Assembly: GCA_947629445.1 (NCBI GenBank)
Contig: CANRDU010000004.1
Location: 8,562-72,561, forward strand
Direction: 5' to 3'
DNA length: 64,000 nucleotides
DNA from: an uncultured Bacilli bacterium
GTDB lineage: Bacteria; Bacillota_I; Bacilli_A; RF39; UBA660
In this document: piece by piece, positions 1 to 64,000 of the stretch
How positions within the stretch are numbered: position 1 is the stretch's first letter
How the letters are laid out: every line of letters starts with the position of its first letter
The notes under the pieces: model-generated
What the model saw: only the letters and a program-made list of their open reading frames with translations
Database searches by the model: none
What the model was told of the DNA's origin: nothing
Program-made: the position numbers and the translations under genes

Positions 1-2
1 AT

Positions 3-425
3 ACAAAAGAATCTCTTTTTTCAGGTGATTTAATGTTAGAGGTATTAATACTAGGGGTTACTATTAGTGCTGTCGTATTTGGTGTTTGGAAATATATGAT
101 GGATAATGGTACAGATATGATGGTTGCTCGTGCTGTTATCATGATGTTAATGGTATTTATTCAGAATGTTAATGTTTTGAATTGTCGCAGTGAAAAGCGT
201 TCTGTATTTAAAGAGAAAATTTTAGATAATCCACTAGTAATTATTACCGTAGTGGGCTCTATTCTTCTACAAATTATCATGTCTGAAATTCCAATAACAG
301 CGATGTTTTTAGATGTTACCCCATTACCTTTTAGTACCATTGTCATTTTATTGTTATTATCGCTTGTGATTATCGTGGTTTTTGAAGTATATAAATTGAT
401 TTATCGTCTACGACATCATGAGTAG
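3..425 (+). CDS. C-terminal fragment of a P-type cation-transporting ATPase (5' end lies outside the window)
   Basis: The frame is open from base 3. The product has hydrophobic terminal helices and the segment VLNCRSEKRSVF, typical of the last TM region of Ca2+/cation P-type ATPases. A hairpin plus T-run follows. Confidence 0.6.
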   Translation, partial: TKESLFSGDLMLEVLILGVTISAVVFGVWKYMMDNGTDMMVARAVIMMLMVFIQNVNVLNCRSEKRSVFKEKILDNPLVIITVVGSILLQIIMSEIPITAMFLDVTPLPFSTIVILLLLSLVIIVVFEVYKLIYRLRHHE

Positions 426-450
426 AAAGCCTATTTTATAGGCTTTTTTT
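426..450 (+). terminator. Rho-independent terminator
   Basis: aaagcctat / ataggcttt stem followed by a T7 run. Confidence 0.7.
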
Positions 451-499
451 AGTAAAAACATGTTAAAATAGTGATAGAAATGTAGGGATATTTATAAAA

Positions 500-862
500 A
501 TGATAGAGATGACAAAAGTAGATTATGTAATGAATGCCTTAAAAAAATCCAGTTTTCGTAGTAAGTTTTCTCTAAGTCTAAAAGATAAAGAATATATTGA
601 AAAAAAGGGAATGGAAGTTATTCGCAGTCATGCAGGAGATTTTGTAAAGAGTAGGTTATCTCCAGCAATGCCATTACGAGACGGAAAGCAGACACCCTGG
701 AGAGGGCATCCCGTTTTTGTGGCTCAACATGCAACCGCAACTTGTTGTAGGGGATGTTTAGAGAAATGGCACCATATTCCCAAAGGTAGAGAACTGACGG
801 AAAGAGAGCAAGCATATATTGTTGAAGTGATCATGACATGGATTAAGAAGGAGTTTCAGTAA
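500..862 (+). CDS. DUF4186-family protein
   Basis: 120-aa ORF with the motif HPVFVAQHATATCCRGCLEKWH, which I recall as the DUF4186 signature. Confidence 0.6.
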   Translation: MIEMTKVDYVMNALKKSSFRSKFSLSLKDKEYIEKKGMEVIRSHAGDFVKSRLSPAMPLRDGKQTPWRGHPVFVAQHATATCCRGCLEKWHHIPKGRELTEREQAYIVEVIMTWIKKEFQ

Positions 863-1063
863 GAAAAAGTTTACTATTCTATGAAATTTATCAAATTATT
901 ACTATAAAATCATGTAAGGTCATGGTATAATAACATTGTAATGATATGAAACTCACTTATGGAACATAGTAAGTTTGAAGGAAACTTTTTACGCAGTTTT
1001 ATGATAATGTGAAACAAAATTCATAAGTTTATGAAGAATAATGGAAAGGTAGGTTAAATTATA

Positions 1064-1909
1064 ATGTATGATTTAGAAAAATTTATTGGACAAATAGAAG
1101 ACGATGAAGAAGACAAAGATACACTTGAATACTTAAAAAAATTATATGTAAATCATGATGATGGTGCAGATAGTAGAACGCGGGTATGGAGTAAATCTGT
1201 ATTTGAAACTAATTTGAATGGAGAATCTTTTTGGAGTATTGGTTTTGAATATATGTATGAACTAATCAAATTGTTGGGGAATAAGGAGCAATATGATAAG
1301 TTCAGTTTTGAACAAATAGAAAATCTTCTTGATAACGACAATGAGATACAAGCATTGTTAAAGACAACGAGTGAATCGGAATATGTAACATTAAAAGAGA
1401 TTTTAACTTTAAAAGAACCCGTTAAAAAAGCACTTTACGATTATATGAAAGGTAAACTAGCAATGAAAAAGCCTACTAATTTTTCAGACGATAATCGCAA
1501 TGTAGAGTATACGGAACTTACTCCTAATAGTTTCTCTGCTGAAAATGGTCAGTATGCAGCAAGAAATGTTTTATTTAATAATTTAAAAGTGGATAAAGTA
1601 GAGATATTGGGAGATATTGAGGAAGGATTAAAAACTTTAAATAATATAAGCGAGCAGTATAAAGATCAAGATTTAAAAAAGATATGTGTCGAAATGCTCG
1701 TTAGTGAAGATTTCTCTGATTGGGATGAAAACGCAACCACTTATGAAAAATGTGATAAACTTTTAAAGGGTGATGTTCAAATGATTTATATTAATGGTGA
1801 TGAAATGAAAATATGGTTTAATACAACACATGACGATGCATTTGGTGGGCATAATCCTGTTTTATATTTATATACGGAAATTGGTCGTAAAAGTATCGAG
1901 GTAGAATAA
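1064..1909 (+). CDS. Hypothetical protein (acidic, 281 aa)
   Basis: Long ORF with RBS aaaggtagg upstream and its own terminator downstream. No motif recognised. Confidence 0.6.
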   Translation: MYDLEKFIGQIEDDEEDKDTLEYLKKLYVNHDDGADSRTRVWSKSVFETNLNGESFWSIGFEYMYELIKLLGNKEQYDKFSFEQIENLLDNDNEIQALLKTTSESEYVTLKEILTLKEPVKKALYDYMKGKLAMKKPTNFSDDNRNVEYTELTPNSFSAENGQYAARNVLFNNLKVDKVEILGDIEEGLKTLNNISEQYKDQDLKKICVEMLVSEDFSDWDENATTYEKCDKLLKGDVQMIYINGDEMKIWFNTTHDDAFGGHNPVLYLYTEIGRKSIEVE

Positions 1910-1912
1910 AAG

Positions 1913-1943
1913 AGGAAATAAATGCAAATCATTTCCTTTTTTG
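1913..1943 (+). terminator. Rho-independent terminator
   Basis: aggaaat / atttcct stem followed by a T-run. Confidence 0.6.
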
Positions 1944-2017
1944 TTTAGGATTAATTTATAGTGGAATAAGGACTTTCAATCAGACGAAATTACTATTCCA
2001 AAGAAGAGGTATTTAAA

Positions 2018-2806
2018 ATGAATGGTAGAAATGAAATATTAAATAAATTCTATAACGAGATCTGCGATGAAGATACAAGGTTAGATCCTAAGCATAGAAA
2101 ATTAGAATTTTTAACAACAGACAGATATGTTCAAAAATATTTAAAACCTGGTTATAGAATACTGGAAGTAGGGGCAGGAACTGGAAAATATTCTTTGCAT
2201 TATGCAAAACAAGGATATCAAGTTAATGCGATTGAATATGTGAAGCATAATTTAGATATATTAAAAAGTAAAATTACAGATGAAATGGATATCGTTGCCG
2301 AACAAGGCGATGCGATAGATTTATCAAGATTTGCTGATAATACTTTTGATATAGTATTAGTTTTAGGACCTTTATATCATTTATATACTGAGGAAGAAGT
2401 AAATAAATGTATAAGTGAGACTAAGAGAGTATGCAAGGATGATGGAGTAATGATGTTTGCTTATCTACCTAATGATTCCATAATGATAAGTTGGGCTTTA
2501 TTACAAGGACACTTAAAATCTGGATATGATAATAAACAATTTGATGAAAATTTTAAAATGATTTCTGACCCAAGTGAAATAATGAGAACATTTTATATTG
2601 ATGAAATAGAAAAAATTATGGATTTAAATGACATAAAAAAAATAAACAATATTTCGACATCTGGAGTTGCGCCACATTTTAGAAACATCGTTGATAATTT
2701 ATCAGAAGAAGAATTTGAAATTTGGAAAAATTATCATTTTCGTTCTTGTGAAAGAAAAGAAGTTCAAGGTTATAGTACTCACATGTTATATATTGGTAAA
2801 AAATGA
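2018..2806 (+). CDS. Class I SAM-dependent methyltransferase
   Basis: Motif I ILEVGAGTGKYS and post-I acidic residue pattern; 262 aa; RBS agaagagg. Confidence 0.75.
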   Translation: MNGRNEILNKFYNEICDEDTRLDPKHRKLEFLTTDRYVQKYLKPGYRILEVGAGTGKYSLHYAKQGYQVNAIEYVKHNLDILKSKITDEMDIVAEQGDAIDLSRFADNTFDIVLVLGPLYHLYTEEEVNKCISETKRVCKDDGVMMFAYLPNDSIMISWALLQGHLKSGYDNKQFDENFKMISDPSEIMRTFYIDEIEKIMDLNDIKKINNISTSGVAPHFRNIVDNLSEEEFEIWKNYHFRSCERKEVQGYSTHMLYIGKK

Positions 2807-2925
2807 AGCGATAGTTTATAGTGATAGATTATCGTTTTTTCTTTTGAAGATATTGGGAAAAGTAAAAGTTATAGACGTTTTTTATGTGACGTGGTAAAAT
2901 GATTAATATAGAGGAGATAAGAAAT

Positions 2926-3438
2926 ATGAATATGGGAAATTTTGTGGGAGCAATGTTAGGAATAAAATTGGTAAATGGTAAAATTAGTCCCAAATATGGT
3001 ACTGCGGCGATTGTGGCAATGATAATTATGGTATTCTTTTTTATATTGTTCTGTGGAACAATGATATATGGATTAATCAATATTGATATGGAAGTAATTG
3101 TAATGTCTGTTTGTGGACTATATGGATTTGGATATTTATTATTGATAAGCCCTTATACCCAGAAATCAAGTAATTATTATATCGAATTTCAAAGTGAAAA
3201 CTCTTTAGCGGGTTTTAAATTGGCATATAAAGGTAGATGGGTAAATATACAATACAGGCTTGATAATCAAGGAAAGTTTGCCTTTGCTAATAACAGGAAC
3301 AAATTAAGTTGTTTATCATATGTTGATGGCACGAAGATGAGTAATTTAGAGAAATATAAAATAATCAATTATTTTTCTAAATGGTTAAAAGACAATGGCT
3401 TGTTATCGTTAGAGGTTACTTCTACTTTGGAGCAATGA
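2926..3438 (+). CDS. Hypothetical membrane protein
   Basis: Two or three hydrophobic helices at the N-terminus. ORF is open from 2899, but RBS gaggag (2911-2916) favours the ATG at 2926. Confidence 0.5.
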   Translation: MNMGNFVGAMLGIKLVNGKISPKYGTAAIVAMIIMVFFFILFCGTMIYGLINIDMEVIVMSVCGLYGFGYLLLISPYTQKSSNYYIEFQSENSLAGFKLAYKGRWVNIQYRLDNQGKFAFANNRNKLSCLSYVDGTKMSNLEKYKIINYFSKWLKDNGLLSLEVTSTLEQ

Positions 3439-3445
3439 TAAGCAA

Positions 3446-3487
3446 AAAGACAACGTTAAAAGATAATGATTTAATGTTGTCTTTTTT
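3446..3487 (+). terminator. Rho-independent terminator (large loop)
   Basis: aaagacaac / gttgtcttt stem followed by a T-run. Confidence 0.5.
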
Positions 3488-3643
3488 CTGTTTGCAGATT
3501 TTATTAAATTTTAATTAAGGATAACCTTTCAAAAGGGTGAATGCTGTTTTTTAAAAAAATAAATGTCTCATGATTCATGCGACAATTTTCCTTTAGTATG
3601 TTACAATACATTTATAGTGAAGATAGAGGGAGGATAATTAAAA

Positions 3644-3988
3644 ATGACAAATACAAATGATTTTTTAGGTAAAGAGGTAACCGTAAAGATAGATAGACCA
3701 TTAGGGTCAACACATCCAAAACATGGATTTATGTATATGTTAAATTATGGCTTTATACCGAATACAATTAGTGGTGATGGTGAAGAATTAGATGCTTATT
3801 TAGTTGGCGAATTTGAACCAGTAGAAGAAGAAAAAGGCAAAGTAATAGCGATCATTCATAGAACGAACGATGATGATGATAAGTTGATTGTTTCCAAAAA
3901 TGGAAAAGAATATTCTGATGATGCCATTAGGGCTATGACAGAATTTCAAGAACGATTTTTCGAGTCAATCATTATTAGAAAAAAATAA
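3644..3988 (+). CDS. Small inorganic-pyrophosphatase-like protein
   Basis: DRPLGS..HP...Y.NYGFIP.T...DGEELDAYL and a DDDDK acidic cluster resemble short family I PPase-like proteins. Strong RBS gagggagg. Confidence 0.5.
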   Translation: MTNTNDFLGKEVTVKIDRPLGSTHPKHGFMYMLNYGFIPNTISGDGEELDAYLVGEFEPVEEEKGKVIAIIHRTNDDDDKLIVSKNGKEYSDDAIRAMTEFQERFFESIIIRKK

Positions 3989-4092
3989 TTTATACATGTT
4001 TGAAAAAAGGCTTCTATCATTATTGAAAATTTAGCTTTTGTTAGGGAAAAAGTTGAAGTCATGTTATAATTATGTAAGGAAAGTGTGAATAT

Positions 4093-4638
4093 ATGAGTAA
4101 ATATGTAAGAGTGATGGATGGATTGAAATCTAATGCAAATGGTTTTCAATATAAGTTAAATGAAGTGAATAATGCTAATCATTGGAATCGCAATGCTGAT
4201 AATCCGAAAGAAATGGGAGGATTTAATTTTAGTACTGAAGATAAAATATTAAGATGGTTACATCGTGGTGATACGATTTATGATGTGGAAATTCCAAAAG
4301 ATGCTGAGGTTGTTCTTTGCGATGAAGAAAAAGGTATATATCGGTCAAATAAAATCATTGTTTCAAATCCTAGAAAAATAACTGACGAAATCGTTTTAGA
4401 TTTATATCAGAAAAACACCTTATCGAATAAAATAATAGCACAATGTTTACAAACATTATTGTGGAAGGATAGATTAGAATTTTGTAAATATATTATTAGG
4501 GATAGTATTAATAAAGAAAATATAGATGAAGTATTAGATGAATTCGAAAAATATACTAAAGAAAGGGAAAAAGTAAATCCTAATAGTGGAGATACCAAGA
4601 TCATTCATGATATTTTAAAAGAGATTCAAAACCAATAG
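4093..4638 (+). CDS. Hypothetical protein (181 aa)
   Basis: ORF with RBS aaggaaag and its own terminator. No confident family assignment. Confidence 0.55.
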   Translation: MSKYVRVMDGLKSNANGFQYKLNEVNNANHWNRNADNPKEMGGFNFSTEDKILRWLHRGDTIYDVEIPKDAEVVLCDEEKGIYRSNKIIVSNPRKITDEIVLDLYQKNTLSNKIIAQCLQTLLWKDRLEFCKYIIRDSINKENIDEVLDEFEKYTKEREKVNPNSGDTKIIHDILKEIQNQ

Positions 4639-4671
4639 ATATAGTTTATATTACGGAGAATCTAGTAGTGG

Positions 4672-4699
4672 AAACAAGTTGCATGAACGACTTGTTTTT
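4672..4699 (+). terminator. Rho-independent terminator
   Basis: aaacaagt / acttgttt stem followed by a T-run. Confidence 0.65.
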
Positions 4700-4772
4700 A
4701 TATAGTTTTCCAATATTATCATTATTACCTAACTGGATTTTTCTTTCAAACTGAAATGAGGAAGTTTTAAAC

Positions 4773-4803
4773 AAAAAAACTAATCCACTTGGATTAGCTT
4801 TTT
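4773..4803. terminator. Bidirectional terminator (ends the minus-strand sipW operon)
   Basis: ctaatcc / ggattag stem flanked by an A7 run on one side and a T5 run on the other. Confidence 0.6.
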
Positions 4804-4916
4804 ATCAAAAATGGAGTAAATATGGCAGATATTTATCACTTTGTTCATAAGCATTAATATATAAAATATCAATCTTCAGAAGTAATATATCATTTGTTTT
4901 TGAAAAAATCACATGG

Positions 4917-5858
4917 TTATATTGTTTTTTTTAAATGATAAATATAATAAATATTGTCTATAATCGCATAATAGCTGTTTTGGTAATGAAATATATTGGA
5001 ATTATTATTTACGGCTATATTTATTAAATCTTTTAAACTAGTTAAATAGATAATATTATCCATATTAATATTAGGTTTCTTTTGAATAGTGATAATGATA
5101 TCTTGATAAGATTTTAAAATTGTCTTTTCATCATTTCTATAGAATAAAATTTTACTTATTAAATAAATAGTCGCTATAACTAAGATAATAAATACTATTA
5201 TTATTTTTAGATCAACATTTTGTTTATTATTTTCTAAAAAAGCATTCTCTTCTTTCATAGTGATTTCGATAATATTTTCGTTAAGAGGAATCACTAATTC
5301 CACATAAGGATTATCTTTATCATTAATTTGTACATTAAGTTTGATAGATAAATAACTTTCCGTTTTAATATTATAATATTCCTGGAAGGATTCAACATAA
5401 TTAACATAATATTGATAATCTAATTTGTAATTTTCAATTATATGAATTTCTCTTCCATCAATATTATTTATATTTTTTAAATTAAAATCTTTAGTCCAAA
5501 TTAATTTCGTGCCATTATCAGCATAACTTTTGATAGTAGCCGTCATATTATAAGAATAGTTAATATTTTCTTTCGTCTTGTCTTTTAAATAATAGTCAAA
5601 ATAAATATCAATATTTTTAATGGAATTTGCAATATAGTAATGATCAGATTCTAATGTATCTTTTAAAAAATAATTGTTAGGATTTAAAGTAACTTCATAA
5701 TATGTTTGGTTTTTGAATTGATATATATTGCTTTTTTGTATATTGTTATATGTATATATTACTCCTAAAAGAAGAATTCCTATAATAATACTAAAGAATA
5801 ATATCTTTATTTTTTTACTTTTTTCTTGCAATTTAATTCTCCTTCGCAAATAATTCAT
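4917..5858 (-). CDS. Two-TM membrane protein with a large extracytoplasmic domain (DUF5305-like by topology and context)
   Basis: N-terminal TM (ILFFSIIIGILLLGVIY), a ~190-aa external domain, a second TM (IIIVFIILVIATIYLISKILF) and a cytoplasmic tail. Its start overlaps the upstream sipW-like gene by 26 nt. The DUF5305 name is from memory of sipW neighbourhoods. Confidence 0.4.
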   Translation of the reverse strand: MNYLRRRIKLQEKSKKIKILFFSIIIGILLLGVIYTYNNIQKSNIYQFKNQTYYEVTLNPNNYFLKDTLESDHYYIANSIKNIDIYFDYYLKDKTKENINYSYNMTATIKSYADNGTKLIWTKDFNLKNINNIDGREIHIIENYKLDYQYYVNYVESFQEYYNIKTESYLSIKLNVQINDKDNPYVELVIPLNENIIEITMKEENAFLENNKQNVDLKIIIVFIILVIATIYLISKILFYRNDEKTILKSYQDIIITIQKKPNINMDNIIYLTSLKDLINIAVNNNSNIFHYQNSYYAIIDNIYYIYHLKKTI

Positions 5859-6924
5859 TTAACCAAATAGAAGGGTATCCTAAATATTTAAGAGAAAATT
5901 GATAAACACCTTTTATATCTTCTTTTTGAACTTTGATATAATCTACACTATTATTGGCATCTCCTTTGGTAACATAATAATCATTTATACTTACAACTCG
6001 GTGAACAATCATTTGATTTTGATATTGAAAGACAATAATATCCCCAGGAACGATATTTTCTTCTTTTTTATAAATGACAACATCGCCTCTTTTAAAAATG
6101 GGGTTCATACTATTGGACAAAATAGCGATAGGTTGATAAGTAAATAATCCAAGCATAAATAATACAAATAAAATAGATGCCATAATCGTGAAAGGAAGTA
6201 TTGTTCCTACATTCGTAAAATGATTTATCGTTCTTTTCCTAAAAATAAAGTATCTAAATAAATAGTAAATGATTAAAACTTTAATGATCCCAAAAGAACC
6301 TTCCATAAACCAATTACGATAGGGAATCATTGGTAAAATAATTTTCGGTATTTCCTGAAATACTTGAATAATTATAGAAACATTATAGTGTGAATTTAAA
6401 GATAAATAAGTAAATAGAATATTTTGAGCAATAATAGGGATAATTATGGAAATAAAATAATGAAAAAAAATGATATTCTGCGAAAAGAAAAGGGCTTTAA
6501 AATTAATTTCACTGAAAATAATGATAATGGTTACTAAAACTTTAAAACCAAAATAATTTTTGTTGCTTCTAAGCAGTTTATAGCGTATTATTTCAACACC
6601 ACATATCGGTAAGATAACTTTCCATATATTTATAAAAATATTAATGAATGAATAATTAGAAAAATTTTTCTGAAAGCCGAAAATAAAACCACTAATGAAA
6701 TAAAGTATAAAAAAGATAATGGATATAGTCAAAGTAGTATTCATTTCTTTTCTCTTGGAAAGTTTGAAATTTTGAGGATAAAAAATGATTAGAAAAATTA
6801 ACCAAAAAAGTGGCTTAAAAACATTCATATAAAAACGATTCGTATAAAAGAATATATGACTTATGGTATAGATGCTTAAAAGAAAAAATAAATGTTTATT
6901 TTTAAGCGTTTTCTTTTTGAACAT
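5833..6924 (-). CDS. sipW: SipW-type (archaeal/ER-type S26B) signal peptidase I fused to a ~235-aa N-terminal polytopic membrane domain
   Basis: The C-terminal ~125 aa carry SNSMNP (catalytic Ser box), IVHRV (His box) and KGDANN (Asp box). The N-terminal ~235 aa have about 7 hydrophobic helices and are absent from canonical ~190-aa SipW. Confidence 0.7.
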   Translation of the reverse strand: MFKKKTLKNKHLFFLLSIYTISHIFFYTNRFYMNVFKPLFWLIFLIIFYPQNFKLSKRKEMNTTLTISIIFFILYFISGFIFGFQKNFSNYSFINIFINIWKVILPICGVEIIRYKLLRSNKNYFGFKVLVTIIIIFSEINFKALFFSQNIIFFHYFISIIIPIIAQNILFTYLSLNSHYNVSIIIQVFQEIPKIILPMIPYRNWFMEGSFGIIKVLIIYYLFRYFIFRKRTINHFTNVGTILPFTIMASILFVLFMLGLFTYQPIAILSNSMNPIFKRGDVVIYKKEENIVPGDIIVFQYQNQMIVHRVVSINDYYVTKGDANNSVDYIKVQKEDIKGVYQFSLKYLGYPSIWLNELFAKEN

Positions 6925-7405
6925 ATTGAATTATCCCTGTTAATGTTTTGGTTTTCACATCAGGAATTTCCTTCGTATTTTTAACATAGGTTACTATGAT
7001 ATTAAAGGTAGTGGAATCCCCAACATTTAAGTCTTTTTTTAGTTCAGATGTTGTATAGTTAATTTCTTCAATTCCACCTATTTCTTCTGTGAATATTATC
7101 GTTTGTAATTCGGCATCAATAGTTCCTAAATTTTCTATGGTAACTTCATAAATGATTTCATCGCCAGGTTTATTCAGTTTAGCTGAAAAATTAATAGAAT
7201 CTTTAGTAAATGAAGGTGTTCCAGCATCGCAACCATCGGGCACTTGGGTAGCAGTTATATTTGTTATTCTGACGTCCCACTCACCAGTAATTTCGGCAGT
7301 TCCATCAATAGTAAAATCGGTTGCAAATGTCGAATAACCAACAGCCATTAAAATAATAGTTGCAAGAAAGAAGACAATGATAATGAATATTTTTTTGTTA
7401 TGCAA
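6902..7405 (-). CDS. Secreted TasA/camelysin-like beta-sandwich protein, probable SipW substrate
   Basis: TTG start 8 nt after aaggag. The signal peptide ends in GYSTFATDF (compare TasA GTWAAFND). INFSAKLNKPGDEIIYEVTIENLGT resembles TasA VNLSNLKPGDKLTKDFQFENNGS. First gene of the sipW operon. Confidence 0.55.
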   Translation of the reverse strand: MHNKKIFIIIVFFLATIILMAVGYSTFATDFTIDGTAEITGEWDVRITNITATQVPDGCDAGTPSFTKDSINFSAKLNKPGDEIIYEVTIENLGTIDAELQTIIFTEEIGGIEEINYTTSELKKDLNVGDSTTFNIIVTYVKNTKEIPDVKTKTLTGIIQYVQKENA

Positions 7406-7751
7406 ATTATATTCTCCTTTCTATTTAGCTTATCAAAGTTAAATTAGAAATAGCATTTGCTATTTCACTCATAATTTATGTTAAAACAGATAATTGGTAT
7501 TGTTGTTAATCCTAAGTGAATTTAAAAATTTTACTAATCTATAGAATTTCATATTTTCTTTTTTAAAGGATATAATTATTATTCCTAAAATGATGCCTAG
7601 ATAACAAAAAAATCCCATATATTTGAGATTTTTTACAAATAGAGTGAGTGATGAAAAATTTATATATACGATATATACGATCATTTGGATAATTATTAAA
7701 AAGGTAAGGGGAGAGATAAACTGGGTTTCACTGAAACTGATAACGTTGGTC

Positions 7752-7781
7752 AAAAAAACCTAGTTCCCGTTAAGAACTAGG
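7752..7781 (-). terminator. Rho-independent terminator of the 511-aa gene
   Basis: cctagttc / gaactagg stem; on the minus strand it is followed by T7. Confidence 0.7.
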
Positions 7782-7900
7782 TTATTTAATAAAAAATGGA
7801 GCAATTGTGTATCTCGTTTGAGAAACAATTACCTACAAATGTAATAAGAGATAAATCTTAATTACATACTCATTATATACTTAAACAAAAGATAATGCAA

Positions 7901-9436
7901 TTACTTCTCAGTATTATTTTTAATTAAATCTTTTATTTGATTTATGGATTTATTTATTTCTTTTATTTCATTATTATTAATTTCAATTTTAGTTTCTATA
8001 TTTTTTATTGAATTATCATTTTTATTTCTATATTCAAAAAATATACTTAATCCCAAAGCACCTATGGCAATAATAACTGATATAATTGAAATCCAAAATG
8101 AACTTTTAATATTATTAATATTGATTCTAAATTCATATTCTTTTTTTAAATCTAGCAATTGTTTATTATAATCATCATAAATATTTTTTATATTTTCAAA
8201 ACCTTTTATTATATATTCATCTTTATATTGAAATTTGTGAATATCAATACCATTAAATATGGAACTATATTTATGAAATTTTGAATTTAGTATTTCATAT
8301 TGCTTATAATTTTTTCTAATTTTATTAGTTTTGCAATTATACAACTTAATCTTTTCATTTGTAATATCTCCTTGCATCTCATCTAAAAGATAAAAGGCAA
8401 TAGAATTAATAAAAATATTTGTAAACTCATTACCAGTATGTTTTATTATATTTTCTTTTTCTTTAAGATAAAAAAGAACACTATTTGAACGATCTATTTT
8501 ATTTCGAGATATCATAATGTTGTACCACATAGTAGTATCAATGAACGAATCGCTTTCTCCACTTTTTCCAACACATACACTTATATTTTCAAGTTCTCTA
8601 GCTAAATAATGTTCTAATATTTCTAAATCTTGATAGAAAGATTCTGCTCTATTTGTTACTTTAAAGTTAGTTTGATATGTATTAATACTTATTGGTGGTT
8701 TATTTTTATAATCTAATTGAAGAGGTAGATATTTATTAAATAGTTTGTTGAATCTACATTTAAATTCTATAATAAAGTCTTCATAATCATTATTGCGTTT
8801 TTTCTTAACGGAAGTTCTGCTTCTACTATAAAGATACTTCTTTTTATATTTTAATTTATCATAAATAGTAGCTATATTTACTTTTTCATTAAATATATTG
8901 TTTATTTCGTTATTAAATTTTTCTGTAACTTTTAAATCAAAAGATATTCCTAAAAGGTCATTTGATATTTCAAAAATATGAATAATTATTAAATCACATA
9001 ATTCATATAGTTCATTATCCTTTGGTGATAATCTACATAATTCAGTACAACCATGATAGTTAGTTGAAGTTATATAACTATCTATACATTTTTTTAATTC
9101 TTTATGTCTAAGTTCTCCACCTAAATAGCCTTTTAAATAATTGTCTTTATATAGATTAATAATTCCTGGATATAAATTATGGCAATCATTTTTAGAAACA
9201 ATATTCAGTAAAAATATATCATTTAATCTTAAATATTTGTTTTTAGGCATGGTAGTATTTTTTTCATCATATGCTTTTTCAAAATTATCCTCCGTATATA
9301 GAAATTTTTCCATATCGGTTAATGGTATTATTTTTGATGTCTTATTTCTTATACTTTTTTTAATATTCATTACCTTATTTAAAAAAAGATTATCTTTATC
9401 TATTCTTTGCTTACTAAATTTATTTTTTATTTTCAT
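7901..9436 (-). CDS. Hypothetical 511-aa protein with one C-terminal TM helix and a coiled-coil tail
   Basis: Long ORF in extremely AT-rich DNA. TM SSFWISIISVIIAIGALGLSIFF lies near aa 445-467, followed by a 44-aa N/I/K-rich heptad-like tail. No catalytic motif recognised. Confidence 0.6.
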   Translation of the reverse strand: MKIKNKFSKQRIDKDNLFLNKVMNIKKSIRNKTSKIIPLTDMEKFLYTEDNFEKAYDEKNTTMPKNKYLRLNDIFLLNIVSKNDCHNLYPGIINLYKDNYLKGYLGGELRHKELKKCIDSYITSTNYHGCTELCRLSPKDNELYELCDLIIIHIFEISNDLLGISFDLKVTEKFNNEINNIFNEKVNIATIYDKLKYKKKYLYSRSRTSVKKKRNNDYEDFIIEFKCRFNKLFNKYLPLQLDYKNKPPISINTYQTNFKVTNRAESFYQDLEILEHYLARELENISVCVGKSGESDSFIDTTMWYNIMISRNKIDRSNSVLFYLKEKENIIKHTGNEFTNIFINSIAFYLLDEMQGDITNEKIKLYNCKTNKIRKNYKQYEILNSKFHKYSSIFNGIDIHKFQYKDEYIIKGFENIKNIYDDYNKQLLDLKKEYEFRININNIKSSFWISIISVIIAIGALGLSIFFEYRNKNDNSIKNIETKIEINNNEIKEINKSINQIKDLIKNNTEK

Positions 9437-9455
9437 TTCAAACCTCCCAATAATA

Positions 9456-9832
9456 TTATAAGTCTATATTCCACAAGCCAAGCTGTCCTTTAACTTCTTT
9501 ATCATTATTTATTTTTTTAGAATTAGTTAATTTCCAAGCATAACCAGTTCTATATTTAGAACCATATGCTATATTTTTTTCTGCAATTATTTTTTTGTTT
9601 AACTCATCATTTAATTCTAAACAATCTTCTATTTCTACTTCAGCTAGTATTTTTTTGATGGAAATTCTAAATTCAAATCCCTAAATTTTTCTAATTCTTT
9701 TTTATCAATTCCAGTTCCAGCATGAATTAGTATTTTGCCTCTATAATTGGTTTTCCAAGATCTAAATTCATATTTTTTTATACCTTCTGCAACAAGTGTA
9801 GCCCATGGTTGCTTTAAAGTTAATACTTTCAT
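9456..9832 (-). pseudogene. ASCH-domain gene interrupted by a frameshift at an A7 run
   Basis: The N-terminal 62 aa (MKVLTLKQPWATLVAEGIKKYEFRSW...ILIHAG) are a typical ASCH start and stop at 9644. The next frame continues IKKILAEVEIEDC...GYAWKLTNSKKI...VKGQLGLWNIDL to a stop at 9456-9458. One extra A in the run at about 9650-9656 would restore a ~125-aa ORF. Confidence 0.7.
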
Positions 9833-9895
9833 TGAACCACCTCAAAAACATTTTATCACAAATTCTTATAAAGGTTATTATATTACCTTGAATTA

Positions 9896-9904
9896 TGATA
9901 TAAT
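9896..9904 (+). promoter_or_regulatory. Extended -10 promoter element (TGaTATAAT) for the R-M operon
   Basis: tgatataat lies 26 nt upstream of the methyltransferase ATG. The -35 is weak. Confidence 0.4.
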
Positions 9905-9929
9905 TTATATGAGAGGATGGTGTCATATC

Positions 9930-10892
9930 ATGGAATTAAAAAAAATGAAATTTATCGATTTATTTGCTGGTATAGGTGGATTTAGATATGCACTAGAGTC
10001 TTTTGGATGTAAATGTGTTTTTTCATCTGAATGGGATAAATATTGTCAAGAAAGTTATAATTTAAATTTTGGAGAAATTCCATATGGAGATATAACAAAA
10101 ATAGATGAAAAAGATATTCCAAGTTTTGATATACTTTGTGCTGGTTTTCCATGTCAACCATTTAGTATTTCTGGAAAGCAAAAAGGATTTGAAGATACAA
10201 GAGGAACATTATTCTTTGATATAGTACGAATTGTTAGTTATCATAAACCTAAAATCATTTTTCTAGAAAATGTTAAAAATTTAAAAGCTCATAATGGTGG
10301 AGCAACTTTTGAAGTTATTTCAAAGACACTTGATAGTTTAAATTATAATATTTATCATAAAGTTCTAAATGCTAAAGATTTTAATTTACCACAAAACAGA
10401 GAAAGAATTACTATTATTTGTATAAGAAAGGATATTGATAATGGCAAATTCAAATTTCCAAGCCCATATAAAACATTTGCTACTATTAGTGATATAAAAG
10501 AGGATGATTCAATTACAAATAAATATATCCTTAATAGAAAAGATATCCATATAGACGAAAAAAAATTAAATGAAGCAATAAAAAATGGTAAAGTTCAAAA
10601 GCCTCTACAAATTGGGGTTATAGGGCAAGGTGGTCAAGGAAATAGAATTTACCACGAAAATGGCATAGGAATAACCCTAGCAGCTTCAAGTGGCGGTGCT
10701 GCTTCAAAAACAGGGGCTTACTATATTAATGGTAAGGTAAGAAAATTAAGTCCTAGAGAAGCCGCAAGATTACAAGGATTTCCTGAAAAGTTTAAGATAA
10801 TAGAAAATGACAATCAATCATTAAAGCAATTTGGTAATAGTGTACCAATTAACTTATTAAAAGAAGTTTTTAAAGGATTAAAAGATGTTTAG
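9930..10892 (+). CDS. DNA (cytosine-5)-methyltransferase, M.HhaI-like
   Basis: Motifs FAGIGG (I), GFPCQPFS (IV), ENV (VI), QNRER (VIII), GNSV (X). The region QIGVIGQGGQGNRIYHENGIGITLAASSGGAASKTGAYYINGKVRKL closely parallels my recollection of the M.HhaI TRD. RBS gagagga precedes the ATG at 9930; the ORF-track start at 9747 is an artefactual extension. Confidence 0.9.
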   Translation: MELKKMKFIDLFAGIGGFRYALESFGCKCVFSSEWDKYCQESYNLNFGEIPYGDITKIDEKDIPSFDILCAGFPCQPFSISGKQKGFEDTRGTLFFDIVRIVSYHKPKIIFLENVKNLKAHNGGATFEVISKTLDSLNYNIYHKVLNAKDFNLPQNRERITIICIRKDIDNGKFKFPSPYKTFATISDIKEDDSITNKYILNRKDIHIDEKKLNEAIKNGKVQKPLQIGVIGQGGQGNRIYHENGIGITLAASSGGAASKTGAYYINGKVRKLSPREAARLQGFPEKFKIIENDNQSLKQFGNSVPINLLKEVFKGLKDV

Positions 10893-10902
10893 GAGGATTA
10901 GA

Positions 10903-11739
10903 ATGAAAAAATGGGAAGATTTTGAAAATGAAATGACTGGATATTTACAACAAATGTTAAAAGATTATGATGTTTTAGTAAAGCAATATGGAAATGCTGA
11001 TAGTACAGTTCCAGACATAGAAATAACAATTAATTCAAATAATAAAAAGTTTTATGTAGAAATTAAAATGCCTGCATCTCAAACTTCTCAATTTGTTGTT
11101 GAAATAAAAAATGGTAAATTCGTTTATGGTAATAAAAATAAATTTAAAGAAAATCAATATTCTAATGAAATCATAGATATACTAAATGATAATTATAATT
11201 TATATAGTAAAGTTGCACAAACAGGTATGATTGTTCCTGTTCCTGAAACAATAGCATTTAGTTGGATTGCCTCAAATATGAAAAATAAAAATGTTGAATT
11301 TATAATTTCAGTAGATAATGATGGAAATAAAAAGATTTTCTCACTAGATCAATTTAATAAATTCTTTAACATTAAAACAATTTTTAGAAGAAAGAAAAGT
11401 GGAAGTCAAGATTTGCCTAAAACATATTATGATGATTTTAAAAAACATTTAGATTTAAAATTTTCAAAATATAAATATTCATTAAGTACCAATGGGAAAA
11501 AATTATATTTAGATTTACCTTTAGATTTAACTAAAAGTGAATGTTATATTGATAGTAATGTACTGCCAGAGGGAAAACGATACTTTCTATCAAATAAAAG
11601 AAATGGAAAGTATGAAGTAAAAATAACCTCAGCAACAAATAATCCAAATATTATCTTTGAATTGTCTTTAAAGGATGATGCTGATTTTGATATGTTTACT
11701 ATTCAATGTTTGATTGAATACATAAATAATAATATGTAA
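10903..11739 (+). CDS. Type II restriction endonuclease (PD-(D/E)XK) cognate to the m5C methyltransferase
   Basis: Begins 11 nt after the MTase stop, behind RBS aggagg. Has a PD-x14-EIK motif (VPDIEITINSNNKKFYVEIKM). 278 aa. Confidence 0.6.
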   Translation: MKKWEDFENEMTGYLQQMLKDYDVLVKQYGNADSTVPDIEITINSNNKKFYVEIKMPASQTSQFVVEIKNGKFVYGNKNKFKENQYSNEIIDILNDNYNLYSKVAQTGMIVPVPETIAFSWIASNMKNKNVEFIISVDNDGNKKIFSLDQFNKFFNIKTIFRRKKSGSQDLPKTYYDDFKKHLDLKFSKYKYSLSTNGKKLYLDLPLDLTKSECYIDSNVLPEGKRYFLSNKRNGKYEVKITSATNNPNIIFELSLKDDADFDMFTIQCLIEYINNNM

Positions 11740-11768
11740 AAAAGTGACTATAATTCGTAGTCGCTTTT
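11738..11768. terminator. Bidirectional terminator between the convergent REase and relaxase genes
   Basis: agtgacta / tagtcgct stem (one G-T pair) flanked by an A-run and a T-run. It overlaps the relaxase stop codon. Confidence 0.55.
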
Positions 11769-13160
11769 ATTTGTCATATAAAATTCTTCAGCTGCTTCGT
11801 TCATTTCTCTATTAATAGATTTAAGTGCTTTATTTATTTCTGATTTATTAATTGTTCTAGGTGGATTAAATATAACTCTATGTTCTTTATCAGTTATTAA
11901 GTTTTTATTATTCATATCATTAGCAATTTCTCTAAAAAATCTAGAAGTAGTTGGATTTTTGCTATTAGCATTTTTACATAGATAAGTTATAAAATCTTTT
12001 CTTTCATCCATTCTTTTATTCATAACTGCATGAACGAAATCTCTATCTTCTCTTAATTCAGTATTTTCCATTTTAAGCTTCTGATTTTCTTTAATGAGTT
12101 TATTATTATCATTTTCAACTTTATTATTTCTATCTTTTTGATATTTTAAATTATCATTAATTGAAGATATATTATTAATTATATTTTTATAATTATCAAA
12201 ATCATCAATTATAGATTCAACATCTTTAATTAAAGTTTGTAATCTTTCTTTTTGCTTATTATTAAGCTTATAACCACCAAGTCTAGATTCTTCTAAACCA
12301 GATAATAAATCTTGCAACTCTTTTGAAGAGTTGTTTATCGATTTTATCTTATCATTATTTTTATCAATACTTCTTTTATTAATTTCTAGTTCTTTTTTTA
12401 ATTCTTGATAATTAACCATATCTTTAACATAAATATCTTTATTTCTTCCTTTTTCTTTAGTCTTCAGAGTAGCATTTTCTTTTTCAAAGTATTTATTAAA
12501 AGTATTAATACATTTTTCTCTCATTATATTTTGTATATGCTCAAGTCTTTCTTTAGTAAATACTGATGATTTATTTACTTGCTTGTATAAACCCGTTTTA
12601 CAACCATCCTTGACGGGAACACCAACTATATGCATATGTGGGGAAGTTTCGTCTAAGTGTACAACAGCATTTGTTATTTTAAACTCTGGAACAACTTTTT
12701 CTAAATCGTGCAAATGTTCCTCATAAACACTAACCATTTCTCTTTTAAACTCAAAATCTTTTGAATCCCAATATTCTTTATTCCCAAGTTCAATTATAAT
12801 CTCACAAGCAAGATCCCTTTTTTCATCTTTATTAACATATTCAAAATAATCATTAATTCTTCTACTAGGTCTAGATTGTTTATTATTATATTCAAGTCTT
12901 GCTTTTTCAAATTCAGTTTTATAAAATTCTTTAACATCATAAACAATATCATTAGTCCCTTTTAATTGATAAATATAATCATTATCATTTTCATATTTTC
13001 TAAAATCATGATTATTAACTTTTGACAATTGATGATAATTTTGTATTCCATTATTTGCAAGAGAAGAAGAACCACTTACATTATTTCTGGCATTTCCTCT
13101 TGCTGATGCTTTTCTATTTTTATTACTTCCCAGATGAAATGAATAAGTTAATTCAGTCAT
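11748..13160 (-). CDS. mob: MobV-family (Pre/Mob) relaxase
   Basis: HLDETSPHMHIVGVP matches the HxDE...PHxH metal-binding motif of MOBV relaxases. The C-terminal half is long and coiled-coil, as in Pre/MobM. Confidence 0.8.
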   Translation of the reverse strand: MTELTYSFHLGSNKNRKASARGNARNNVSGSSSLANNGIQNYHQLSKVNNHDFRKYENDNDYIYQLKGTNDIVYDVKEFYKTEFEKARLEYNNKQSRPSRRINDYFEYVNKDEKRDLACEIIIELGNKEYWDSKDFEFKREMVSVYEEHLHDLEKVVPEFKITNAVVHLDETSPHMHIVGVPVKDGCKTGLYKQVNKSSVFTKERLEHIQNIMREKCINTFNKYFEKENATLKTKEKGRNKDIYVKDMVNYQELKKELEINKRSIDKNNDKIKSINNSSKELQDLLSGLEESRLGGYKLNNKQKERLQTLIKDVESIIDDFDNYKNIINNISSINDNLKYQKDRNNKVENDNNKLIKENQKLKMENTELREDRDFVHAVMNKRMDERKDFITYLCKNANSKNPTTSRFFREIANDMNNKNLITDKEHRVIFNPPRTINKSEINKALKSINREMNEAAEEFYMTNKSDYEL

Positions 13161-13276
13161 ATAATTCCTCCTTTTTAGTGTGGGCTGATATATCCCATAT
13201 CATGGTTATCCAAGATATATAACCCCCTAGATATCTTGTACAGCCTTCAGCCATACAAGATTTCGTGGACTAAGGA
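13161..13276 (-). other. Candidate oriT / mob promoter region
   Basis: 116-bp gap between the relaxase start and the recombinase stop. It contains the inverted repeat caagatat(12 nt)atatcttg, the palindrome gatatatc, and TAGTGTG, reminiscent of the pMV158-type nick region (from memory). Confidence 0.35.
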
Positions 13277-15112
<1,836 letters not shown>

Positions 15113-15130
15113 TTAAACCTCCTTATTACT

Positions 15131-15182
15131 AAAAAAGAGGAGACAATAGTATCTAGTAAGGTCTAAATACTACTGACTCCTC
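15131..15182 (-). terminator. Strong terminator-like hairpin immediately upstream of the recombinase gene
   Basis: On the minus strand: gaggagtcagtagtat(14 nt)atactattgtctcctc, 16 bp with one mismatch, followed by T6. It ends 19 nt before the recombinase ATG region. Confidence 0.5.
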
Positions 15183-15323
15183 ATTAAGTTCAATATTATA
15201 AAATTTTATATGTTTGTATTTATAATTCATAGATGTACCTCCATTTCTAGAGTTACCTCTTTCATTGGTTATTTATAATATCACTTTTTAAATATTTGTC
15301 AATTCCTTATTGAGGGAATACTA

Positions 15324-15605
15324 TTAAGAGCATTTAGCTAGTTTAAAGTATTTTTCAAGTTCAGATAAATTATGTTTATCATTTAGAGTATTAACATAGA
15401 AAGTATCAATTCCATTAAAGAACAAGAATGTATAATTATTAATAATTACTTTATGTGGATCTACATAAGCAAGATTAGATGGTTCTAATCTAATTAAATG
15501 ACCTTTTTCTAATCTTATAGATGTAGAAGTATAATTCTTAGCCCAATCAATCTTTTTCTTTAAATCAGGGCTTAAATCAAGTTTTTCTTTAATAATATTT
15601 AACAT
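15324..15605 (-). CDS. Hypothetical small protein (93 aa from the ATG at 15605)
   Basis: The ORF is open to 15629, but that GTG abuts the tRNA terminator T-run. The internal ATG (MLNIIKEKL) is more plausible. Confidence 0.4.
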   Translation of the reverse strand: MLNIIKEKLDLSPDLKKKIDWAKNYTSTSIRLEKGHLIRLEPSNLAYVDPHKVIINNYTFLFFNGIDTFYVNTLNDKHNLSELEKYFKLAKCS

Positions 15606-15629
15606 ATCATCACAACCTTTCTTAGACAC

Positions 15630-15656
15630 AAAAAAACTTAATTATTTCTAATTAAG
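15630..15656 (-). terminator. Terminator of tRNA-Gly
   Basis: cttaatta / taattaag stem followed by T7 on the minus strand, 40 nt downstream of the tRNA 3' end. Confidence 0.6.
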
Positions 15657-15695
15657 CTTTATCTCAACATCGGTTGTTCCGACGATTTTTACAAA

Positions 15696-15769
15696 TGGAG
15701 CGGGTGATGGGAATCGGACCCACGTTATCAGCTTGGAAGGCTGGAGTTCTACCATTGAACTACACCCGC
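15696..15769 (-). tRNA. tRNA-Gly (anticodon UCC), CCA encoded
   Basis: The reverse complement GCGGGTGTAGTTCAATGGTAGAACTCCAGCCTTCCAAGCTGATAACGTGGGTCCGATTCCCATCACCCGCTCCA folds as a cloverleaf with anticodon loop CTTCCAA. It is very similar to Bacillus tRNA-Gly(UCC). Confidence 0.9.
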
Positions 15770-15782
15770 ATCAACAACTATA

Positions 15783-15811
15783 ATTATACTTAGAACTCTA
15801 GCCTTTGTCAA
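15783..15811 (-). promoter_or_regulatory. Consensus sigma-A promoter for tRNA-Gly
   Basis: Minus strand TTGACA, 17 nt spacer, TATAAT, ending about 13 nt upstream of the mature tRNA 5' end. Confidence 0.75.
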
Positions 15812-15937
15812 GACTAAATTTTAAATTTAAAGAAACTTATATTTGCTATTTTTCTTCTTCTAATAAAATGAGAAAATCAGTTCTAAACTTTTATTCCATT
15901 CATATAGTTTATTGTAGAAAGGAATGAAATATCATTT

Positions 15938-16198
15938 ATGGAAACATTAAAAGTAGGAACAAAATCCAATCCTAATTCTGTAGCAGGAGCATTGGCGAAT
16001 GTATTTAGAGAAAAAGGAGAAGTGGAAATTCAAGCTATTGGAGCAGGCGCACTTAATCAAGCTATTAAAGCTATTGCGATTGCAAGAGGATTTGTCGCAC
16101 CATCCGGTAAGAATTTGGTATGTATTCCAGCTTTCACCGATATCGTAATTGATGGGGAAGAGAGGACAGCCATTAAACTAATTGTAGAAGCAAAATAG
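15938..16198 (+). CDS. spoVS: Stage V sporulation protein S
   Basis: 86 aa, near-colinear with Bacillus SpoVS (KVGTKSNPNSVAGALA...IQAIGAGALNQAIKAIAIARGFVAPSG...AFTD..IDGEERTAIKLIVE). Confidence 0.9.
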   Translation: METLKVGTKSNPNSVAGALANVFREKGEVEIQAIGAGALNQAIKAIAIARGFVAPSGKNLVCIPAFTDIVIDGEERTAIKLIVEAK

Positions 16199-16349
16199 CT
16201 TCTTTTTTTGTGAATTTGACGAGCGTTCAAGAAACTGCTAAAATGTTTCCAAGTAGGGAATTTGTAAAAATCACAAATTTTCTGACTACAAAAGCCAATT
16301 GACAACAAATTAGGAACGTGCTAGTATAATGGCACTAGAGGGATAACAA

Positions 16350-17474
16350 GTGGAAAAAAATTTGAAAGAGTTTAAATTTTTGCTAGAAACTAGATTAAAA
16401 GAGACAAATCGTGTTTTTATAGTGCCTCATTGCACTTTGGATTTTGATGCAATAGGGTCTGCTAGTGGTATGGCAGAAATTTGTTCTCATTTAGGCAAAC
16501 AAGCTATTATTGTAAGTGATGATGAATTAACTCAAATGAACGTAGGAATTCGTAGTATTTATGAAATAGCACTAGGAAAATATACGTTTTTGACATCAGA
16601 GCAATTTCAAAGTTGTACGTTTTCAGACGATTTACTTTTGTTCGTAGATGTAGGAAAAATGAATTTAATACCGTCTGCTGTTGCTAACCGCTTAAGTCAG
16701 TTTTCTCACGTGATGTTGCTTGATCATCATAAAGAGGATGAAAATTCCATACCAACTTTTGAAAAATATGTGAATACAGATATTTCTAGTGCTTGTGAAG
16801 TAGTTACAAGGCTTTGTCGGATGTTTTCAACCAGCATTGATAAATGGTTAGCGAAAGCACTGTTAGCAGGAATTTTTGTAGATACTAATAAGTTGAAAAA
16901 AAATACGAATGATAGTACGTTAGGTATTGCTGCCCATTTGATTCGAAGAGGGGCAACCATTCAGGCTGTTAATGATTTGTTTGTAGAAGATTTTGAAAAT
17001 GATCGAAAGATTCATCACCTTATTGATGGAACAGAATTTATTACGCATAGTATTCATAGTGTTGCTTTGATTTATAATCATGAGCATCCAGAGACAATAT
17101 ATACTCAAGCGGAATTAGCACAAGCTGCTGATTACTTATTACCATACAAGGTAGATGCTTCTTTTGCCATTGGGCGTATTTCTGATACGGATATCGGAAT
17201 TAGCGCTAGAACTTCTGGAGGTATGGATATTGTAGAAATTATGCATATTTTTCAAGGAGGGGGAAATGGTTATTCTGCAGCTGCACGTATTTTAAATGTA
17301 ACAGATTTAACTTTTATTATGCAGCAGTTGTTGCGGTTAATCAAATGCGAAGATTTCTATACGGTTAAGGGTGAAGTACTTACCGAAGAAGTACGGAATC
17401 AGGTGGATGCAGAATCGCTTTGTCTAGCTACTACGGAAGAATCATCTCATCAAAAAGTATATGTAGCATGTTAA
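16350..17474 (+). CDS. DHH/DHHA1-family phosphoesterase (NrnA-like)
   Basis: DFDAIGS, LLDHH and a GGGNGYSAAA (GGGH-like) motif. GTG start after agaggga. Confidence 0.7.
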   Translation: MEKNLKEFKFLLETRLKETNRVFIVPHCTLDFDAIGSASGMAEICSHLGKQAIIVSDDELTQMNVGIRSIYEIALGKYTFLTSEQFQSCTFSDDLLLFVDVGKMNLIPSAVANRLSQFSHVMLLDHHKEDENSIPTFEKYVNTDISSACEVVTRLCRMFSTSIDKWLAKALLAGIFVDTNKLKKNTNDSTLGIAAHLIRRGATIQAVNDLFVEDFENDRKIHHLIDGTEFITHSIHSVALIYNHEHPETIYTQAELAQAADYLLPYKVDASFAIGRISDTDIGISARTSGGMDIVEIMHIFQGGGNGYSAAARILNVTDLTFIMQQLLRLIKCEDFYTVKGEVLTEEVRNQVDAESLCLATTEESSHQKVYVAC

Positions 17475-17932
17475 AAGAAAGGAAAGATAGTGTGGATAAA
17501 GAATTTAGAAGAGGAATTATTTTGGAACATTATCAAAATCCTAGAAATAAGGGATTGGTAGAGGATTCTAGTTATTACTATGCTGATATGAATAATGAAT
17601 CTTGTATTGATGAAGTAGAAGTGCAAGTAAAAATAGAGGATGGTATTTTAAAAGATATCCATTTTGATGGGGAGGCTTGTGCTATTTGTACAAGTTCTTC
17701 CTCTATTATGGTAGAAACACTTATGGGAAAAACAGTAGAAGAGGCTATCAATATTTTAAAAAATTATGCTAATATGATTGATGAAAAAGAATATGATGCA
17801 AGTGTCTTGGAGCAAGCTATTGTATATGATGATATTTATAAACAACCAAATAGAAAAAAATGTGCTCTTTTACCTTGGTGGGGCATTGAAAAAATTTTAG
17901 GAGAATTGGAAAAAAATGACACCCATCATTAA
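17468..17932 (+). CDS. sufU: SufU/IscU-type Fe-S cluster assembly scaffold
   Basis: ILEHYQNPRNKG, NESCIDEVEV and FDGEACAICTSS motifs. Start is either the ATG at 17468 or the GTG at 17492. Confidence 0.85.
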   Translation: MLKERKDSVDKEFRRGIILEHYQNPRNKGLVEDSSYYYADMNNESCIDEVEVQVKIEDGILKDIHFDGEACAICTSSSSIMVETLMGKTVEEAINILKNYANMIDEKEYDASVLEQAIVYDDIYKQPNRKKCALLPWWGIEKILGELEKNDTHH

Positions 17933-18359
17933 TTTATTAGTAGCACGTATTGTACAGTTTTCGGAAACGCATTATGATGCAGATGGCATTTATTTAGATT
18001 TTTTAGTTGACGAGTTACGCCCCGTTATTGCAGTAGATGGGTTTGTAGTAGATGTTTTAAATCATCAGGTGTTTGAGATTGTTCCTATGATAGAAGGAGT
18101 GATTCCTATCGACTTTTTATCTACACTTCGTAGGGATTCTCTTTATGCGTATGAATGCTATGATGCTATTTTTGAACCAACATATTTCTCTTATTTTGTT
18201 GAGAAGGCATTGGAAACTTATAAATGGTATTTTCGAGAATATAAAAAAGAGGATACGAATGTCTCTTCAAGAAAATCTAAAATTATTCCCTTTGAAGAAG
18301 CGAAACAAAAAATAATCGAAAAAAGAAAAAAACAAAGTTTTGATGAAAGAAAATCATAA
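17916..18359 (+). CDS. Hypothetical protein (147 aa) between sufU and sufB
   Basis: Overlaps the sufU end by 17 nt. Has a basic C-terminal tail. No motif recognised. Confidence 0.5.
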   Translation: MTPIINLLVARIVQFSETHYDADGIYLDFLVDELRPVIAVDGFVVDVLNHQVFEIVPMIEGVIPIDFLSTLRRDSLYAYECYDAIFEPTYFSYFVEKALETYKWYFREYKKEDTNVSSRKSKIIPFEEAKQKIIEKRKKQSFDERKS

Positions 18360-18420
18360 ATTGTACTGATTTTCTTTTTCTTTTTCTCTTTTTTTAGTAT
18401 AATGGTTAATAGGTGATGTT

Positions 18421-19734
18421 ATGGAAATTCGAGGACTTGATGAAGAAAAAGTAAGAGAAATATCACGTTTGAAAAATGAACCTGATTGGATGTGTGATTT
18501 TCGCTTGAAAGCTTACCAAAAGTTTACCGAATCTTCGCAACCAACTTTTGGACCTGAATTAAAAATTGATTTCGATAATATTACGTATTACAAGACTAGA
18601 GCCACTAAAAAAGTAGAGAAAAGTTGGGATGATGTTCCCAAAAATGTACGGGATACTTTTAACAAATTAGGAATTCCAGAAGCAGAAAAGAAATATCTTG
18701 CTGGAATAGGGGCTCAATATGAAAGTGAAGTTGTCTATCATAATATGATAGAGGAATTGGAAAAGAAAAATATCCTTTTTTGTGATACGGATACAGCCCT
18801 AAAGAAATATCCAGAATTGTTTTCTAAATATTTTAATCATTTAGTAAATGTTAACGAGAATAAGTATACCGCTTTAAATGGAGCAGTATGGAGTGGTGGA
18901 ACTTTTATCTATGTACCACCTTATACCAAAATTGATCGACCTTTGCAAAGTTATTTTCGTTTAAATAGTGCTAATATGGGGCAGTTTGAACGGACACTCA
19001 TTATTGTGGATGAAGGTGCTGAACTGCACTATATGGAAGGCTGTACAGCTCCAACTTATTCTGAAGATTCCTTACATGCTGCTGTTGTGGAAATATTTGT
19101 CGGAAAAAACGCAAAATGTCGATATACTACTATTCAAAATTGGTCTAGTGATGTCTACAATTTAGTCACGAAAAGGGCTAAAGTAGAAGAAAATGGATTG
19201 ATGGAATGGATTGATGGAAATATTGGTTCTAAAACAAATATGAAATATCCAGGATGTCTATTAGCAGGACCATATGCCCAAGGAAGATGCATCTCCATTG
19301 CTGTTGCTAGTAATGGTCAAATTCAAGATTCTGGAAGTCGTATGATTCATTTAGCGCCATATACGAAAAGTGATATTATTAGTAAGTCCATTGCAGCTAA
19401 TGGTGGGGAAGCAAATTATCGAGGTACGGTAAGAATCACGAAAGAAGCGCATCATTCACAAGCTATGGTTAAGTGCGATACTATTATTTTGGATGAAGAG
19501 TCTAAAAGTGATACGATTCCTAAGAATATCGTCGAAAATGTCTCTTCTACTTTAAATCATGAGGCAACGGTTGCGAAAATTAGCAAAGATAAACTTTTTT
19601 ATTTAATGAGTAGAGGGATTAGTGAAGAGCGAGCTAAAGAACTCATTATTATGGGATTTATTGATCGTTTCCGTGAAGAATTACCAATGGAATATGCAGT
19701 AGAATTGAATGCCCTTTTAAAAAATTATTTTTAA
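18421..19734 (+). CDS. sufB: Fe-S cluster assembly protein SufB
   Basis: 437 aa with [23 protein letters not shown] and other SufB-typical blocks. Confidence 0.9.
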
Positions 19735-19919
19735 ACATCGAAAGATGTTTTTTTTGTTTTATACAAAAGTTATAAGACGAAAAGTCTTTCTTGATAAAAT
19801 TTAAAATATTGCTATCAAGAAATCAAAAATCAACTGTTATCATGGTTTATTTTATTAATAATAGACTTTTTGATTTTCACAATAAGTGTTGTATGATGCA
19901 AGAGAAAGGAGGAAAAATT

Positions 19920-20255
19920 GTGTTAAATCAAGCTGTATTAGTCGGTAGAATTGTTCAAACCCCAGAACTAAGAGAAACGGATAGTGGAAAAAAATTAGCT
20001 CACCTTACTTTGGCTGTTCCACGTTCTTTTAAAAATGCCAATGGCGAATACGATACGGATTTTATTTCTTGCGTAATGTGGAAAGGAGTAGCAGAAAGTA
20101 CAGTTGAATATTGCAAACAGGGAGATTTAGTAGGAATTAAAGGTCGTATTCAAAGTAGGCAGTATGAAACAGAAGATGATCAAAAACGTCAATTAGTAGA
20201 AGTAGTTGCTGAAAAAGTAACTTTCTTATCTAATAAGCCAAAAGAAGCAGAATAA
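19920..20255 (+). CDS. ssb: Single-stranded DNA-binding protein, short SsbB-like form without an acidic tail
   Basis: GTG start 7 nt after aggagg. OB-fold blocks LVGRIVQTPELR, LAVPRSFKN and GRIQSRQYE. Ends SNKPKEAE with no D-D-D-L-P-F tip. Confidence 0.85.
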   Translation: MLNQAVLVGRIVQTPELRETDSGKKLAHLTLAVPRSFKNANGEYDTDFISCVMWKGVAESTVEYCKQGDLVGIKGRIQSRQYETEDDQKRQLVEVVAEKVTFLSNKPKEAE

Positions 20256-20376
20256 TCTGCTTTTTTCTATAAAAGAGTAGGGTTTATATAAATTGTATGA
20301 GCTTTCCAGAAGAAACGATACTGAGATACATTTCTTTTTTTAGATGTTTTTGATATAATGGAATTAGGGTGATGAT

Positions 20377-21651
20377 ATGACTTTATTAGATGTTATCGAA
20401 AAGAAGAAGAGAAAGGAAATATTGACCAAAGAAGACATTACCTTTTGGATAGAAGGAATGTGTAAGGGTGAATTTCCTGATTATCAAATTAGTGCCCTTT
20501 TAATGGCAATTGTTTTAAATGGCATGACTGATGAGGAAACATTTGCCTTAACGGATGCGATGTTAAATAGTGGTGATTCGATTGATTTAAGTGCTATCGA
20601 TGGTATAAAAGTAGATAAACATTCTACTGGTGGAGTTGGTGACAAAGTAACCCTTATTTTAGCTCCGCTTCTTGCTTCTTTTGGATTAAAAGTTGCCAAA
20701 ATGAGTGGTAGAGGGTTAGGTCATACAGGTGGAACTATCGATAAATTAGAATCGATTCCTGGATATCGAGTAGAGTTATCCCGTGAAGAATTTATTCAAC
20801 AAGTGAACGAGGTTGGTGTTGCCGTAATTAGTCAGTCAGGTAATTTAGTACCAGCTGATAAGAAATTATATGCACTACGAGATGTAACGGGAACAGTTGA
20901 TTCTATTCCACTAATAGCATCTAGTATTATGTCTAAAAAGTTAGCGAGTGGAGCCGATTTTTTATTTATGGATGTTAAAGTGGGAAATGGTGCTCTCATG
21001 AAAACCATAGAGGATGCTAGAGAATTAGCGAGACTTATGATTGAAATCGGAAAGCATTATGGTAAGACTACTATTTGTATTTTAACGAATATGAGTGAAC
21101 CATTAGGGAATGCTGTTGGTAATGCTTTGGAAGTGGAAGAGGCTATTCATACGTTAAAAGGAATGGGTCCAGAAGATGTTATGGAACTGATTATAAAAAT
21201 AGCAGGATTAGTAGTTAGTCGGACAGAAAATATTTCATTAGAGGAAGCTGAGCAACAGTGCTTCAAGAAATTTAATACTGGTGCTGCTTATCAAAAGTTT
21301 GAGGATATGGTAACTGCTCAAGGAGGAGATTTAACAAAATTAGAAATTTCTAAAAGAATTTTCTCTGTAAGGACTCCAAAAGCAGGTTATATTGCCGCTA
21401 TCGATACTTTAGGAATTGGGGAAATTGCTCGGAAAATTGGCGCCGGAAGATTCACTAAAGAAGATAAAATACGTTATCAAGTCGGTATGGTGTTATCACA
21501 TAAAGTGGGAGATTTTGTAAAAGCAAACGATGAGTTACTTAAAGTTTATTTGGATGATTTAGATGTGCGGGTTAACGATATTTTGGATTGCTTTACGATT
21601 CAAGATAATCCTGTCGAAGCACAACCACTTATTTATGAAATTTTAGAGTAA
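20377..21651 (+). CDS. pdp: Pyrimidine-nucleoside (thymidine) phosphorylase
   Basis: 424 aa with KHSTGGVGDK, SGRGLGHTGGT and LYALRDVT motifs. Confidence 0.9.
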   Translation: MTLLDVIEKKKRKEILTKEDITFWIEGMCKGEFPDYQISALLMAIVLNGMTDEETFALTDAMLNSGDSIDLSAIDGIKVDKHSTGGVGDKVTLILAPLLASFGLKVAKMSGRGLGHTGGTIDKLESIPGYRVELSREEFIQQVNEVGVAVISQSGNLVPADKKLYALRDVTGTVDSIPLIASSIMSKKLASGADFLFMDVKVGNGALMKTIEDARELARLMIEIGKHYGKTTICILTNMSEPLGNAVGNALEVEEAIHTLKGMGPEDVMELIIKIAGLVVSRTENISLEEAEQQCFKKFNTGAAYQKFEDMVTAQGGDLTKLEISKRIFSVRTPKAGYIAAIDTLGIGEIARKIGAGRFTKEDKIRYQVGMVLSHKVGDFVKANDELLKVYLDDLDVRVNDILDCFTIQDNPVEAQPLIYEILE

Positions 21652-21732
21652 TGTCAATTTTTGTCAATTTCTTGTAAATTTATTGCAGTTTTAAAGTAGA
21701 TGGGATATCCTAATAATAAGGAGCGTGATATT

Positions 21733-21933
21733 ATGATATATCCATCTATTGATAAGTTGTTAACAAAGGTTGGATCAAAGTATTTATTAGTAAATATTGT
21801 TTCTAAAAGGGCAAAAGAGATGGAAGAGAAAGAATATTACCAAATGAAAGAATCAGAATATGTTTCTAAAAAGGCAATAGGACGATCTCTAGAAGAAATA
21901 GCAAAAGATTTAATTCACATAACAGAAAAATAA
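21733..21933 (+). CDS. rpoZ: DNA-directed RNA polymerase omega subunit
   Basis: MIYPSIDKLL...KYLLVNIVSKRAKEM; 66 aa; RBS aaggag. Confidence 0.8.
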   Translation: MIYPSIDKLLTKVGSKYLLVNIVSKRAKEMEEKEYYQMKESEYVSKKAIGRSLEEIAKDLIHITEK

Positions 21934-21948
21934 TAGAAGAGGAAAGAT

Positions 21949-22773
21949 ATGAATGGATTAAAAAAGGAGTTTTCAAAATTAATAAAAGTTGCTAGAAATC
22001 CAATGGTTCGTGTATTACCGGGACAGATTGCATTCTTTCTAGTTTTATCTATATTTCCAATATTAATATTAGTTGGTGTGATTGCTTCTTTTTTCTCTAT
22101 ATCTTTAACTTCTATGATAGAAGCTGTGCAAGAGGCAGTTCCTAGTGGGGTTGCAGATGTTTTAGTACCCGTTCTCCAAGGAAAGGGTTTTGATACTCAT
22201 GTCGGTATCTCCATGTTGACAGGCTTTTTCTTAGCGAGTAATGGAGCTCATTCTATTATTTTAGCTTCGAATACCTTATATGGGTTTCCTCATGCAGAAC
22301 TTTTAAAGAGAAGGATAAAATCTTTGTTTATCATTGTATTAATGATAGGACTATTTGTTTTTACCTTATTAGTTTTAGCTTTTGGTGATGATATTTTAAG
22401 GGCAATCCTGATGTTGATTGGATCTAGTTCCCTTACAGATATTATCTATCGATTAGTGATATATCTGAGATGGCCAATTGCCATGTTGGTAATGTATTTT
22501 AATGTTAAATTGATATATACGATGGCACCAGATTGGAAGATATTGAGCAAATATACGACAAAAGGAGCAATATTTACTACCATTGGTTGGGTGATTGCTA
22601 CTGCGATCTATTCTTATTATACAAATCATTTTTCAAATTATAGTTTATTCTATGGAGGAATTTCTAATATCGTAATTTTGATGATTTGGATTTATGCTTT
22701 ATCTTATATTCTGGTTGTAGGTATTGCCATCAATGTGAGTGAGTATCAGAATGAAGATGAAGAGAATAATTAA
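21949..22773 (+). CDS. YihY/BrkB-family membrane protein
   Basis: Six hydrophobic helices with an N-terminal GQIAFFLVLSIFPIL block. Confidence 0.7.
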   Translation: MNGLKKEFSKLIKVARNPMVRVLPGQIAFFLVLSIFPILILVGVIASFFSISLTSMIEAVQEAVPSGVADVLVPVLQGKGFDTHVGISMLTGFFLASNGAHSIILASNTLYGFPHAELLKRRIKSLFIIVLMIGLFVFTLLVLAFGDDILRAILMLIGSSSLTDIIYRLVIYLRWPIAMLVMYFNVKLIYTMAPDWKILSKYTTKGAIFTTIGWVIATAIYSYYTNHFSNYSLFYGGISNIVILMIWIYALSYILVVGIAINVSEYQNEDEENN

Positions 22774-22804
22774 CTTATTCTCTTTTGATTTTAGGAGGAA
22801 TTAT

Positions 22805-23512
22805 ATGAGTACACATATCGAAGCAAAGCGTGATGAGATTGCAAATACGGTAATTATGCCGGGAGATCCCTTAAGGGCAAAATTTATTGCTGAAACTTTT
22901 TTAGAAAATAGTAAATTGGTAAATCAAATAAGAGGGATGCTTGCCTATACTGGAGAGTATAAAGGACATAAGGTAACGGTTATGGGTTCTGGTATGGGAA
23001 TGCCTAGTATTGGAATTTATTCTTATGAATTATATAAGGAATATAATGTAGATTCAATTATTCGTGTAGGAACAGCAGGAGCCTATACGAGAGATTTGAA
23101 TCTTTATGATATTTTGTTAGTTCAAAAATGTTATTCAGAATCTAGTTTTGGACGTACTCAAAATGGCAGTGATGAAAATATGAAGGAATCTAACTTTTCT
23201 TTAAACTTTCATATTCAAGAAACAGCTGCTGAACTTGGAAGACATTTAACAATTGCGACGGTTCATAGCAGTGACGTATTTTATAAAGAGAATGATAATT
23301 ATCAGGAATTATATGAAAAATACGGCTGTCTTGCCTGTGAAATGGAATCTTTTGCACTATTTCATAATGCTCAGGTACTTGGAAAAAAAGCGGCTTGTAT
23401 TTTGACGGTTTCTAATAATCTTGTGACTGGAGAGGAAACAACGAGTGAAGAACGTCAAACGGCATTTAAAAATATGATAGAGTTGGCATTAGAAACTACT
23501 TTGAAATTGTAG
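22805..23512 (+). CDS. deoD: Purine nucleoside phosphorylase DeoD-type
   Basis: MSTHIEAK...VIMPGDPLRAKFIAE, GMGMPS, RVGTAG and ACEMES motifs. RBS aggagg. Confidence 0.9.
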   Translation: MSTHIEAKRDEIANTVIMPGDPLRAKFIAETFLENSKLVNQIRGMLAYTGEYKGHKVTVMGSGMGMPSIGIYSYELYKEYNVDSIIRVGTAGAYTRDLNLYDILLVQKCYSESSFGRTQNGSDENMKESNFSLNFHIQETAAELGRHLTIATVHSSDVFYKENDNYQELYEKYGCLACEMESFALFHNAQVLGKKAACILTVSNNLVTGEETTSEERQTAFKNMIELALETTLKL

Positions 23513-23520
23513 GTGATAAG

Positions 23521-24498
23521 ATGAATATAGAAATACCGAAAGTAGAACTACATGTTCATTTGGATGGTAGTGTACGATTGGAAACTTTATCTGAATTATC
23601 AGGATTAACGTTAGAAGATACCTTTCATCAAGCAGTTGTACCAAAAAACTGTGAAAGTTTGAGTGAATATTTAACCTGTTTTGATCTTCCTATTCAAGTG
23701 ATGCAGACAAGAGAGAATCTTGTTCGAATTGCGCAAGAGTTAGGGGAAGATTTAAAACGGGAAAACGTAATTTATGCGGAAGTTCGGTTTAATCCTTTGG
23801 CACATACTAAGGAAGGACTAACTAAAGAAGAAGTAGTGGATGCCGTTTTGGAAGGCTTTTCTAAGGTAGATATACCTATTAATTTAATTTTATGCATGAT
23901 GAGATCTGCTTCTTTAGAAGAAAATAGTGAAGTGATAATGCTAGCTAGACAGTATTGGAACCAAGGAGTAGTAGCGCTTGATTTAGCAGGAGATGAAAGT
24001 AAATATCCAACTTCTGATTTTGCTACTTTATTTGAAATTGTTCGTAATGTAGGTATTCCTTTTACGATTCATGCAGGAGAAAGTGCATCTTTTGAAAGTG
24101 TCAAAAGTGCTATTCAAATGGGAGCACGTCGCATTGGACACGGTATTCATGCTATCGAAGATGAAGAAACTTTACAATTGTTAAAGGATAAAAATATTTT
24201 GTTAGAAATGTGTCCAACTAGTAATATTCATACGAAAGCAGTTAACACTATAAAAGAACATCCTTTTTGGCAATGTTATCAAATGCATATTCCTATTTCC
24301 ATTAATACGGATAATAGAACGGTTTCTTTTACAAATTTATCCAAAGAATATCAGACTTTAGCACAAACATTTCCCGTTACTTTTAAGGATTTTTGTGCAA
24401 TGAACACCCAAGCCATAGCGGCCTCTTTTTTAGAAGATGAGCAAAAGGTAAAATTGCAAAGGACAATCGATAATTATTTGAAACAATTTAGTGAGTAG
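23521..24498 (+). CDS. add: Adenosine deaminase
   Basis: PKVELHVHLDGS, HAGE and SINTDN motifs. Confidence 0.9.
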   Translation: MNIEIPKVELHVHLDGSVRLETLSELSGLTLEDTFHQAVVPKNCESLSEYLTCFDLPIQVMQTRENLVRIAQELGEDLKRENVIYAEVRFNPLAHTKEGLTKEEVVDAVLEGFSKVDIPINLILCMMRSASLEENSEVIMLARQYWNQGVVALDLAGDESKYPTSDFATLFEIVRNVGIPFTIHAGESASFESVKSAIQMGARRIGHGIHAIEDEETLQLLKDKNILLEMCPTSNIHTKAVNTIKEHPFWQCYQMHIPISINTDNRTVSFTNLSKEYQTLAQTFPVTFKDFCAMNTQAIAASFLEDEQKVKLQRTIDNYLKQFSE

Positions 24499-24505
24499 GT
24501 GAAAA

Positions 24506-25783
24506 ATGAAATATACAAAAATATCAAAAGAAAATTATAATTTACATGTCATTGCAACAGATAAATTCAAAACAATCTTTATGAAAGTGAATTTTAAAAG
24601 AAAATTGAAAAAAAATGAAATTGCTATGCGGAATATGCTAGTAAATGTTCTTTTTGAGTCTAGTGAGAAATACCCATCGAAACGATTGATGGAAATTCAA
24701 ACGGAAGAACTTTATGAACTAGGATATCGGGGCTCTAATTATGCTTCTGGTAAATATAGTATCATGGGATTAGATATTGTTTTTTTAGAACCCAAATATA
24801 CAGAACAAGGAATGCTAGAAGAATCTATTTCCTTTTTAAGTGAAATTCTCTTTCATCCCCATATAGATAGTGGTGGATTTGATCAAGAAGGATATGACAT
24901 TTCTTTTCATGGATTAGAGGATTATTTAGCATCTATTAAAGAAAATCCAGATTCTTATGCCAATATGCGATTGTTAGAAGAAATGGAACCAAATACAGTA
25001 CTTTCTTATAGAAGTTGTGGATATCCCGAAGATTTAAAAAAGATAAATCGTAAGAAACTTTATGAATACTATTTAAAAGTATTAGCAGAAGATACTGTAG
25101 ATATTTTTGTTATTGGTAATGTAAAAGAAGCAGAAATGGAATCATTAATAGCCAAGTATTTTCCTTTTACTAGCCGTAAAAAAGATACCAAGACACACTT
25201 TTATCATGCCAAAACGAAAAAGAATGCAGTCACATTTAAACAGGAGCAAGCGGATCTTAAACAAAGTAAATTGTTATTAGGATGTCAGATAGAGGGAGCT
25301 ACGGATTATGAGTTACGATATGTGTTAAACTCTTTAAATTACATATTAGGTGGCAGTCCAAACTCAAAGCTATTCCAAAATGTGCGCGAAAAAAATTCTC
25401 TTTGTTATAGTATTGCTTCTTCTTCGCAACCACTTGTTAGTATTCTTACTATTAAAGCGGGTATTAATGCGAGTCAATACGACCGGGCTTGTGCTTTAAT
25501 ATTAGAACAATTAGAAGATTTAAGAAATGGCAAATTTGAGGATGAAGAAGTGGAAAACGCAATTACTACTTATAAGAATAGTTTAAAATCTTTTGAGGAT
25601 AGTCCAGAAAGTATGATAGCGCTCTATGCTGGTGTTGAGTACTTAGGGGCAGATACTATCGAAGAGAGAATGAAAAAAATAGAAAAAGTAGATAAAAAGC
25701 AGATACAGGCCCTTGCTCGTAAAATTCATTTAGACACTATCTTTTTCTTGGAAGGAAATGATGAGAATGAAGAAGAACAGTAA
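24506..25783 (+). CDS. M16-family peptidase-like protein (non-catalytic partner, no HxxEH)
   Basis: Insulinase-like fold length and blocks. Lacks the zinc motif. Paired with the next gene. Confidence 0.7.
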   Translation: MKYTKISKENYNLHVIATDKFKTIFMKVNFKRKLKKNEIAMRNMLVNVLFESSEKYPSKRLMEIQTEELYELGYRGSNYASGKYSIMGLDIVFLEPKYTEQGMLEESISFLSEILFHPHIDSGGFDQEGYDISFHGLEDYLASIKENPDSYANMRLLEEMEPNTVLSYRSCGYPEDLKKINRKKLYEYYLKVLAEDTVDIFVIGNVKEAEMESLIAKYFPFTSRKKDTKTHFYHAKTKKNAVTFKQEQADLKQSKLLLGCQIEGATDYELRYVLNSLNYILGGSPNSKLFQNVREKNSLCYSIASSSQPLVSILTIKAGINASQYDRACALILEQLEDLRNGKFEDEEVENAITTYKNSLKSFEDSPESMIALYAGVEYLGADTIEERMKKIEKVDKKQIQALARKIHLDTIFFLEGNDENEEEQ

Positions 25784-27050
25784 CATTGTAAAAAGTTATC
25801 TCAAACATTTTGATTTGGATTTGTATCAAGAAACACTTTCCAATGGCTTACTGATTAATGTTATTCCAAAGAGTGGCAATAATATTTATGTGACCTTTAT
25901 TACTAGATATGGAAGTTATCATAATTCGTTTATTCCTTATGGCCAAAAAGAATATTATGATGCCCCAATGGGAGTAGCGCATTTTTTAGAGCATAAAGTG
26001 TTTGAACAAAAAGAGGGAGAGGATCCATTTAGTTTCTATACAAAAAATGGAGCAGATGCCAACGCTAGTACTTCCTATATTCGTACGTGTTATCTTTTTT
26101 CCGGTCCTGATTGCGTTCATGAAAATTTGGAATATTTACTAGATTTTGTACAGAATCCTTATTTTACGGATGAGAATGTAGAAAAGGAAAAGGGCATTAT
26201 TGAGCAAGAAATTAAAATGTATGAAGATATTCCTTATTGGAAACTCTATGAGAGAACGCTTTATAATAGTTTTCATAATCATCCTATTCGTTATCCGATT
26301 GCGGGAACAGTAGAAAGTATTTCTCAAATTACCAAAGAAGATTTATATACTTGCTATAATACGTTCTATCATCCTTCTAATATGTTTATTACGGTAGTGG
26401 GAGATGTAAAACCTGAAGAAATAATCGAAACGATTAAAAATAATCAGGCGAAAAAGCAATATGAAGATAGAGATCCTGTTCCTTTAAAAGAAATAGAAGA
26501 ACCTGATACTGTTTTTAAAGAAGAAGAATGTATTTATGGGGAAGTAGAAATTCCAAAGGTGTCCATTGCTTATAAGATGAATATTGGAAAGATGGATATT
26601 AATCGCTTTCGGGTATATGCAAGTTTTTACTTTGATTTAAAACTGGGAGCTACTTCGCTTTTAAGAGAACGACTAAAAAAAGAAAATGTGATTACTGGTG
26701 GTATTAGTATTGATATTATGGAAGCAGGTAATCATCTTTTATGTGTTGCTAGTGTGGAATCGAAACGACCAGAATATGTCGCAGAACAAATTGATAAAGA
26801 ATTACAAGACAAAGATTTTAAAATGGAACAATTAAGTCGAAAGAAAAAAACGTTAAAAAGTGGGTGTATTTATCAGAGTGATAGTGTTTATTCTATTGCT
26901 GATCATGTCAATTCTAATTTGTTAAAATTGGGAAAAATCTTAATTGATGAATATGAGTGGATTGATTCTTTCAATGAAGAAGAATTAAAGCAAGCTCTTT
27001 CTATTATGACTTTTGAACATAAACAGATGACTATCCTTAAAAAAAGATAG
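25758..27050 (+). CDS. M16-family zinc peptidase (catalytic, HFLEH)
   Basis: HFLEHKVFE zinc-binding motif. Overlaps the upstream partner. The start may be one of three ATGs at 25758-25767. Confidence 0.8.
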   Translation: MMRMKKNSNIVKSYLKHFDLDLYQETLSNGLLINVIPKSGNNIYVTFITRYGSYHNSFIPYGQKEYYDAPMGVAHFLEHKVFEQKEGEDPFSFYTKNGADANASTSYIRTCYLFSGPDCVHENLEYLLDFVQNPYFTDENVEKEKGIIEQEIKMYEDIPYWKLYERTLYNSFHNHPIRYPIAGTVESISQITKEDLYTCYNTFYHPSNMFITVVGDVKPEEIIETIKNNQAKKQYEDRDPVPLKEIEEPDTVFKEEECIYGEVEIPKVSIAYKMNIGKMDINRFRVYASFYFDLKLGATSLLRERLKKENVITGGISIDIMEAGNHLLCVASVESKRPEYVAEQIDKELQDKDFKMEQLSRKKKTLKSGCIYQSDSVYSIADHVNSNLLKLGKILIDEYEWIDSFNEEELKQALSIMTFEHKQMTILKKR

Positions 27051-27107
27051 TATTGATTTCTTTGGCTAAATATGATAAATTAGTAGTTAGTCGAAGGAGG
27101 TACTTGG

Positions 27108-27314
27108 GTGAAAATATTATTAATCGTGATATCTGTTCTCTTAATTGCCATTGTGTTATTGCAAAGTGGAAAGGCAGAGAGTGCTACTAATATTATGAGT
27201 GGTAGTAATAGTGACCTATTTAGTAATCGTAAAGAACGTGGAGGAGAGTTATTTATTACTCGTTTAACTTTCTGTTTAGGCGTTGCTTTCTTTGTTATTT
27301 GTATTGTAATGTAA
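27108..27314 (+). CDS. secG: Preprotein translocase subunit SecG
   Basis: 68 aa with two TM helices. LLQSGK motif. GTG start after aggagg. Confidence 0.8.
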   Translation: MKILLIVISVLLIAIVLLQSGKAESATNIMSGSNSDLFSNRKERGGELFITRLTFCLGVAFFVICIVM

Positions 27315-27395
27315 AACTAAGGAAACTTAGTTTTTCTTTTTTGTTATCATGTTTTCTATAAATACATGGTATAATGATAGTAAGAGGTGAGTTTC

Positions 27396-28667
27396 ATGAA
27401 TCAAGTTCTACCAGTGGATACATTTATCGTTGTAAATAAAACGGTTTTACAAGATGATAGAAGAATTCTGATTAGTTTGTATGAGCCTCTTGTTGGAGCG
27501 ATTGCGATTAATTTGTATAATACGTTATGTACTTATTTGGAACATTTGGAATTAATTTCGATGGAATACACGCATAATACACTTTTAAATACCATGATGA
27601 TTAGTGTAGGAGAGATGATGGATGCTCGTTTAAAATTAGAGGGGATTGGATTATTAAAAACGTATGTAAAAAGTGGTAGTATCAACCATTTTATATATGA
27701 ATTATATTCTCCTATGAGTGCGAAAGAGTTTTTTAATAATCCTATTTTATCAACGGCTTTACAAAATGCTTTAGGTCCGATGGAATATGAAAGAAGAGTA
27801 GAATTTTTTAAAATTCCTACTCTTAACCTAAAAAACTATGAAGATGTGACTGCTAAATTCAGTGATATCTTTGCTTGGACGAATGATTCTTTGAGGGATA
27901 TTGAAATTTATAACTTACGGGATAAGGCGAAAAGACCATTGGAAATTATATCGAAGATTGATATTAATACCATTATGAGTATGATTCCAGAAGAATTACT
28001 AAATCCTAGAAGTATGACAAGGGATATGCGAGATTTCTTAATTAAAATCTCCTCTATTTACGACTATGATAATGAGGCTATGGTAGAATTAATTCGTAAT
28101 TCGATAACGGAAAAACATACCATTGATAAAAATAAATTGCGAGAAATGGCTTTAAAATGTTATCGTTTCGATAATTATGGAAAATTGCCAAATTTGATAT
28201 ATAAAAATCAGCCAGAATACTTGCGGACTACCAAGACGGGAGTATCTAAGAAAATGCAAATGATTCACATTTTTGAAACGACGAGTCCTTACGATTTTTT
28301 GGCGAGCAAGTATAAGACAGGTACTCCTGCTCTTAGTGATATTAAAATTATTGCCTATTTATTGGATGATTTAAATTTACAACCGGGTGTTGTTAATGTA
28401 CTAGTGGATTATGTCTTAAAAATTAATGATAATAAATTAACAAAAGGTTTTGTGGATGCTATTGCAGCCCAGTGGAAAAAGAGTAACATTGAAACGGTTG
28501 AGGATGCGATGAAAATTGCTGAGAAGGAGCACAAAAATAGAAGAGCAACACAGACGAAGGTAGTAGAGAAAAAAGAAAAGAAGCCAGCTTGGTTTCATCA
28601 AGACATTGAAGAGAATTTAGCAACCGAAGAGGAAATTAAAAAGATTGAAGAAGCATTGCGAGGTTAA
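27396..28667 (+). CDS. dnaB: Replication initiation and membrane attachment protein (Bacillus DnaB/DnaD-domain type)
   Basis: About 424 aa with a DnaD-like C-terminal repeat (VVNVLVDYVL...). Lies immediately upstream of dnaI, as in Bacilli. Confidence 0.7.
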   Translation: MNQVLPVDTFIVVNKTVLQDDRRILISLYEPLVGAIAINLYNTLCTYLEHLELISMEYTHNTLLNTMMISVGEMMDARLKLEGIGLLKTYVKSGSINHFIYELYSPMSAKEFFNNPILSTALQNALGPMEYERRVEFFKIPTLNLKNYEDVTAKFSDIFAWTNDSLRDIEIYNLRDKAKRPLEIISKIDINTIMSMIPEELLNPRSMTRDMRDFLIKISSIYDYDNEAMVELIRNSITEKHTIDKNKLREMALKCYRFDNYGKLPNLIYKNQPEYLRTTKTGVSKKMQMIHIFETTSPYDFLASKYKTGTPALSDIKIIAYLLDDLNLQPGVVNVLVDYVLKINDNKLTKGFVDAIAAQWKKSNIETVEDAMKIAEKEHKNRRATQTKVVEKKEKKPAWFHQDIEENLATEEEIKKIEEALRG

Positions 28668-28669
28668 TT

Positions 28670-29572
28670 ATGGAAGCATTAGAAAAAACATTAAAGAAAA
28701 ATGAATTTGTCAAAGTAGATTTGGATCAAGAATTTGAGAAAGCTATGCAAGATTCGGTATTTAGTGAGATTGTTAAAAAGACCAAATTATCAGAAGAAGA
28801 ATTAAAAAATTATACCTCTCTTTTAGAAGAAGCTGCTAGTGAATATCACCATTGTCTAGAGTGTAAACATCTTTTAGATTGCGCCAATCGTATTCGTGGT
28901 CATGTTTACTTTCCGGTTGTTAAAAAGAAAATATTGAACTTTGAATATAAACCTTGTCGTTATCAAACAAAGCAAGAAAAAAATAATCAATACTTAAAGA
29001 ATATACGTTTTTTTAATACACCATCTTCGTTAAAAGATGCTAGTATGGCTAATATCTATAAAAATGATAAGAATCGTTATGAAGCCATTCTTTGGATTAG
29101 TGATTTTCTAAAAAAATATGAGGAAGATAGCAACAAAAAAGGAATTTATCTTCATGGTAATTTTGGCTGTGGGAAAACCTATTTTATTGCTGCTTTATTT
29201 AATGAACTTGCTAAAAAAGGACATAAGAGTGCCATTATCTTTTGGCCTGAATTTTTAAGACAGGCTTTCTATGATGATTTTAAAGAAAAATATGAATATG
29301 TTAAAAAAGTGCCTCTTCTTTTGATTGATGATATTGGGGCAGAGAATGTTACTGCATGGAATCGGGATGAAATTTTATGCCCATTATTGCAATATCGTAT
29401 GGATGAAGGACTTACCACTTTCTTTACTTCCAATTTATCTATTACGGATTTAGAAGAACATTTAGCAAGTTCTAAGTCAGGAGTAGAGGCTATTAAGGCT
29501 GGAAGAATTGTATCTAGAGTAAAACAATTAGCGGATCCTTTGGAAATGGTTAGTAAAAATTTAAGAAAATAA
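28670..29572 (+). CDS. dnaI: Primosomal helicase loader DnaI
   Basis: N-terminal Cys/His zinc motif (HHCLECKHLLDC), Walker A GNFGCGKT and Walker B LLLIDDIG. Confidence 0.85.
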   Translation: MEALEKTLKKNEFVKVDLDQEFEKAMQDSVFSEIVKKTKLSEEELKNYTSLLEEAASEYHHCLECKHLLDCANRIRGHVYFPVVKKKILNFEYKPCRYQTKQEKNNQYLKNIRFFNTPSSLKDASMANIYKNDKNRYEAILWISDFLKKYEEDSNKKGIYLHGNFGCGKTYFIAALFNELAKKGHKSAIIFWPEFLRQAFYDDFKEKYEYVKKVPLLLIDDIGAENVTAWNRDEILCPLLQYRMDEGLTTFFTSNLSITDLEEHLASSKSGVEAIKAGRIVSRVKQLADPLEMVSKNLRK

Positions 29573-29581
29573 AAAAAAGTG

Positions 29582-29610
29582 TTAACAAAAAAAAGAGAAT
29601 ATGTTACAAT
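29582..29610 (+). promoter_or_regulatory. Sigma-A promoter of the thrS leader
   Basis: TTAACA, 17 nt spacer, TACAAT. Confidence 0.55.
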
Positions 29611-29611
29611 A

Positions 29612-29826
29612 AGGTTAGAAAAGCAATGATTGGGATATGATTATAAAAGATTTTTGAAAAGCGATTTAGGGATGGTGGGAGCCTAATCAAAATATTTTAT
29701 CGTTACTCCCCATGAGCTGAACTCGAAAGAGATTTCCGGTACTTCCGTTATCAAATTAAGTAAAAGGTAGGATGGTACCGCGTTTAAACGCTCCTTGTCA
29801 GTAGAGGTGCGTTTTTTTATTTATTA
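29612..29826 (+). promoter_or_regulatory. T-box riboswitch leader (probable Thr specifier ACU at 29705-29707)
   Basis: Stem I distal motifs AGCGA and GGTGGGA. T-box sequence aaaaggtaggatggtaccgcg. Terminator aaacgctcc / ggtgcgttt followed by T7. Confidence 0.8.
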
Positions 29827-29838
29827 TGGAGGATGCTT

Positions 29839-30810
29839 ATGAGCAAAAAAAAGAAGAAAAACAGTTTAAGGGAGGCCAGAACTATTAATGTTCAGTCTTT
29901 TTTGAGTAGGTTTTATGGTATTAAAAATGAAGGAATTGCAACGATGACCCATCAAAATGCTTCTTCTTTGTTTCCACAACTAAGAAGAACTAGCTTTGAG
30001 TTTGTTCAAAAAAATCCTGAATTAGTTTCAACAGGAAAAATTGTTTTGGTAGAAGATGCTACTCATTCTCAGGCACCATATTGGTTACCAGATTTAACAA
30101 TGGTAGATGATAGTATTCTAGGATGTGACGAAAGGGAATTAACCGTTAAAAAAATTGTAGAAACTTTTGAAAGGGCTATTAATGGTGGCTTTGAGACTTT
30201 ACTAATTGTGGAAGGAGACGAATCCTTAGATCCTTATTTATTCCAAGAAGTTACACTTCACGATGATTTTTTACAAGAGGAAACTTTTTCTTCTTTTGTA
30301 GAGACTGGTCAAAAACATGTTGGAATTGTCCTAGAAAACGATGCTACTGTTAAAAGTTATAGTGTTTTAAGTCATGGAGATAATTATGCGACTACGGTTG
30401 CACTTCCACCACTACAAAGACAGGCAACGGGTATCACGAGAAAAACAGATGCCATTAGTGTATTTTATGAAGGACAAGTATTGGGATTTGTAATAGATGG
30501 AGAGACTAGAATCATAGAAGATTTTTATGATTTACAAAAGGAACTAATGAGATTTATTCCTGATGCCTCACAAGATTTCATTGTGGAAACCAAACCAATG
30601 CCAGCGGAAGAGGTCCCTAAATTTGATGATTTTCATGAAATGACTACTTATGAACTGGAAAAATTAATGCATGTTTATCGATCTTCGGGACAAACAGCTC
30701 ATTATCATGCTGCGAAAAGAGAACTTACAAAAAGAACGAAAGCAAATAAACTATACAGAATTGAAAAAGAAAAAATAAAAATAAAAGAAATGTTGAAAGG
30801 AGAAGAATAA
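29839..30810 (+). CDS. Hypothetical 323-aa cytoplasmic protein, first gene of the T-box-controlled thrS operon
   Basis: The ATG at 29839 lies 6 nt after ggagg. Its stop overlaps the thrS ATG by 1 nt. No motif recognised. Confidence 0.65.
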   Translation: MSKKKKKNSLREARTINVQSFLSRFYGIKNEGIATMTHQNASSLFPQLRRTSFEFVQKNPELVSTGKIVLVEDATHSQAPYWLPDLTMVDDSILGCDERELTVKKIVETFERAINGGFETLLIVEGDESLDPYLFQEVTLHDDFLQEETFSSFVETGQKHVGIVLENDATVKSYSVLSHGDNYATTVALPPLQRQATGITRKTDAISVFYEGQVLGFVIDGETRIIEDFYDLQKELMRFIPDASQDFIVETKPMPAEEVPKFDDFHEMTTYELEKLMHVYRSSGQTAHYHAAKRELTKRTKANKLYRIEKEKIKIKEMLKGEE

Positions 30811-32564
30811 TGATTAATATAAAAGAAAATGAAAAGTTAAGCGTTTTAAATCATAGTTGTGCCCATTTATTAGCGCAAGCAGTTAAGCATTTATACCCAC
30901 AGGCGATGTTTTGGGTAGGACCTGTTATTGCAGAAGGCTTTTACTATGATATCGATTTAGGAGATAACGTTATCACAGATGAGGATTTGGAAAAAATTGA
31001 AAAGGAAATGAAAAAGATTTCCAAAGATGGTAAAAGAATTGTTCGTCATGAAATTTCCAAAGAGGAAGCTTTAGAACAGTTTAAAGATGATCCTTATAAA
31101 ATTGATTTAATTAGTCGTATGGATGAGAGTAGTACGGTTATTAGTTGCTATACGCAAGGGGATTTTACGGATTTATGTAGAGGACCCCATGTAGAGTCTG
31201 TGAAAGAATTAAAACATTTTAAATTATTAAAGGCAAGTGGTGCTTATTGGAAGGGCGATGCCAATAATAAGATGTTGCAAAGAATTTATGGTATTTGCTT
31301 TGAAACCGCCGAAGATTTGGAAGCTCATTTAAAGGAATTAGAAGAAGCAAAAATGCGAGATCATCGTAAACTTGGTAAGGAATTAGAATTATTTATGACG
31401 GATGACTTAGTGGGAAGAGGACTTCCGATGTTTCTTCCAAAGGGATATGTTGTATGGCAAGAATTAGAAAATTATATTCGTGAAAAAGAGAAGAAATTAG
31501 GATATTTACACGTCATGACTCCTTGTGTTGGAAATGTCGAACTTTACAAGACAAGTGGACATTGGGATCACTATAAAGAAAATATGTTTCCAGCGATGGA
31601 AGTAGAAGGAGAATCTTTTGTTTTAAGACCGATGAACTGTCCTCATCATATGATGATTTATGCTAATAAACTTCATTCCTATAAAGATTTACCAATTCGA
31701 ATAGGAGAGATTGCTCATGATTTCCGTTATGAAGCCAGCGGTGCTTTAAAAGGAATCGAAAGAGGAAGACACTTCTGTCAAAATGATGCTCATTTATTTG
31801 TAACGAAAGAACAGATTAAAGAAGAATTTAAAAATGTTGTTGATTTAATATTTGATGTTTATAAAGATTTTCATATTACAAATTATCGTTGTGTCTTATC
31901 TTTGAGAGATCCTGAAGATAAAACGAAATACCATCCAGATGATGAAATGTGGGATAGGGCCGAGAATGAACTTAGAGAAGTACTCAATGATTTAGGAATT
32001 GAATATACCGAAGAGATTGGCGAAGCTGCATTCTATGGACCAAAATTAGATGTAAATGTAAAACCAGCTGTTGGAAATGAATATACCTTATCTACTTGTC
32101 AATTAGATTTTTGCTTGCCGGCAAAATTTGACTTGAAATATATAGATTCAGATGGTACGAAAAAAACACCAGTAGTTTTACATAGGGCAATCCTTGGTTC
32201 TTTAGATCGTTTTATGGCTTATATTATTGAAGAGACAAAAGGAGCTTTCCCACTTTGGTTAGCCCCAGTACAAATAAACATTTTACCAGTTAATAACGAA
32301 TATCATCTAGAATATGCGAAAGAGGTAGAAGCTTGGTTAGAAGAAGCAAACATTCGGGTAGAATTAGATGATCGGGAAGAAAAAGTTGGTTATCGTATGA
32401 GAGAATCTGTTATGAAGAAAATCCCTTATACACTAATTCTAGGACAAAAGGAAGTAGATAATCGCCAAATTAGTTATCGAAAATACGGTAGTGAAGAAAC
32501 GATTACTCTCTCTAAAGAAGAGTTTATGAAAAAACTTGAGGACGAAATAAAATTAAAAAAATAA
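30810..32564 (+). CDS. thrS: Threonine--tRNA ligase lacking the N-terminal TGS domain
   Basis: Begins directly at the editing domain (HSCAHLLAQAV). Class II motifs RDHRKLG, FRYE and GFYGPKLD-like are present. 584 aa versus about 640 for Bacillus ThrS. Confidence 0.9.
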   Translation: MINIKENEKLSVLNHSCAHLLAQAVKHLYPQAMFWVGPVIAEGFYYDIDLGDNVITDEDLEKIEKEMKKISKDGKRIVRHEISKEEALEQFKDDPYKIDLISRMDESSTVISCYTQGDFTDLCRGPHVESVKELKHFKLLKASGAYWKGDANNKMLQRIYGICFETAEDLEAHLKELEEAKMRDHRKLGKELELFMTDDLVGRGLPMFLPKGYVVWQELENYIREKEKKLGYLHVMTPCVGNVELYKTSGHWDHYKENMFPAMEVEGESFVLRPMNCPHHMMIYANKLHSYKDLPIRIGEIAHDFRYEASGALKGIERGRHFCQNDAHLFVTKEQIKEEFKNVVDLIFDVYKDFHITNYRCVLSLRDPEDKTKYHPDDEMWDRAENELREVLNDLGIEYTEEIGEAAFYGPKLDVNVKPAVGNEYTLSTCQLDFCLPAKFDLKYIDSDGTKKTPVVLHRAILGSLDRFMAYIIEETKGAFPLWLAPVQINILPVNNEYHLEYAKEVEAWLEEANIRVELDDREEKVGYRMRESVMKKIPYTLILGQKEVDNRQISYRKYGSEETITLSKEEFMKKLEDEIKLKK

Positions 32565-32638
32565 AAGAGTTTTTGCTGAACTCTTTTTTGCATTTTTATG
32601 TATTCTATTGTATAATGTTTTAGAGGATGTGAAAAAAT

Positions 32639-33244
32639 ATGATTAATAAAAAAGAACCTATTAATATTGCATCACTACTAATTTCTTTAGTAGCACTTGT
32701 AATTGGTGTTATCTTTTGCTTTAATGATGGAGAAGCTATTTTCAAAGTAATTGGTTTTGTCGTTAGTGGTATTTTAATTTTATCGGGAGCAATTAAAGCA
32801 ATTGCTTATTTCCTTGGCAGAAAAAAAGGATCTACCACTTTTGGAGATTTGGTAGGGGGACTTATTTTTATTGTCTCTGGAATCTTGATTGCAATGTTCC
32901 CAAATTTTATTCCAACTACCATCAGTATTGTTTTAGGAATTCTCATTTTATTTAATGGTATTCAGCGTTTGATATTAGGTCTTGCGGTTCGTCAAATAGA
33001 TGCACAAGGCGCTAAAGTATTTTTGATAGAAGCTATTGTGATGATATTATTAGGTATCATTGTTATGACGAAATTGTTGTTGAACTTTATTGGTTTCTTC
33101 ATGATTGCTTATGCTATTTCTGGCATTATCGGTTATGTATACTATACTAGTCAAAATAAAGATTACTCTGAGGTATTAAATAAAACTGTGCCAAAAGATA
33201 TTAAAAAAAAAGAAGCTAAAGAGGGAGAATTTGAAGAGGAATAG
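32639..33244 (+). CDS. HdeD/DUF308-like membrane protein
   Basis: Six helices with repeated G(I/V)L.(I/L)..G motifs. Acidic/basic C-terminal tail. Confidence 0.5.
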   Translation: MINKKEPINIASLLISLVALVIGVIFCFNDGEAIFKVIGFVVSGILILSGAIKAIAYFLGRKKGSTTFGDLVGGLIFIVSGILIAMFPNFIPTTISIVLGILILFNGIQRLILGLAVRQIDAQGAKVFLIEAIVMILLGIIVMTKLLLNFIGFFMIAYAISGIIGYVYYTSQNKDYSEVLNKTVPKDIKKKEAKEGEFEEE

Positions 33245-33269
33245 ACTACTAGAATACTAGTAGTTTTTT
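33244..33269 (+). terminator. Rho-independent terminator
   Basis: actactag / ctagtagt stem followed by T6. Confidence 0.7.
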
Positions 33270-33323
33270 CTTGCTTTCTAGAAGATATTTGTGTTATAGT
33301 TATAACAAAAGAGGCTTGTATGT

Positions 33324-36212
33324 ATGAGTAAACAACCAATCGAAACATTAATAAAAAAATATGCTAAGGACTATCTTTTTTTGTTCTCGCAAGAAAAGCA
33401 GCAAGAGATGGTGCAAGAGGTGGAAGAAAAATTAGTGGATTCTCCCTCCGTAAAAAATGACCATCAAATGGAAAAAAATGTTGAAAGTCAAGTGGTACTA
33501 TGGATTAGTATGAATATCGCAAAGACTTTAGAAGACAATATTTCTCTTTTAGATTCTTACTTTCAAACGCAATGGCGAAAAGGCAGAAGAGATGTCCACA
33601 ATTTAATTTCTTTCGCTAAATTTTTTAGTCAAGTTTCTTTTAAACCTAGTATTGATTTTTATTTTCAACTGTTTGAACGTTATGAGGTATTGGAAAATGC
33701 ACTTCATCAAATAGTAGGAAATCAATCTAGTATTTCTTTTGATAGTTTGGAGCGTATTCCATCCTATGAAAAAATCTCAGAATTAATAGATGCTTACCTT
33801 TCTTTTAAAAATATCGAAATAGATTTTGAGGATAAGGGTAAAGAAAGTGATGAGGAAGATACCGGGAACTTTTTCCTTTCTACGGATTCTGTTCGTGATT
33901 ATTTATTAACTCTTAGTGGGAAACTCTTAACACCTACTGAGGAGAGGGACTATTTTCTAAGTTTAAAAAACGGTAACGAAACGATGGCTAACAAAATTGC
34001 CGAAGCCAATTTACGTTTGGTTGTTTCTATTGCTAAAAGGCGTCTAGGCAGAGGATTAGAGTTATTAGATTTGATTCAAGAGGGAAATTTAGGATTATTA
34101 AAAGCGATTGGTAGATTTGATGTAGAAAAGGGATATCGCTTTTCTACATATGCTACTTGGTGGATTCGTCAATCTATCGACCGGGCGATTGCTGATTTTG
34201 GTTCCACGATTCGAAAGCCTGTGCATATCGTCGAGTCAACCAATCGACTCTTACGGATTCAGCAAATATTGACGGATGAATTATTGCGCCCTCCTACCTT
34301 GGAAGAGTTGGCTAATCGTGCAGGTATGTCTACTTCTCGGGTCACTACATTACTAGGGTATCAACAGCAAACGGTTAGTATAAATGCCTCTATTAATGAT
34401 GATGAAGATACCGAATTAGAATCTTTTATTCCGGATATGAGAGATGATTATGATTCTATCATACAAGGAGAACTACGTAGTAAATTACTAGAAGCTATGG
34501 AAGTATGTGGATTGAGTCCTCGGGAAAGACAAATTTTAATTCTACGCTTTGGTTTAGATACGGGAAGTGGTAGAACATTACAGCAAGTAGGAAATATCTT
34601 TCATGTAACGAGAGAATATATTCGGCAAATAGAGGAAAGAGCACTTAAGAAGTTACGAAGTCCAAGAGGAAAAAGATTATTAAATGCTTTTCGTGATAAG
34701 CCAGATGAGTCTATTTCGTCCTCATTTGTTCCACTTAGAAGAGAAAGTTATGTAAATCAGGCTAGTGATTCTTATTTTTCAAAAAGAATAACCGATTATG
34801 TAACTGGTGATATAGATCGTATATGTGCCAAAGCACATAGCCTCCAATATGAATATCAAGAGATTTTAAAAAGAAGATTTGGAAGGGATTTTACCTTACC
34901 AAATCAAAGAGTTATGTCAGCAACGGATGAATTTCTTTTTCAAGAGGGAATTGTTCCAATGTTGAAAATGATGCTGAAAGAAGAAGATACAGAAGAAGAA
35001 TTAGCATTCATAGAAATGAGAAAGAAAGAAAAACGTCAACCACATTTAGAGGAAGAATATAGAAAAAGGGAACATGGTGTGACTAGGAAAGGAGTACCAG
35101 AGATAGAAAAGAAAGTAGAAGAAGAAAACGTATCGTTACAAAGTAAAGAGACAACAATGGAATCTCCAGTAGATAAAATAGAAACTCAAAAAGAAGAAGG
35201 TGCTAAAAAAGATATGAAGCAGGAAAGAAAAAGAGGAAAATTATTGATATCCTATTTTGAAGGTTATACGTTAGAGCAGGTGAGAAGTGCTTTATATGTG
35301 CTTAAAGAAAGCGAACTTCAAACGCTCTATAAAAAGTTTGGCGAAACATTAGAAGAATTGCACTTAGAAGGGATGGAAAACCGTGAAAATGTATGTATCA
35401 GTCAACGGGCAATTCCGAAAATAAGACGAGAATTAAAAAATATCTATCATAATCAAGGAGGTATGTCACAACCAAGCAATCCGGATGAAAAGAAATCTAG
35501 CATGCCATCTAGTCCTAAAAAAGAAGAAACTTCTAAAAAAAGAAGAAGTTTAAAGTCGATTTATATTTATTATAGTGAAGAGAAAGAAGAACATGTGGAT
35601 TATGGTATTTCTTTATTAAAATTAGATGAAAGATCTGTGTTGGATCATCTTTATGGGGAAGATTATCATCAACCACAAAAAGGTAAGATAACACCAGGAG
35701 AAAAAGCGAAACTTTATCGTGTAATATTACCTAAAATTGCGGCAGGGATTTCTGAAATAAAAGAAAAAGAGAAACTTGAAAATGTTTCTCATGAAAAAGT
35801 TACAACCACTTTGCCTGGCGTTCAGGAAGAATTTGTAAGAGAAGGTGAGATTCCACCAAGAGAAAGCACTTTTGTTCACGGGTTAACAAAAGTAGAGGAT
35901 TCTTTCTCTAAGAAAGATTATGAAATGTTGCGAGATTATCTAAGAAGACCAGAGTTTCAAGCGGCTCTTTTAGAATTGCCACTAGAGGAAAGTGTGATTA
36001 CGGCATTAACACTTTCCTTGATTGGAACAAAGCGAGTTTCTATCGCTACTTTAGCAGAACTTCTAGGAATAGAAAAAGACCAAGTAATGGAAGATGCTAA
36101 AAAAGGATTATTTCAGATAAAAAAATGTTTTGACTTTGAGATAGATAATCAAGGAGAACGATTTGTAAAGAAAATAGGAGGTATGCATTCTGATGGGAAA
36201 AAAGAAAAATAG
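33324..36212 (+). CDS. Sigma-70 family (SigA/RpoD-like regions 1.2-4.2) with a ~187-aa N-terminal and a ~515-aa C-terminal extension
   Basis: aa 188-447 align block by block with Bacillus SigA (EGNLGLLKAIGRFDVEKGYRFSTYATWWIRQSIDRAIAD...RFGLDTGSGRTLQQVGNIFHVTREYIRQIEERALKKLR). The ORF then continues for a further 515 aa. Confidence 0.85.
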   Translation: MSKQPIETLIKKYAKDYLFLFSQEKQQEMVQEVEEKLVDSPSVKNDHQMEKNVESQVVLWISMNIAKTLEDNISLLDSYFQTQWRKGRRDVHNLISFAKFFSQVSFKPSIDFYFQLFERYEVLENALHQIVGNQSSISFDSLERIPSYEKISELIDAYLSFKNIEIDFEDKGKESDEEDTGNFFLSTDSVRDYLLTLSGKLLTPTEERDYFLSLKNGNETMANKIAEANLRLVVSIAKRRLGRGLELLDLIQEGNLGLLKAIGRFDVEKGYRFSTYATWWIRQSIDRAIADFGSTIRKPVHIVESTNRLLRIQQILTDELLRPPTLEELANRAGMSTSRVTTLLGYQQQTVSINASINDDEDTELESFIPDMRDDYDSIIQGELRSKLLEAMEVCGLSPRERQILILRFGLDTGSGRTLQQVGNIFHVTREYIRQIEERALKKLRSPRGKRLLNAFRDKPDESISSSFVPLRRESYVNQASDSYFSKRITDYVTGDIDRICAKAHSLQYEYQEILKRRFGRDFTLPNQRVMSATDEFLFQEGIVPMLKMMLKEEDTEEELAFIEMRKKEKRQPHLEEEYRKREHGVTRKGVPEIEKKVEEENVSLQSKETTMESPVDKIETQKEEGAKKDMKQERKRGKLLISYFEGYTLEQVRSALYVLKESELQTLYKKFGETLEELHLEGMENRENVCISQRAIPKIRRELKNIYHNQGGMSQPSNPDEKKSSMPSSPKKEETSKKRRSLKSIYIYYSEEKEEHVDYGISLLKLDERSVLDHLYGEDYHQPQKGKITPGEKAKLYRVILPKIAAGISEIKEKEKLENVSHEKVTTTLPGVQEEFVREGEIPPRESTFVHGLTKVEDSFSKKDYEMLRDYLRRPEFQAALLELPLEESVITALTLSLIGTKRVSIATLAELLGIEKDQVMEDAKKGLFQIKKCFDFEIDNQGERFVKKIGGMHSDGKKEK

Positions 36213-37119
36213 AAAACGCGAACCAGAAGTAATCATTTATCCTATTGAGACAGAACTACAAAAATTTAAAATGAGATATGCTTCTTTTTTAACAAATATT
36301 TCGGATGATGAATTACGAAAGTGGTATCAAGAATCCATTGCCAATTACCAGAAAGAAAGTGGTATTAGTTGGGAGATTGATAGTGCTTATTATGTAGAGA
36401 CCAAAATGTTCTCTAGGATGAACTCTCTTATTTTAGAAGGAGATATTGATTTAGAAATTGAGGTTATTCAAAGATATTCCTCAATGGCAAAGTTAATTTT
36501 AAAACAATGCAATTATCAGGGAACAGAAGGAGCAAAAATTGTTGATTTAGCTATTACGGATGCTATTGAAAATTATGATGGTACTAGTAATTTTCGAACA
36601 CTACTAGTAAAAAGTGTGAAAGCAATGATTACGAAACTAGAGGAGAAAAAAACGGCTCCTGTCAAAAAAGTGGAACCACCTATACAGTCTCCTTTAAAAC
36701 CAGAAATTACTGCTTCAAAACCTAGAAAAAAAGTAGATATTCCTACCATAACTACTCCGTTGATGGAAGAATCAATCCCAAAGCGAAATCTAGAAACCAT
36801 TTTAATGCCATGTATTACGAAAGATAAAACATCTTCTCCTAGTCATAGAGAAGTATCTGAGTTAGACCTTTTGATTGCTTCTTTAGATATAGTTTCAAAA
36901 GCACCTTTGGACGATGAAAATTATGTTCGCTTTTTAGCGCTTAAATATGGCTATTTTCAAACCTTTTATTCTTTTGATGAAATTGCAAGTATTTTAAATA
37001 TGAATAGGGAAAGAGTTATCGCTTATTACAAACAATCCCTTACTTTTGTAAAAGATTGGTTTGGATATGCGTTAGAGAAATATTTTACTTATATATTAAC
37101 AAATGACGAAAACGAATGA
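36193..37119 (+). CDS. Hypothetical protein with a C-terminal sigma-region-4-like HTH
   Basis: Overlaps the sigma gene end by 20 nt (RBS aggagg at 36176-36181). C-terminus ENYVRFLALKYGYFQTFYSFDEIASILNMNRERVIAYYKQSL resembles sigma region 4. Confidence 0.55.
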   Translation: MGKKKNRKREPEVIIYPIETELQKFKMRYASFLTNISDDELRKWYQESIANYQKESGISWEIDSAYYVETKMFSRMNSLILEGDIDLEIEVIQRYSSMAKLILKQCNYQGTEGAKIVDLAITDAIENYDGTSNFRTLLVKSVKAMITKLEEKKTAPVKKVEPPIQSPLKPEITASKPRKKVDIPTITTPLMEESIPKRNLETILMPCITKDKTSSPSHREVSELDLLIASLDIVSKAPLDDENYVRFLALKYGYFQTFYSFDEIASILNMNRERVIAYYKQSLTFVKDWFGYALEKYFTYILTNDENE

Positions 37120-37120
37120 G

Positions 37121-39088
37121 TTATTCATTCGTTTTTATAGTGGGAATTAAATCTTCTAGATTCTCCTCTCGATAGGTAGGTTCTGTTCCTTTAAGATAAT
37201 AAAACATAGTTGCTTTATCATCATTTGGGGATGCAATTTCTCCGGTAATAGGATTTACTAAAGTTCCAACAATATTGTTGGGCATAGTATACCAAGCATC
37301 TTCTTTATCTTTTAGATAGTTTTCAGCAATATCTTTCCACATAAATCGTATTTCTTTACTAGTAGTAGAAGAATCATTAGGACCAGTATCATATCCACCC
37401 CAAATTCCAATCACAATATTGGGATTATATCCAAATATAAGACGATCATTGTCCGTTGTTCCCGTTTTAATGGCATATTTGTGAGTGAGATAAGAAGTAA
37501 TGTCGTAACAAGTTGGATAACTGTAGTCAATGAAATGATAGTTGTAAGTACTGGTTAATGCTTCATTTAAAATATAGACTAAACTACTATTCAAGGTAGG
37601 TTCCATTTTATCTTCATTTTCATAGAGAATATTTCCTTCCATATCTTCTACTTTGGAGATTAATTTTCCATTGACGCGGTATCCCATATTAGCGAATGTA
37701 GCATAAGCTTGCACCATTTCAAATAAAGAGATTTCCCCGCTACCAAGAGCAAGGGAAGGATTGGCTTGCAAGGATTCCGTAATTCCTAATCGATGAGCCA
37801 TTTCCACTAGGGTGTTTTCCCCTAAGAATAAATGTGTTTTTACTGCATAGATATTGTCACTATAGGCAAGAGCTGCGGCCATGGTAATATTTTTATTTCC
37901 GTATTGATTGTTGTAATTAGAAGGACTATAAGTTTTATTTTCCGAAAAGACAAAGGTTGTTTTTTCACTTGTAAAGGTAGTAGATTCCGTAAAACCATTT
38001 TCTAAAGCAGCATAGTAGAGGAAAGGTTTCATGGTAGAACCCACTTGCCTTTTTGCTTGAATAGCGCGGTTATATTGACTCACAGAATAATTTCTTCCAC
38101 CTGTAAGCGCTAGAACATGTCCATTATTAGGATCCATCATAATAGCGGCAACTTGTAAATCTGGATTGGTAATATTTTGTTCCATCGCTTCTTCTAAAAT
38201 GGTTTGAGCATTTAAATCTAGATAAGTATAGATTTTTAAACCACCTGTTTCTATAAACGTAGTAGGAACTTCTTCTATCTCTTTTAATTCTTGCATGACG
38301 GCATCTTGATAGTACATGAGTGTTTTTAAATTGTTTTGAGCGATAGAACCATAATAGGTAAGTTCCTCATGAGAAGCTTTTTCTTTCTCTTCTTCACTAA
38401 TCATTTCTTCTCGTACCATACTAGCTAGAACTGTATTTTGTCTTTGTTTTGCTTTTTCTTCATTAACGAGGGGAGAATAATTAGAAGGTGATTTTGGAAT
38501 TCCCACTAGGATAGATGCTTCTGCGAGTGTTAAGTCTTTCGCATTTTTATGAAAATAATAAAGACTAGCATTTTCAATACCATAAATTCCTCCATAGTTA
38601 ATGGTATTGAGGTATGCTTCTAAGATTTCATCTTTGGAGTACTGGGATTCTAATTGGATGGTTAGCCATGCTTCTTTTAATTTTCTTTCCCACGTCTTTT
38701 CGAACGATAAAAATAAGTTTTTGGATAATTGCTGACTAATGGTAGATGCTCCTTGTAAATTTGCTCCATGGGTTAGATTAATGTATAGAGATTTGATGAT
38801 ACGAAGATAATCAAAACCACTATGTTTATAAAAATTCTTGTCCTCGATAGCAATAGTTGCCTGGATGGCATAAGAAGAAATATCTTCTAAAGGAACCCAT
38901 TGATCACTTAAACCTTCCACTAAATTTCCATTTTTATCGTAGATATAAAATTCATTCGCACTTTTAATTACTAAATGACTCATGTATTTTGCGTAGGTAT
39001 ATAGTCCAAAATAACAAGTAGCGCAGATAATACTGATAAAAATGCTTAATTTGATTAATTTTTTTATGTATTTCATACCATCACTCAA
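37121..39088 (-). CDS. Class A penicillin-binding protein (glycosyltransferase + transpeptidase)
   Basis: GT51 motifs IAIEDKNFYKHSGFD and GASTISQQL. Transpeptidase motifs STMKP (SxxK), SDN and KTGTT. N-terminal membrane anchor. Confidence 0.9.
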   Translation of the reverse strand: MSDGMKYIKKLIKLSIFISIICATCYFGLYTYAKYMSHLVIKSANEFYIYDKNGNLVEGLSDQWVPLEDISSYAIQATIAIEDKNFYKHSGFDYLRIIKSLYINLTHGANLQGASTISQQLSKNLFLSFEKTWERKLKEAWLTIQLESQYSKDEILEAYLNTINYGGIYGIENASLYYFHKNAKDLTLAEASILVGIPKSPSNYSPLVNEEKAKQRQNTVLASMVREEMISEEEKEKASHEELTYYGSIAQNNLKTLMYYQDAVMQELKEIEEVPTTFIETGGLKIYTYLDLNAQTILEEAMEQNITNPDLQVAAIMMDPNNGHVLALTGGRNYSVSQYNRAIQAKRQVGSTMKPFLYYAALENGFTESTTFTSEKTTFVFSENKTYSPSNYNNQYGNKNITMAAALAYSDNIYAVKTHLFLGENTLVEMAHRLGITESLQANPSLALGSGEISLFEMVQAYATFANMGYRVNGKLISKVEDMEGNILYENEDKMEPTLNSSLVYILNEALTSTYNYHFIDYSYPTCYDITSYLTHKYAIKTGTTDNDRLIFGYNPNIVIGIWGGYDTGPNDSSTTSKEIRFMWKDIAENYLKDKEDAWYTMPNNIVGTLVNPITGEIASPNDDKATMFYYLKGTEPTYREENLEDLIPTIKTNE

Positions 39089-39173
39089 TTCTTTTTTTAG
39101 TATTCCTTAAAAAATAGAAAAATATGAGTGCAATTTAAGGTAAAGTATGCTATAATGTTTTGGAGTTGATGTT

Positions 39174-39512
39174 ATGGCGAAAAAAAAGATAAAAACGATG
39201 TTGAAAACAAAGGATTCCGAGATTGTTTGGGAAGGTTTTGCGATCGCTTTGAATCATCAATTTCAATATATTGAAAATAATCATAAAATGATAATTGACA
39301 TTACAGAAGATTGTGCTACAATGGAAAGAAAGAATGACGAATATACTATCTATTTTCACTTTCAAAAAGAAAATAGTTATGGAAAGATTGTATTGGAAGG
39401 AAAAGAATTACTGTTTGATGTGGTGTTAAAAACGTTTCAGTACACCAATCAAGAGTTTAAGATTATCTATGAGTTTAACGGTGTAGATTATGAATATACC
39501 TTATATTATTAG
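39174..39512 (+). CDS. DUF1934 (YwiB-like) small protein
   Basis: 112 aa and beta-rich. Lies immediately upstream of argS, as ywiB does in Bacilli (synteny argument). Confidence 0.5.
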   Translation: MAKKKIKTMLKTKDSEIVWEGFAIALNHQFQYIENNHKMIIDITEDCATMERKNDEYTIYFHFQKENSYGKIVLEGKELLFDVVLKTFQYTNQEFKIIYEFNGVDYEYTLYY

Positions 39513-39520
39513 GAGGTACT

Positions 39521-49215: not shown

Positions 49216-50144
49216 AAGTATTCTTGATATCAGATATTTCGGATATCGATGGATTAACTCCAGTTATTTTAAGTGAATTAGCGTTTGAAGATTTCGACTA
49301 TCATCTTCTTCATGTAACCAAATTAGATGAATATTTAAAAGAAAAAATTCAAGAGAAATTTTTTGATGATTATGATAAAGTCTTCCTTACGGATTTATGT
49401 ATGAGTAGGGAAATGGCAGAGGAAATCAATACACTTTCCTGGAAAGATAAGTTTCAAGTGCTTGATCACCATTATCGCAATCTCGAATTGAATCAATATT
49501 CCTTTATTACGGTAGTAGATGAGAGAAATGGTATTCATGAATCGGGGACTAGTTTGTATTATGAATATTTGTTAAAACATTATCGAAATGAATTTCTCAT
49601 GAAAAATAGTGTTTCTTACATGGTTTCTTTAGTCCGCTTGAATGATACTTGGGAATGGAAGAAGTTTGGGGTAGAAGAAGCTCGTTACTTACCGATTCTC
49701 TTAGGATATTATGGGATTGATTTTTATATTCAAAATTATGTAGACTTCTTGAAGAAAAATAAAGAATTTTATTTTACCAAGGCAGAAACCATTTTAATTG
49801 ATACGGAAAAAAGACGTATTCAAGAATATATAGAAGAGCAAAAACCAAATGTTATTTTTAAAGAATTGGATGGTTACCGCGTAGGAATTGTCTTTGCGGA
49901 ACTTTATCGTAGTGAGTTAGGAAATGAATTAGCAGAATTTTATCGTGATAAAGTGGATGTTATTATGATTATCAACTTAAATAGAAGCCTTAGTTTCCGT
50001 GGCATAAAGGAAGACTATGATGTTGCTAGTTTTGCTAGCCTTTTTAAAGGAAGTGGACATAAATTAGCAGCAGGAGCTCCTTTACCAGATGGCTTAAAAG
50101 AGAAAATCGTAGACTTCATATGGAAGGAGGTTCAAGCTTCATGA
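49212..50144 (+). CDS. DHH/DHHA1-family phosphoesterase
   Basis: VLDHH and GSGHKLAAGAP motifs. Confidence 0.65.
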   Translation: MKVFLISDISDIDGLTPVILSELAFEDFDYHLLHVTKLDEYLKEKIQEKFFDDYDKVFLTDLCMSREMAEEINTLSWKDKFQVLDHHYRNLELNQYSFITVVDERNGIHESGTSLYYEYLLKHYRNEFLMKNSVSYMVSLVRLNDTWEWKKFGVEEARYLPILLGYYGIDFYIQNYVDFLKKNKEFYFTKAETILIDTEKRRIQEYIEEQKPNVIFKELDGYRVGIVFAELYRSELGNELAEFYRDKVDVIMIINLNRSLSFRGIKEDYDVASFASLFKGSGHKLAAGAPLPDGLKEKIVDFIWKEVQAS

Positions 50145-50659
50145 ATTTAGAAGTGGTGCGAGTAGGGTATTTACGTACGAACTGTTATATTTTGAAAAAA
50201 GAAGGACAAGTTTTAGTAATTGATCCTGGAGATGAATATTCTAAAATCAAAGAAAAAATAGGGGAAGATGCAGTTGCTGGCGTTATTATTACCCACCATC
50301 ATCCCGATCATGTAGGTGCTTTAGAATATTTTGATGCGGAAAAGATAAAGGATTATTTTAATATGAAGGAAGGGATGCATCAGGTAGGACCATTTTCCTT
50401 TGAAGTCATTTATACACCGGGGCATAAAAGTGATTCTATCAGTATTTACTTTGCCTCAGAAAAATGGATGTTTACGGGGGATTTTCTTTTCCGAATGAGT
50501 ATTGGAAGGACAGATTTTCCAACTGGCAATATGGACGAAATGATAGAAAGCCTAAAGAAAGTAAGTTCTTATCCCAAAGATATTACCATTTATCCGGGAC
50601 ATGGTCCTTCTTCTTTATTAGGCGAAGAGTTAGCGAATAACCAATATTTGTTGCAATAA
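50141..50659 (+). CDS. MBL-fold metallo-hydrolase
   Basis: THHHPDH motif. ATGA overlap with the upstream gene. Confidence 0.8.
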   Translation: MNLEVVRVGYLRTNCYILKKEGQVLVIDPGDEYSKIKEKIGEDAVAGVIITHHHPDHVGALEYFDAEKIKDYFNMKEGMHQVGPFSFEVIYTPGHKSDSISIYFASEKWMFTGDFLFRMSIGRTDFPTGNMDEMIESLKKVSSYPKDITIYPGHGPSSLLGEELANNQYLLQ

Positions 50660-50660
50660 C

Positions 50661-50689
50661 TTTACAAGTAAAAAAAAGAATGTTATAAT
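50661..50689 (+). promoter_or_regulatory. Sigma-A promoter of the pheST leader
   Basis: TTTACA, 17 nt spacer, TATAAT. Confidence 0.65.
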
Positions 50690-50695
50690 AAACAT

Positions 50696-50921
50696 GTTTT
50701 TAGAAAGAGCGATAATAGGAAAGTAGTAATAAAGTAATGGAAAAAAGAGAGTTCATGGTTGGTGTGAATGAACAAGAAGTCTTTATGAATTCGTTCCTTA
50801 GCATTGTAAAAGAAAATTTATGACGGTGACGCGTTATAGTCTTGAGATTATTATGTAAATAATGATAAATTAAGGTGGTACCACGAGCAATTCGTCCTTA
50901 GCTGTGGTATCTCTTTTTTTT
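50696..50921 (+). promoter_or_regulatory. T-box riboswitch leader (Phe; UUC codons at 50790-50796)
   Basis: AGAGAG...GGTTGGTGTGA stem I distal motifs. T-box aaattaaggtggtaccacgag. Terminator taccacgagc / gctgtggta followed by T8. Confidence 0.85.
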
Positions 50922-50986
50922 GAAGTTTTATCATAAAATTCATAGATTTAACCTACTGTTAAAAGCGTTAGAAGGGAGAAAAAAAG

Positions 50987-52027
50987 ATGAAAGATTTAGA
51001 AAAAATATTATCAGAGTTAGAAACCAAAGTGAAAAAAATAGAAGAAGAAGGGGATTTAAATAATCTTCGCGTAGAATATTTAGGAAAAAAGGGATGCATT
51101 ACCGCACTTTCTGCGAAAATTGGGGAACTACCTATTGAGGAGAAAAAGACATTCGGAGCGGAACTTAATCGCGTTAAGAGTAAAGCTACTGAGTTGATTG
51201 AGGCAAAAAAGAAGGAAATTGATGATCGAATCTTAAATGAAAAACTAGCGAAAGAAGATATTGATGTTACTTTGCCATCTACTCCAATTCCAACGGGTGC
51301 TCCGAATATTCTTGAAAATATTATCGAAGAAGTAGAGGATGTTTTTATGTCTATGGGATATGATGTTGTGGATGGACCCGAGATAGAAGAAGATCACTAT
51401 AACTTTGAATTGTTAAATATTCCAAAAGGACATCCCGCTCGTGATGCTCAAGATACTTTCTATATTGAAGATGAGACAATGCTCCTAAGAAGTCAAACTT
51501 CTCCTGTACAAGCACGTACGATGTTAGCAGCTGGTGGGGATAAACCAATTCGGATGATTTGTCCAGGAAAAACCTATCGAAGAGATGCGGATGATGCTAC
51601 TCACTCTCATCAATTTATGCAGATAGAAGGATTGTTAGTCGATAAAAATATTAGTCTTTCCGATTTAAAGGGAACATTCGATGTGATTGCGAAAAAATTA
51701 TTTGGGGAGGATGTAAAGACCCGTTTTAGACCTAGTTATTATCAATTTACAGAGCCATCTGTAGAAACGGATGTTTCTTGCTTTGCTTGTAAGGGAGAAG
51801 GATGTCCTATCTGTAAAAATACGGGATGGATTACGGTAAGTGGAGCGGGTATGGTACACCCAAATGTTCTATCGAATTGTGGATATGATCCAAAAGTTTG
51901 GTCAGGCTTTGCTTTTGGATTTGGGGCAGAAAGACTTGCAATGTTAAAGTATGGTGTCAATGATGTTCGTACATTCTATCAAACAGACTTAAGAGAATCA
52001 AAGACATTCGATAGAAAGGATGTGTAA
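50987..52027 (+). CDS. pheS: Phenylalanine--tRNA ligase alpha subunit
   Basis: Class II motifs, e.g. HPARD, FRPSYYQFTEPS and GFAFGFGAERL. Confidence 0.9.
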   Translation: MKDLEKILSELETKVKKIEEEGDLNNLRVEYLGKKGCITALSAKIGELPIEEKKTFGAELNRVKSKATELIEAKKKEIDDRILNEKLAKEDIDVTLPSTPIPTGAPNILENIIEEVEDVFMSMGYDVVDGPEIEEDHYNFELLNIPKGHPARDAQDTFYIEDETMLLRSQTSPVQARTMLAAGGDKPIRMICPGKTYRRDADDATHSHQFMQIEGLLVDKNISLSDLKGTFDVIAKKLFGEDVKTRFRPSYYQFTEPSVETDVSCFACKGEGCPICKNTGWITVSGAGMVHPNVLSNCGYDPKVWSGFAFGFGAERLAMLKYGVNDVRTFYQTDLRESKTFDRKDV

Positions 52028-52029
52028 TT

Positions 52030-54405
52030 ATGATTAGTTTAAATTGGGTAAAAGATTACGTCGATTTAGAAGGGGAAGATTTAGGCGAACTTGCTGTTAA
52101 AGTTACCAAAGCGGGTGTCAATGTAGAGCAAGTAATTACTAAGCATATCGATAATCTTGTCATTGGCCATATTTTAGAGTGTACGGATCATCCAGATAGT
52201 GATCATCTCCATCTATGTCAGGTAGATATTGGAAAGAAAACCGTGCAAATTGTCTGTGGTGCTCCTAATGTTCGCAAAGGCCTAACGGTTATTGTCGCAC
52301 TTCCTGGATGCGTTTTACCAGGAAATGTGGAAATTAAAGCTGGCAAAATTCGTGGTCAAGAATCTAATGGAATGATTTGTGCTTTATTTGAACTCGGAGT
52401 AGAAGAGAAAACAGAAGAAAATTATGCCAAAGGAATTGAAGAAGTAAAGGAAAAATTAAAACCGGGAAGTGATGCAAATCTTTATTTAAAAACGGATGAT
52501 ACTCTCTATGAATTAGATGTTCATAAACATAGAAATAATGATTGTTATTATCACATTGGTTTTGCTTATGAAATTGCTTGTATTCTCAATAAAAAAGTAA
52601 AACTTCCAGATTGTTCTTACAAAGAAATAAAAGAAGATATTCACGATTATATGGATTTAAAAGTAAAGACCAAAAAATGCCCTTATTATACGGCTAAAAT
52701 GGTTCGTGATGTCGTCATTAAAGAGTCTCCAGAATTCATTCAAAGAAGATTAATTGCGGCAGGAATGAGACCAATTAATAACGTTGTTGATATTTCTAAC
52801 TACGTTATGCTAGAGTATGGACAACCTCTTCATTTCTTCGATAAAGATAAATTAGGCGATAAAATTTTAGTAAGGGATGCTAAGGAAGAGGAAGAAATTA
52901 TTACTTTGGATGGTCAAAAGAGAATCTTAAAAGCAAGCGATATTGTTATTACGGATTCTAAGAAACCTGTATGTATCGCGGGAGTTATGGGTGGAGAAAA
53001 TACAGATGTCGATGAAAATACGAAAAATATTTTAATTGAAAGTGCTATTTTCGATGCCGTAAGTATTCGTTATACTGCTTCTAATTTGAATTTAAAGAGT
53101 GAAGCATCTATTCGTTATGGAAAAGGTCTAAATTATGAATATACAGATGCAGCTTTAAATCGAGCTTGTCATTTGCTCCAAAAGTATGCCGATGCCAAAA
53201 TTTTAACGGGTACTTTAAAATATGATAAAGTAGATAAAAAAGAAAAAGTAGTTTCTTTTGAAACTAGCGAGATCAATTCTTTATTAGGCATTACCATTAC
53301 CGATGATGATGTCAAAACAGAACTTGGACGCTTAGATTTCCCTTATACTTATAAGAAAGGAAAATTTACGGTTACGATTCCAAGAAGAAGATTGGATATT
53401 GATCCAAATATTAATGATATTGCCGAAGAAATTGGTAGACTCTATGGTTACCATAATCTCGTATCTACCTTACCAGTAGTACCAACAAGACGTGGTGTTT
53501 ATGTAGGAGATGTTGGGATTAGAAAAACGATTTCAAAACGTCTTCGTGCTTTAGGATTAAATGAGACAAAGACATATACCTTAGTAAGTGAAGAGATGGC
53601 TAAAGCATTCCGTTATGATAATAAGGAAGCCGTTCTTTTACCAAATCCACTTAGTTCTGATAAATCGATTGTTAGAACTAGCCTGTTACCATCTCTTATG
53701 AATGTCTATGAATATAATAAATCTCGTCATGTCGAGGATATTTTACTCTATGAGATTGCGAAAACGTACAATAAAGCGTATGAAGAAGAAAGCAAAGTAG
53801 CCATGTTGATAAAAGGAAATTACCTTATCAATCAGTGGCAGGGAACAAAGGTAAAATGTGATTTCTATTGTTTAAAGGGAATTGTTGAAAACCTACTTAC
53901 GTATTTAGGATTTAAAAATCGCTATACTTTTGAAAAAGCAGTATTACCAGAACTTCATCCAGGTATGAGCGCTGTTATTAAGTTAGATAGAGAAATCATC
54001 GGAGTTATTGGAAGAGTTCATCCAAGTTATCATAAAGATGAAATTTATGTAGCAGAACTATCTATGACCAAATTATATGAAAAACAAGTAAAACCAATTA
54101 GATATAAAGAAGCTTCTAAATATCCAGAAATTAAAAAAGATTTAGCATTTGCTATCGATAAGAAAGTCGAAGTAAATACGATTATCAATCAAATCAAAAA
54201 ATCTGGTGGAAAGCTTCTTACCGATATTCAAGTATTTGATTTATATATGGGAGAAAATGTTGGAAAAGAGGAAAAATCCGTTGCCTTTTCATTGACATTC
54301 TCAGATTCTACTCGTACCTTGAGTGATGAAGAAGTAACCCAAGTATTTGATAAAATTATTGCGGATACGACGAAAAATTTATCTGCAAAATTAAGGAATA
54401 AGTAA
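52030..54405 (+). CDS. pheT: Phenylalanine--tRNA ligase beta subunit
   Basis: 791 aa with a tRNA-binding N-terminal domain (HPDSDHLHLCQVDIG), B3/4 and B5 domains, and an FDX-ACB C-terminus. Confidence 0.9.
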   Translation: MISLNWVKDYVDLEGEDLGELAVKVTKAGVNVEQVITKHIDNLVIGHILECTDHPDSDHLHLCQVDIGKKTVQIVCGAPNVRKGLTVIVALPGCVLPGNVEIKAGKIRGQESNGMICALFELGVEEKTEENYAKGIEEVKEKLKPGSDANLYLKTDDTLYELDVHKHRNNDCYYHIGFAYEIACILNKKVKLPDCSYKEIKEDIHDYMDLKVKTKKCPYYTAKMVRDVVIKESPEFIQRRLIAAGMRPINNVVDISNYVMLEYGQPLHFFDKDKLGDKILVRDAKEEEEIITLDGQKRILKASDIVITDSKKPVCIAGVMGGENTDVDENTKNILIESAIFDAVSIRYTASNLNLKSEASIRYGKGLNYEYTDAALNRACHLLQKYADAKILTGTLKYDKVDKKEKVVSFETSEINSLLGITITDDDVKTELGRLDFPYTYKKGKFTVTIPRRRLDIDPNINDIAEEIGRLYGYHNLVSTLPVVPTRRGVYVGDVGIRKTISKRLRALGLNETKTYTLVSEEMAKAFRYDNKEAVLLPNPLSSDKSIVRTSLLPSLMNVYEYNKSRHVEDILLYEIAKTYNKAYEEESKVAMLIKGNYLINQWQGTKVKCDFYCLKGIVENLLTYLGFKNRYTFEKAVLPELHPGMSAVIKLDREIIGVIGRVHPSYHKDEIYVAELSMTKLYEKQVKPIRYKEASKYPEIKKDLAFAIDKKVEVNTIINQIKKSGGKLLTDIQVFDLYMGENVGKEEKSVAFSLTFSDSTRTLSDEEVTQVFDKIIADTTKNLSAKLRNK

Positions 54406-54425
54406 AAACATTTATTCCTTTTTTA

Positions 54426-54454
54426 TTGAAAAAATTGATAGATTTTGATATACT
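54426..54454 (+). promoter_or_regulatory. Sigma-A promoter of the pilin-like gene
   Basis: TTGAAA, 17 nt spacer, TATACT. Confidence 0.5.
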
Positions 54455-54477
54455 GTACTTGCATAGTAGGAGGTTGT

Positions 54478-54918
54478 ATGAATAAGAAAGGTTTTACACT
54501 TGTTGAGATGCTAGCTATTGTCGTTATACTTGCAGTAATTGCATTAATCACTACTCCTCTCATATTAGGAATTATCGATAATTCTAGGAAAAGTGCGTTT
54601 GCCTCTAGTGTGAATAGTATGAAGGAAGCAATTGAGAATGATATTGGTAACAGAGACTTTTCTACTGCGATTAGTTATACCTATACAAATGGTTCTCTTT
54701 ATGCAAATATAGATTCTAGACAGGAAGCAGTAGATATGAAGGGAAGCATCGCCGATGCAAAAGCCGGTATCGGAACCGTTGATAGTCTAGGTAATGTCAG
54801 GGTAGCAGTTTATTCTGATAAGTACTGTGCATATGTTGGTGGTAGTGGTAGTTCCAGCGTGACGGTCATTTCTGCCGATGGATTAACACAGGATCAATGC
54901 TTTGCTAAAATAGGATAA
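54478..54918 (+). CDS. Type IV pilin / ComGC-like prepilin (N-terminal cleavage-methylation domain)
   Basis: MNKKG|FTLVEMLAIVVILAVIA with Glu at +5. RBS taggagg. The ORF-track start at 54445 lacks an RBS. Confidence 0.8.
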   Translation: MNKKGFTLVEMLAIVVILAVIALITTPLILGIIDNSRKSAFASSVNSMKEAIENDIGNRDFSTAISYTYTNGSLYANIDSRQEAVDMKGSIADAKAGIGTVDSLGNVRVAVYSDKYCAYVGGSGSSSVTVISADGLTQDQCFAKIG

Positions 54919-54932
54919 GCAACAATGAAATA

Positions 54933-54956
54933 AAAAGGATCAATCCTTTTTATTTT
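54933..54956 (+). terminator. Rho-independent terminator
   Basis: aaaagga / tcctttt stem followed by a T-rich tail. Confidence 0.6.
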
Positions 54957-54974
54957 GATAATGTAGGAGGATAT

Positions 54975-56057
54975 ATGGGGAATGATATTATTTCATCATG
55001 GATAGAACGAAAAAAAACATTTATAATGCAGACTACACTACTTTTCATAAAGTATTTAGTCGATGAAAAAGTAAAATTGAATAAAACGGTAGAATACATG
55101 ACTCGTATTTACTTCCGTGATTTTTATTTAATAGATTACCATTCCTATGAGGAATTAGATACCTATTTTTCGCTTGCTACATCTAAAGATGATTTGTTAA
55201 AAAAAAGTTTATTATCGGCTATTCGCTTTTATAAAGAAAATGGTATAGAGGAAAAAATAGAAGAAGATATTCGCACCATCGTTTTACTAGCCAATTCTTT
55301 CTATTTAGCGCTCAGTTTAAATGAAATAATGGATGCTTGCTATGATAAAAACTCTACAGATTTTATCTCTCCATTTTTCAAAAAGTATCAAAATAAAATG
55401 CGTATCTGTAAAGAGGGAAAACTTCCAAAACTGGAAGAAGAAGTTACTACACTTTTCAAAAAAGAACTTGCCATTTATCGAAAGTTTTTTAAATGTTTGG
55501 AAGATTCTCAATTTCACTTGACTTTAGAGCCAATTTTGGATTATACAAGTGGCTATATGGTATATGGAAAACAAGATATTCGTATGCTTTTACGATATGC
55601 TAAGAATGAGGTAGAACAAGTTTATCAAGAAAAATTTTATTTTCAACATTTACTGATTATCCTAGAAAAGATAGAAATTGTCATCATTAAAAATATGATG
55701 GCAAATGATAATTTTCATTGCTATTTTGTGGAAGTACCTCTTGCTTTCATAGAAAAGGAAAATTGCTATGAAACGATCAAGAAAATTGGAAGTCATTTGC
55801 AATTCCGTCAAAGGGTAGTATTTGTTTTTTCTTATAAAGAAATTATGAGGCATAGTAAAGTATTAGAAATGTTACGAAAGGATGGTTTCAAGGTAGCCAT
55901 TAAAGACCTCGAGGAATTAGAACTTTCCGAGAAGATAGTGTCTACGGTTCAATATCTATTTATTCGACCAGAACTATTAGATGGCAATCCTTCTTATTTA
56001 TCTTCTTGTGAAGATAAAGATATTCACTTTATTCTTTGGGAAGGAGGAGTATCATGA
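54975..56057 (+). CDS. Hypothetical protein (360 aa), possibly with a degenerate EAL-like C-terminal domain
   Basis: RBS aggagg. By-eye resemblance of the C-terminus to EAL blocks (see findings). Confidence 0.5.
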   Translation: MGNDIISSWIERKKTFIMQTTLLFIKYLVDEKVKLNKTVEYMTRIYFRDFYLIDYHSYEELDTYFSLATSKDDLLKKSLLSAIRFYKENGIEEKIEEDIRTIVLLANSFYLALSLNEIMDACYDKNSTDFISPFFKKYQNKMRICKEGKLPKLEEEVTTLFKKELAIYRKFFKCLEDSQFHLTLEPILDYTSGYMVYGKQDIRMLLRYAKNEVEQVYQEKFYFQHLLIILEKIEIVIIKNMMANDNFHCYFVEVPLAFIEKENCYETIKKIGSHLQFRQRVVFVFSYKEIMRHSKVLEMLRKDGFKVAIKDLEELELSEKIVSTVQYLFIRPELLDGNPSYLSSCEDKDIHFILWEGGVS

Positions 56058-56992
56058 ATCAGGAGTGGTTAAATTGTTTAATGCAAATACCCTTAGACAA
56101 TTATGAAACATTTATAGAGAATACAAAATTAGATATGAATCTCGATTTATCTTCTAAATTTTTAGAAAAGGATTATTCTTGGTTAAGTATTGTTGAGAGG
56201 TATTTACCATTCTTAAAAAATACGATGGATTCTTCCTATTTTCTATTAATGGAAAAAGATATTCAAAAAAATTATGACAGTCGTTTCTTATATACGCTAT
56301 TTTTACGACTAGATCATTTTTTACAATCACAATATGAACAGGTTTTAGCAAGTGAGAAAGCGGCTAATCAGAGCATATTACACTTGACGGGAACTACGTC
56401 TTTGGAAGAAGAAGAAATAGACATGGAACTTTCTTTAAAAGTAAAAAAGAAAGGAATTTCAGATAAAGATATCACGGTAAAAGAGAGACTAGAACAAGTC
56501 CTTGCTTTTTTAAAACCGCTACGAGACAGTGAATTTATGAATAGTATGAAAGGCGCTTCTGAAGTTCGTTCTCCCATTCGCCGTACCACTTTACTAGCTG
56601 GACATGAAAATTTTAAAAAACTATTGGAACTGTTTGAATTTTTAGATCACTATGCAATGTTAGAGAAAGCATTGTCTGGAAAAACGAAGAAGAGGGAAAG
56701 TAGCGAATTTTTCATTCCATATTTTTTAAACTATTCCATTTTCTTCCAACCTAATTTTTTTAGGGAAACGGATTTAGATTTTTTAAAGAAATATTTTGAA
56801 TCGTTTATCCGAGAATTTGTGGCACAAAGTTCTATGGATGATAAAACATTTAAAAAAATGGTTAATAAAATGTTTGAAGAGGAATATGCGAAAAAGAAAA
56901 ATCGTGAAAAAAATATTGAACAGATTTTAAAAAAGAGTTTAGATACTCATCAAAAACAGATGAAAGATGCTATCCGTATCTTAAAAGGATGA
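56054..56992 (+). CDS. Hypothetical protein (312 aa)
   Basis: RBS ggaaggagg and ATGA overlap with the upstream gene. No motif recognised. Confidence 0.5.
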   Translation: MNQEWLNCLMQIPLDNYETFIENTKLDMNLDLSSKFLEKDYSWLSIVERYLPFLKNTMDSSYFLLMEKDIQKNYDSRFLYTLFLRLDHFLQSQYEQVLASEKAANQSILHLTGTTSLEEEEIDMELSLKVKKKGISDKDITVKERLEQVLAFLKPLRDSEFMNSMKGASEVRSPIRRTTLLAGHENFKKLLELFEFLDHYAMLEKALSGKTKKRESSEFFIPYFLNYSIFFQPNFFRETDLDFLKKYFESFIREFVAQSSMDDKTFKKMVNKMFEEEYAKKKNREKNIEQILKKSLDTHQKQMKDAIRILKG

Positions 56993-57033
56993 CATCTTTT
57001 TTTCATTGACGGGAAGGTATTGGAAATGCTAAA

Positions 57034-59199
57034 ATGACATTAGGTGATAGCGTGGTAGCAGAAGTATTAGTAGAAGTAAAAGCGAAACAAATTAATGATA
57101 CATTTAGCTATAACATTCCAGATACGATGAGATTAGAAGTTGGCAAACGTGTTTTAGTACCTTTTGGTTCTAGAATCGTAGAAGGCTTCGTTTTAAAAAT
57201 AGAAAAAAAAGAGGTGGATTATTCTCTTAAAGATATCATCGAAGTGGTTGATGAAGAAGTCATTTTAAATCAAGAGTTGTTAGAACTTGGCACCTATATG
57301 AGTAAGATTACGATGTGCAATTTAATTACCGCTTATCAAGCTATGTTACCGAAAGCATTAAAAGCCAAAAAAGGAACCCATGTTCCTAAAAAGGAGATTA
57401 CATATATTGTTTTATTAGATGATGCTTATGCTCCTAAAAATGAAAAACAAAAAGAGTTGTTGGATTTATTAAAAGAAGGACCATTAGAGAAAAAAGAATT
57501 AGAACATTATGCATCTAGTATGAAAAGTCTCCTTCAAAAAGGAATATTAGGACAAAAGAAAAAAGAAGTATATCGACTCGATTATACGATAGAAACATCT
57601 TTGGTAAGACCAACTTTGACAGAAGAACAAGAGCAGGTACTAGAAAAAATTCAAAAAAAGGAAAATACTTTTGCACCTTTTTTACTACACGGTGTTACTG
57701 GTAGTGGAAAAACAGAAGTCTACATGAGATTAATTGAACGGGTATTAGAACAAGAAAAAGAAGCGATTGTTTTGGTACCAGAGATTAGTTTGACTCCACA
57801 ATTAGTAGAAACTTTTCAAAGACGATTTGGAGATGCGATTGCTATTCTGCATTCCCGTTTGAGTGAGGGAGAGAAATATGATGAGTGGCGAAAGATAGCT
57901 AGAGGCGAAGTATCTATTGTAATAGGGGCTCGAAGTGCTATTTTTGCGCCTTTTCGCAATTTAGGTATCATTATTATTGATGAGGAACATACTGCTACTT
58001 ACAAACAGGAAAATAATCCCAAATATCATGCGGTAACCATTGCTTTAAAAAGAGCTAAGACGCATCATTGTCCAGTTGTCTTAGGAAGTGCTACTCCTTC
58101 TTTGGAAAGTTATACACGAGCCAAACTAGGAATTTATGAACTACTTACCATGAAAAAAAGAATCTATCGAAATATGCCAAAAGTATCTTTAATTGATATG
58201 AAGGAAAATATGAAAAAGGGATATCGCATTTTCTCTAAAGAACTATTAGAGGCCTTAGAAGAATGTTTTCATAAAGGGGAACAAGCAATTATTTTATTAA
58301 ATCGAAGAGGATATACAACCTCTATTGTCTGTCATGATTGTGGATATAAGGTAACATGTCCAAACTGTGATATTTCGCTTACTTATCATAAAAAAATAAA
58401 TGCAATGAAATGCCATTATTGCAACTATACAACGGCAAAGCCACAAGTATGTCCGGAGTGTGGAAGTCATCATATTGATGAGTTTGGACTTGGTACCGAA
58501 AAACTAGAAGAGGAATTTCAAAAGTATTTTCCCAATGTTCCGACTATTCGTATGGATGTAGATACGACAACTCGTAAAGGAAGTCATAATGCCATTATTC
58601 AAGACTTTGCTAGTAAAAAGTATTCTGTATTAATCGGTACCCAAATGATAGCGAAAGGTCTCGATTTTGAAGATGTGACATTAGTTGGTGTCATTCATGG
58701 CGATGCCAGTTTAAATATTCCCGATTTTCGTAGTGCCGAGCGGACCTATTCTCTTTTAAGTCAAGTATCGGGAAGAGCTGGTAGAGCCAAAAAAGAAGGA
58801 AAAGTATTTATCCAAGGTTTTAATTTAGATCATTATAGTATCGTAGCAGCAAAAGATCATGATTATGAAAAGTTTTACGAGGAAGAGATGAAAATTCGTA
58901 AAATATTACAGTATCCTCCGTATAAAAATCTGGGAATGATTCGTATGATTTCGAAAGACTATACTCTTTGTTCAAAAGAAAGTGAAAAAGTAGCTTCCTA
59001 CTTACGGAGTCATCTTCCTTCTGATATCTCCGTTTTAGGACCTACTTTAGCGCCGATGCCGAAATATAATAACTCTTATTATTTTCAAATCCTTTTAAAA
59101 TATAAGAAGACGGGAGATATTCTTTCTGCGATTAATTTTTTAAGAGAACAGTATCAACAGAAAAAAAATATTACCTTAGATATTGATTTATCGGTATAG
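57034..59199 (+). CDS. priA: Primosomal replication-restart helicase PriA
   Basis: Walker A GVTGSGKT, DEEH box and a Cys4 zinc-ribbon insert (CHDCGYKVTCPNCD...CHYCN...CPECG). The start may be the GTG at 57052. Confidence 0.9.
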   Translation: MTLGDSVVAEVLVEVKAKQINDTFSYNIPDTMRLEVGKRVLVPFGSRIVEGFVLKIEKKEVDYSLKDIIEVVDEEVILNQELLELGTYMSKITMCNLITAYQAMLPKALKAKKGTHVPKKEITYIVLLDDAYAPKNEKQKELLDLLKEGPLEKKELEHYASSMKSLLQKGILGQKKKEVYRLDYTIETSLVRPTLTEEQEQVLEKIQKKENTFAPFLLHGVTGSGKTEVYMRLIERVLEQEKEAIVLVPEISLTPQLVETFQRRFGDAIAILHSRLSEGEKYDEWRKIARGEVSIVIGARSAIFAPFRNLGIIIIDEEHTATYKQENNPKYHAVTIALKRAKTHHCPVVLGSATPSLESYTRAKLGIYELLTMKKRIYRNMPKVSLIDMKENMKKGYRIFSKELLEALEECFHKGEQAIILLNRRGYTTSIVCHDCGYKVTCPNCDISLTYHKKINAMKCHYCNYTTAKPQVCPECGSHHIDEFGLGTEKLEEEFQKYFPNVPTIRMDVDTTTRKGSHNAIIQDFASKKYSVLIGTQMIAKGLDFEDVTLVGVIHGDASLNIPDFRSAERTYSLLSQVSGRAGRAKKEGKVFIQGFNLDHYSIVAAKDHDYEKFYEEEMKIRKILQYPPYKNLGMIRMISKDYTLCSKESEKVASYLRSHLPSDISVLGPTLAPMPKYNNSYYFQILLKYKKTGDILSAINFLREQYQQKKNITLDIDLSV

Positions 59200-59328
59200 A
59201 AAATTTGTGAATTATTAACCAAAAACTATTTATTTTCAAAGAGATATGATATAATGAAGTTGGTAATAAAGAGTAAAAAGGACTATAAAAGTAAATGATA
59301 ATACAATTTTATGCAAATGAGGTGAGTT

Positions 59329-60372
59329 ATGAATAAAACAAAAAATGATACTGATGAGATTTTAGATGAATTGACGAGTATTGAGTATGACGATGATGAT
59401 GCTCTTACCTTGCTAGATGATGAAGAATCTTCTGTTGCAAATGTTGCTAGTATTGATGATGATTTAGCGTCTTTTTACCAAGAAGAAACGCCAAAACCAA
59501 AGGTGGAAGTAGAACCAGTGAAAAAAGAAGTTGTATCTACACCAGAGGTTATGGTAGAAAAAATAGAACTAAAGAAAGAAGAACCAGTTCCAACACCTAT
59601 TATTAAGACAGAACCACGTTCTGGAAATGTAGATGATTATCTTAGTAAATCTATGGAAAATAGAATCAATAGAGGAAATATTTCTACTAGTAATGTACCG
59701 AATGTAAGAGTAGTAGAAGAGAAGAAAATAGAAATACCTGTTCCACCTCTTCGTAGTGTAGATCCAGCTCCATCAAAGCCAGTTTCGTCAACACCAGTAC
59801 ATACGACATCTGAACCGGAAAATTTAAGTCAATTATTCGCAAAAGTTTCTAATAATGTCAAAGGAGCTTCTGATATTGTTAATAAAAATGTAGAAATTAG
59901 AAGACAAATTGATGAGAAGTATAAAGAATTACAAAAATTACAATTAGAACATGAAGCAAAAACTAAAAAGGATTATGCGGAGATTGAAGCCTACAAAGAT
60001 GATGTTTACAATAAATTGAAAGAGAGAAAAGCGGAAATTGATCAAGGCATGGTACTACTAAGTCGGGAAAAAGAAGAATTTGAAAAAGCAAAATTAACTT
60101 TTGAAACGGAAAAAGCTTCGCATATGGCGGCTCTTAAACAGAAAGAACAAGAGATTAATCAATCTTATCAAGAGCGTTTAAAGAGTATTGAACAGATTGA
60201 AAATGGACTCATTAGGAGAAAAGAACAATTAGATAAAGAAAGAGCTGCTATCCAACTTGATAGACAACAATGTGAAAAAGATAAAAAAGAACTTGCAGAA
60301 AATTTAGTAAAATTCAATAAATTAGTAGATGATTTTACCCAAGGGGTAGACCGTTTTAATGAGACAAATTAA
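59329..60372 (+). CDS. Hypothetical protein: acidic N-terminus, Pro/Val/Lys-rich middle, coiled-coil C-terminus
   Basis: 347-aa ORF with RBS gaggtga and a terminator at about 60371-60398. Confidence 0.55.
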   Translation: MNKTKNDTDEILDELTSIEYDDDDALTLLDDEESSVANVASIDDDLASFYQEETPKPKVEVEPVKKEVVSTPEVMVEKIELKKEEPVPTPIIKTEPRSGNVDDYLSKSMENRINRGNISTSNVPNVRVVEEKKIEIPVPPLRSVDPAPSKPVSSTPVHTTSEPENLSQLFAKVSNNVKGASDIVNKNVEIRRQIDEKYKELQKLQLEHEAKTKKDYAEIEAYKDDVYNKLKERKAEIDQGMVLLSREKEEFEKAKLTFETEKASHMAALKQKEQEINQSYQERLKSIEQIENGLIRRKEQLDKERAAIQLDRQQCEKDKKELAENLVKFNKLVDDFTQGVDRFNETN

Positions 60373-60432
60373 TCAAGCAAATATGCTTGATTTTTTGCCT
60401 CTATTTTGTTTATAATGAAGGTGGTGATATTT

Positions 60433-61608
60433 GTGGCATATGTAGGAATATCTAGTGGAAATTCTAGTGTAGATATTATAAAGTTAAAAGAGGGAGACGT
60501 TTGGGAAGTTGATAAATATACGATGCAATTTGAGGACTCTCAGGACCTTAGAAAGCATAATAAAAAAGCGATGGAAGAATTTAAAAGAAAATATCCTCAA
60601 TCTGGAATAGGGGCTGTTAGACTTTTTAAATCTGCCAGAAAAGATTCAAAAACTTTGAAAGAATGGGTAGTCTTCTACAAGAAACATTTAATGGCTTTCC
60701 CAAAAATTATTCAAAACCCTACTTTTATGGCGGAAGTTGTCCGATATAGTAGTTCTTATTTCGCACCCTTTGATAAAAGAATCCTACTTCATGAACCCAA
60801 AAAAGTAAAAAGGCATATGGGTAGTTACTGTATGCGATTAAAGAAGAATGATAAAAGTTTAGGAATTCAAAAGGGGTATGGACCTAAGTACTTAACTTTT
60901 GTTAGAGAAATGATTTATCAATATGGGGAGTTTTTAAAAAGACATCCTGAACAAGAAACGATTGATCAAATTTATGAAAATATGCAAAGTACTAAAAAAT
61001 CCTATCGATTAATGCATTCTCAGCCAGAAGTTGTTACTTTTGAACCTGACACAAAATCGGTTATAGAACATCCTATCGAAATTGATCCAGATTATGAAAT
61101 ATTTGATGAGAGAACTAGTGTGGAATTAGAAGAGGACCGTTTGCGGGAATTTGTTATGCACCCTCACTTTAGTCGTCACTATGAGGAACTTTTGGATCAA
61201 TATCATTTGTTTTTAATTGGTAATCGTATGGAAGATGTGGAAGATGAAAACTTTTATCGGGAAATGTTACAGTTGTTAGAAGATACCTTCTATGGTAATA
61301 TTTGCTGCCCTAATTTATTTTATCATTCCGCAGATATGGCTAATTTTAATCAAGCAAATATTGTTATTTGTTATGTCCATACACCGGATAGAGAATTAGA
61401 AAAACAAATTATGACAGCCCTTACAAACAAAGCCAATGTTGCCATTTTCTTAAAAAATTTGAAACTACAAAATCTTTATGAAAAGAAATTTCCAGAGGCT
61501 AAGATTATCCCTGTTGGAGAAGAATATGCTGCAACTTCATTAGACCAATTTTCCGATTTTATGATATCCATTTATAATCAAGAAAAAGGAAAGAAGTATT
61601 ATAAATAG
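60433..61608 (+). CDS. Hypothetical protein (about 391 aa)
   Basis: The ORF is open from 60406. RBS aaggtggtg favours the GTG at 60433. Confidence 0.5.
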   Translation: MAYVGISSGNSSVDIIKLKEGDVWEVDKYTMQFEDSQDLRKHNKKAMEEFKRKYPQSGIGAVRLFKSARKDSKTLKEWVVFYKKHLMAFPKIIQNPTFMAEVVRYSSSYFAPFDKRILLHEPKKVKRHMGSYCMRLKKNDKSLGIQKGYGPKYLTFVREMIYQYGEFLKRHPEQETIDQIYENMQSTKKSYRLMHSQPEVVTFEPDTKSVIEHPIEIDPDYEIFDERTSVELEEDRLREFVMHPHFSRHYEELLDQYHLFLIGNRMEDVEDENFYREMLQLLEDTFYGNICCPNLFYHSADMANFNQANIVICYVHTPDRELEKQIMTALTNKANVAIFLKNLKLQNLYEKKFPEAKIIPVGEEYAATSLDQFSDFMISIYNQEKGKKYYK

Positions 61609-61609
61609 T

Positions 61610-62491
61610 ATGAAAGAGTTGGTGCAATCTTTTTTAGAAATGTTGGAATATGAAAAACATTATTCTAATTATACGGTTTTAAATTATCAAAAAGATCTTT
61701 CTTCTTTCGAAGAATTTGTAGAGAAGAAAAAGTTAACTCTAGAGAAAGTAGACTATACAGCCATTCGCGAGTATTTAACCGTTTTGTATGATAAGAAGTA
61801 TTCAAATAAGACGATATCAAGACATATTAGTTCACTTCGAAGTTTCTTTAAATATGCGAAAAAAATGGGAAAAATCAAAACCAATCCGATGACATTAATT
61901 TCGAATCCAAAATTGGAACAAAAATTACCCAAGATAGTTTCCTATAGTGATTTAGAGATGATTTTAACTTCCTTGGATGATGGGACCGTGATAGGGGATA
62001 GAGATACCCTGATATTAGAAATGCTTTATGCAACAGGTATTCGTGTGAGTGAATTAGTGTCTATTAAAATACCGGATATTGATTTTCAAAATCGTGAGAT
62101 TCGTATTTTAGGAAAGGGAAATAAAGAACGAATTGTTCTTTTTGGAAGTCGGTGTTTGCAATTGTTAGAAAAATATCTCAACAATGCTTACCCTACTTTG
62201 AATCAAAAAGGGGAATCTTATCTTCTCTTAGGAAAAAGAGGCAATAAAATTAATGAACGACAGGTGCGAACAATTGTAGATAAAGCAGTATCAAAAGCAG
62301 GACTAAAGTTACACATTTCTCCGCACGTTTTAAGACATACTTTCGCTACTCATATGTTAAATGAGGGCGCTGATTTAAGGAGTGTACAACAATTGTTGGG
62401 ACATGAGTCATTAAGCACGACAACTATCTATACACATGTTTCCAATGAAAGACTTAGAAATGTTTATTTGCATACTCATCCACGAGCTTAG
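61610..62491 (+). CDS. Tyrosine recombinase XerC/XerD family
   Basis: RHTFATHML...LLGHESLSTTTIYTHV catalytic R-H-R-Y region. 293 aa. Confidence 0.85.
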   Translation: MKELVQSFLEMLEYEKHYSNYTVLNYQKDLSSFEEFVEKKKLTLEKVDYTAIREYLTVLYDKKYSNKTISRHISSLRSFFKYAKKMGKIKTNPMTLISNPKLEQKLPKIVSYSDLEMILTSLDDGTVIGDRDTLILEMLYATGIRVSELVSIKIPDIDFQNREIRILGKGNKERIVLFGSRCLQLLEKYLNNAYPTLNQKGESYLLLGKRGNKINERQVRTIVDKAVSKAGLKLHISPHVLRHTFATHMLNEGADLRSVQQLLGHESLSTTTIYTHVSNERLRNVYLHTHPRA

Positions 62492-62504
62492 GGGGATTAT
62501 ATAT

Positions 62505-63029
62505 ATGTATAGAGATGACCTTCGAGAACTACGTTCTCAAAAAAGACAAGCAATGTTTGTCATTCTTCAAGAATTTATAAATATTTATGTAAAAATGCGA
62601 TTATTTTTTCCAAACTTAAAAGAAGAGAGAAAAAATTTAGTTCAACTAGTAAAACTGTATATGCAGACAGATGCTAATGAAAGTGAGATTCTGGGATTAA
62701 TAGAGAAACGATTTGGAAAGTACGAGGATCATGAATCCGTCGATGAGATGTTAGAGGAATTTGATCAATTGTTCCTAAATTTATTCCAACACTGTGAACT
62801 TACATTTGATGATTATCAAAGTGTTATATGGGAGTATGGAGATTTTATAAACTTATTAAGTATGCGAATGCAATCTTTCTTTCAAGATAAACCGTATGAG
62901 CCAGGACGAGATATCCGCCATTGGATGAAGCATAGACCACTTTCCTTCCCCCTATTTGATAATGAATATAAGGAAAAAATGAAAATTAAAATTCCGCATT
63001 TATCAGAACCAGAGGAGGTAGATTTTTAA
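62505..63029 (+). CDS. Hypothetical protein (174 aa)
   Basis: The ATG at 62505 follows RBS taggggga. The ORF-track start at 62436 overlaps xer. Confidence 0.5.
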   Translation: MYRDDLRELRSQKRQAMFVILQEFINIYVKMRLFFPNLKEERKNLVQLVKLYMQTDANESEILGLIEKRFGKYEDHESVDEMLEEFDQLFLNLFQHCELTFDDYQSVIWEYGDFINLLSMRMQSFFQDKPYEPGRDIRHWMKHRPLSFPLFDNEYKEKMKIKIPHLSEPEEVDF

Positions 63030-63610
63030 TGGCTAAACTTTATTTTCGATATGGTGCGATGAACTGTGGAAAGACGACTGCCTTATTACAGGTTGCCCAT
63101 AATTATGAGGAAAAAGGGTTAAAAGTTTTAGTAGTAAAACCTTCTATCGATACCAAAGGGGGAAAATGCATTGTTTCTAGATTAGGAATTAAAAGAAAAG
63201 TAGATATTTGGTTAAGGCCTAAAGATAATGTTCGTGCGACTATTGATACAACGGGAGTTTCTTGTATTCTTGTTGATGAAGCACAATTTCTAAAACCAGA
63301 TCAAGTGCAGGATTTCTGGTTATTAGCTAAGATTTATAATGTTCCGGTTATCTGTTATGGACTTCGCACTACTTTTCAGACCAAGTTTTTTCAAGGAAGT
63401 GCTCCCCTTATGGAACTTGCTGACGAGTTAGAGGAACTGGTAACTATTTGTAAGTGTGGTGAGAAAGCAAAATTTCAAGCTCGCAAAGTAAATGGGGTTT
63501 TTGTAACGGAAGGAAGCGAAGTTGCGATAGACGGAGAAAATGAGGTTACCTACGAATCTTTATGTGGAAAATGTTATATTGAAGATGTGTTAGGAATTCA
63601 TGAACTTTAA
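63029..63610 (+). CDS. tdk: Thymidine kinase
   Basis: P-loop GAMNCGKT, VDEAQF and a C-terminal zinc motif CKCG...CGKC. Confidence 0.9.
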   Translation: MAKLYFRYGAMNCGKTTALLQVAHNYEEKGLKVLVVKPSIDTKGGKCIVSRLGIKRKVDIWLRPKDNVRATIDTTGVSCILVDEAQFLKPDQVQDFWLLAKIYNVPVICYGLRTTFQTKFFQGSAPLMELADELEELVTICKCGEKAKFQARKVNGVFVTEGSEVAIDGENEVTYESLCGKCYIEDVLGIHEL

Positions 63611-63673
63611 GATTTTGTTATTTTGACAAAATCTTTTTTGTTTGTTAGAATACACTTACGTAGAGGTGGAAAT

Positions 63674-64000
63674 ATGCAATATGAAAATCATTTAGAGAAT
63701 TATCTTTATGAGGGTGTATTACAAACTAGTATTGTTCCTATCTCTTATCATAGTTATGATGGAAAGAAAAGGGGACAGGAGATTGCATCGTTTTTAACGT
63801 TTTATCCTGATTTTTTTGAACAATTTTTTCAAGGTAAAATAGAAGCGATTAATATGGAAGAGCAAGTAGGAATACAATCTCCAACTGTTGTGAATATTCC
63901 CGTTAGGAAAAAACCATATGATGATATGGAATTGATGTCGATCTTTACCACTTTTATGGAGGATGCTCCTAAAGAAAAAGTCGGATATCAAAAAGTACTT
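63674..64000 (+). CDS. Hypothetical protein, 5' partial (runs off the window end)
   Basis: ATG after RBS agaggtgga, then an open frame (MQYENHLENYLYEGVLQ...) to the last base. Not listed in the ORF track because it has no stop in the window. Confidence 0.5.
   Translation, partial: MQYENHLENYLYEGVLQTSIVPISYHSYDGKKRGQEIASFLTFYPDFFEQFFQGKIEAINMEEQVGIQSPTVVNIPVRKKPYDDMELMSIFTTFMEDAPKEKVGYQKVL

Follow-up and report, generated by a model that had tools for sequence, protein, structure and literature searches.

A three-gene operon encoding a small secreted protein, a polytopic signal peptidase and a DUF5305 protein was identified in the window (the whole 64-kb stretch of DNA that was analysed). With a probability of about 0.6, this operon encodes a minimal bacterial version of the AbpX-type (TasA-superfamily) systems for extracellular fibres or matrix, of the donor-strand type, with a subunit that is predicted to polymerise. 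In the proposed mechanism, the 167-aa precursor would be exported by Sec and cleaved after G-Y-S25 by the co-encoded polytopic S26B peptidase, giving a 142-aa acidic protein (pI 4.2). The DUF5305 protein, which has two transmembrane (TM) segments, probably assists the peptidase as an accessory subunit. The freed N-terminus T-F-A-T-D-F-T-I-D-G-T-A-E-I would form an amphipathic strand that enters the next subunit, whose beta-sandwich is incomplete, by donor-strand complementation, and the result may be thin, chaperone-free extracellular fibrils for gut adhesion or matrix formation. We infer the exact cleavage site, the peptidase-substrate pairing, the polymerisation and the biological role from the evidence given below.

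The three genes are co-directional on the minus strand (7405-4917) in the order subunit, peptidase and DUF5305 protein, and are followed by a terminator; all three open reading frames (ORFs) were found where the sequence-only reading had placed them. The operon contains the following features.

7480-7471, minus strand: -10-like CATAAATTAT in the leader
7406-7520, minus strand: conserved putative leader/promoter region upstream of the subunit gene (alignment of 49 loci)
7466-7447, minus strand: conserved leader hairpin GAAATAGCA-AA-TGCTATTTC
7418-7414, minus strand: ribosome-binding site (RBS) AGGAG of the subunit gene
6902-7405, minus strand: subunit gene, whose 167-aa product is the precursor of a putative AbpX-like fibre subunit of the TasA superfamily (ORF, RBS, homologues, hhalign, AF2)
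7331-7405, minus strand: signal peptide, residues 1-25 (MHNKK, a 17-residue hydrophobic core and G-Y-S), predicted cleavage between S25 and T26
7286-7330, minus strand: TFATDFTIDGTAEIT, the predicted donor strand at the N-terminus of the mature protein, in which hydrophobic F2, F6, I8, (G10), A12 and I14 alternate
5833-6924, minus strand: peptidase gene, encoding a dedicated signal peptidase I of 363 aa that is a fusion protein
6154-6924, minus strand: residues 1-257 of the peptidase, a polytopic membrane domain (nine helices in AF2)
5836-6153, minus strand: catalytic domain of the S26B (ER/archaeal) type at residues 258-363, followed by a short helix at the C-terminus
4917-5831, minus strand: gene for the 304-aa DUF5305 protein, a putative signal-peptidase accessory subunit (alternative ATG start 5858)
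4773-4797, minus strand: intrinsic terminator-like hairpin (4780-4797) and T-run, separating the operon from a convergent 181-aa gene

The subunit ORF (7405-6902, minus strand, 167 aa) starts with TTG, has AGGAG 8 nt upstream and shares a 23-nt overlap with the peptidase ORF (6924-5833, minus strand, 363 aa). The third ORF spans 5858-4917 on the same strand (313 aa), and in identical contigs this gene is called from TTG 5831 (304 aa), which is preceded by AAGGAG and lies 1 nt past the peptidase stop. The overlap between the peptidase and DUF5305 genes is therefore probably not real, and of the overlapping coding regions described earlier only that of the subunit and peptidase genes is retained. 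The terminator that had been noticed past the operon was recovered as the hairpin at 4780-4797 followed by a minus-strand T-run at 4773-4779; three terminator-like sites were found in the region against 0.5 expected. For 49 loci, an alignment was made of the 200 nt that precede the subunit gene. The leader hairpin predicted by RNAalifold has 8 bp, with G-U/A-U alternation at two pairs and only one compensatory change, and an Rfam search of the 5' leader for a riboswitch (e.g., c-di-GMP) gave no family matches. The source of the DNA is an uncultured rabbit-gut bacterium, and when RNA-seq runs were sought as a sign of operon expression, DNA metagenomes from rabbit or gut samples were all that came up.

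The subunit belongs to a large family, with 84 close homologues and 7,420 cluster representatives matching at E<=1e-3. Of the two blocks quoted from it previously, 'GYSTFATDF' occupies residues 23-31 and 'LNKPGD...ENLGT' residues 77-95. The cleavage motif of the family is M-x-V-G-Y-[AS]↓[AT]-F (204 sequences; the arrow marks cleavage). The predicted site in this subunit obeys the -3/-1 rule, and cleavage after S25 would place F27 at mature position 2, where the family has F in 80% and L in 19% of the sequences (n=204). The family motif G-Y-[AS]↓x-F aligns with Y-A↓Q-W of AbpX and with W-A↓A-F of TasA, the mature N-terminus of which was verified against 8aur. A class III (type IV pilin) signal was considered and rejected, as the n-region and h-region are normal and the conserved motif lies after the hydrophobic core, not before it. 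The predicted mature protein (142 aa) has a pI of 4.20 and 16.9% D+E, and its standalone relatives (n=134) have a median pI of 4.29 and 15.5% D+E. Mature position 4 is T in this subunit and T (65%), Q (17%) or S (15%) in the family, where AbpX has an acidic residue; Asp occupies position 5 in 27% of the family sequences, including this one.

The resemblance to TasA/camelysin that had been proposed for the subunit holds for the cleavage motif and the 'L-x-PGD...N-x-G' core, is not borne out by family thresholds or by Foldseek, and is surpassed by AbpX in profile comparison. The Peptidase_M73 model (PF12389) scored 14.4 bits against a threshold of 22.5 and was seen in 20 of 61 relatives, always below threshold. 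The NCBIfam TasA model (NF046066) matches four of the 61 (best E 8.5e-4), and the BsaA model (NCBIfam TIGR04090) gave weak matches in six of the 61, all below threshold (best E 6.8e-4). The model of SipW-cognate signal peptides (TIGR04088) was matched by one of the 61 relatives (E 0.025) and not by this subunit, whose cleavage motif resembles the SipW-cognate Y/W-A↓A-F yet falls outside that model.

Alignment of the subunit family profile with the AbpX precursor by hhalign gave 94.7% (E 6e-8) over 141 columns, from the signal peptide through the sandwich. A single AbpX sequence was used on the AbpX side, because no AbpX relatives for a profile were found in metagenome contigs. Mature AbpX alone gave 73.9% with a score of 35.8 (30 shuffles reached at most 16.7), and TasA gave 60.5% over 58 columns. 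In a profile search of the whole PDB with a narrow subunit profile, AbpX was the second match at a non-significant E of 0.38; a broader profile no longer finds AbpX, and the subunit as a single sequence matched nothing in the PDB. By profile comparison, archaeal AbpX appears to be a closer relative of the subunit than TasA, with moderate profile-level similarity.

The predicted donor strand is strongly conserved in the subunit family (G10 97%, I8 87%, I14 85%); its pattern fits W2/L6/L8/A10/I12 of AbpX, and F27 aligns with AbpX W2. In the AF2 model of the monomer (pLDDT 80.6), residues 28-43 are unstructured (pLDDT 51-60) in front of a seven-strand sandwich, an arrangement that is compatible with donor-strand polymerisation. 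It is possible, though considerably less probable than a fibre, that the subunit is a non-polymerising secreted or surface Ig-like protein (CARDB/DUF11-type), such as an adhesin or coat, which the peptidase and the DUF5305 protein only process. Its best Pfam/NCBIfam similarities are to the surface Ig-like DUF7507, DUF11 and CARDB and to choice-of-anchor D, and all agree with such a protein. Foldseek points the same way: the monomer model had no PDB match at E<=1e-3, and the top 50 were generic Ig-like ear/appendage domains, that is, generic beta-sandwiches and not TasA or AbpX, so that the TasA-like fold is unconfirmed by Foldseek. The N-terminal module of the subunit also heads many proteins of 200-1000 aa that differ in their C-terminal domains and could be no more than surface proteins. 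A non-polymerising protein is, however, harder to reconcile with the amphipathic strand after the predicted cleavage site, where conservation is among the highest in the family; this strand can be aligned with the donor strand of AbpX, and AF2 leaves it unpacked. In addition, a pair of polytopic signal peptidase and DUF5305 protein has so far been reported only beside donor-strand filament genes.

The second gene encodes an archaeal/ER-type S26B domain fused behind a nine-helix membrane domain, and is no orthologue of Bacillus SipW. It had been described as an S26B SipW-type peptidase, of which the S26B part is confirmed by NCBIfam TIGR02228 (archaeal-type signal peptidase I; 80.9 bits, cut-off 51.85), whereas the SipW equivalog NF046067 scores 51.5 bits against a cut-off of 190. 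The protein is about twice the size of SipW (about 190 aa) because the catalytic domain follows a polytopic domain of about 257 aa. This large N-terminal membrane domain was missed in the sequence-only reading. AF2 places its helices at residues 10-26, 30-48, 58-81, 93-120, 125-139, 150-177, 180-196, 205-227 and 238-257, and G79, E111, R114, P201 and W205 are invariant in the homologue alignment. No Pfam family was found for this domain in four homologues at E<=10, and no fold match in the PDB. CPBP/Rce1-like or exosortase-like motifs, sought in it by eye, were rejected as their spacing did not fit and no model supported them.

The catalytic residues are S272 (SNSM), H308 (VHR) and D322/D328 (KGDANNSVD), with Ser/His/Asp instead of Ser/Lys; among 35 homologues S272, H308 and D328 do not vary, and D322 is kept in at least 90%. 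In the fold comparison of the catalytic domain, human SEC11C ranks first (7p2q_A, E 5e-5, 30% identity) and SipA of Streptococcus pyogenes second (4n31). SipA is an inactive homologue of signal peptidases that serves S. pyogenes pili as a chaperone or assembly factor. It offers a precedent for a different and improbable reading, in which the hydrophobic N-terminal segment of the subunit stays uncleaved as a membrane anchor and the peptidase-like protein has chiefly such a function; the additional large membrane domain would likewise suggest a role beyond simple cleavage. Active cleavage is nevertheless indicated by Ser272, His308 and the Asp residues, invariant or nearly so in these 35 diverse homologues, by the pass of the signal peptidase I equivalog model, and by a G-Y-[AS]↓x-F site that obeys the -3/-1 rule and mirrors the proven sites of TasA and AbpX.

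The third gene encodes a protein with a TM segment at residues 8-26, an external domain at 27-209, a second TM segment at 210-228 and a cytoplasmic tail at 229-304, in agreement with the two TM segments and large external domain recognised before. It matches DUF5305 (Pfam PF17231) with 33 bits against a cut-off of 29, over profile positions 1-217 of 217. DUF5305 proteins have been proposed as signal peptidase I accessory proteins in Tafi and AbpX loci and are sometimes fused to signal peptidase I (PMC11821415, PMC12337348, bioRxiv 10.64898/2026.01.04.697558).

The order subunit, peptidase and DUF5305 protein is kept in essentially all of 80 genome loci, with peptidase identities of 35-80%. These genomes are gut metagenome-assembled genomes labelled Bacilli, Clostridia, Erysipelotrichaceae and Tenericutes, and the genes flanking the trio are unrelated between the loci (about 80 gut-metagenome genomes). 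The trio recurs far beyond chance. The constant gene order and unrelated flanks indicate that it behaves as a functional unit, and a self-contained module is supported. Published work connects a subunit, peptidase and DUF5305 protein of these types with donor-strand fibres of the TasA superfamily. Related loci of greater complexity encode further proteins between subunit and peptidase, and these have the same G-Y-[AS]-L-L...L-x-I-x-G N-terminus, as would be expected of a class of cognate substrates with tip or minor subunits among them. In the present locus and the rest of the window, neither an anchor nor a tip or minor subunit was found.

The operon adjoins an 8-kb mobilisable element inserted at tRNA-Gly and lies outside it. 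The element boundary is placed upstream of the operon by 25 nt at 7629-7653 that repeat the 3' end of tRNA-Gly; the operon, earlier said to be carried in accessory DNA, is therefore beside a mobile element and not in it. In related locus L042, no element separates the subunit gene from tRNA-Gly(tcc), which lies 230 nt upstream. The neighbouring Mob_Pre relaxase, large serine recombinase and C5-methylase and the low GC content (20-28%) would suit an operon that is cargo of the element, with a function tied to it (transfer, exclusion or defence), but this is highly unlikely given the repeat boundary, the arrangement in L042 and the finding that element genes accompany the trio in none of about 80 other loci.

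If the fibre reading is true, a three-gene kit for chaperone-free extracellular fibres is common among uncultured gut Bacilli and Clostridia, although fibres of this type have been solved to date from a hyperthermophilic archaeon only, and TasA-superfamily matrix biology would extend to the animal gut. The operon would then also be a compact, portable system (subunit, peptidase and helper) in which signal recognition and the roles of the membrane domain and DUF5305 can be addressed. A more speculative and rather doubtful extension is that the G-Y-[AS]↓x-F module marks a very large unannotated class of donor-strand fibres or fibre-borne adhesins in gut Firmicutes, and that the nine-helix domain (E111/R114) and DUF5305 form a membrane platform that couples cleavage to polymerisation and holds the fibre. 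Such a platform would explain a three-gene locus without anchor or chaperone, possibly even in wall-reduced Bacilli.

TasA itself forms donor-strand fibres. As in the operon described here, B. subtilis tapA-sipW-tasA encodes a dedicated ER/archaeal-type (Ser-His) signal peptidase together with its substrate, and TasA shares with the subunit the Phe at P2' of the cleavage site and the 'L-x-PGD...N-x-G' core motif; the gene order differs. The subunit is about 100 aa shorter than TasA, and TapA is absent, with a DUF5305 protein instead; the sequence-only reading had remarked on the smaller size and on a third protein unrelated to TapA. Another TasA-like protein, BsaA of Clostridium perfringens, is a SipW-dependent matrix protein of a Bacillota anaerobe, for whose polymers intermolecular isopeptide bonds and type IV pilus-associated secretion have been reported (PMC11580942); the present operon has no sign of either.

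The haloarchaeal Tat-fimbriae (Tafi) system (TafA/TafE pilins, TafD peptidase and TafG DUF5305 protein) also has a peptidase/DUF5305 pair beside donor-strand pilin genes, and its peptidase is genetically required for pilin processing (PMC11821415, PMC12337348). Unlike the proteins described here, Tafi pilins carry Tat signals and TafD combines four TM helices with an additional Ig-like domain at its C-terminus, and Tafi loci contain seven genes, including tip, anchor and regulator, compared with three in the present operon (PMC11821415, PMC12337348).

AbpX structures are available from Pyrodictium abyssi (PDB 9SJ2/9RHP), and bacterial abpX loci have been reported from Clostridium amylolyticum, Natronincola, Ammonifex and others (bioRxiv 10.64898/2026.01.04.697558). 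The same January 2026 preprint describes a module of AbpX subunit, 10-TM signal peptidase I and DUF5305 protein, Bacillota included (bioRxiv 10.64898/2026.01.04.697558). The distinct system that had been suggested is therefore no previously unseen kind and, since the architecture was predicted there for bacteria, the operon does not overturn current knowledge. Several differences separate it from AbpX. The subunit similarity is detectable by profile-profile comparison only, and the host is a mesophilic gut bacterium whereas P. abyssi is a hyperthermophilic archaeon. The acidic residue at position 4, which binds Ca2+ and is stressed for Ca-dependent AbpX assembly (bioRxiv 10.64898/2026.01.04.697558), is replaced by T/Q/S in the family here. 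Published bacterial abpX loci have genes for an anchor (SLH or LPXTG), tip, minor subunit and regulator, whereas the present locus is without them and its fibre is a predicted one. The signal peptidase I associated with AbpX has about ten TM helices in bacteria and archaea (bioRxiv 10.64898/2026.01.04.697558), compared with nine and a short C-terminal helix in the AF2 model here. On the side of agreement, the AbpX family likewise has a low pI, of about 4.0, and about 15% acidic residues, and AF2 is reported to leave the post-cleavage segment of AbpX monomers disordered as well (bioRxiv 10.64898/2026.01.04.697558). Like the present operon, AbpX loci encode a small acidic Sec-exported subunit (about 140-165 aa when mature) with a Y-[AS]↓x-aromatic motif and an amphipathic N-terminal strand, a dedicated signal peptidase I of about ten membrane helices and, as accessory protein, a DUF5305 member whose published topology (two TM segments, external domain and cytoplasmic tail) fits that of the DUF5305 protein described here.

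A gene cluster containing three open reading frames was identified on the minus strand of the window, running from 7405 to 4917. These genes encode a putative secreted fibre protein (the subunit), a signal peptidase and a DUF5305 protein, respectively. The open reading frames and closing hairpin of the operon described in the sequence-only reading are all present where that reading placed them:

7405-6902, minus strand: subunit gene, 167 aa; TTG start, AGGAG 8 nt upstream
6924-5833, minus strand: peptidase gene, 363 aa; 23-nt overlap with the subunit gene
5858-4917, minus strand: third gene (DUF5305 protein), 313 aa from the listed start, ATG 5858
4780-4797, minus strand: terminator-like hairpin, with a T-run, ending the operon
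7783-7757: second terminator, between the operon and the upstream 511-aa gene

Gene calls on identical metagenome contigs place the third start at TTG 5831 (304 aa), which has AAGGAG in front and lies 1 nt past the peptidase stop. About 110 nt 5' of the subunit gene (window 7406-7520, minus strand) are strongly conserved in dozens of species-level loci (L009-L059). A -10-like CATA(A/C)ATTAT lies in this region, as does a hairpin of 9 bp, G(G/A)(G/A)ATAGCA-TAA-TGCTATTTC, in which two pairs alternate between G-U and A-U; in one subgroup the 3' half of the hairpin is missing and a shorter palindrome, TAGCAT-AA-ATGCTA, is kept instead. An Rfam search of the region gave no family match; the region may act as an RNA leader or as an operator. 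Elsewhere in the window, a T-box leader is present on the plus strand at 50703-50902 (RF00230, 103 bits vs a gathering score of 93).

The N-terminus of the subunit is of the standard Sec type: MHNKK and a hydrophobic core of 17 residues lead into G-Y-S-T-F-A-T-D-F-T-I-D-G-T-A-E-I-T-G-E-W. Exhaustive profile searching retrieved 7,420 cluster representatives with E<=1e-3, of which 203 reached E<=1e-30. The family comprises standalone proteins of ~165 aa and longer ones (200-1000 aa) that carry the subunit module as their N-terminal domain. Among 204 sequences the motif reads M-x-V-G-Y-[A/S] before the predicted cleavage site and [A/T]-F-[A/S]-[T/Q/S]-x-L-x-I-N-G-T-A-x-I-x-[G/S]-x-W-D-V-x-I-T after it, with small residues at -3 and -1 and Phe at +2. 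In many long relatives (P0340, P0343, P0373, P0418 and others) the module is fused to repeats, after which a C-terminal domain recurs ('GDGLY.D.YEEGRY.YKG.NPNNYI.FN...WRI'); others have leucine-rich-repeat-like tails. These architectures suggest that the module is a stalk carrying diverse surface domains.

At 80.9 bits the peptidase clears the cut-off (51.85) of TIGR02228, the model for archaeal-type signal peptidase I, whereas its 51.5 bits on the Bacillus SipW equivalog model are a long way short of the required 190; it is a polytopic fusion, and its earlier designation as SipW-type is not borne out. An alignment of 35 homologues showed S270, S272 and M273 (SNSM), H308 and D328 to be invariant and D322 nearly so, giving the Ser/His/Asp set that characterises S26B enzymes. 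AF2 (pLDDT 81.6) predicts nine long helices (residues 10-257), after which come the catalytic domain, rich in beta structure (263-346), and a short helix at the C-terminus. With nine spans and a Lys-rich N-terminus inside the cell, the catalytic domain is predicted to lie outside. Foldseek matches were confined to the catalytic part, the best being human SEC11C (7p2q_A, E 5e-5, 30% identity) and the second SipA of S. pyogenes, a pilus-assembly factor. Conservation of the catalytic residues makes a non-catalytic, SipA-like role of the peptidase unlikely. The membrane domain matched no Pfam family and, by Foldseek, no solved fold; its invariant residues in the same alignment are G79, E111, R114, P201 and W205. 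A near-identical metagenomic copy (locus L002, protein P0085) has Ala at the otherwise invariant Glu111 (GVAIIRY vs GVEIIRY), which may reflect either natural variation or a fault in the assembly. Distant homologues (P0176, P0178, P0188, P0191-P0194, P0200-P0204) have at their C-terminal end a conserved extra tail, '(E/Q)(A/P)KVE(T/I)K', that is not in the window peptidase.

The third protein passes Pfam DUF5305 (33 bits, threshold 29), a model suggested in the sequence-only reading. Its layout agrees with the two-span partner with a large external domain proposed there: transmembrane segments at 8-26 and 210-228 enclose an external region of 183 residues, and a cytoplasmic tail of 76 residues follows.

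The upstream side of the operon is occupied by an integrated mobilisable element:

15696-15769, minus strand: tRNA-Gly(tcc)
7629-15709: integrated mobilisable element, ~8 kb, at the tRNA-Gly(tcc) 3' end, with an imperfect direct repeat of 25 nt marking its two ends
within the element: 511-aa protein, C-terminal transmembrane segment, no family
within the element: ASCH fragment
9747-10892: C5-cytosine methylase, overlapping the 284-aa open reading frame
within the element: 284-aa open reading frame, no family, possibly the cognate nuclease of the methylase
13160-11748: Mob_Pre relaxase
15112-13277: large serine recombinase

The 25-nt sequence over the tRNA-Gly 3' end (15685-15709) is repeated at 7629-7653 with 22/25 matches, between the operon and the terminator of the 511-aa gene; for a serine integrase, a repeat of this length is unusual. 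In a related locus, L042, a spacer of 230 nt separates tRNA-Gly(tcc) from the subunit gene downstream of it, and window 7395-7665 aligns with that spacer. The operon therefore adjoins the element and lies outside it. The GC content of the operon (20-28%) is nevertheless lower than the 29-36% of flanking genes. On the operon's other side, a 114-aa open reading frame (3644-3988, plus strand) matches only central inorganic pyrophosphatase (PF00719, profile 31-115 of 153) and thus encodes a PPase-like protein in truncated or minimal form, with 92% identity to an open reading frame likewise near the fibre operon in locus L052.

Homologues were found for the subunit (84 close), the peptidase (301) and the third protein (142). 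Scanning one genome per species gave 289 peptidase relatives, from which the best 80 loci were kept; every one of these comes from a metagenome-assembled genome of rabbit, human (Hadza) or rumen origin, labelled Bacilli, Clostridia, Erysipelotrichaceae or Tenericutes. The order subunit, peptidase, DUF5305 protein holds in essentially all of these best 80 loci (peptidase identity 35-80%), and none of the window's flanking genes accompanies the trio in them. The window's own sequence matches only rabbit or gut DNA metagenomes. The window has a single subunit; more distant loci contain a second subunit paralogue, a 190-460-aa protein between subunit and peptidase (L060, L062, L065, L066, L068, L071, L074, L082, L085, L086), or both. 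The extra proteins share the N-terminal signature ...G-Y-[AS]-L-L-x-x-x-L-x-I-x-G... and are otherwise different or unrelated. The extra proteins are therefore candidate minor or tip subunits, which would be expected to have the cognate signal and donor strand in common with the main subunit, just as TapA has with TasA.

Curated models scored the subunit below threshold (DUF7507 21.9/27, Peptidase_M73 14.4/22.5, DUF11 14.8/24.6 bits). Sub-threshold matches among 61 relatives were to DUF7507 (53), DUF11 (46), CARDB (38) and Peptidase_M73 (20) in Pfam, and to BsaA (6), TasA (4) and cognate_SipW (1) in NCBIfam. In the AF2 model (pLDDT 80.6), residues 2-27 form a signal helix, 28-43 are disordered and 45-163 fold into a seven-strand sandwich. 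A Foldseek search of the PDB gave nothing at E<=1e-3, and its top 50 were generic Ig-like appendage domains with TasA and AbpX, the Pyrodictium abyssi fibre protein, absent, so that this search did not confirm the supposed TasA-like fold. The main rival explanation, a subunit that is processed and serves as a non-polymerising Ig-like surface protein, is considered rather improbable.

Fibre assembly is preferred. The precursor would be exported via Sec and cut at the predicted site between S25 and T26 by the polytopic S26B peptidase with the DUF5305 protein; sequence and context both give good support to these steps. An amphipathic N-terminal strand would then become exposed, and head-to-tail assembly via strand insertion would yield acidic extracellular fibrils for adhesion or matrix formation; these later steps we infer by analogy. 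The whole chain is given a probability of about 0.6.

Haloarchaeal Tat-fimbriae (Tafi) require the peptidase TafD genetically for processing of the pilin TafA, and TafG, a DUF5305 protein, is the proposed partner of TafD (PMC11821415, PMC12337348). AbpX, a member of the TasA superfamily (mature 163 aa, pI ~4), polymerises via donor-strand complementation with calcium bound and has homologues in Bacillota and Chloroflexota (bioRxiv 10.64898/2026.01.04.697558, January 2026). According to the same preprint, the AbpX-associated SPase I of bacteria and archaea has ten transmembrane helices versus two, and most AbpX loci encode a DUF5305 protein, read as an SPase accessory subunit. The architecture of the window operon is that of these loci.

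The AbpX sequence was taken from the preprint supplement and confirmed against PDB 9SJ2, and that of TasA against 8AUR (chain starting at A28, AFND...). With a 61-member subunit profile, hhalign aligned the single AbpX precursor at 94.7% probability (E 6e-8, 141 columns), pairing V-G-Y-S and the following T-F with AbpX L-T-Y-A and Q-W and extending through the sandwich. Mature AbpX alone gave 73.9% (score 35.8; 30 shuffled AbpX sequences <=16.7), and TasA 60.5% over just 58 columns around the PGD...N-x-G motif. Against the whole PDB, AbpX was the second match of a narrow subunit profile (E 0.38) and was lost with a broader one. Cleaved at the aligned site, the mature subunit has 142 aa, a pI of 4.20 and 16.9% Asp+Glu; its F at 2 and hydrophobic residues at 6, 8, 12 and 14 parallel AbpX W2/L6/L8/A10/I12. 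Gene context, composition and motif all support placing the subunit in the AbpX clade, and sequence does so moderately, whereas one defining feature differs: mature position 4 is Thr, and AbpX has there an acidic residue emphasised for calcium binding. The core idea of a TasA-like fibre operon holds in outline, with AbpX and not TasA as the nearest relative. The operon is not the distinct system first proposed; it is a minimal, gut-associated instance of a system type already published.

What the first reader, a model, noticed from the sequence alone, without database searches (positions are those of the whole stretch)
7901..9832. ASCH-domain gene coupled to an unrecognisable 511-aa membrane-anchored protein, divergent from an R-M system: candidate novel defence module
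Seen in the sequence:
- Two co-oriented minus-strand genes. The ASCH reading frame ends at 9456-9458, only 20 nt before the start (9436) of the 511-aa ORF.
- The pair has its own terminator (7752-7781).
- It is transcribed divergently from the m5C-MTase/REase operon across a 97-bp control region.
- The 511-aa protein has no catalytic motif I can recognise. It has one C-terminal TM helix (about aa 445-467, nt 8036-8104) followed by a 44-aa Asn/Ile/Lys heptad-like tail.

Established knowledge: ASCH is a PUA-like fold that binds RNA or modified nucleobases, and unknown genes wedged next to R-M systems on mobile elements are enriched for anti-phage functions.

Inference: a sensor (ASCH) plus membrane effector pair, possibly of the abortive-infection type.
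Basis: partly seen in the sequence, partly recalled or inferred. Interest (0 to 1): 0.75.

Follow-up and report, generated by a model that had tools for sequence, protein, structure and literature searches.

The report
Orphan membrane protein beside restriction systems
A 511-residue protein held in the membrane by its tail belongs to a small, unannotated family from uncultured gut and rumen Bacilli that repeatedly sits next to restriction and other anti-phage genes, so it is a reasonable but untested new defence candidate, and the ASCH gene beside it is broken here and is not needed by the family.

Summary
The ASCH frame is broken by a one-base loss in an A-run. The hairpin terminator lies outside the mobile element and is the displaced terminator of the tRNA-Gly gene the element inserted into.

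The pair is the last cargo of a 7.9-kb element (window 7794-15701). The element also carries a serine recombinase, a Mob relaxase and an m5C restriction-modification system.

The 511-aa protein matches no Pfam, NCBIfam or PADLOC model. It has about 90 representatives among 1.84 billion proteins. Almost all are 460-545 aa with one C-terminal membrane helix. It evolves under purifying selection (dN/dS about 0.1).

Nine of 17 distinct contexts place it within a few genes of restriction-modification or PADLOC-listed systems.

ASCH sits 20 nt upstream in only some lineages. It was lost or decayed at least four times while the 511-aa gene stayed intact.

Foldseek links the full-length model weakly to the CorA channel architecture. 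The globular domain alone has no confident structural neighbour.

Verdict: a plausible autonomous candidate defence gene from an unrecognised family. The ASCH-sensor pairing is not supported as obligatory.

The parts
7757..7783 (-). Terminator-like hairpin plus T-run, 118 nt downstream of the 511-aa stop. It lies outside the mobile element and is probably the displaced terminator of tRNA-Gly.
   Evidence: 12-bp stem; 1 found against 0.2 expected. (homology with related elements ends at 7794-7797).
7794..7802 (.). Distal copy of the 9-bp direct repeat AAATGGAGC (att core), marking the end of the element. An imperfect inverted repeat lies next to it at 7803-7830.
   Evidence: 4 copies in the window against 0.46 expected; two of them bound the element..
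7901..9436 (-). 511-aa protein, held in the membrane by a C-terminal helix, from an unannotated family (called c0 in the full report). This is the focus of the finding.
   Evidence: no family match. (homologues). (AF2 model, pLDDT 82). (dN/dS about 0.1).
8036..8104 (-). The single C-terminal transmembrane helix (aa about 445-467). S453 and A457 are invariant; I456 and A460 are nearly invariant.
   Evidence: alignment A1. (one hydrophobic segment in 50 of 52 family members).
7904..8035 (-). 44-aa Asn/Ile/Lys-rich tail after the membrane helix. It is modelled as a helix at low confidence and is not conserved in the family.
   Evidence: pLDDT 45-66. (tail length 0-52 aa).
9437..9455 (-). Spacer between the ASCH stop codon (9456-9458) and the 511-aa start, carrying the ribosome-binding site GGGAGG. 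It is conserved in all cassettes.
9456..9832 (-). ASCH gene, frameshifted (pseudogene or sequencing error). One A is missing from the run at 9650-9656. Orthologues encode an intact 125-aa protein with the GxKxxExR motif.
9833..9929 (.). 97-bp divergent intergenic region between ASCH and the m5C MTase. Only the roughly 40-70 nt next to ASCH travel with the cassette in other elements.
9930..10892 (+). Cytosine-5 DNA methyltransferase.
   Evidence: PF00145, 3.7e-99. (PADLOC MTase_II, 4e-119).
10885..11739 (+). Type II restriction endonuclease.
   Evidence: PADLOC REase_II, 8.4e-38.
11748..13160 (-). Mob/Pre-type relaxase.
   Evidence: PF01076, 7e-13.
13277..15112 (-). Large serine recombinase.
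   Evidence: Resolvase 1.8e-33, Recombinase 7.7e-17, Zn_ribbon_recom.
15324..15605 (-). Small conserved ORF (about 93 aa, coordinates approximate) between the tRNA end and the recombinase. It is present in all related elements. Function unknown.
   Evidence: cluster c4. (sequence).
15693..15701 (.). Copy of the 9-bp direct repeat next to the tRNA (att core).
15696..15769 (-). tRNA-Gly (TCC), the integration target of the element.

Best explanation
The 511-aa protein is an autonomous, single-gene accessory function. It is carried as terminal cargo on a 7.9-kb integrative mobilisable element (serine recombinase + Mob relaxase + m5C R-M) inserted at tRNA-Gly, and elsewhere it sits in defence islands. 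It is most likely an anti-phage or anti-mobile-element protein.

Shown:
- It is a real, selected gene of a small unannotated family.
- The family has a fixed architecture: about 440-480 cytoplasmic residues (a basic N-terminal helix, a large alpha/beta domain and three long helices), then one C-terminal transmembrane helix.
- It recurs next to R-M and other defence systems.
- It does not depend on ASCH.

Inferred:
- The cytoplasmic domain senses an infection cue.
- The long stalk helix that runs into the membrane helix lets several copies assemble through the conserved small-residue face (S453/A457/A460).
- The assembly perturbs the membrane, giving an abortive-infection-like outcome. This is loosely analogous to CorA-type funnel channels.

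ASCH is a facultative neighbour or accessory gene of mobile elements. It is co-transcribed with the 511-aa gene in some lineages and is non-functional in this window.
For: Real gene and real family:
- 34 clusters at 39-97% identity, nearly all 487-530 aa.
- 90 representatives among 1.84e9 proteins.
- dN/dS 0.09-0.15 for close pairs, including lineages with a defective ASCH.
- In L032 the ASCH remnant is only about 65% identical to the window at nucleotide level, while the 511-aa gene is 84-95% identical.

Architecture:
- AF2 model with pLDDT 82 and pTM 0.75. Helix 407-470 runs into the membrane segment.
- One C-terminal hydrophobic segment in 50 of 52 members, down to 14% identity.
- S453 and A457 are invariant within the membrane helix.

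Defence context. Nine of 17 distinct contexts have R-M or PADLOC-listed genes within a few genes:
- m5C R-M in the window and L001.
- N6_N4 MTase + REase_II 7e-82 in L035/L042.
- ApeA + type I R-M + GmrSD in L007.
- MmeI + PD-T4-6-like kinase in L012.
- PbeA-like SNF2 + MutH + PDC-M49A-like in L017/L018.
- Type III REase 1e-129 + PDC-M36A in L021.
- Dam MTase + PDC-M33A/B/C in L044.
- PDC-M49A 8e-198 in L040.
- R-M + bSEFIR 9e-69 in L028.

Mobile cargo:
- Element bounds and tRNA target.
- A more distant homologue sits in an HTH_17-DUF6076-homologue-integrase element.

ASCH independence.

CorA-like architecture: all top 50 Foldseek PDB hits of the full-length model are CorA (E from 2e-4, probability 0.6-1.0, at least 0.85 for 48 of them). 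The top BFVD hits are CorA-like proteins.
Against: - There is no experiment, and no sequence or profile link to any validated defence protein: PADLOC gave 0 hits.
- The argument rests on guilt by association. This is confounded because mobile-element cargo sits next to defence genes for many reasons, including anti-defence, exclusion and element competition.
- The CorA resemblance is weak: TM-scores are 0.14-0.34 and rmsd 15-20 A.
- The globular domain alone (aa 60-400; pLDDT 88) has no PDB neighbour below E 1e-3. The best is the CorA N-terminal domain at E 0.028, probability 0.33.
- Some contexts are not defence-like. A 60%-identical homologue lies among acetyl- and glycosyltransferases (L043). 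A 28%-identical one is the last gene of a polysaccharide-synthesis operon (L045).
- No conserved catalytic motif was found.
- Eight of the 17 contexts show no recognised defence gene.
Confidence: 0.45

Rival explanations
1. One reading: ASCH is the sensor (of RNA or a modified base) and the 511-aa protein is its membrane effector, forming an obligate two-gene abortive-infection system.
For: - ASCH lies 20 nt upstream on the same strand, with a conserved ribosome-binding site, in at least 9 loci.
- The cassette is joined to five different upstream neighbours: m5C R-M, N6_N4 R-M, a serine recombinase directly, other ORFs in L034, and another REase in L028.
- The pairing also occurs in the most divergent member examined, L028, at 42% identity.
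- ASCH-fold proteins can act in defence, for example the BapA 5hmC glycosylase (PMC13160076).
Against: - There is no ASCH in L007, L012, L017, L021, L027, L030, L038, L039, L040, L043 or L044.
- There were four independent ASCH losses in the window's clade while the 511-aa gene stayed intact under purifying selection.
- L007 and L038 carry a different upstream partner, a 184-192-aa protein with a C-terminal membrane helix.
- Similar small ASCH proteins sit in phage and plasmid replication modules without this partner.
- ASCH is frameshifted in this very window.
Confidence: 0.12
2. The protein serves the mobile element itself rather than host immunity. It would act as a membrane-anchored factor for mobilisation, entry or surface exclusion, or competition between elements.
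For: - It always sits at the att-distal end of tRNA-Gly serine-recombinase elements that also carry a Mob relaxase.
- Relaxase-like genes are nearby in L027 and L040 (the relaxase assignment is by eye only).
- An integrase is adjacent in L012 and L048.
Against: - It is also present in chromosomal defence islands with no relaxase or recombinase in view (L007, L044, L021).
- It is absent from 72,556 plasmids, 50,697 phage genomes and IMG/VR.
- Related elements swap the R-M module but keep this cassette, which is how cargo behaves rather than core transfer machinery.
Confidence: 0.15
3. The family has a cell-envelope role, such as polysaccharide or cell-surface assembly or its regulation. The defence-island neighbours would then reflect only that both kinds of gene sit in variable regions.
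For: - A 28%-identical homologue lies 29 nt after the last gene of a glycosyltransferase / flippase / pyruvyl-transferase operon (L045-L047).
- A 60%-identical homologue lies downstream of glycosyl-, acyl- and acetyltransferases (L043).
- One database protein fuses a GT4 N-terminal half to the C-terminal 115 residues of this family (P0034).
Against: - These are 2-3 cases against 9 defence contexts.
- In L043 the gene is separated from its upstream neighbours by 750 nt.
- P0034 is a single contig joined at a shared FNGIDI microhomology, so it may be a chimera.
- The large domain is cytoplasmic (no signal peptide, one C-terminal helix), which does not suit an extracytoplasmic assembly factor.
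Confidence: 0.08
4. ASCH and the 511-aa protein form a toxin-antitoxin-like addiction module that stabilises the element. The membrane protein would be the toxin and ASCH the antitoxin.
For: The layout fits: a small upstream gene and a larger downstream membrane protein on a mobile element.
Against: An essential antitoxin cannot be lost while the toxin stays intact and under selection. Yet ASCH is frameshifted, decayed, truncated or absent in four lineages that keep an intact 511-aa gene.
Confidence: 0.04

Closest known systems
CorA/Mrs2/ZntB divalent-cation channels, and the CorA-type membrane effectors linked to type III CRISPR signalling (the latter from my own knowledge, not tested here)
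   Same: The overall order of parts matches: a cytoplasmic alpha/beta domain, then long helices, the last of which continues into a transmembrane helix. All top 50 Foldseek PDB hits of the full-length model are CorA chains (E from 2e-4). The top BFVD hits are CorA-like.
   Different: - One transmembrane helix instead of two.
- No GMN motif.
- No shared Pfam PF01544 match across 52 members: one member at E 0.035.
- TM-scores of 0.34 or less.
- The alpha/beta region is about 260 aa, against roughly 170 in CorA (the CorA figure is from my own knowledge). On its own it finds the CorA N-terminal domain only at E 0.028.

This is an architectural resemblance. Membership is not shown.
Single-gene and effector-type membrane proteins of abortive-infection systems, such as lactococcal Abi membrane proteins and the transmembrane effectors of CBASS, Pycsar and retrons (own knowledge)
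   Same: It is a defence-island and mobile-element gene encoding a cytoplasmic domain joined to a membrane segment. It is carried next to R-M systems.
   Different: No PADLOC model matches. It has a single C-terminal anchor rather than N-terminal or multi-pass segments. No signalling enzyme is conserved next to it.
Stand-alone ASCH-domain proteins (Pfam PF04266; for example the Zymomonas ASCH ribonuclease cited in PMC13160076; ASCH as a modified-DNA-binding module in PMC10853773)
   Same: The neighbouring gene matches Pfam ASCH and carries the GxKxxExR motif, seen as GIKKYEFR. It is about 125 aa, as in many phage and plasmid ASCH proteins.
   Different: It is frameshifted in this window. No activity or ligand can be assigned. 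It is not fused to a nuclease, unlike the defence-linked ASCH fusions described in PMC10853773.
Mobilisable transposons and integrative mobilisable elements with a large serine recombinase plus a Mob/Pre relaxase (Tn4451/Tn4453 type; own knowledge)
   Same: It has a large serine recombinase and a Mob_Pre relaxase, a small size (7.9 kb), a short direct repeat at the ends, and accessory cargo between the core genes and the far end.
   Different: The cargo is an R-M system plus the ASCH / 511-aa cassette rather than antibiotic resistance. It integrates at the 3' end of tRNA-Gly. Relatedness to TnpX/TnpZ was not tested.

Membership tests
CorA metal-ion transporter family (PF01544) | Significant match to the Pfam CorA profile | tested here: not met
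   No match for the window protein. Among 52 family members only one matches, at E 0.035.
CorA metal-ion transporter family (PF01544) | Two C-terminal transmembrane helices | tested here: not met
   One hydrophobic segment in 50 of 52 members. The window protein has aa 449-467 only.
CorA metal-ion transporter family (PF01544) | GMN signature at the end of the first membrane helix | tested here: not met
   The sequence around and after the helix reads ...GLSIFFEYRNKND... There is no GMN in any aligned member at that position.
CorA metal-ion transporter family (PF01544) | Fold: N-terminal alpha/beta/alpha domain, helical stalk and pore helix, superposable on solved CorA structures | tested here: inconclusive
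   Full-length model: all top 50 PDB hits are CorA, E 2e-4 to 2e-2, but TM-scores are 0.14-0.34. Domain-only model: best hit is the CorA N-terminal domain at E 0.028, probability 0.33, TM 0.14-0.17.
CorA metal-ion transporter family (PF01544) | Pentameric assembly | not testable with these tools
   No multimer prediction is available.
Known anti-phage defence protein families (PADLOC-DB v2.0.0) | Match to any model of a known or candidate defence protein | tested here: not met
   0 families at E <= 0.1 for the 511-aa protein.
Defence-island gene (operational definition: recurrent location next to known defence systems) | Homologues in unrelated contexts lie within a few genes of R-M or other recognised systems | tested here: met
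   9 of 17 distinct contexts. No matched random-gene control was run.
Defence-island gene (operational definition) | Protects against phage or foreign DNA when expressed | not testable with these tools
   This needs an experiment.
ASCH domain (PF04266), for the upstream gene | Pfam ASCH match above the gathering score | tested here: met
   30.3 bits against a cut-off of 21.2 for the 5' piece. 36.6 bits for the intact orthologue in L001.
ASCH domain (PF04266), for the upstream gene | GxKxxExR motif | tested here: met
   GIKKYEFR at aa 19-26 in the window and in all orthologues. The motif definition is from my own knowledge.
ASCH domain (PF04266), for the upstream gene | Intact open reading frame in this window | tested here: not met
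   One-base deletion in the A-run at 9650-9656. The HMM match is split over two frames. A sequencing error cannot be excluded.
Obligate two-gene system (ASCH + 511-aa protein) | The two genes co-occur throughout the family and decay together | tested here: not met
   ASCH is absent from 11 contexts. It was lost or decayed four times while the partner stayed intact and under selection.
Type II toxin-antitoxin module | The upstream antitoxin is indispensable while the toxin is intact | tested here: not met
Integrative mobilisable element with serine recombinase and Mob relaxase | Recombinase + relaxase + defined ends with a target-site repeat | tested here: met
   (Resolvase/Recombinase; Mob_Pre). 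(ends at 7794 and 15701; 9-bp direct repeat). (tRNA-Gly target).

The most novel reading that the evidence does not exclude
The family is a previously unrecognised class of immune effector-sensors anchored by a C-terminal membrane helix. A cytoplasmic domain with no solved structural relative detects infection directly. Through a CorA-like stalk it drives several single membrane helices together into a pore that collapses the membrane potential. In some lineages the co-transcribed ASCH protein tunes the system by binding or processing a nucleic-acid cue.
Probability: 0.2. Interest if true: 0.7.

Novelty: new variant of a known kind. Interest (0 to 1): 0.45.

Why it matters
If the protein is a defence gene, it would add a single-gene, membrane-acting system from a barely studied group, the uncultured gut and rumen Bacilli/Mollicutes-like bacteria. 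Its sensor domain has no recognisable relative. It would also give a compact case of one-helix-per-subunit pore formation.

The 7.9-kb tRNA-Gly element shows how small mobilisable elements shuttle interchangeable defence cargo: the R-M module is swapped while the cassette is kept.

The value is limited at present. The evidence is contextual, the family is small and taxonomically narrow, and hundreds of comparable candidates already exist.

Tried and rejected
Searches that found nothing for the 511-aa protein:
- Pfam, NCBIfam and PADLOC gave no match. PHROGs gave one negligible hit at E 0.009.
- A profile search of PDB sequences gave only noise.
- Pfam on 52 family members found no shared family.
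- tblastn against phage and plasmid collections, and a scan of IMG/VR, found no relatives.
- The search for related loci with the wide alignment A2 failed for lack of conserved stretches, so A1 was used instead.

Checks on the CorA lead:
- A domain-only structure (aa 60-400) was made to get a cleaner fold assignment. The model is confident (pLDDT 88) but has no PDB neighbour below E 1e-3. The CorA link is therefore not strengthened.
- I looked for a CorA gene in the held sequences to build a profile-profile test, using an E. coli CorA sequence recalled from memory. Nothing was found, and I did not pursue it.

Motifs considered and rejected:
- PD-(D/E)xK nuclease, from the conserved E224-x-K226. 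Rejected because those residues lie in a long helix, 210-236.
- Walker A, from GKSG at aa about 290. Rejected because the pattern is incomplete and not conserved.

Other rejections:
- Promoter calls: hexamer matches are no more frequent than in shuffles.
- The toxin-antitoxin reading and the obligate-pair reading: rejected on the ASCH loss pattern.

Literature searches for ASCH plus anti-phage and for CorA plus defence islands gave background only.
Full report
**1. Observation**

The 511-aa ORF is at 7901-9436 (-).

Upstream on the same strand is an ASCH gene.
- Its 5' piece (9644-9832) matches Pfam ASCH at E 7e-7.
- Its 3' piece continues in another frame to the stop at 9456-9458.
- An HMM built from intact orthologues covers positions 1-61 and 55-125 in the two frames.
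- A DNA alignment shows that one A is missing from the run at 9650-9656: A7 here, A8 in L022, AAAAAGAA in L031.
- Whether this is a mutation or a homopolymer sequencing error cannot be decided. The other eight runs of 7 or more in the element's genes are in frame.

Other points that hold:
- The 20-nt spacer carries a GGGAGG ribosome-binding site.
- The m5C MTase starts at ATG 9930, which gives the 97-bp divergent gap.
- MTase and REase are confirmed.
- A single hydrophobic segment lies at aa 449-467, followed by a 44-aa tail.

**2. The pair is the last cargo of a mobile element, and the terminator is not its own**

- BLASTN against related loci shows homology from window 7794-7797 up to about 15770-15830.
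- Seven aligned loci are near-identical up to ...CAATTGCTCCA and unrelated beyond it.
- The 9-mer AAATGGAGC occurs at 7794-7802 and 15693-15701.
- The repeat at 15693-15701 overlaps the 3' end of tRNA-Gly(TCC) at 15696-15769.

The element is therefore 7794-15701 (7.9 kb), integrated at the tRNA's 3' end. Its genes, in order from the tRNA, are: a small ORF, a large serine recombinase, a Mob_Pre relaxase, the REase and MTase (on the other strand), ASCH, and the 511-aa gene.

The hairpin at 7783-7757 lies in the flank. It is most simply the tRNA gene's displaced terminator. Other insertions are followed by different hairpins.

**3. The 511-aa protein (called c0 below)**

No Pfam, NCBIfam or PADLOC model matches it. 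PHROGs gives one negligible hit.

Family size and hosts:
- A word-indexed search found 34 clusters at 39-97% identity, nearly all 487-530 aa, named only 'hypothetical protein' from Bacilli MAGs.
- An exhaustive profile search of 1.84 billion representatives found 90 at E <= 1e-3. Most of the full-length ones are 460-545 aa.
- Only 7 of 185,579 species-representative genomes carry it. They are Bacilli, Mollicutes or Mycoplasmatota MAGs from rumen and gut.
- None of 52 members shares a Pfam family.
- It is absent from the phage, plasmid and IMG/VR collections.

Selection: the gene is clearly under purifying selection, with dN/dS of 0.09-0.15 for close pairs.

Sequence features:
- 50 of 52 members have exactly one strong C-terminal hydrophobic segment (two of them also have a weak internal segment just above threshold).
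- Inside the membrane helix, S453 and A457 are invariant, and I456 and A460 are nearly invariant. This suggests helix-helix packing rather than a mere anchor. That reading is an inference.

**4. Structure**

The full-length AF2 model has pLDDT 82 and pTM 0.75. It shows a basic N-terminal helix, an alpha/beta region (aa 69-332), helices 335-367 and 370-396, and a long helix 407-470 that runs into the membrane segment.

- Foldseek against the PDB returns only CorA chains in the top 50 (E 2e-4 to 2e-2, probability 0.6-1.0). However, TM-scores are 0.14-0.34 and rmsd 15-20 A.
- BFVD gives CorA-like phage proteins weakly.
- A separate model of aa 60-400 is confident (pLDDT 88, pTM 0.86). It has no PDB neighbour below E 1e-3. 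Its best hit is again a CorA N-terminal domain, at E 0.028 and probability 0.33.

Together with one membrane helix instead of two and no GMN motif, this means the protein is not a CorA family member. The resemblance is at the level of architecture and is only suggestive.

**5. Genomic contexts**

I examined 17 distinct contexts of the close family (at least 38% identity). Nine have R-M or PADLOC-listed genes within a few genes:

| Locus | Neighbouring systems |
|---|---|
| window / L001 group | m5C R-M |
| L035 / L042 | N6_N4 MTase + REase_II (7e-82) |
| L007 | ApeA_NTD1, type I R-M, GmrSD |
| L012 | MmeI + PD-T4-6/mad6-like kinase + integrase |
| L017-L020 | m5C MTase, PbeA-like SNF2, MutH, PDC-M49A-like |
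| L021 | type III REase (1e-129) + PDC-M36A |
| L044 | Fic, Dam MTase, PDC-M33A/B/C, m5C MTase |
| L040 | PDC-M49A (8e-198) |
| L028 | MTase, REase, bSEFIR (9e-69) |

Contexts that are not defence-like:
- L043: acetyl- and glycosyltransferases, with a 750-nt gap before the gene.
- A 28%-identical relative closes a polysaccharide operon in L045.
- Other distant relatives sit in an HTH_17-DUF6076-homologue-integrase element and next to a DUF559 gene.

No matched random-gene control was run, so the enrichment is qualitative.

**6. ASCH**

Evidence that the cassette is real:
- Intact 125-aa ASCH genes lie 20 nt upstream of c0 in the L001 group, L022, L026, L029, L031, L034, L035, L036 and the distant L028.
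- The shared DNA begins only about 40-70 nt upstream of ASCH and is joined to five different neighbours.

Evidence that ASCH is dispensable:
- ASCH is absent from eleven other contexts.
- L007 and L038 have a different upstream partner, a 184-192-aa protein with a C-terminal membrane helix.
- In a neighbour-joining tree, ASCH-bearing loci form two related clades plus the far outlier L028.
- Within the window's clade ASCH was inactivated four separate ways: frameshift (window), many indels and substitutions (L024/L032/L033), 5' deletion (L025), and absence, with only c0 and 24 nt upstream shared (L030).
- In L032 the ASCH remnant is about 65% identical to the window while c0 is 84-95% identical, and c0 dN/dS stays near 0.1.

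c0 therefore works without ASCH. This argues against both an obligate sensor-effector pair and a toxin-antitoxin pair.

Small ASCH proteins of this type are common in phage and plasmid replication and DNA-metabolism modules, near methyltransferases, without a c0 partner. ASCH-fold proteins can bind modified DNA or act in defence on their own (PMC10853773, PMC13160076). ASCH may therefore be an independent accessory gene.

**7. Most likely mechanism**

Shown: c0 is a selected, membrane-anchored protein with a large cytoplasmic domain. It is carried as mobile cargo, recurs in defence islands, and is independent of ASCH.

Inferred: it is a single-gene anti-phage or anti-mobile-element function. 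Its cytoplasmic domain senses infection, and its stalk and membrane helix assemble into a membrane-perturbing oligomer.

I put about 0.55 on a defence role and about 0.3 on this particular mechanism, which gives 0.45 for the statement as framed. The rivals are given separately: an element-serving or exclusion function, an envelope role, the obligate ASCH pair, and a toxin-antitoxin module.

**8. Novelty and score**

The family is unannotated, and its globular domain has no recognisable structural relative. The kind of thing, a candidate defence gene found by association on a small mobile element, is familiar. The evidence is contextual, and the family is small and confined to uncultured hosts.

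Interest: 0.45.

Noticed in passing
window 7794-15701: A complete 7.9-kb integrative mobilisable element sits at the 3' end of tRNA-Gly(TCC), bounded by the 9-bp direct repeat AAATGGAGC. Related elements keep the recombinase, the relaxase and the ASCH / 511-aa cassette but swap the R-M module (m5C type II here; N6_N4 MTase plus a different REase in L035/L042; none in L036).
   Followed up: yes
window 4917-7405 (-): Just outside the element, also in low-GC DNA (23-26%), lies an operon of three genes: a DUF5305 protein (313 aa), a SipW-like signal peptidase with a long multi-pass N-terminal extension (363 aa), and a small secreted protein with a DUF11/DUF7507-like repeat (167 aa). It looks like a TasA/SipW-type surface-fibre or matrix module.
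   Followed up: partly
window 8300-9400, compared with L035/L036: Mosaic divergence. ASCH and the membrane-helix/tail end of the 511-aa gene are 90-94% identical in DNA between the window and L035/L036. The central cytoplasmic part of the 511-aa gene is only 61-83% identical. This suggests allele exchange or faster evolution of the presumed sensor domain.
   Followed up: partly
L001 12106-15766: A second serine-recombinase element lies directly next to the first. It carries another ASCH gene (129 aa) flanked by a 287-aa multi-pass membrane protein and a 104-aa ORF that looks like a nucleoside deoxyribosyltransferase. ASCH is thus again next to a membrane protein, but in a different arrangement. 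Roseburia phage Shimadzu also has a deoxyribosyltransferase and a methyltransferase near its ASCH.
   Followed up: no
L007 9409-9963; L038 821-1399: In the 62-63%-identity subclade the gene directly upstream of the homologue is not ASCH. It is a 184-192-aa coiled-coil protein with its own C-terminal transmembrane helix. L039 has a similar 188-aa protein with a C-terminal membrane helix just downstream.
   Followed up: partly
P0034 / L053 123-998: A 291-aa predicted protein joins the N-terminal half of a GT4 glycosyltransferase to the last 115 residues (stalk end, membrane helix and tail) of this family. The junction is at a shared FNGIDI motif. It occurs on a single 4.3-kb metagenome contig. 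It may be an assembly chimera or a real recombinant.
   Followed up: partly
L028 2722-4163: In the Mycoplasmatota MAG the homologue is split into two ORFs (150 + 303 aa), while its ASCH, MTase, REase and a bSEFIR gene are intact. This is the reverse of the decay seen in the window.
   Followed up: no
window aa 1-45 of the 511-aa protein (nt 9302-9436): The extreme N-terminus is unusually conserved for a region modelled at low confidence: MKIKNKFSK..., with K27, R30, P38 and E43 invariant. It is a very basic helix and could bind nucleic acid or membrane, or be a regulatory peptide.
   Followed up: no

What the first reader, a model, noticed from the sequence alone, without database searches (positions are those of the whole stretch)
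33324..36212. SigA-like sigma factor with a ~515-aa C-terminal extension made of repeated region-4-like modules
aa 188-447 (nt about 33885-34664) are a complete group-1-like sigma core. Regions 2.1-2.4, 3 and 4.2 are nearly identical in pattern to Bacillus SigA. Primary-type sigmas normally end right after region 4.2, but this ORF continues for 515 aa.

Within the tail, the region-4 start motif (E-x-x-[ILV]-L-x3-[FY]-G) recurs:
- ERQILILRFGLD (aa 401-412), the genuine region 4;
- YQEILKRRFGRD (511-522);
- SELQTLYKKFGET (663-675);
- ERSVLDHLYGED (769-781).

Each later copy is preceded by a basic patch and a Y-rich segment (KRGKLLISYFEGY and KRRSLKSIYIYY) and followed by an I/V-x-P-K-I segment. 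A final clear HTH-like unit follows (EESVITALTLSLIGTKRVSIATLAELLGIEKDQVMEDAKKGL, aa 888-928). Extra sigma4-like DNA- or flap-binding modules on an essential-type sigma would be an unusual architecture.
Basis: partly seen in the sequence, partly recalled or inferred. Interest (0 to 1): 0.7.

Follow-up and report, generated by a model that had tools for sequence, protein, structure and literature searches.

The report
SigA-like sigma with sigma4-derived repeat tail
This is a real 962-residue sigma factor whose long tail was built by repeatedly copying its own promoter-binding end domain, and it belongs to a large family from uncultured gut Bacilli that I could not find described anywhere I searched.

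Summary
The ORF 33324..36212 (+) is intact and encodes 962 aa. An identical or near-identical ORF appears in three independent assemblies. Syntenic orthologues of 845-1041 aa occur in three rabbit-gut "uncultured Bacilli" MAGs.

Residues 186-455 are a complete SigA-type core (regions 1.2-4.2). The tail is not random:
- Three ~75-aa modules (486-554, 632-707, 737-810) match a repeat family found in at least 892 protein clusters, with up to 20 copies per protein.
- Deep profile comparison links the module to sigma region 4 (93%, E=3e-7), with the first HTH helix deleted.
- Residues 862-945 are a second, complete sigma4 fold (profile E=3e-7; TM 0.75-0.81, rmsd 1.4-1.7 Å). Its -35-contacting residues are acidic.

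The "primary/essential sigma" reading is probably wrong:
- there is no region 1.1 and no adjacent dnaG;
- the score is below the RpoD cut-offs;
- the core evolves faster than neighbouring housekeeping genes;
- one variant carries a mosaic tract of canonical dnaG-linked sigA sequence.

Best reading: a SigA-derived paralogue with a working sigma core and a non-DNA-binding tail of sigma4 mimics that has a regulatory or tethering role. The tail mechanism is inferred, not shown. No Pfam, NCBIfam, PHROG or PADLOC model covers the tail, and I found no paper describing it.

The parts
33324..36212 (+). Whole ORF, 962 aa (111.6 kDa, pI 5.8): N-domain, sigma core, three sigma4-derived modules, C-terminal sigma4-like domain
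   Evidence: The identical product is P0167.
33243..33266 (+). Terminator-like hairpin plus T-run after the DUF308 gene, just upstream of the sigma gene. AAGAGG lies 9 nt before the ATG at 33324.
   Evidence: pattern match only
33324..33878 (+). N-terminal acidic domain (aa 1-185, pI 4.7) in the place of region 1.1. It is conserved in the RpoD-type members of the family and matches no known family.
33879..33989 (+). Region 1.2 (aa 186-222)
   Evidence: Aligned to SigA region 1.2. The Pfam r1_2 model itself did not score.
33990..34199 (+). Region 2 (aa 223-292): core-binding and -10 recognition, FSTYATWWIRQ conserved
34221..34448 (+). Region 3 (aa 300-375)
34476..34673 (+). Genuine region 4 (aa 385-450) with -35 recognition helix TREYIRQIE (TRERVRQIE in the orthologues)
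34779..34985 (+). Module 1 (aa 486-554), the most divergent copy; present in all 4 orthologues
   Evidence: 37.5 bits
34989..35216 (+). K/E-rich linker (aa 556-631; 41% K+E; rich in indels between orthologues)
35217..35444 (+). Module 2 (aa 632-707); absent from the 845-aa orthologue P0001
   Evidence: 58.7 bits
35532..35753 (+). Module 3 (aa 737-810), the best-conserved copy. AF2 pLDDT 84: four helices, with a long last helix in place of the HTH.
   Evidence: (63.4 bits)
35907..36158 (+). C-terminal sigma4-like domain (aa 862-945) with an acidic 'recognition helix' GIEKDQVMED
36193..37119 (+). Downstream 308-aa gene overlapping the sigma stop by 20 nt (GGAGG 11 nt upstream of its ATG). Its product is a degenerate sigma-like protein whose C-terminus (aa 247-296) is the same family-type sigma4-like domain. 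It is found only in this clade.
37109..37135 (-). Hairpin between the convergent 308-aa gene and the PBP gene; closes the two-gene unit
   Evidence: pattern match only

Best explanation
The gene encodes a full-length, SigA-derived sigma-70-family paralogue. It belongs to a large, undescribed family from low-GC uncultured (mostly gut) Bacilli. The family architecture is an N-domain, a sigma core, then one to about twenty sigma4-derived modules, then a second sigma4-like domain.

Shown:
- The core keeps all regions 1.2-4.2 and the determinants for -10 and -35 recognition.
- The tail arose by duplication of region 4.
- The three modules have lost the first HTH helix.
- The terminal sigma4 fold carries acidic residues at the -35-contacting positions.
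- Each module is individually conserved among orthologues, while the linkers are not.

Inferred:
- The core works as a promoter-specificity subunit of RNA polymerase on SigA-like promoters.
- It does so alongside a conventional dnaG-linked SigA, not as the housekeeping sigma.
- The tail does not read DNA. It acts as a set of sigma4 mimics for protein-protein contacts. These could bind partners that normally bind sigma4 (the beta-flap tip or sigma4-directed regulators), the sigma's own core (autoinhibition in cis), or the co-translated 308-aa protein that shares the same C-terminal domain. Any of these would regulate or tether this sigma.
For: Reality of the gene:
- The ORF is intact.
- An identical or near-identical ORF is in 3 assemblies.
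- Syntenic orthologues occur in 3 GTDB species.

Core:
- Pfam r2/r3/r4 all score.
- The best PDB matches are Firmicute SigA over regions 1.2-4.2, at 243 bits.
- The family's internal region 4 keeps T-R-E-R-I/V-R-Q-I-E at 85-97%.

Tail homology:
- Unit profiles give u2~u3 at E=4e-10.
- An HMM built from unrelated proteins finds 3 copies.
- The module matches 892 representative proteins, with up to 20 copies per protein.
- Module against region 4: 93.3%, E=2.7e-7, with a 9-residue deletion of the first HTH helix. C-domain against region 4: 96.9%, E=1.7e-10.
- The C-domain profile hits SigA region 4 in the PDB at E=3e-7.
- The AF2 C-domain model (pLDDT 83) superposes on isolated sigma4 at TM 0.75-0.81 and rmsd 1.4-1.7 Å.

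Loss of DNA reading:
- The C-domain has E53%, E90%, I46% and E51% where SigA has R, R, R and Q.
- The module model has a loop plus one long helix instead of an HTH.

Selection: modules and C-domain are 47-55% identical among orthologues, against 15-30% for the linkers.

Not the housekeeping sigma:
- TIGR02393 scores 266.9 against a cut-off of 354.
- There is no r1.1.
- There is no dnaG in the window or beside 5 relatives.
- The core is 59-62% identical between genomes whose ThrRS is 88-92% and whose ArgRS, PBP and DnaB_2 are 73-78% identical.
- The core is 49% identical to B. subtilis SigA, whereas B. subtilis and C. difficile SigA share 79%.
- An 81-nt mosaic tract in variant L016 is 93% identical to canonical dnaG-linked sigA genes.

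Tail as an independent unit:
- Stand-alone module plus C-domain proteins are encoded next to sigma-fused ones (L013).
- The downstream 308-aa protein shares the C-domain (94%, E=1.2e-7).
Against: - No experiment or expression data exists.
- The rest of the genome could not be read, so a second sigA is inferred, not seen.
- The mosaic tract could be an assembly chimera from another organism in a 3.3x-coverage contig.
- Foldseek gives no significant match for the module (best E=1.7). Its sigma4 origin therefore rests on profile comparisons, and on marginal PDB sequence hits at E=0.005-0.1.
- Modules 2 and 3 are mildly basic (pI 8.8-9.1), so non-canonical nucleic-acid binding is not excluded.
- No partner for the tail has been identified. 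The protein-protein role is argued by elimination.
Confidence: 0.6

Rival explanations
1. It is the organism's primary (housekeeping) SigA, which in this lineage has swapped region 1.1 for a new N-domain and gained a C-terminal extension.
For: - The best matches are SigA/RpoD.
- The -10 and -35 determinants are conserved.
- The gene sits among housekeeping genes in a syntenic block conserved in four species.
- No other sigma gene is in the 64-kb window.
Against: - It scores below the RpoD cut-offs.
- It lacks r1.1.
- It is not linked to dnaG in any of 6 loci. By contrast, low-GC gut contigs carry ordinary dnaG-sigA pairs of 365-452 aa.
- The core diverges faster than its neighbours.
- It is 49% identical to B. 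subtilis SigA, against 79% between B. subtilis and C. difficile.
- The mosaic tract implies a second, canonical sigA sequence in the same sample.
Confidence: 0.12
2. The tail modules are extra DNA-binding units that read upstream promoter DNA (additional -35-like or UP-like elements), which makes this a multi-site DNA-reading sigma.
For: - The modules descend from the DNA-binding domain sigma4.
- They have basic lead-ins (KKRRSLK, KRGK) and a basic last helix (PKIRR).
- Modules 2 and 3 have pI 8.8-9.1.
Against: - The first HTH helix is deleted.
- There is no significant structural match to any HTH.
- The C-domain recognition helix is acidic and conserved as such.
- Module 1 and the C-domain are acidic.
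Confidence: 0.15
3. The long ORF is an artefact: a missed stop or frameshift after region 4.2, or a chimeric fusion of a sigma gene with a downstream gene.
For: None found. The only anomaly is the 81-nt mosaic tract in one low-coverage assembly, which does not affect the frame.
Against: - The same 962-aa ORF is in three assemblies.
- The tail is in frame and conserved in three other species.
- About 90 of the 297 sampled family members have the same core-plus-tail order.
Confidence: 0.01
4. It is part of a mobile element, phage or anti-phage system (for example an MzaA-like defence sigma).
For: - MzaA models hit the protein.
- A mobile element lies 18 kb away in the window.
Against: - The MzaA hits cover only the generic sigma core and are far below cut-off (261 against 800).
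- The tail, the N-domain and the downstream protein have no PADLOC or PHROG hit.
- tblastn finds no match in phage or plasmid collections.
- Chromosomal synteny is conserved.
Confidence: 0.03

Closest known systems
Firmicute primary sigma SigA / RpoD (group 1 sigma-70)
   Same: It has regions 1.2, 2, 3 and 4 in order. The best PDB and NCBIfam matches are SigA/RpoD. The -10 (FSTYATWWIRQ) and -35 (TRExIRQIE) determinants are conserved.
   Different: - It has no region 1.1; an unrelated 185-aa N-domain takes its place.
- It carries a 500-aa tail.
- It scores below the equivalog cut-offs.
- It is not next to dnaG.
- It evolves fast.
ECF sigma factors with fused C-terminal regulatory domains (ECF41, ECF42, SigJ SnoaL_2; PMC3426412, PMC5766207, PMC7826278)
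   Same: The general logic is a sigma with an extra C-terminal domain that modulates its own activity in cis. That is the working model proposed here.
   Different: Those proteins are two-domain group-4 sigmas, and their extensions (SnoaL-like, TPR and others) are unrelated to sigma4. Here the core is group-1-like with region 3, and the extension is made of sigma4 copies. I recall this resemblance from the literature; I did not test it.
Sigma region 4 (Pfam PF04545) as solved in 1KU3, 1RIO, 6ONU
   Same: The C-terminal domain (aa 862-945) matches by profile (E=3e-7) and by fold (TM 0.75-0.81, rmsd 1.4-1.7 Å). The modules match by profile-profile comparison (93%) over helix 4.1 and the last helix.
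   Different: The -35-contacting residues are replaced by acidic or hydrophobic ones in the C-domain. The first HTH helix is deleted in the modules, which also have two extra N-terminal helices (IYEYF, EEVDxAI).
MzaA, the sigma-70-family protein of the MZA anti-phage system (NF041931 / PDLC02203)
   Same: It is also a long sigma-70-family protein with a large non-sigma extension. The generic core matches.
   Different: The match covers the core only (261 bits against a cut-off of 800). The MzaA extension is N-terminal and unrelated, and there are no Mza partner genes nearby.

Membership tests
Sigma-70 family, group 1/2 type (RpoD/SigA-like) | Regions 1.2, 2, 3 and 4 present in order | tested here: met
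   Pfam r2, r3 and r4 score. Region 1.2 is aligned to SigA.
Primary sigma (RpoD/SigA equivalog) | Score above the curated equivalog cut-offs (TIGR02393, PRK09210) | tested here: not met
   266.9 against 354, and 286.7 against 572.
Primary sigma (RpoD/SigA equivalog) | N-terminal region 1.1 | tested here: not met
   There is no Sigma70_r1_1 hit, and the N-domain profile has no Pfam or PDB match. Canonical low-GC SigA proteins do score r1_1.
Primary sigma (RpoD/SigA equivalog) | Gene immediately downstream of dnaG (macromolecular-synthesis operon, the usual arrangement in Firmicutes) | tested here: not met
   Upstream are thrS and a DUF308 gene. There is no DnaG in the window, nor beside 5 relatives.
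Primary sigma (RpoD/SigA equivalog) | The only group-1 sigma in the genome; essential | not testable with these tools
   Only 64 kb of the genome is available. There are indirect hints of a second sigA.
ECF (group 4) sigma with C-terminal extension | Only sigma2 and sigma4, no region 3 | tested here: not met
   Region 3 is present.
MzaA (MZA anti-phage system sigma) | Full-length match above cut-off, plus Mza partner genes | tested here: not met
   261 bits against 800, core only. The neighbours are housekeeping genes.
Sigma region 4 domain: C-terminal domain aa 862-945 | Sequence and fold of sigma4 (4.1 helix plus HTH) | tested here: met
   PDB profile E=3e-7. hhalign 96.9%. Foldseek top hits are all sigma4, TM 0.75-0.81.
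Sigma region 4 domain: C-terminal domain aa 862-945 | Conserved -35-contacting residues (R-E-R-x-R-Q) | tested here: not met
   K-D-Q-x-M-E in the window, and E/E/E/I/E in the family.
Sigma region 4 domain: the three modules | Homology to sigma4 | tested here: inconclusive
   hhalign gives 93.3%, E=2.7e-7. PDB sequence hits are enriched for sigma4 but at E=0.005-0.1. Foldseek is not significant. The first HTH helix is missing.
Undescribed 'sigma plus IYEYF-module plus C-domain' family (defined here) | At least one module matching the 78-position module HMM, plus the terminal C-domain | tested here: met
   3 modules and the C-domain are present. The same order occurs in about 90 RpoD-type and about 88 two-domain-type members.

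The most novel reading that the evidence does not exclude
This family could be a new way of controlling a sigma factor. The sigma would carry, in cis, a multivalent array of sigma4 mimics: HTH-less modules plus an acidic sigma4. These would compete with, or substitute for, its own region 4 at the RNA polymerase beta-flap or at sigma4-directed regulators. The result would be a built-in anti-sigma, decoy or tether whose strength is set by copy number (1 to about 20). Stand-alone module proteins would act in trans on the same target.
Probability: 0.25. Interest if true: 0.8.

Novelty: new variant of a known kind. Interest (0 to 1): 0.62.

Why it matters
Group-1-like sigma factors are textbook proteins that end at region 4.2. 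C-terminal add-ons are known only for some ECF sigmas, and those add-ons are unrelated domains.

Here a SigA-type core is fused to serial copies of its own region 4. The architecture recurs in hundreds of protein clusters from uncultured low-GC gut bacteria. In those proteins it is fused to RpoD-like cores, fused to SigK/E-like cores, or free-standing.

If the tail competes for sigma4's partners, this would be a new regulatory principle for transcription initiation. It would also be a natural source of sigma4-surface binders.

At the least, a Pfam-style family definition is missing for three units: the module, the C-domain and the N-domain. Current annotation ("sigma-70 family RNA polymerase sigma factor" or "hypothetical protein") hides the architecture.

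Tried and rejected
- Self-BLAST of the protein found no off-diagonal hits. BLAST between hand-cut units was only marginal, so profiles were needed.
- The search for homologous proteins with the 7-unit alignment returned nothing. This is probably a limit of its word index, because the exhaustive search with the same alignment found 892 proteins.
- Pfam, NCBIfam, PADLOC and PHROGs on the tail, the units, the N-domain and the downstream protein gave no family, apart from fragments of Sigma70_r4.
- The N-domain profile against the PDB gave nothing credible.
- Foldseek of the module against the PDB and against viral structures gave no significant match.
- tblastn of a canonical family member against phage and plasmid collections found no match.
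- The IMG/VR scans failed or were uninformative.
- A weak module hit in window ORF 3644..3988 was read and dismissed as chance. The sequence looks like an unrelated small enzyme.
- An exact 62-mer of the mosaic tract was not found in the metagenome collection. A degenerate pattern was then used instead.
- Six literature searches found no description of the family.
- Organism names could not be obtained beyond 'Bacilli bacterium' or 'bacterium'.
Full report
**The observation**

The ORF 33324..36212 (+) is real, uninterrupted and 962 aa long. Pfam finds Sigma70_r2 (226-289), r3 (304-372) and r4 (396-445). NCBIfam RpoD models align residues 186-455.

Solved SigA structures from C. difficile, B. 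subtilis and S. aureus align from region 1.2 to within a few residues of their own C-termini, at window residue ~453. About 505-515 residues therefore lie beyond the point where SigA normally stops.

A sequencing or assembly artefact is excluded for three reasons:
- The identical 962-aa product is in an NCBI MAG contig (P0167). Products differing at 1 and 10 residues are in two ENA assemblies.
- Three GTDB species, all rabbit-gut 'uncultured Bacilli' MAGs, carry syntenic orthologues of 845, 923 and 1041 aa.
- The tail is in frame and conserved in all of them.

**Anatomy**

The four orthologues share one plan:

| Part | Residues | Notes |
|---|---|---|
| N-domain | 1-185 | Acidic |
| Regions 1.2-4.2 | 186-455 | Sigma core |
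| Module 1 | 486-554 | Present in all four |
| K/E-rich linker | 556-631 | Rich in indels |
| Module 2 | 632-707 | Missing from the 845-aa orthologue |
| Module 3 | 737-810 | Best conserved |
| Linker | 814-861 | |
| C-terminal domain | 862-945 | |

Modules and the C-domain are 47-55% identical among orthologues. Linkers are only 15-30% identical. The three modules are only 16-26% identical to each other, so they are old copies that are each constrained separately.

The gene follows a terminator-like hairpin (33243-33266) and has a plausible RBS. A 308-aa gene starts 20 nt before its stop codon, behind a GGAGG. A hairpin then separates that gene from the convergent PBP gene. The two genes therefore look like one unit. 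These are pattern matches only.

**Are the repeats real, and are they region-4-like?**

Plain self-BLAST shows nothing. Profiles do:
- Four-sequence profiles give module 2 ~ module 3 at 96.7%, E=4e-10 over 76 columns, and module 1 ~ module 2 at 84%, E=8e-6.
- A 7-sequence module profile was searched exhaustively against 1.84 billion representatives. It found 892 proteins at E<=1e-3 and 312 at E<=1e-10, with up to 18-20 copies per protein.
- The consensus is KKxLKTIYEYFxEYSKEEIDEAISKLSEEEKELLKKRYGEDLDNPxxxKLTKEEKKKFYNTIIPKIKKLL.
- An HMM made from 650 modules of proteins outside the window's clade finds exactly three copies in the window protein (37.5, 58.7 and 63.4 bits). In all four orthologues it also gives a weak partial hit on the genuine region 4.1.
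- In canonical relatives, the many copies add up to significant Pfam Sigma70_r4 scores that cover only model positions 2-20, which is region 4.1.

With deep profiles the relationships are as follows:
- The module aligns to the family's own region 4 at 93.3%, E=2.7e-7. The alignment runs from the helix before 4.1 to the last helix, with a 9-residue deletion that removes the first helix of the HTH.
- The C-domain aligns to region 4 at 96.9%, E=1.7e-10.

Against the PDB by sequence profile:
- The C-domain hits SigA region 4 at E=3e-7.
- The module's best hits are nearly all sigma region 4, but at E=0.005-0.1.

Structure predictions:
- Module 3 with 46 aligned modules gives pLDDT 84: four helices, with a loop plus one long helix where sigma4 has its HTH.
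- Foldseek finds no significant match for it. The weak hits are mostly sigma4.
- The C-domain model (pLDDT 83) returns only sigma factors. It superposes on isolated sigma4 (1RIO_H, 1KU3, 6ONU) at TM 0.75-0.81 and rmsd 1.4-1.7 Å.

To be precise, the tail holds three sigma4-derived modules without an HTH, plus one complete second sigma4 fold.

**Can the tail read DNA?**

The family's internal region 4 keeps the -35 recognition motif T-R-E-R-[IV]-R-Q-I-E at 85-97% (window: TREYIRQIE). The equivalent C-domain positions are E (53%), E/D/Q, E (90%), I (46%) and E (51%). In the window they read K-D-Q-x-M-E.

Together with the deleted HTH helix in the modules, this argues against canonical -35-type DNA binding. 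Modules 2 and 3 are mildly basic (pI 8.8-9.1). Module 1, the C-domain and the N-domain are acidic. Non-canonical nucleic-acid binding is therefore not excluded.

**The family**

I scored 297 relatives with my own HMMs. They fall into three groups:

| Architecture | Approximate count |
|---|---|
| RpoD-type: (N)-1.2-2-3-4-modules-C | ~90 |
| Two-domain type: 2-(4)-modules-C | ~88 |
| Modules alone, or modules plus C-domain | ~104 (many are fragments) |

- The core of one two-domain member tested (P0047) resembles SigK/SigE.
- True stand-alone proteins do exist. On a 1.38-Mb scaffold, three family genes lie in tandem. Two have a sigma core with 4 and 6 modules. The third is a complete 357-aa ORF with 3 modules plus the C-domain and no core.
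- The window's downstream 308-aa protein is a degenerate sigma-like protein (TIGR02937 E=4e-4). Its C-terminus is homologous to the family C-domain (94%, E=1.2e-7). This gene is specific to the window's clade.
- The N-domain is shared by the RpoD-type members but matches no Pfam or PDB entry.
- Sources name these proteins only 'sigma-70 family RNA polymerase sigma factor' or 'hypothetical protein', from 'Bacilli bacterium' or 'bacterium' MAGs.
- No Pfam, NCBIfam, PHROG or PADLOC model covers the tail.
- There is no match in phage or plasmid collections.
- Six literature searches found no description.

**Is it the housekeeping sigma?**

Probably not, for the following reasons:
- It scores below the RpoD cut-offs: TIGR02393 gives 266.9 against 354.
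- It lacks region 1.1.
- It is not next to dnaG. The window has no primase, and five RpoD-type relatives are not next to dnaG either.
- Its core is 49% identical to B. subtilis SigA, whereas B. subtilis and C. difficile SigA share 79% over the same region.
- Between the window and the three MAGs the core is 59-62% identical. The neighbouring genes are more conserved: ThrRS 88-92%, ArgRS 73-76%, PBP 74-76%, DnaB_2 75-78% and RF1 67%. From general knowledge, primary sigmas are normally among the slowest-evolving proteins.

There is also an unexpected clue. One assembly of the same strain (L016) is identical to the window over 8.9 kb, apart from one upstream nucleotide and 27 differences. All 27 lie inside an 81-nt tract of region 2.2.
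- That tract encodes a canonical SigA peptide.
- A degenerate search for the peptide found 33 low-GC metagenome loci whose ORFs are 365-452 aa.
- In the 13 of these loci that I examined, the ORF ends right after region 4.2 and follows a 561-633-aa upstream ORF.
- In the three loci tested with Pfam, the upstream ORF is DnaG and the sigma ORF contains region 1.1.
- The tract is 75/81 identical to those sigA genes, against 52/81 for the window allele. The flanks are only ~53-55% identical.

Whether the tract is gene conversion or an assembly chimera, it shows a conventional sigA-like sequence coexisting with this gene. Most simply, that sequence is the organism's own sigA. This is an inference. 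The rest of the genome could not be read.

**Mechanism**

Shown:
- the core is an intact SigA-type core with promoter-recognition determinants;
- the tail is of sigma4 origin;
- canonical DNA-reading features are lost in the tail;
- modules and C-domain are under purifying selection;
- the module-plus-C-domain unit also exists as a separate protein.

Inferred:
- The protein is an alternative, SigA-derived sigma that forms holoenzyme and uses -35/-10-type promoters. One invariant change in this clade at the position equivalent to the -12-contacting threonine (IDRAIAD against ITRAIAD) may shift specificity.
- Its tail acts through protein-protein contacts as a sigma4 mimic. Candidate targets are the beta-flap tip, sigma4-directed regulators, its own core (autoinhibition, as proposed for ECF sigmas with C-terminal extensions), or the co-translated 308-aa protein. 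None of these partners was tested.

**Verdict**

The 'primary sigma' and 'DNA-binding' glosses are not supported. The protein is a member of a large, uncharacterised variant of the sigma-70 family, which is novel in architecture though not in basic kind.

Noticed in passing
window 4000-15800: A low-GC (22-28%) block carries a serine recombinase (13277..15112 -), a Mob_Pre relaxase (11748..13160 -), a C5 cytosine methylase (9747..10892 +) and several membrane or unknown ORFs. It lies next to tRNA-Gly (15696..15769 -). It looks like an integrated mobilisable element.
   Followed up: partly
L016 3735-3815 (= window 34059-34139): In a contig that is otherwise identical, an 81-nt tract of the sigma gene (aa 246-272) is replaced by sequence 93% identical to canonical dnaG-linked sigA genes. 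This is either gene conversion between sigma paralogues or an assembly chimera.
   Followed up: yes
window 42876-47784: About 5 kb lies between prfA (41763..42818) and the PrmC-like methyltransferase (47873..48589). These two genes are adjacent in the related MAG (L001). The block holds a CAP-domain protein, four ORFs without Pfam hits and an ABC ATPase, so it is an insertion relative to the relative.
   Followed up: partly
L013 6001-11824: Three family genes lie in tandem on a 1.38-Mb scaffold. They encode 700 aa (core plus 4 modules plus C), 870 aa (core plus 6 modules plus C) and 357 aa (3 modules plus C, no sigma core). The family expands locally, and the tail exists as a free protein.
   Followed up: partly
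window 29833-30810 and 39174-39512: Two conserved ORFs (325 aa and 112 aa) have no Pfam hit. Both keep their place in the syntenic block in all four species, at 48-51% and 38-46% identity.
   Followed up: no
window 30810-32564: The threonyl-tRNA synthetase is only 584 aa. Its orthologue shows tRNA_SAD, the catalytic domain and the anticodon domain but no N-terminal TGS domain. I recall this shortened form from Mollicutes-like lineages.
   Followed up: no
window 50703-50902: A T-box leader (103 bits) lies upstream of two ORFs (50987..52027 and 52030..54405). From their sizes and from a similar pair in L011, I take these to be pheS and pheT.
   Followed up: no
P0012 residues 42-63 (canonical family member): The canonical module gives a sub-threshold hit to NCBIfam NF045770, 'MG284/MPN403 family protein, C-terminal domain' (E=3e-6; 27 bits against a cut-off of 37). 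This may be a distant link to uncharacterised Mycoplasma proteins. No literature was found.
   Followed up: partly
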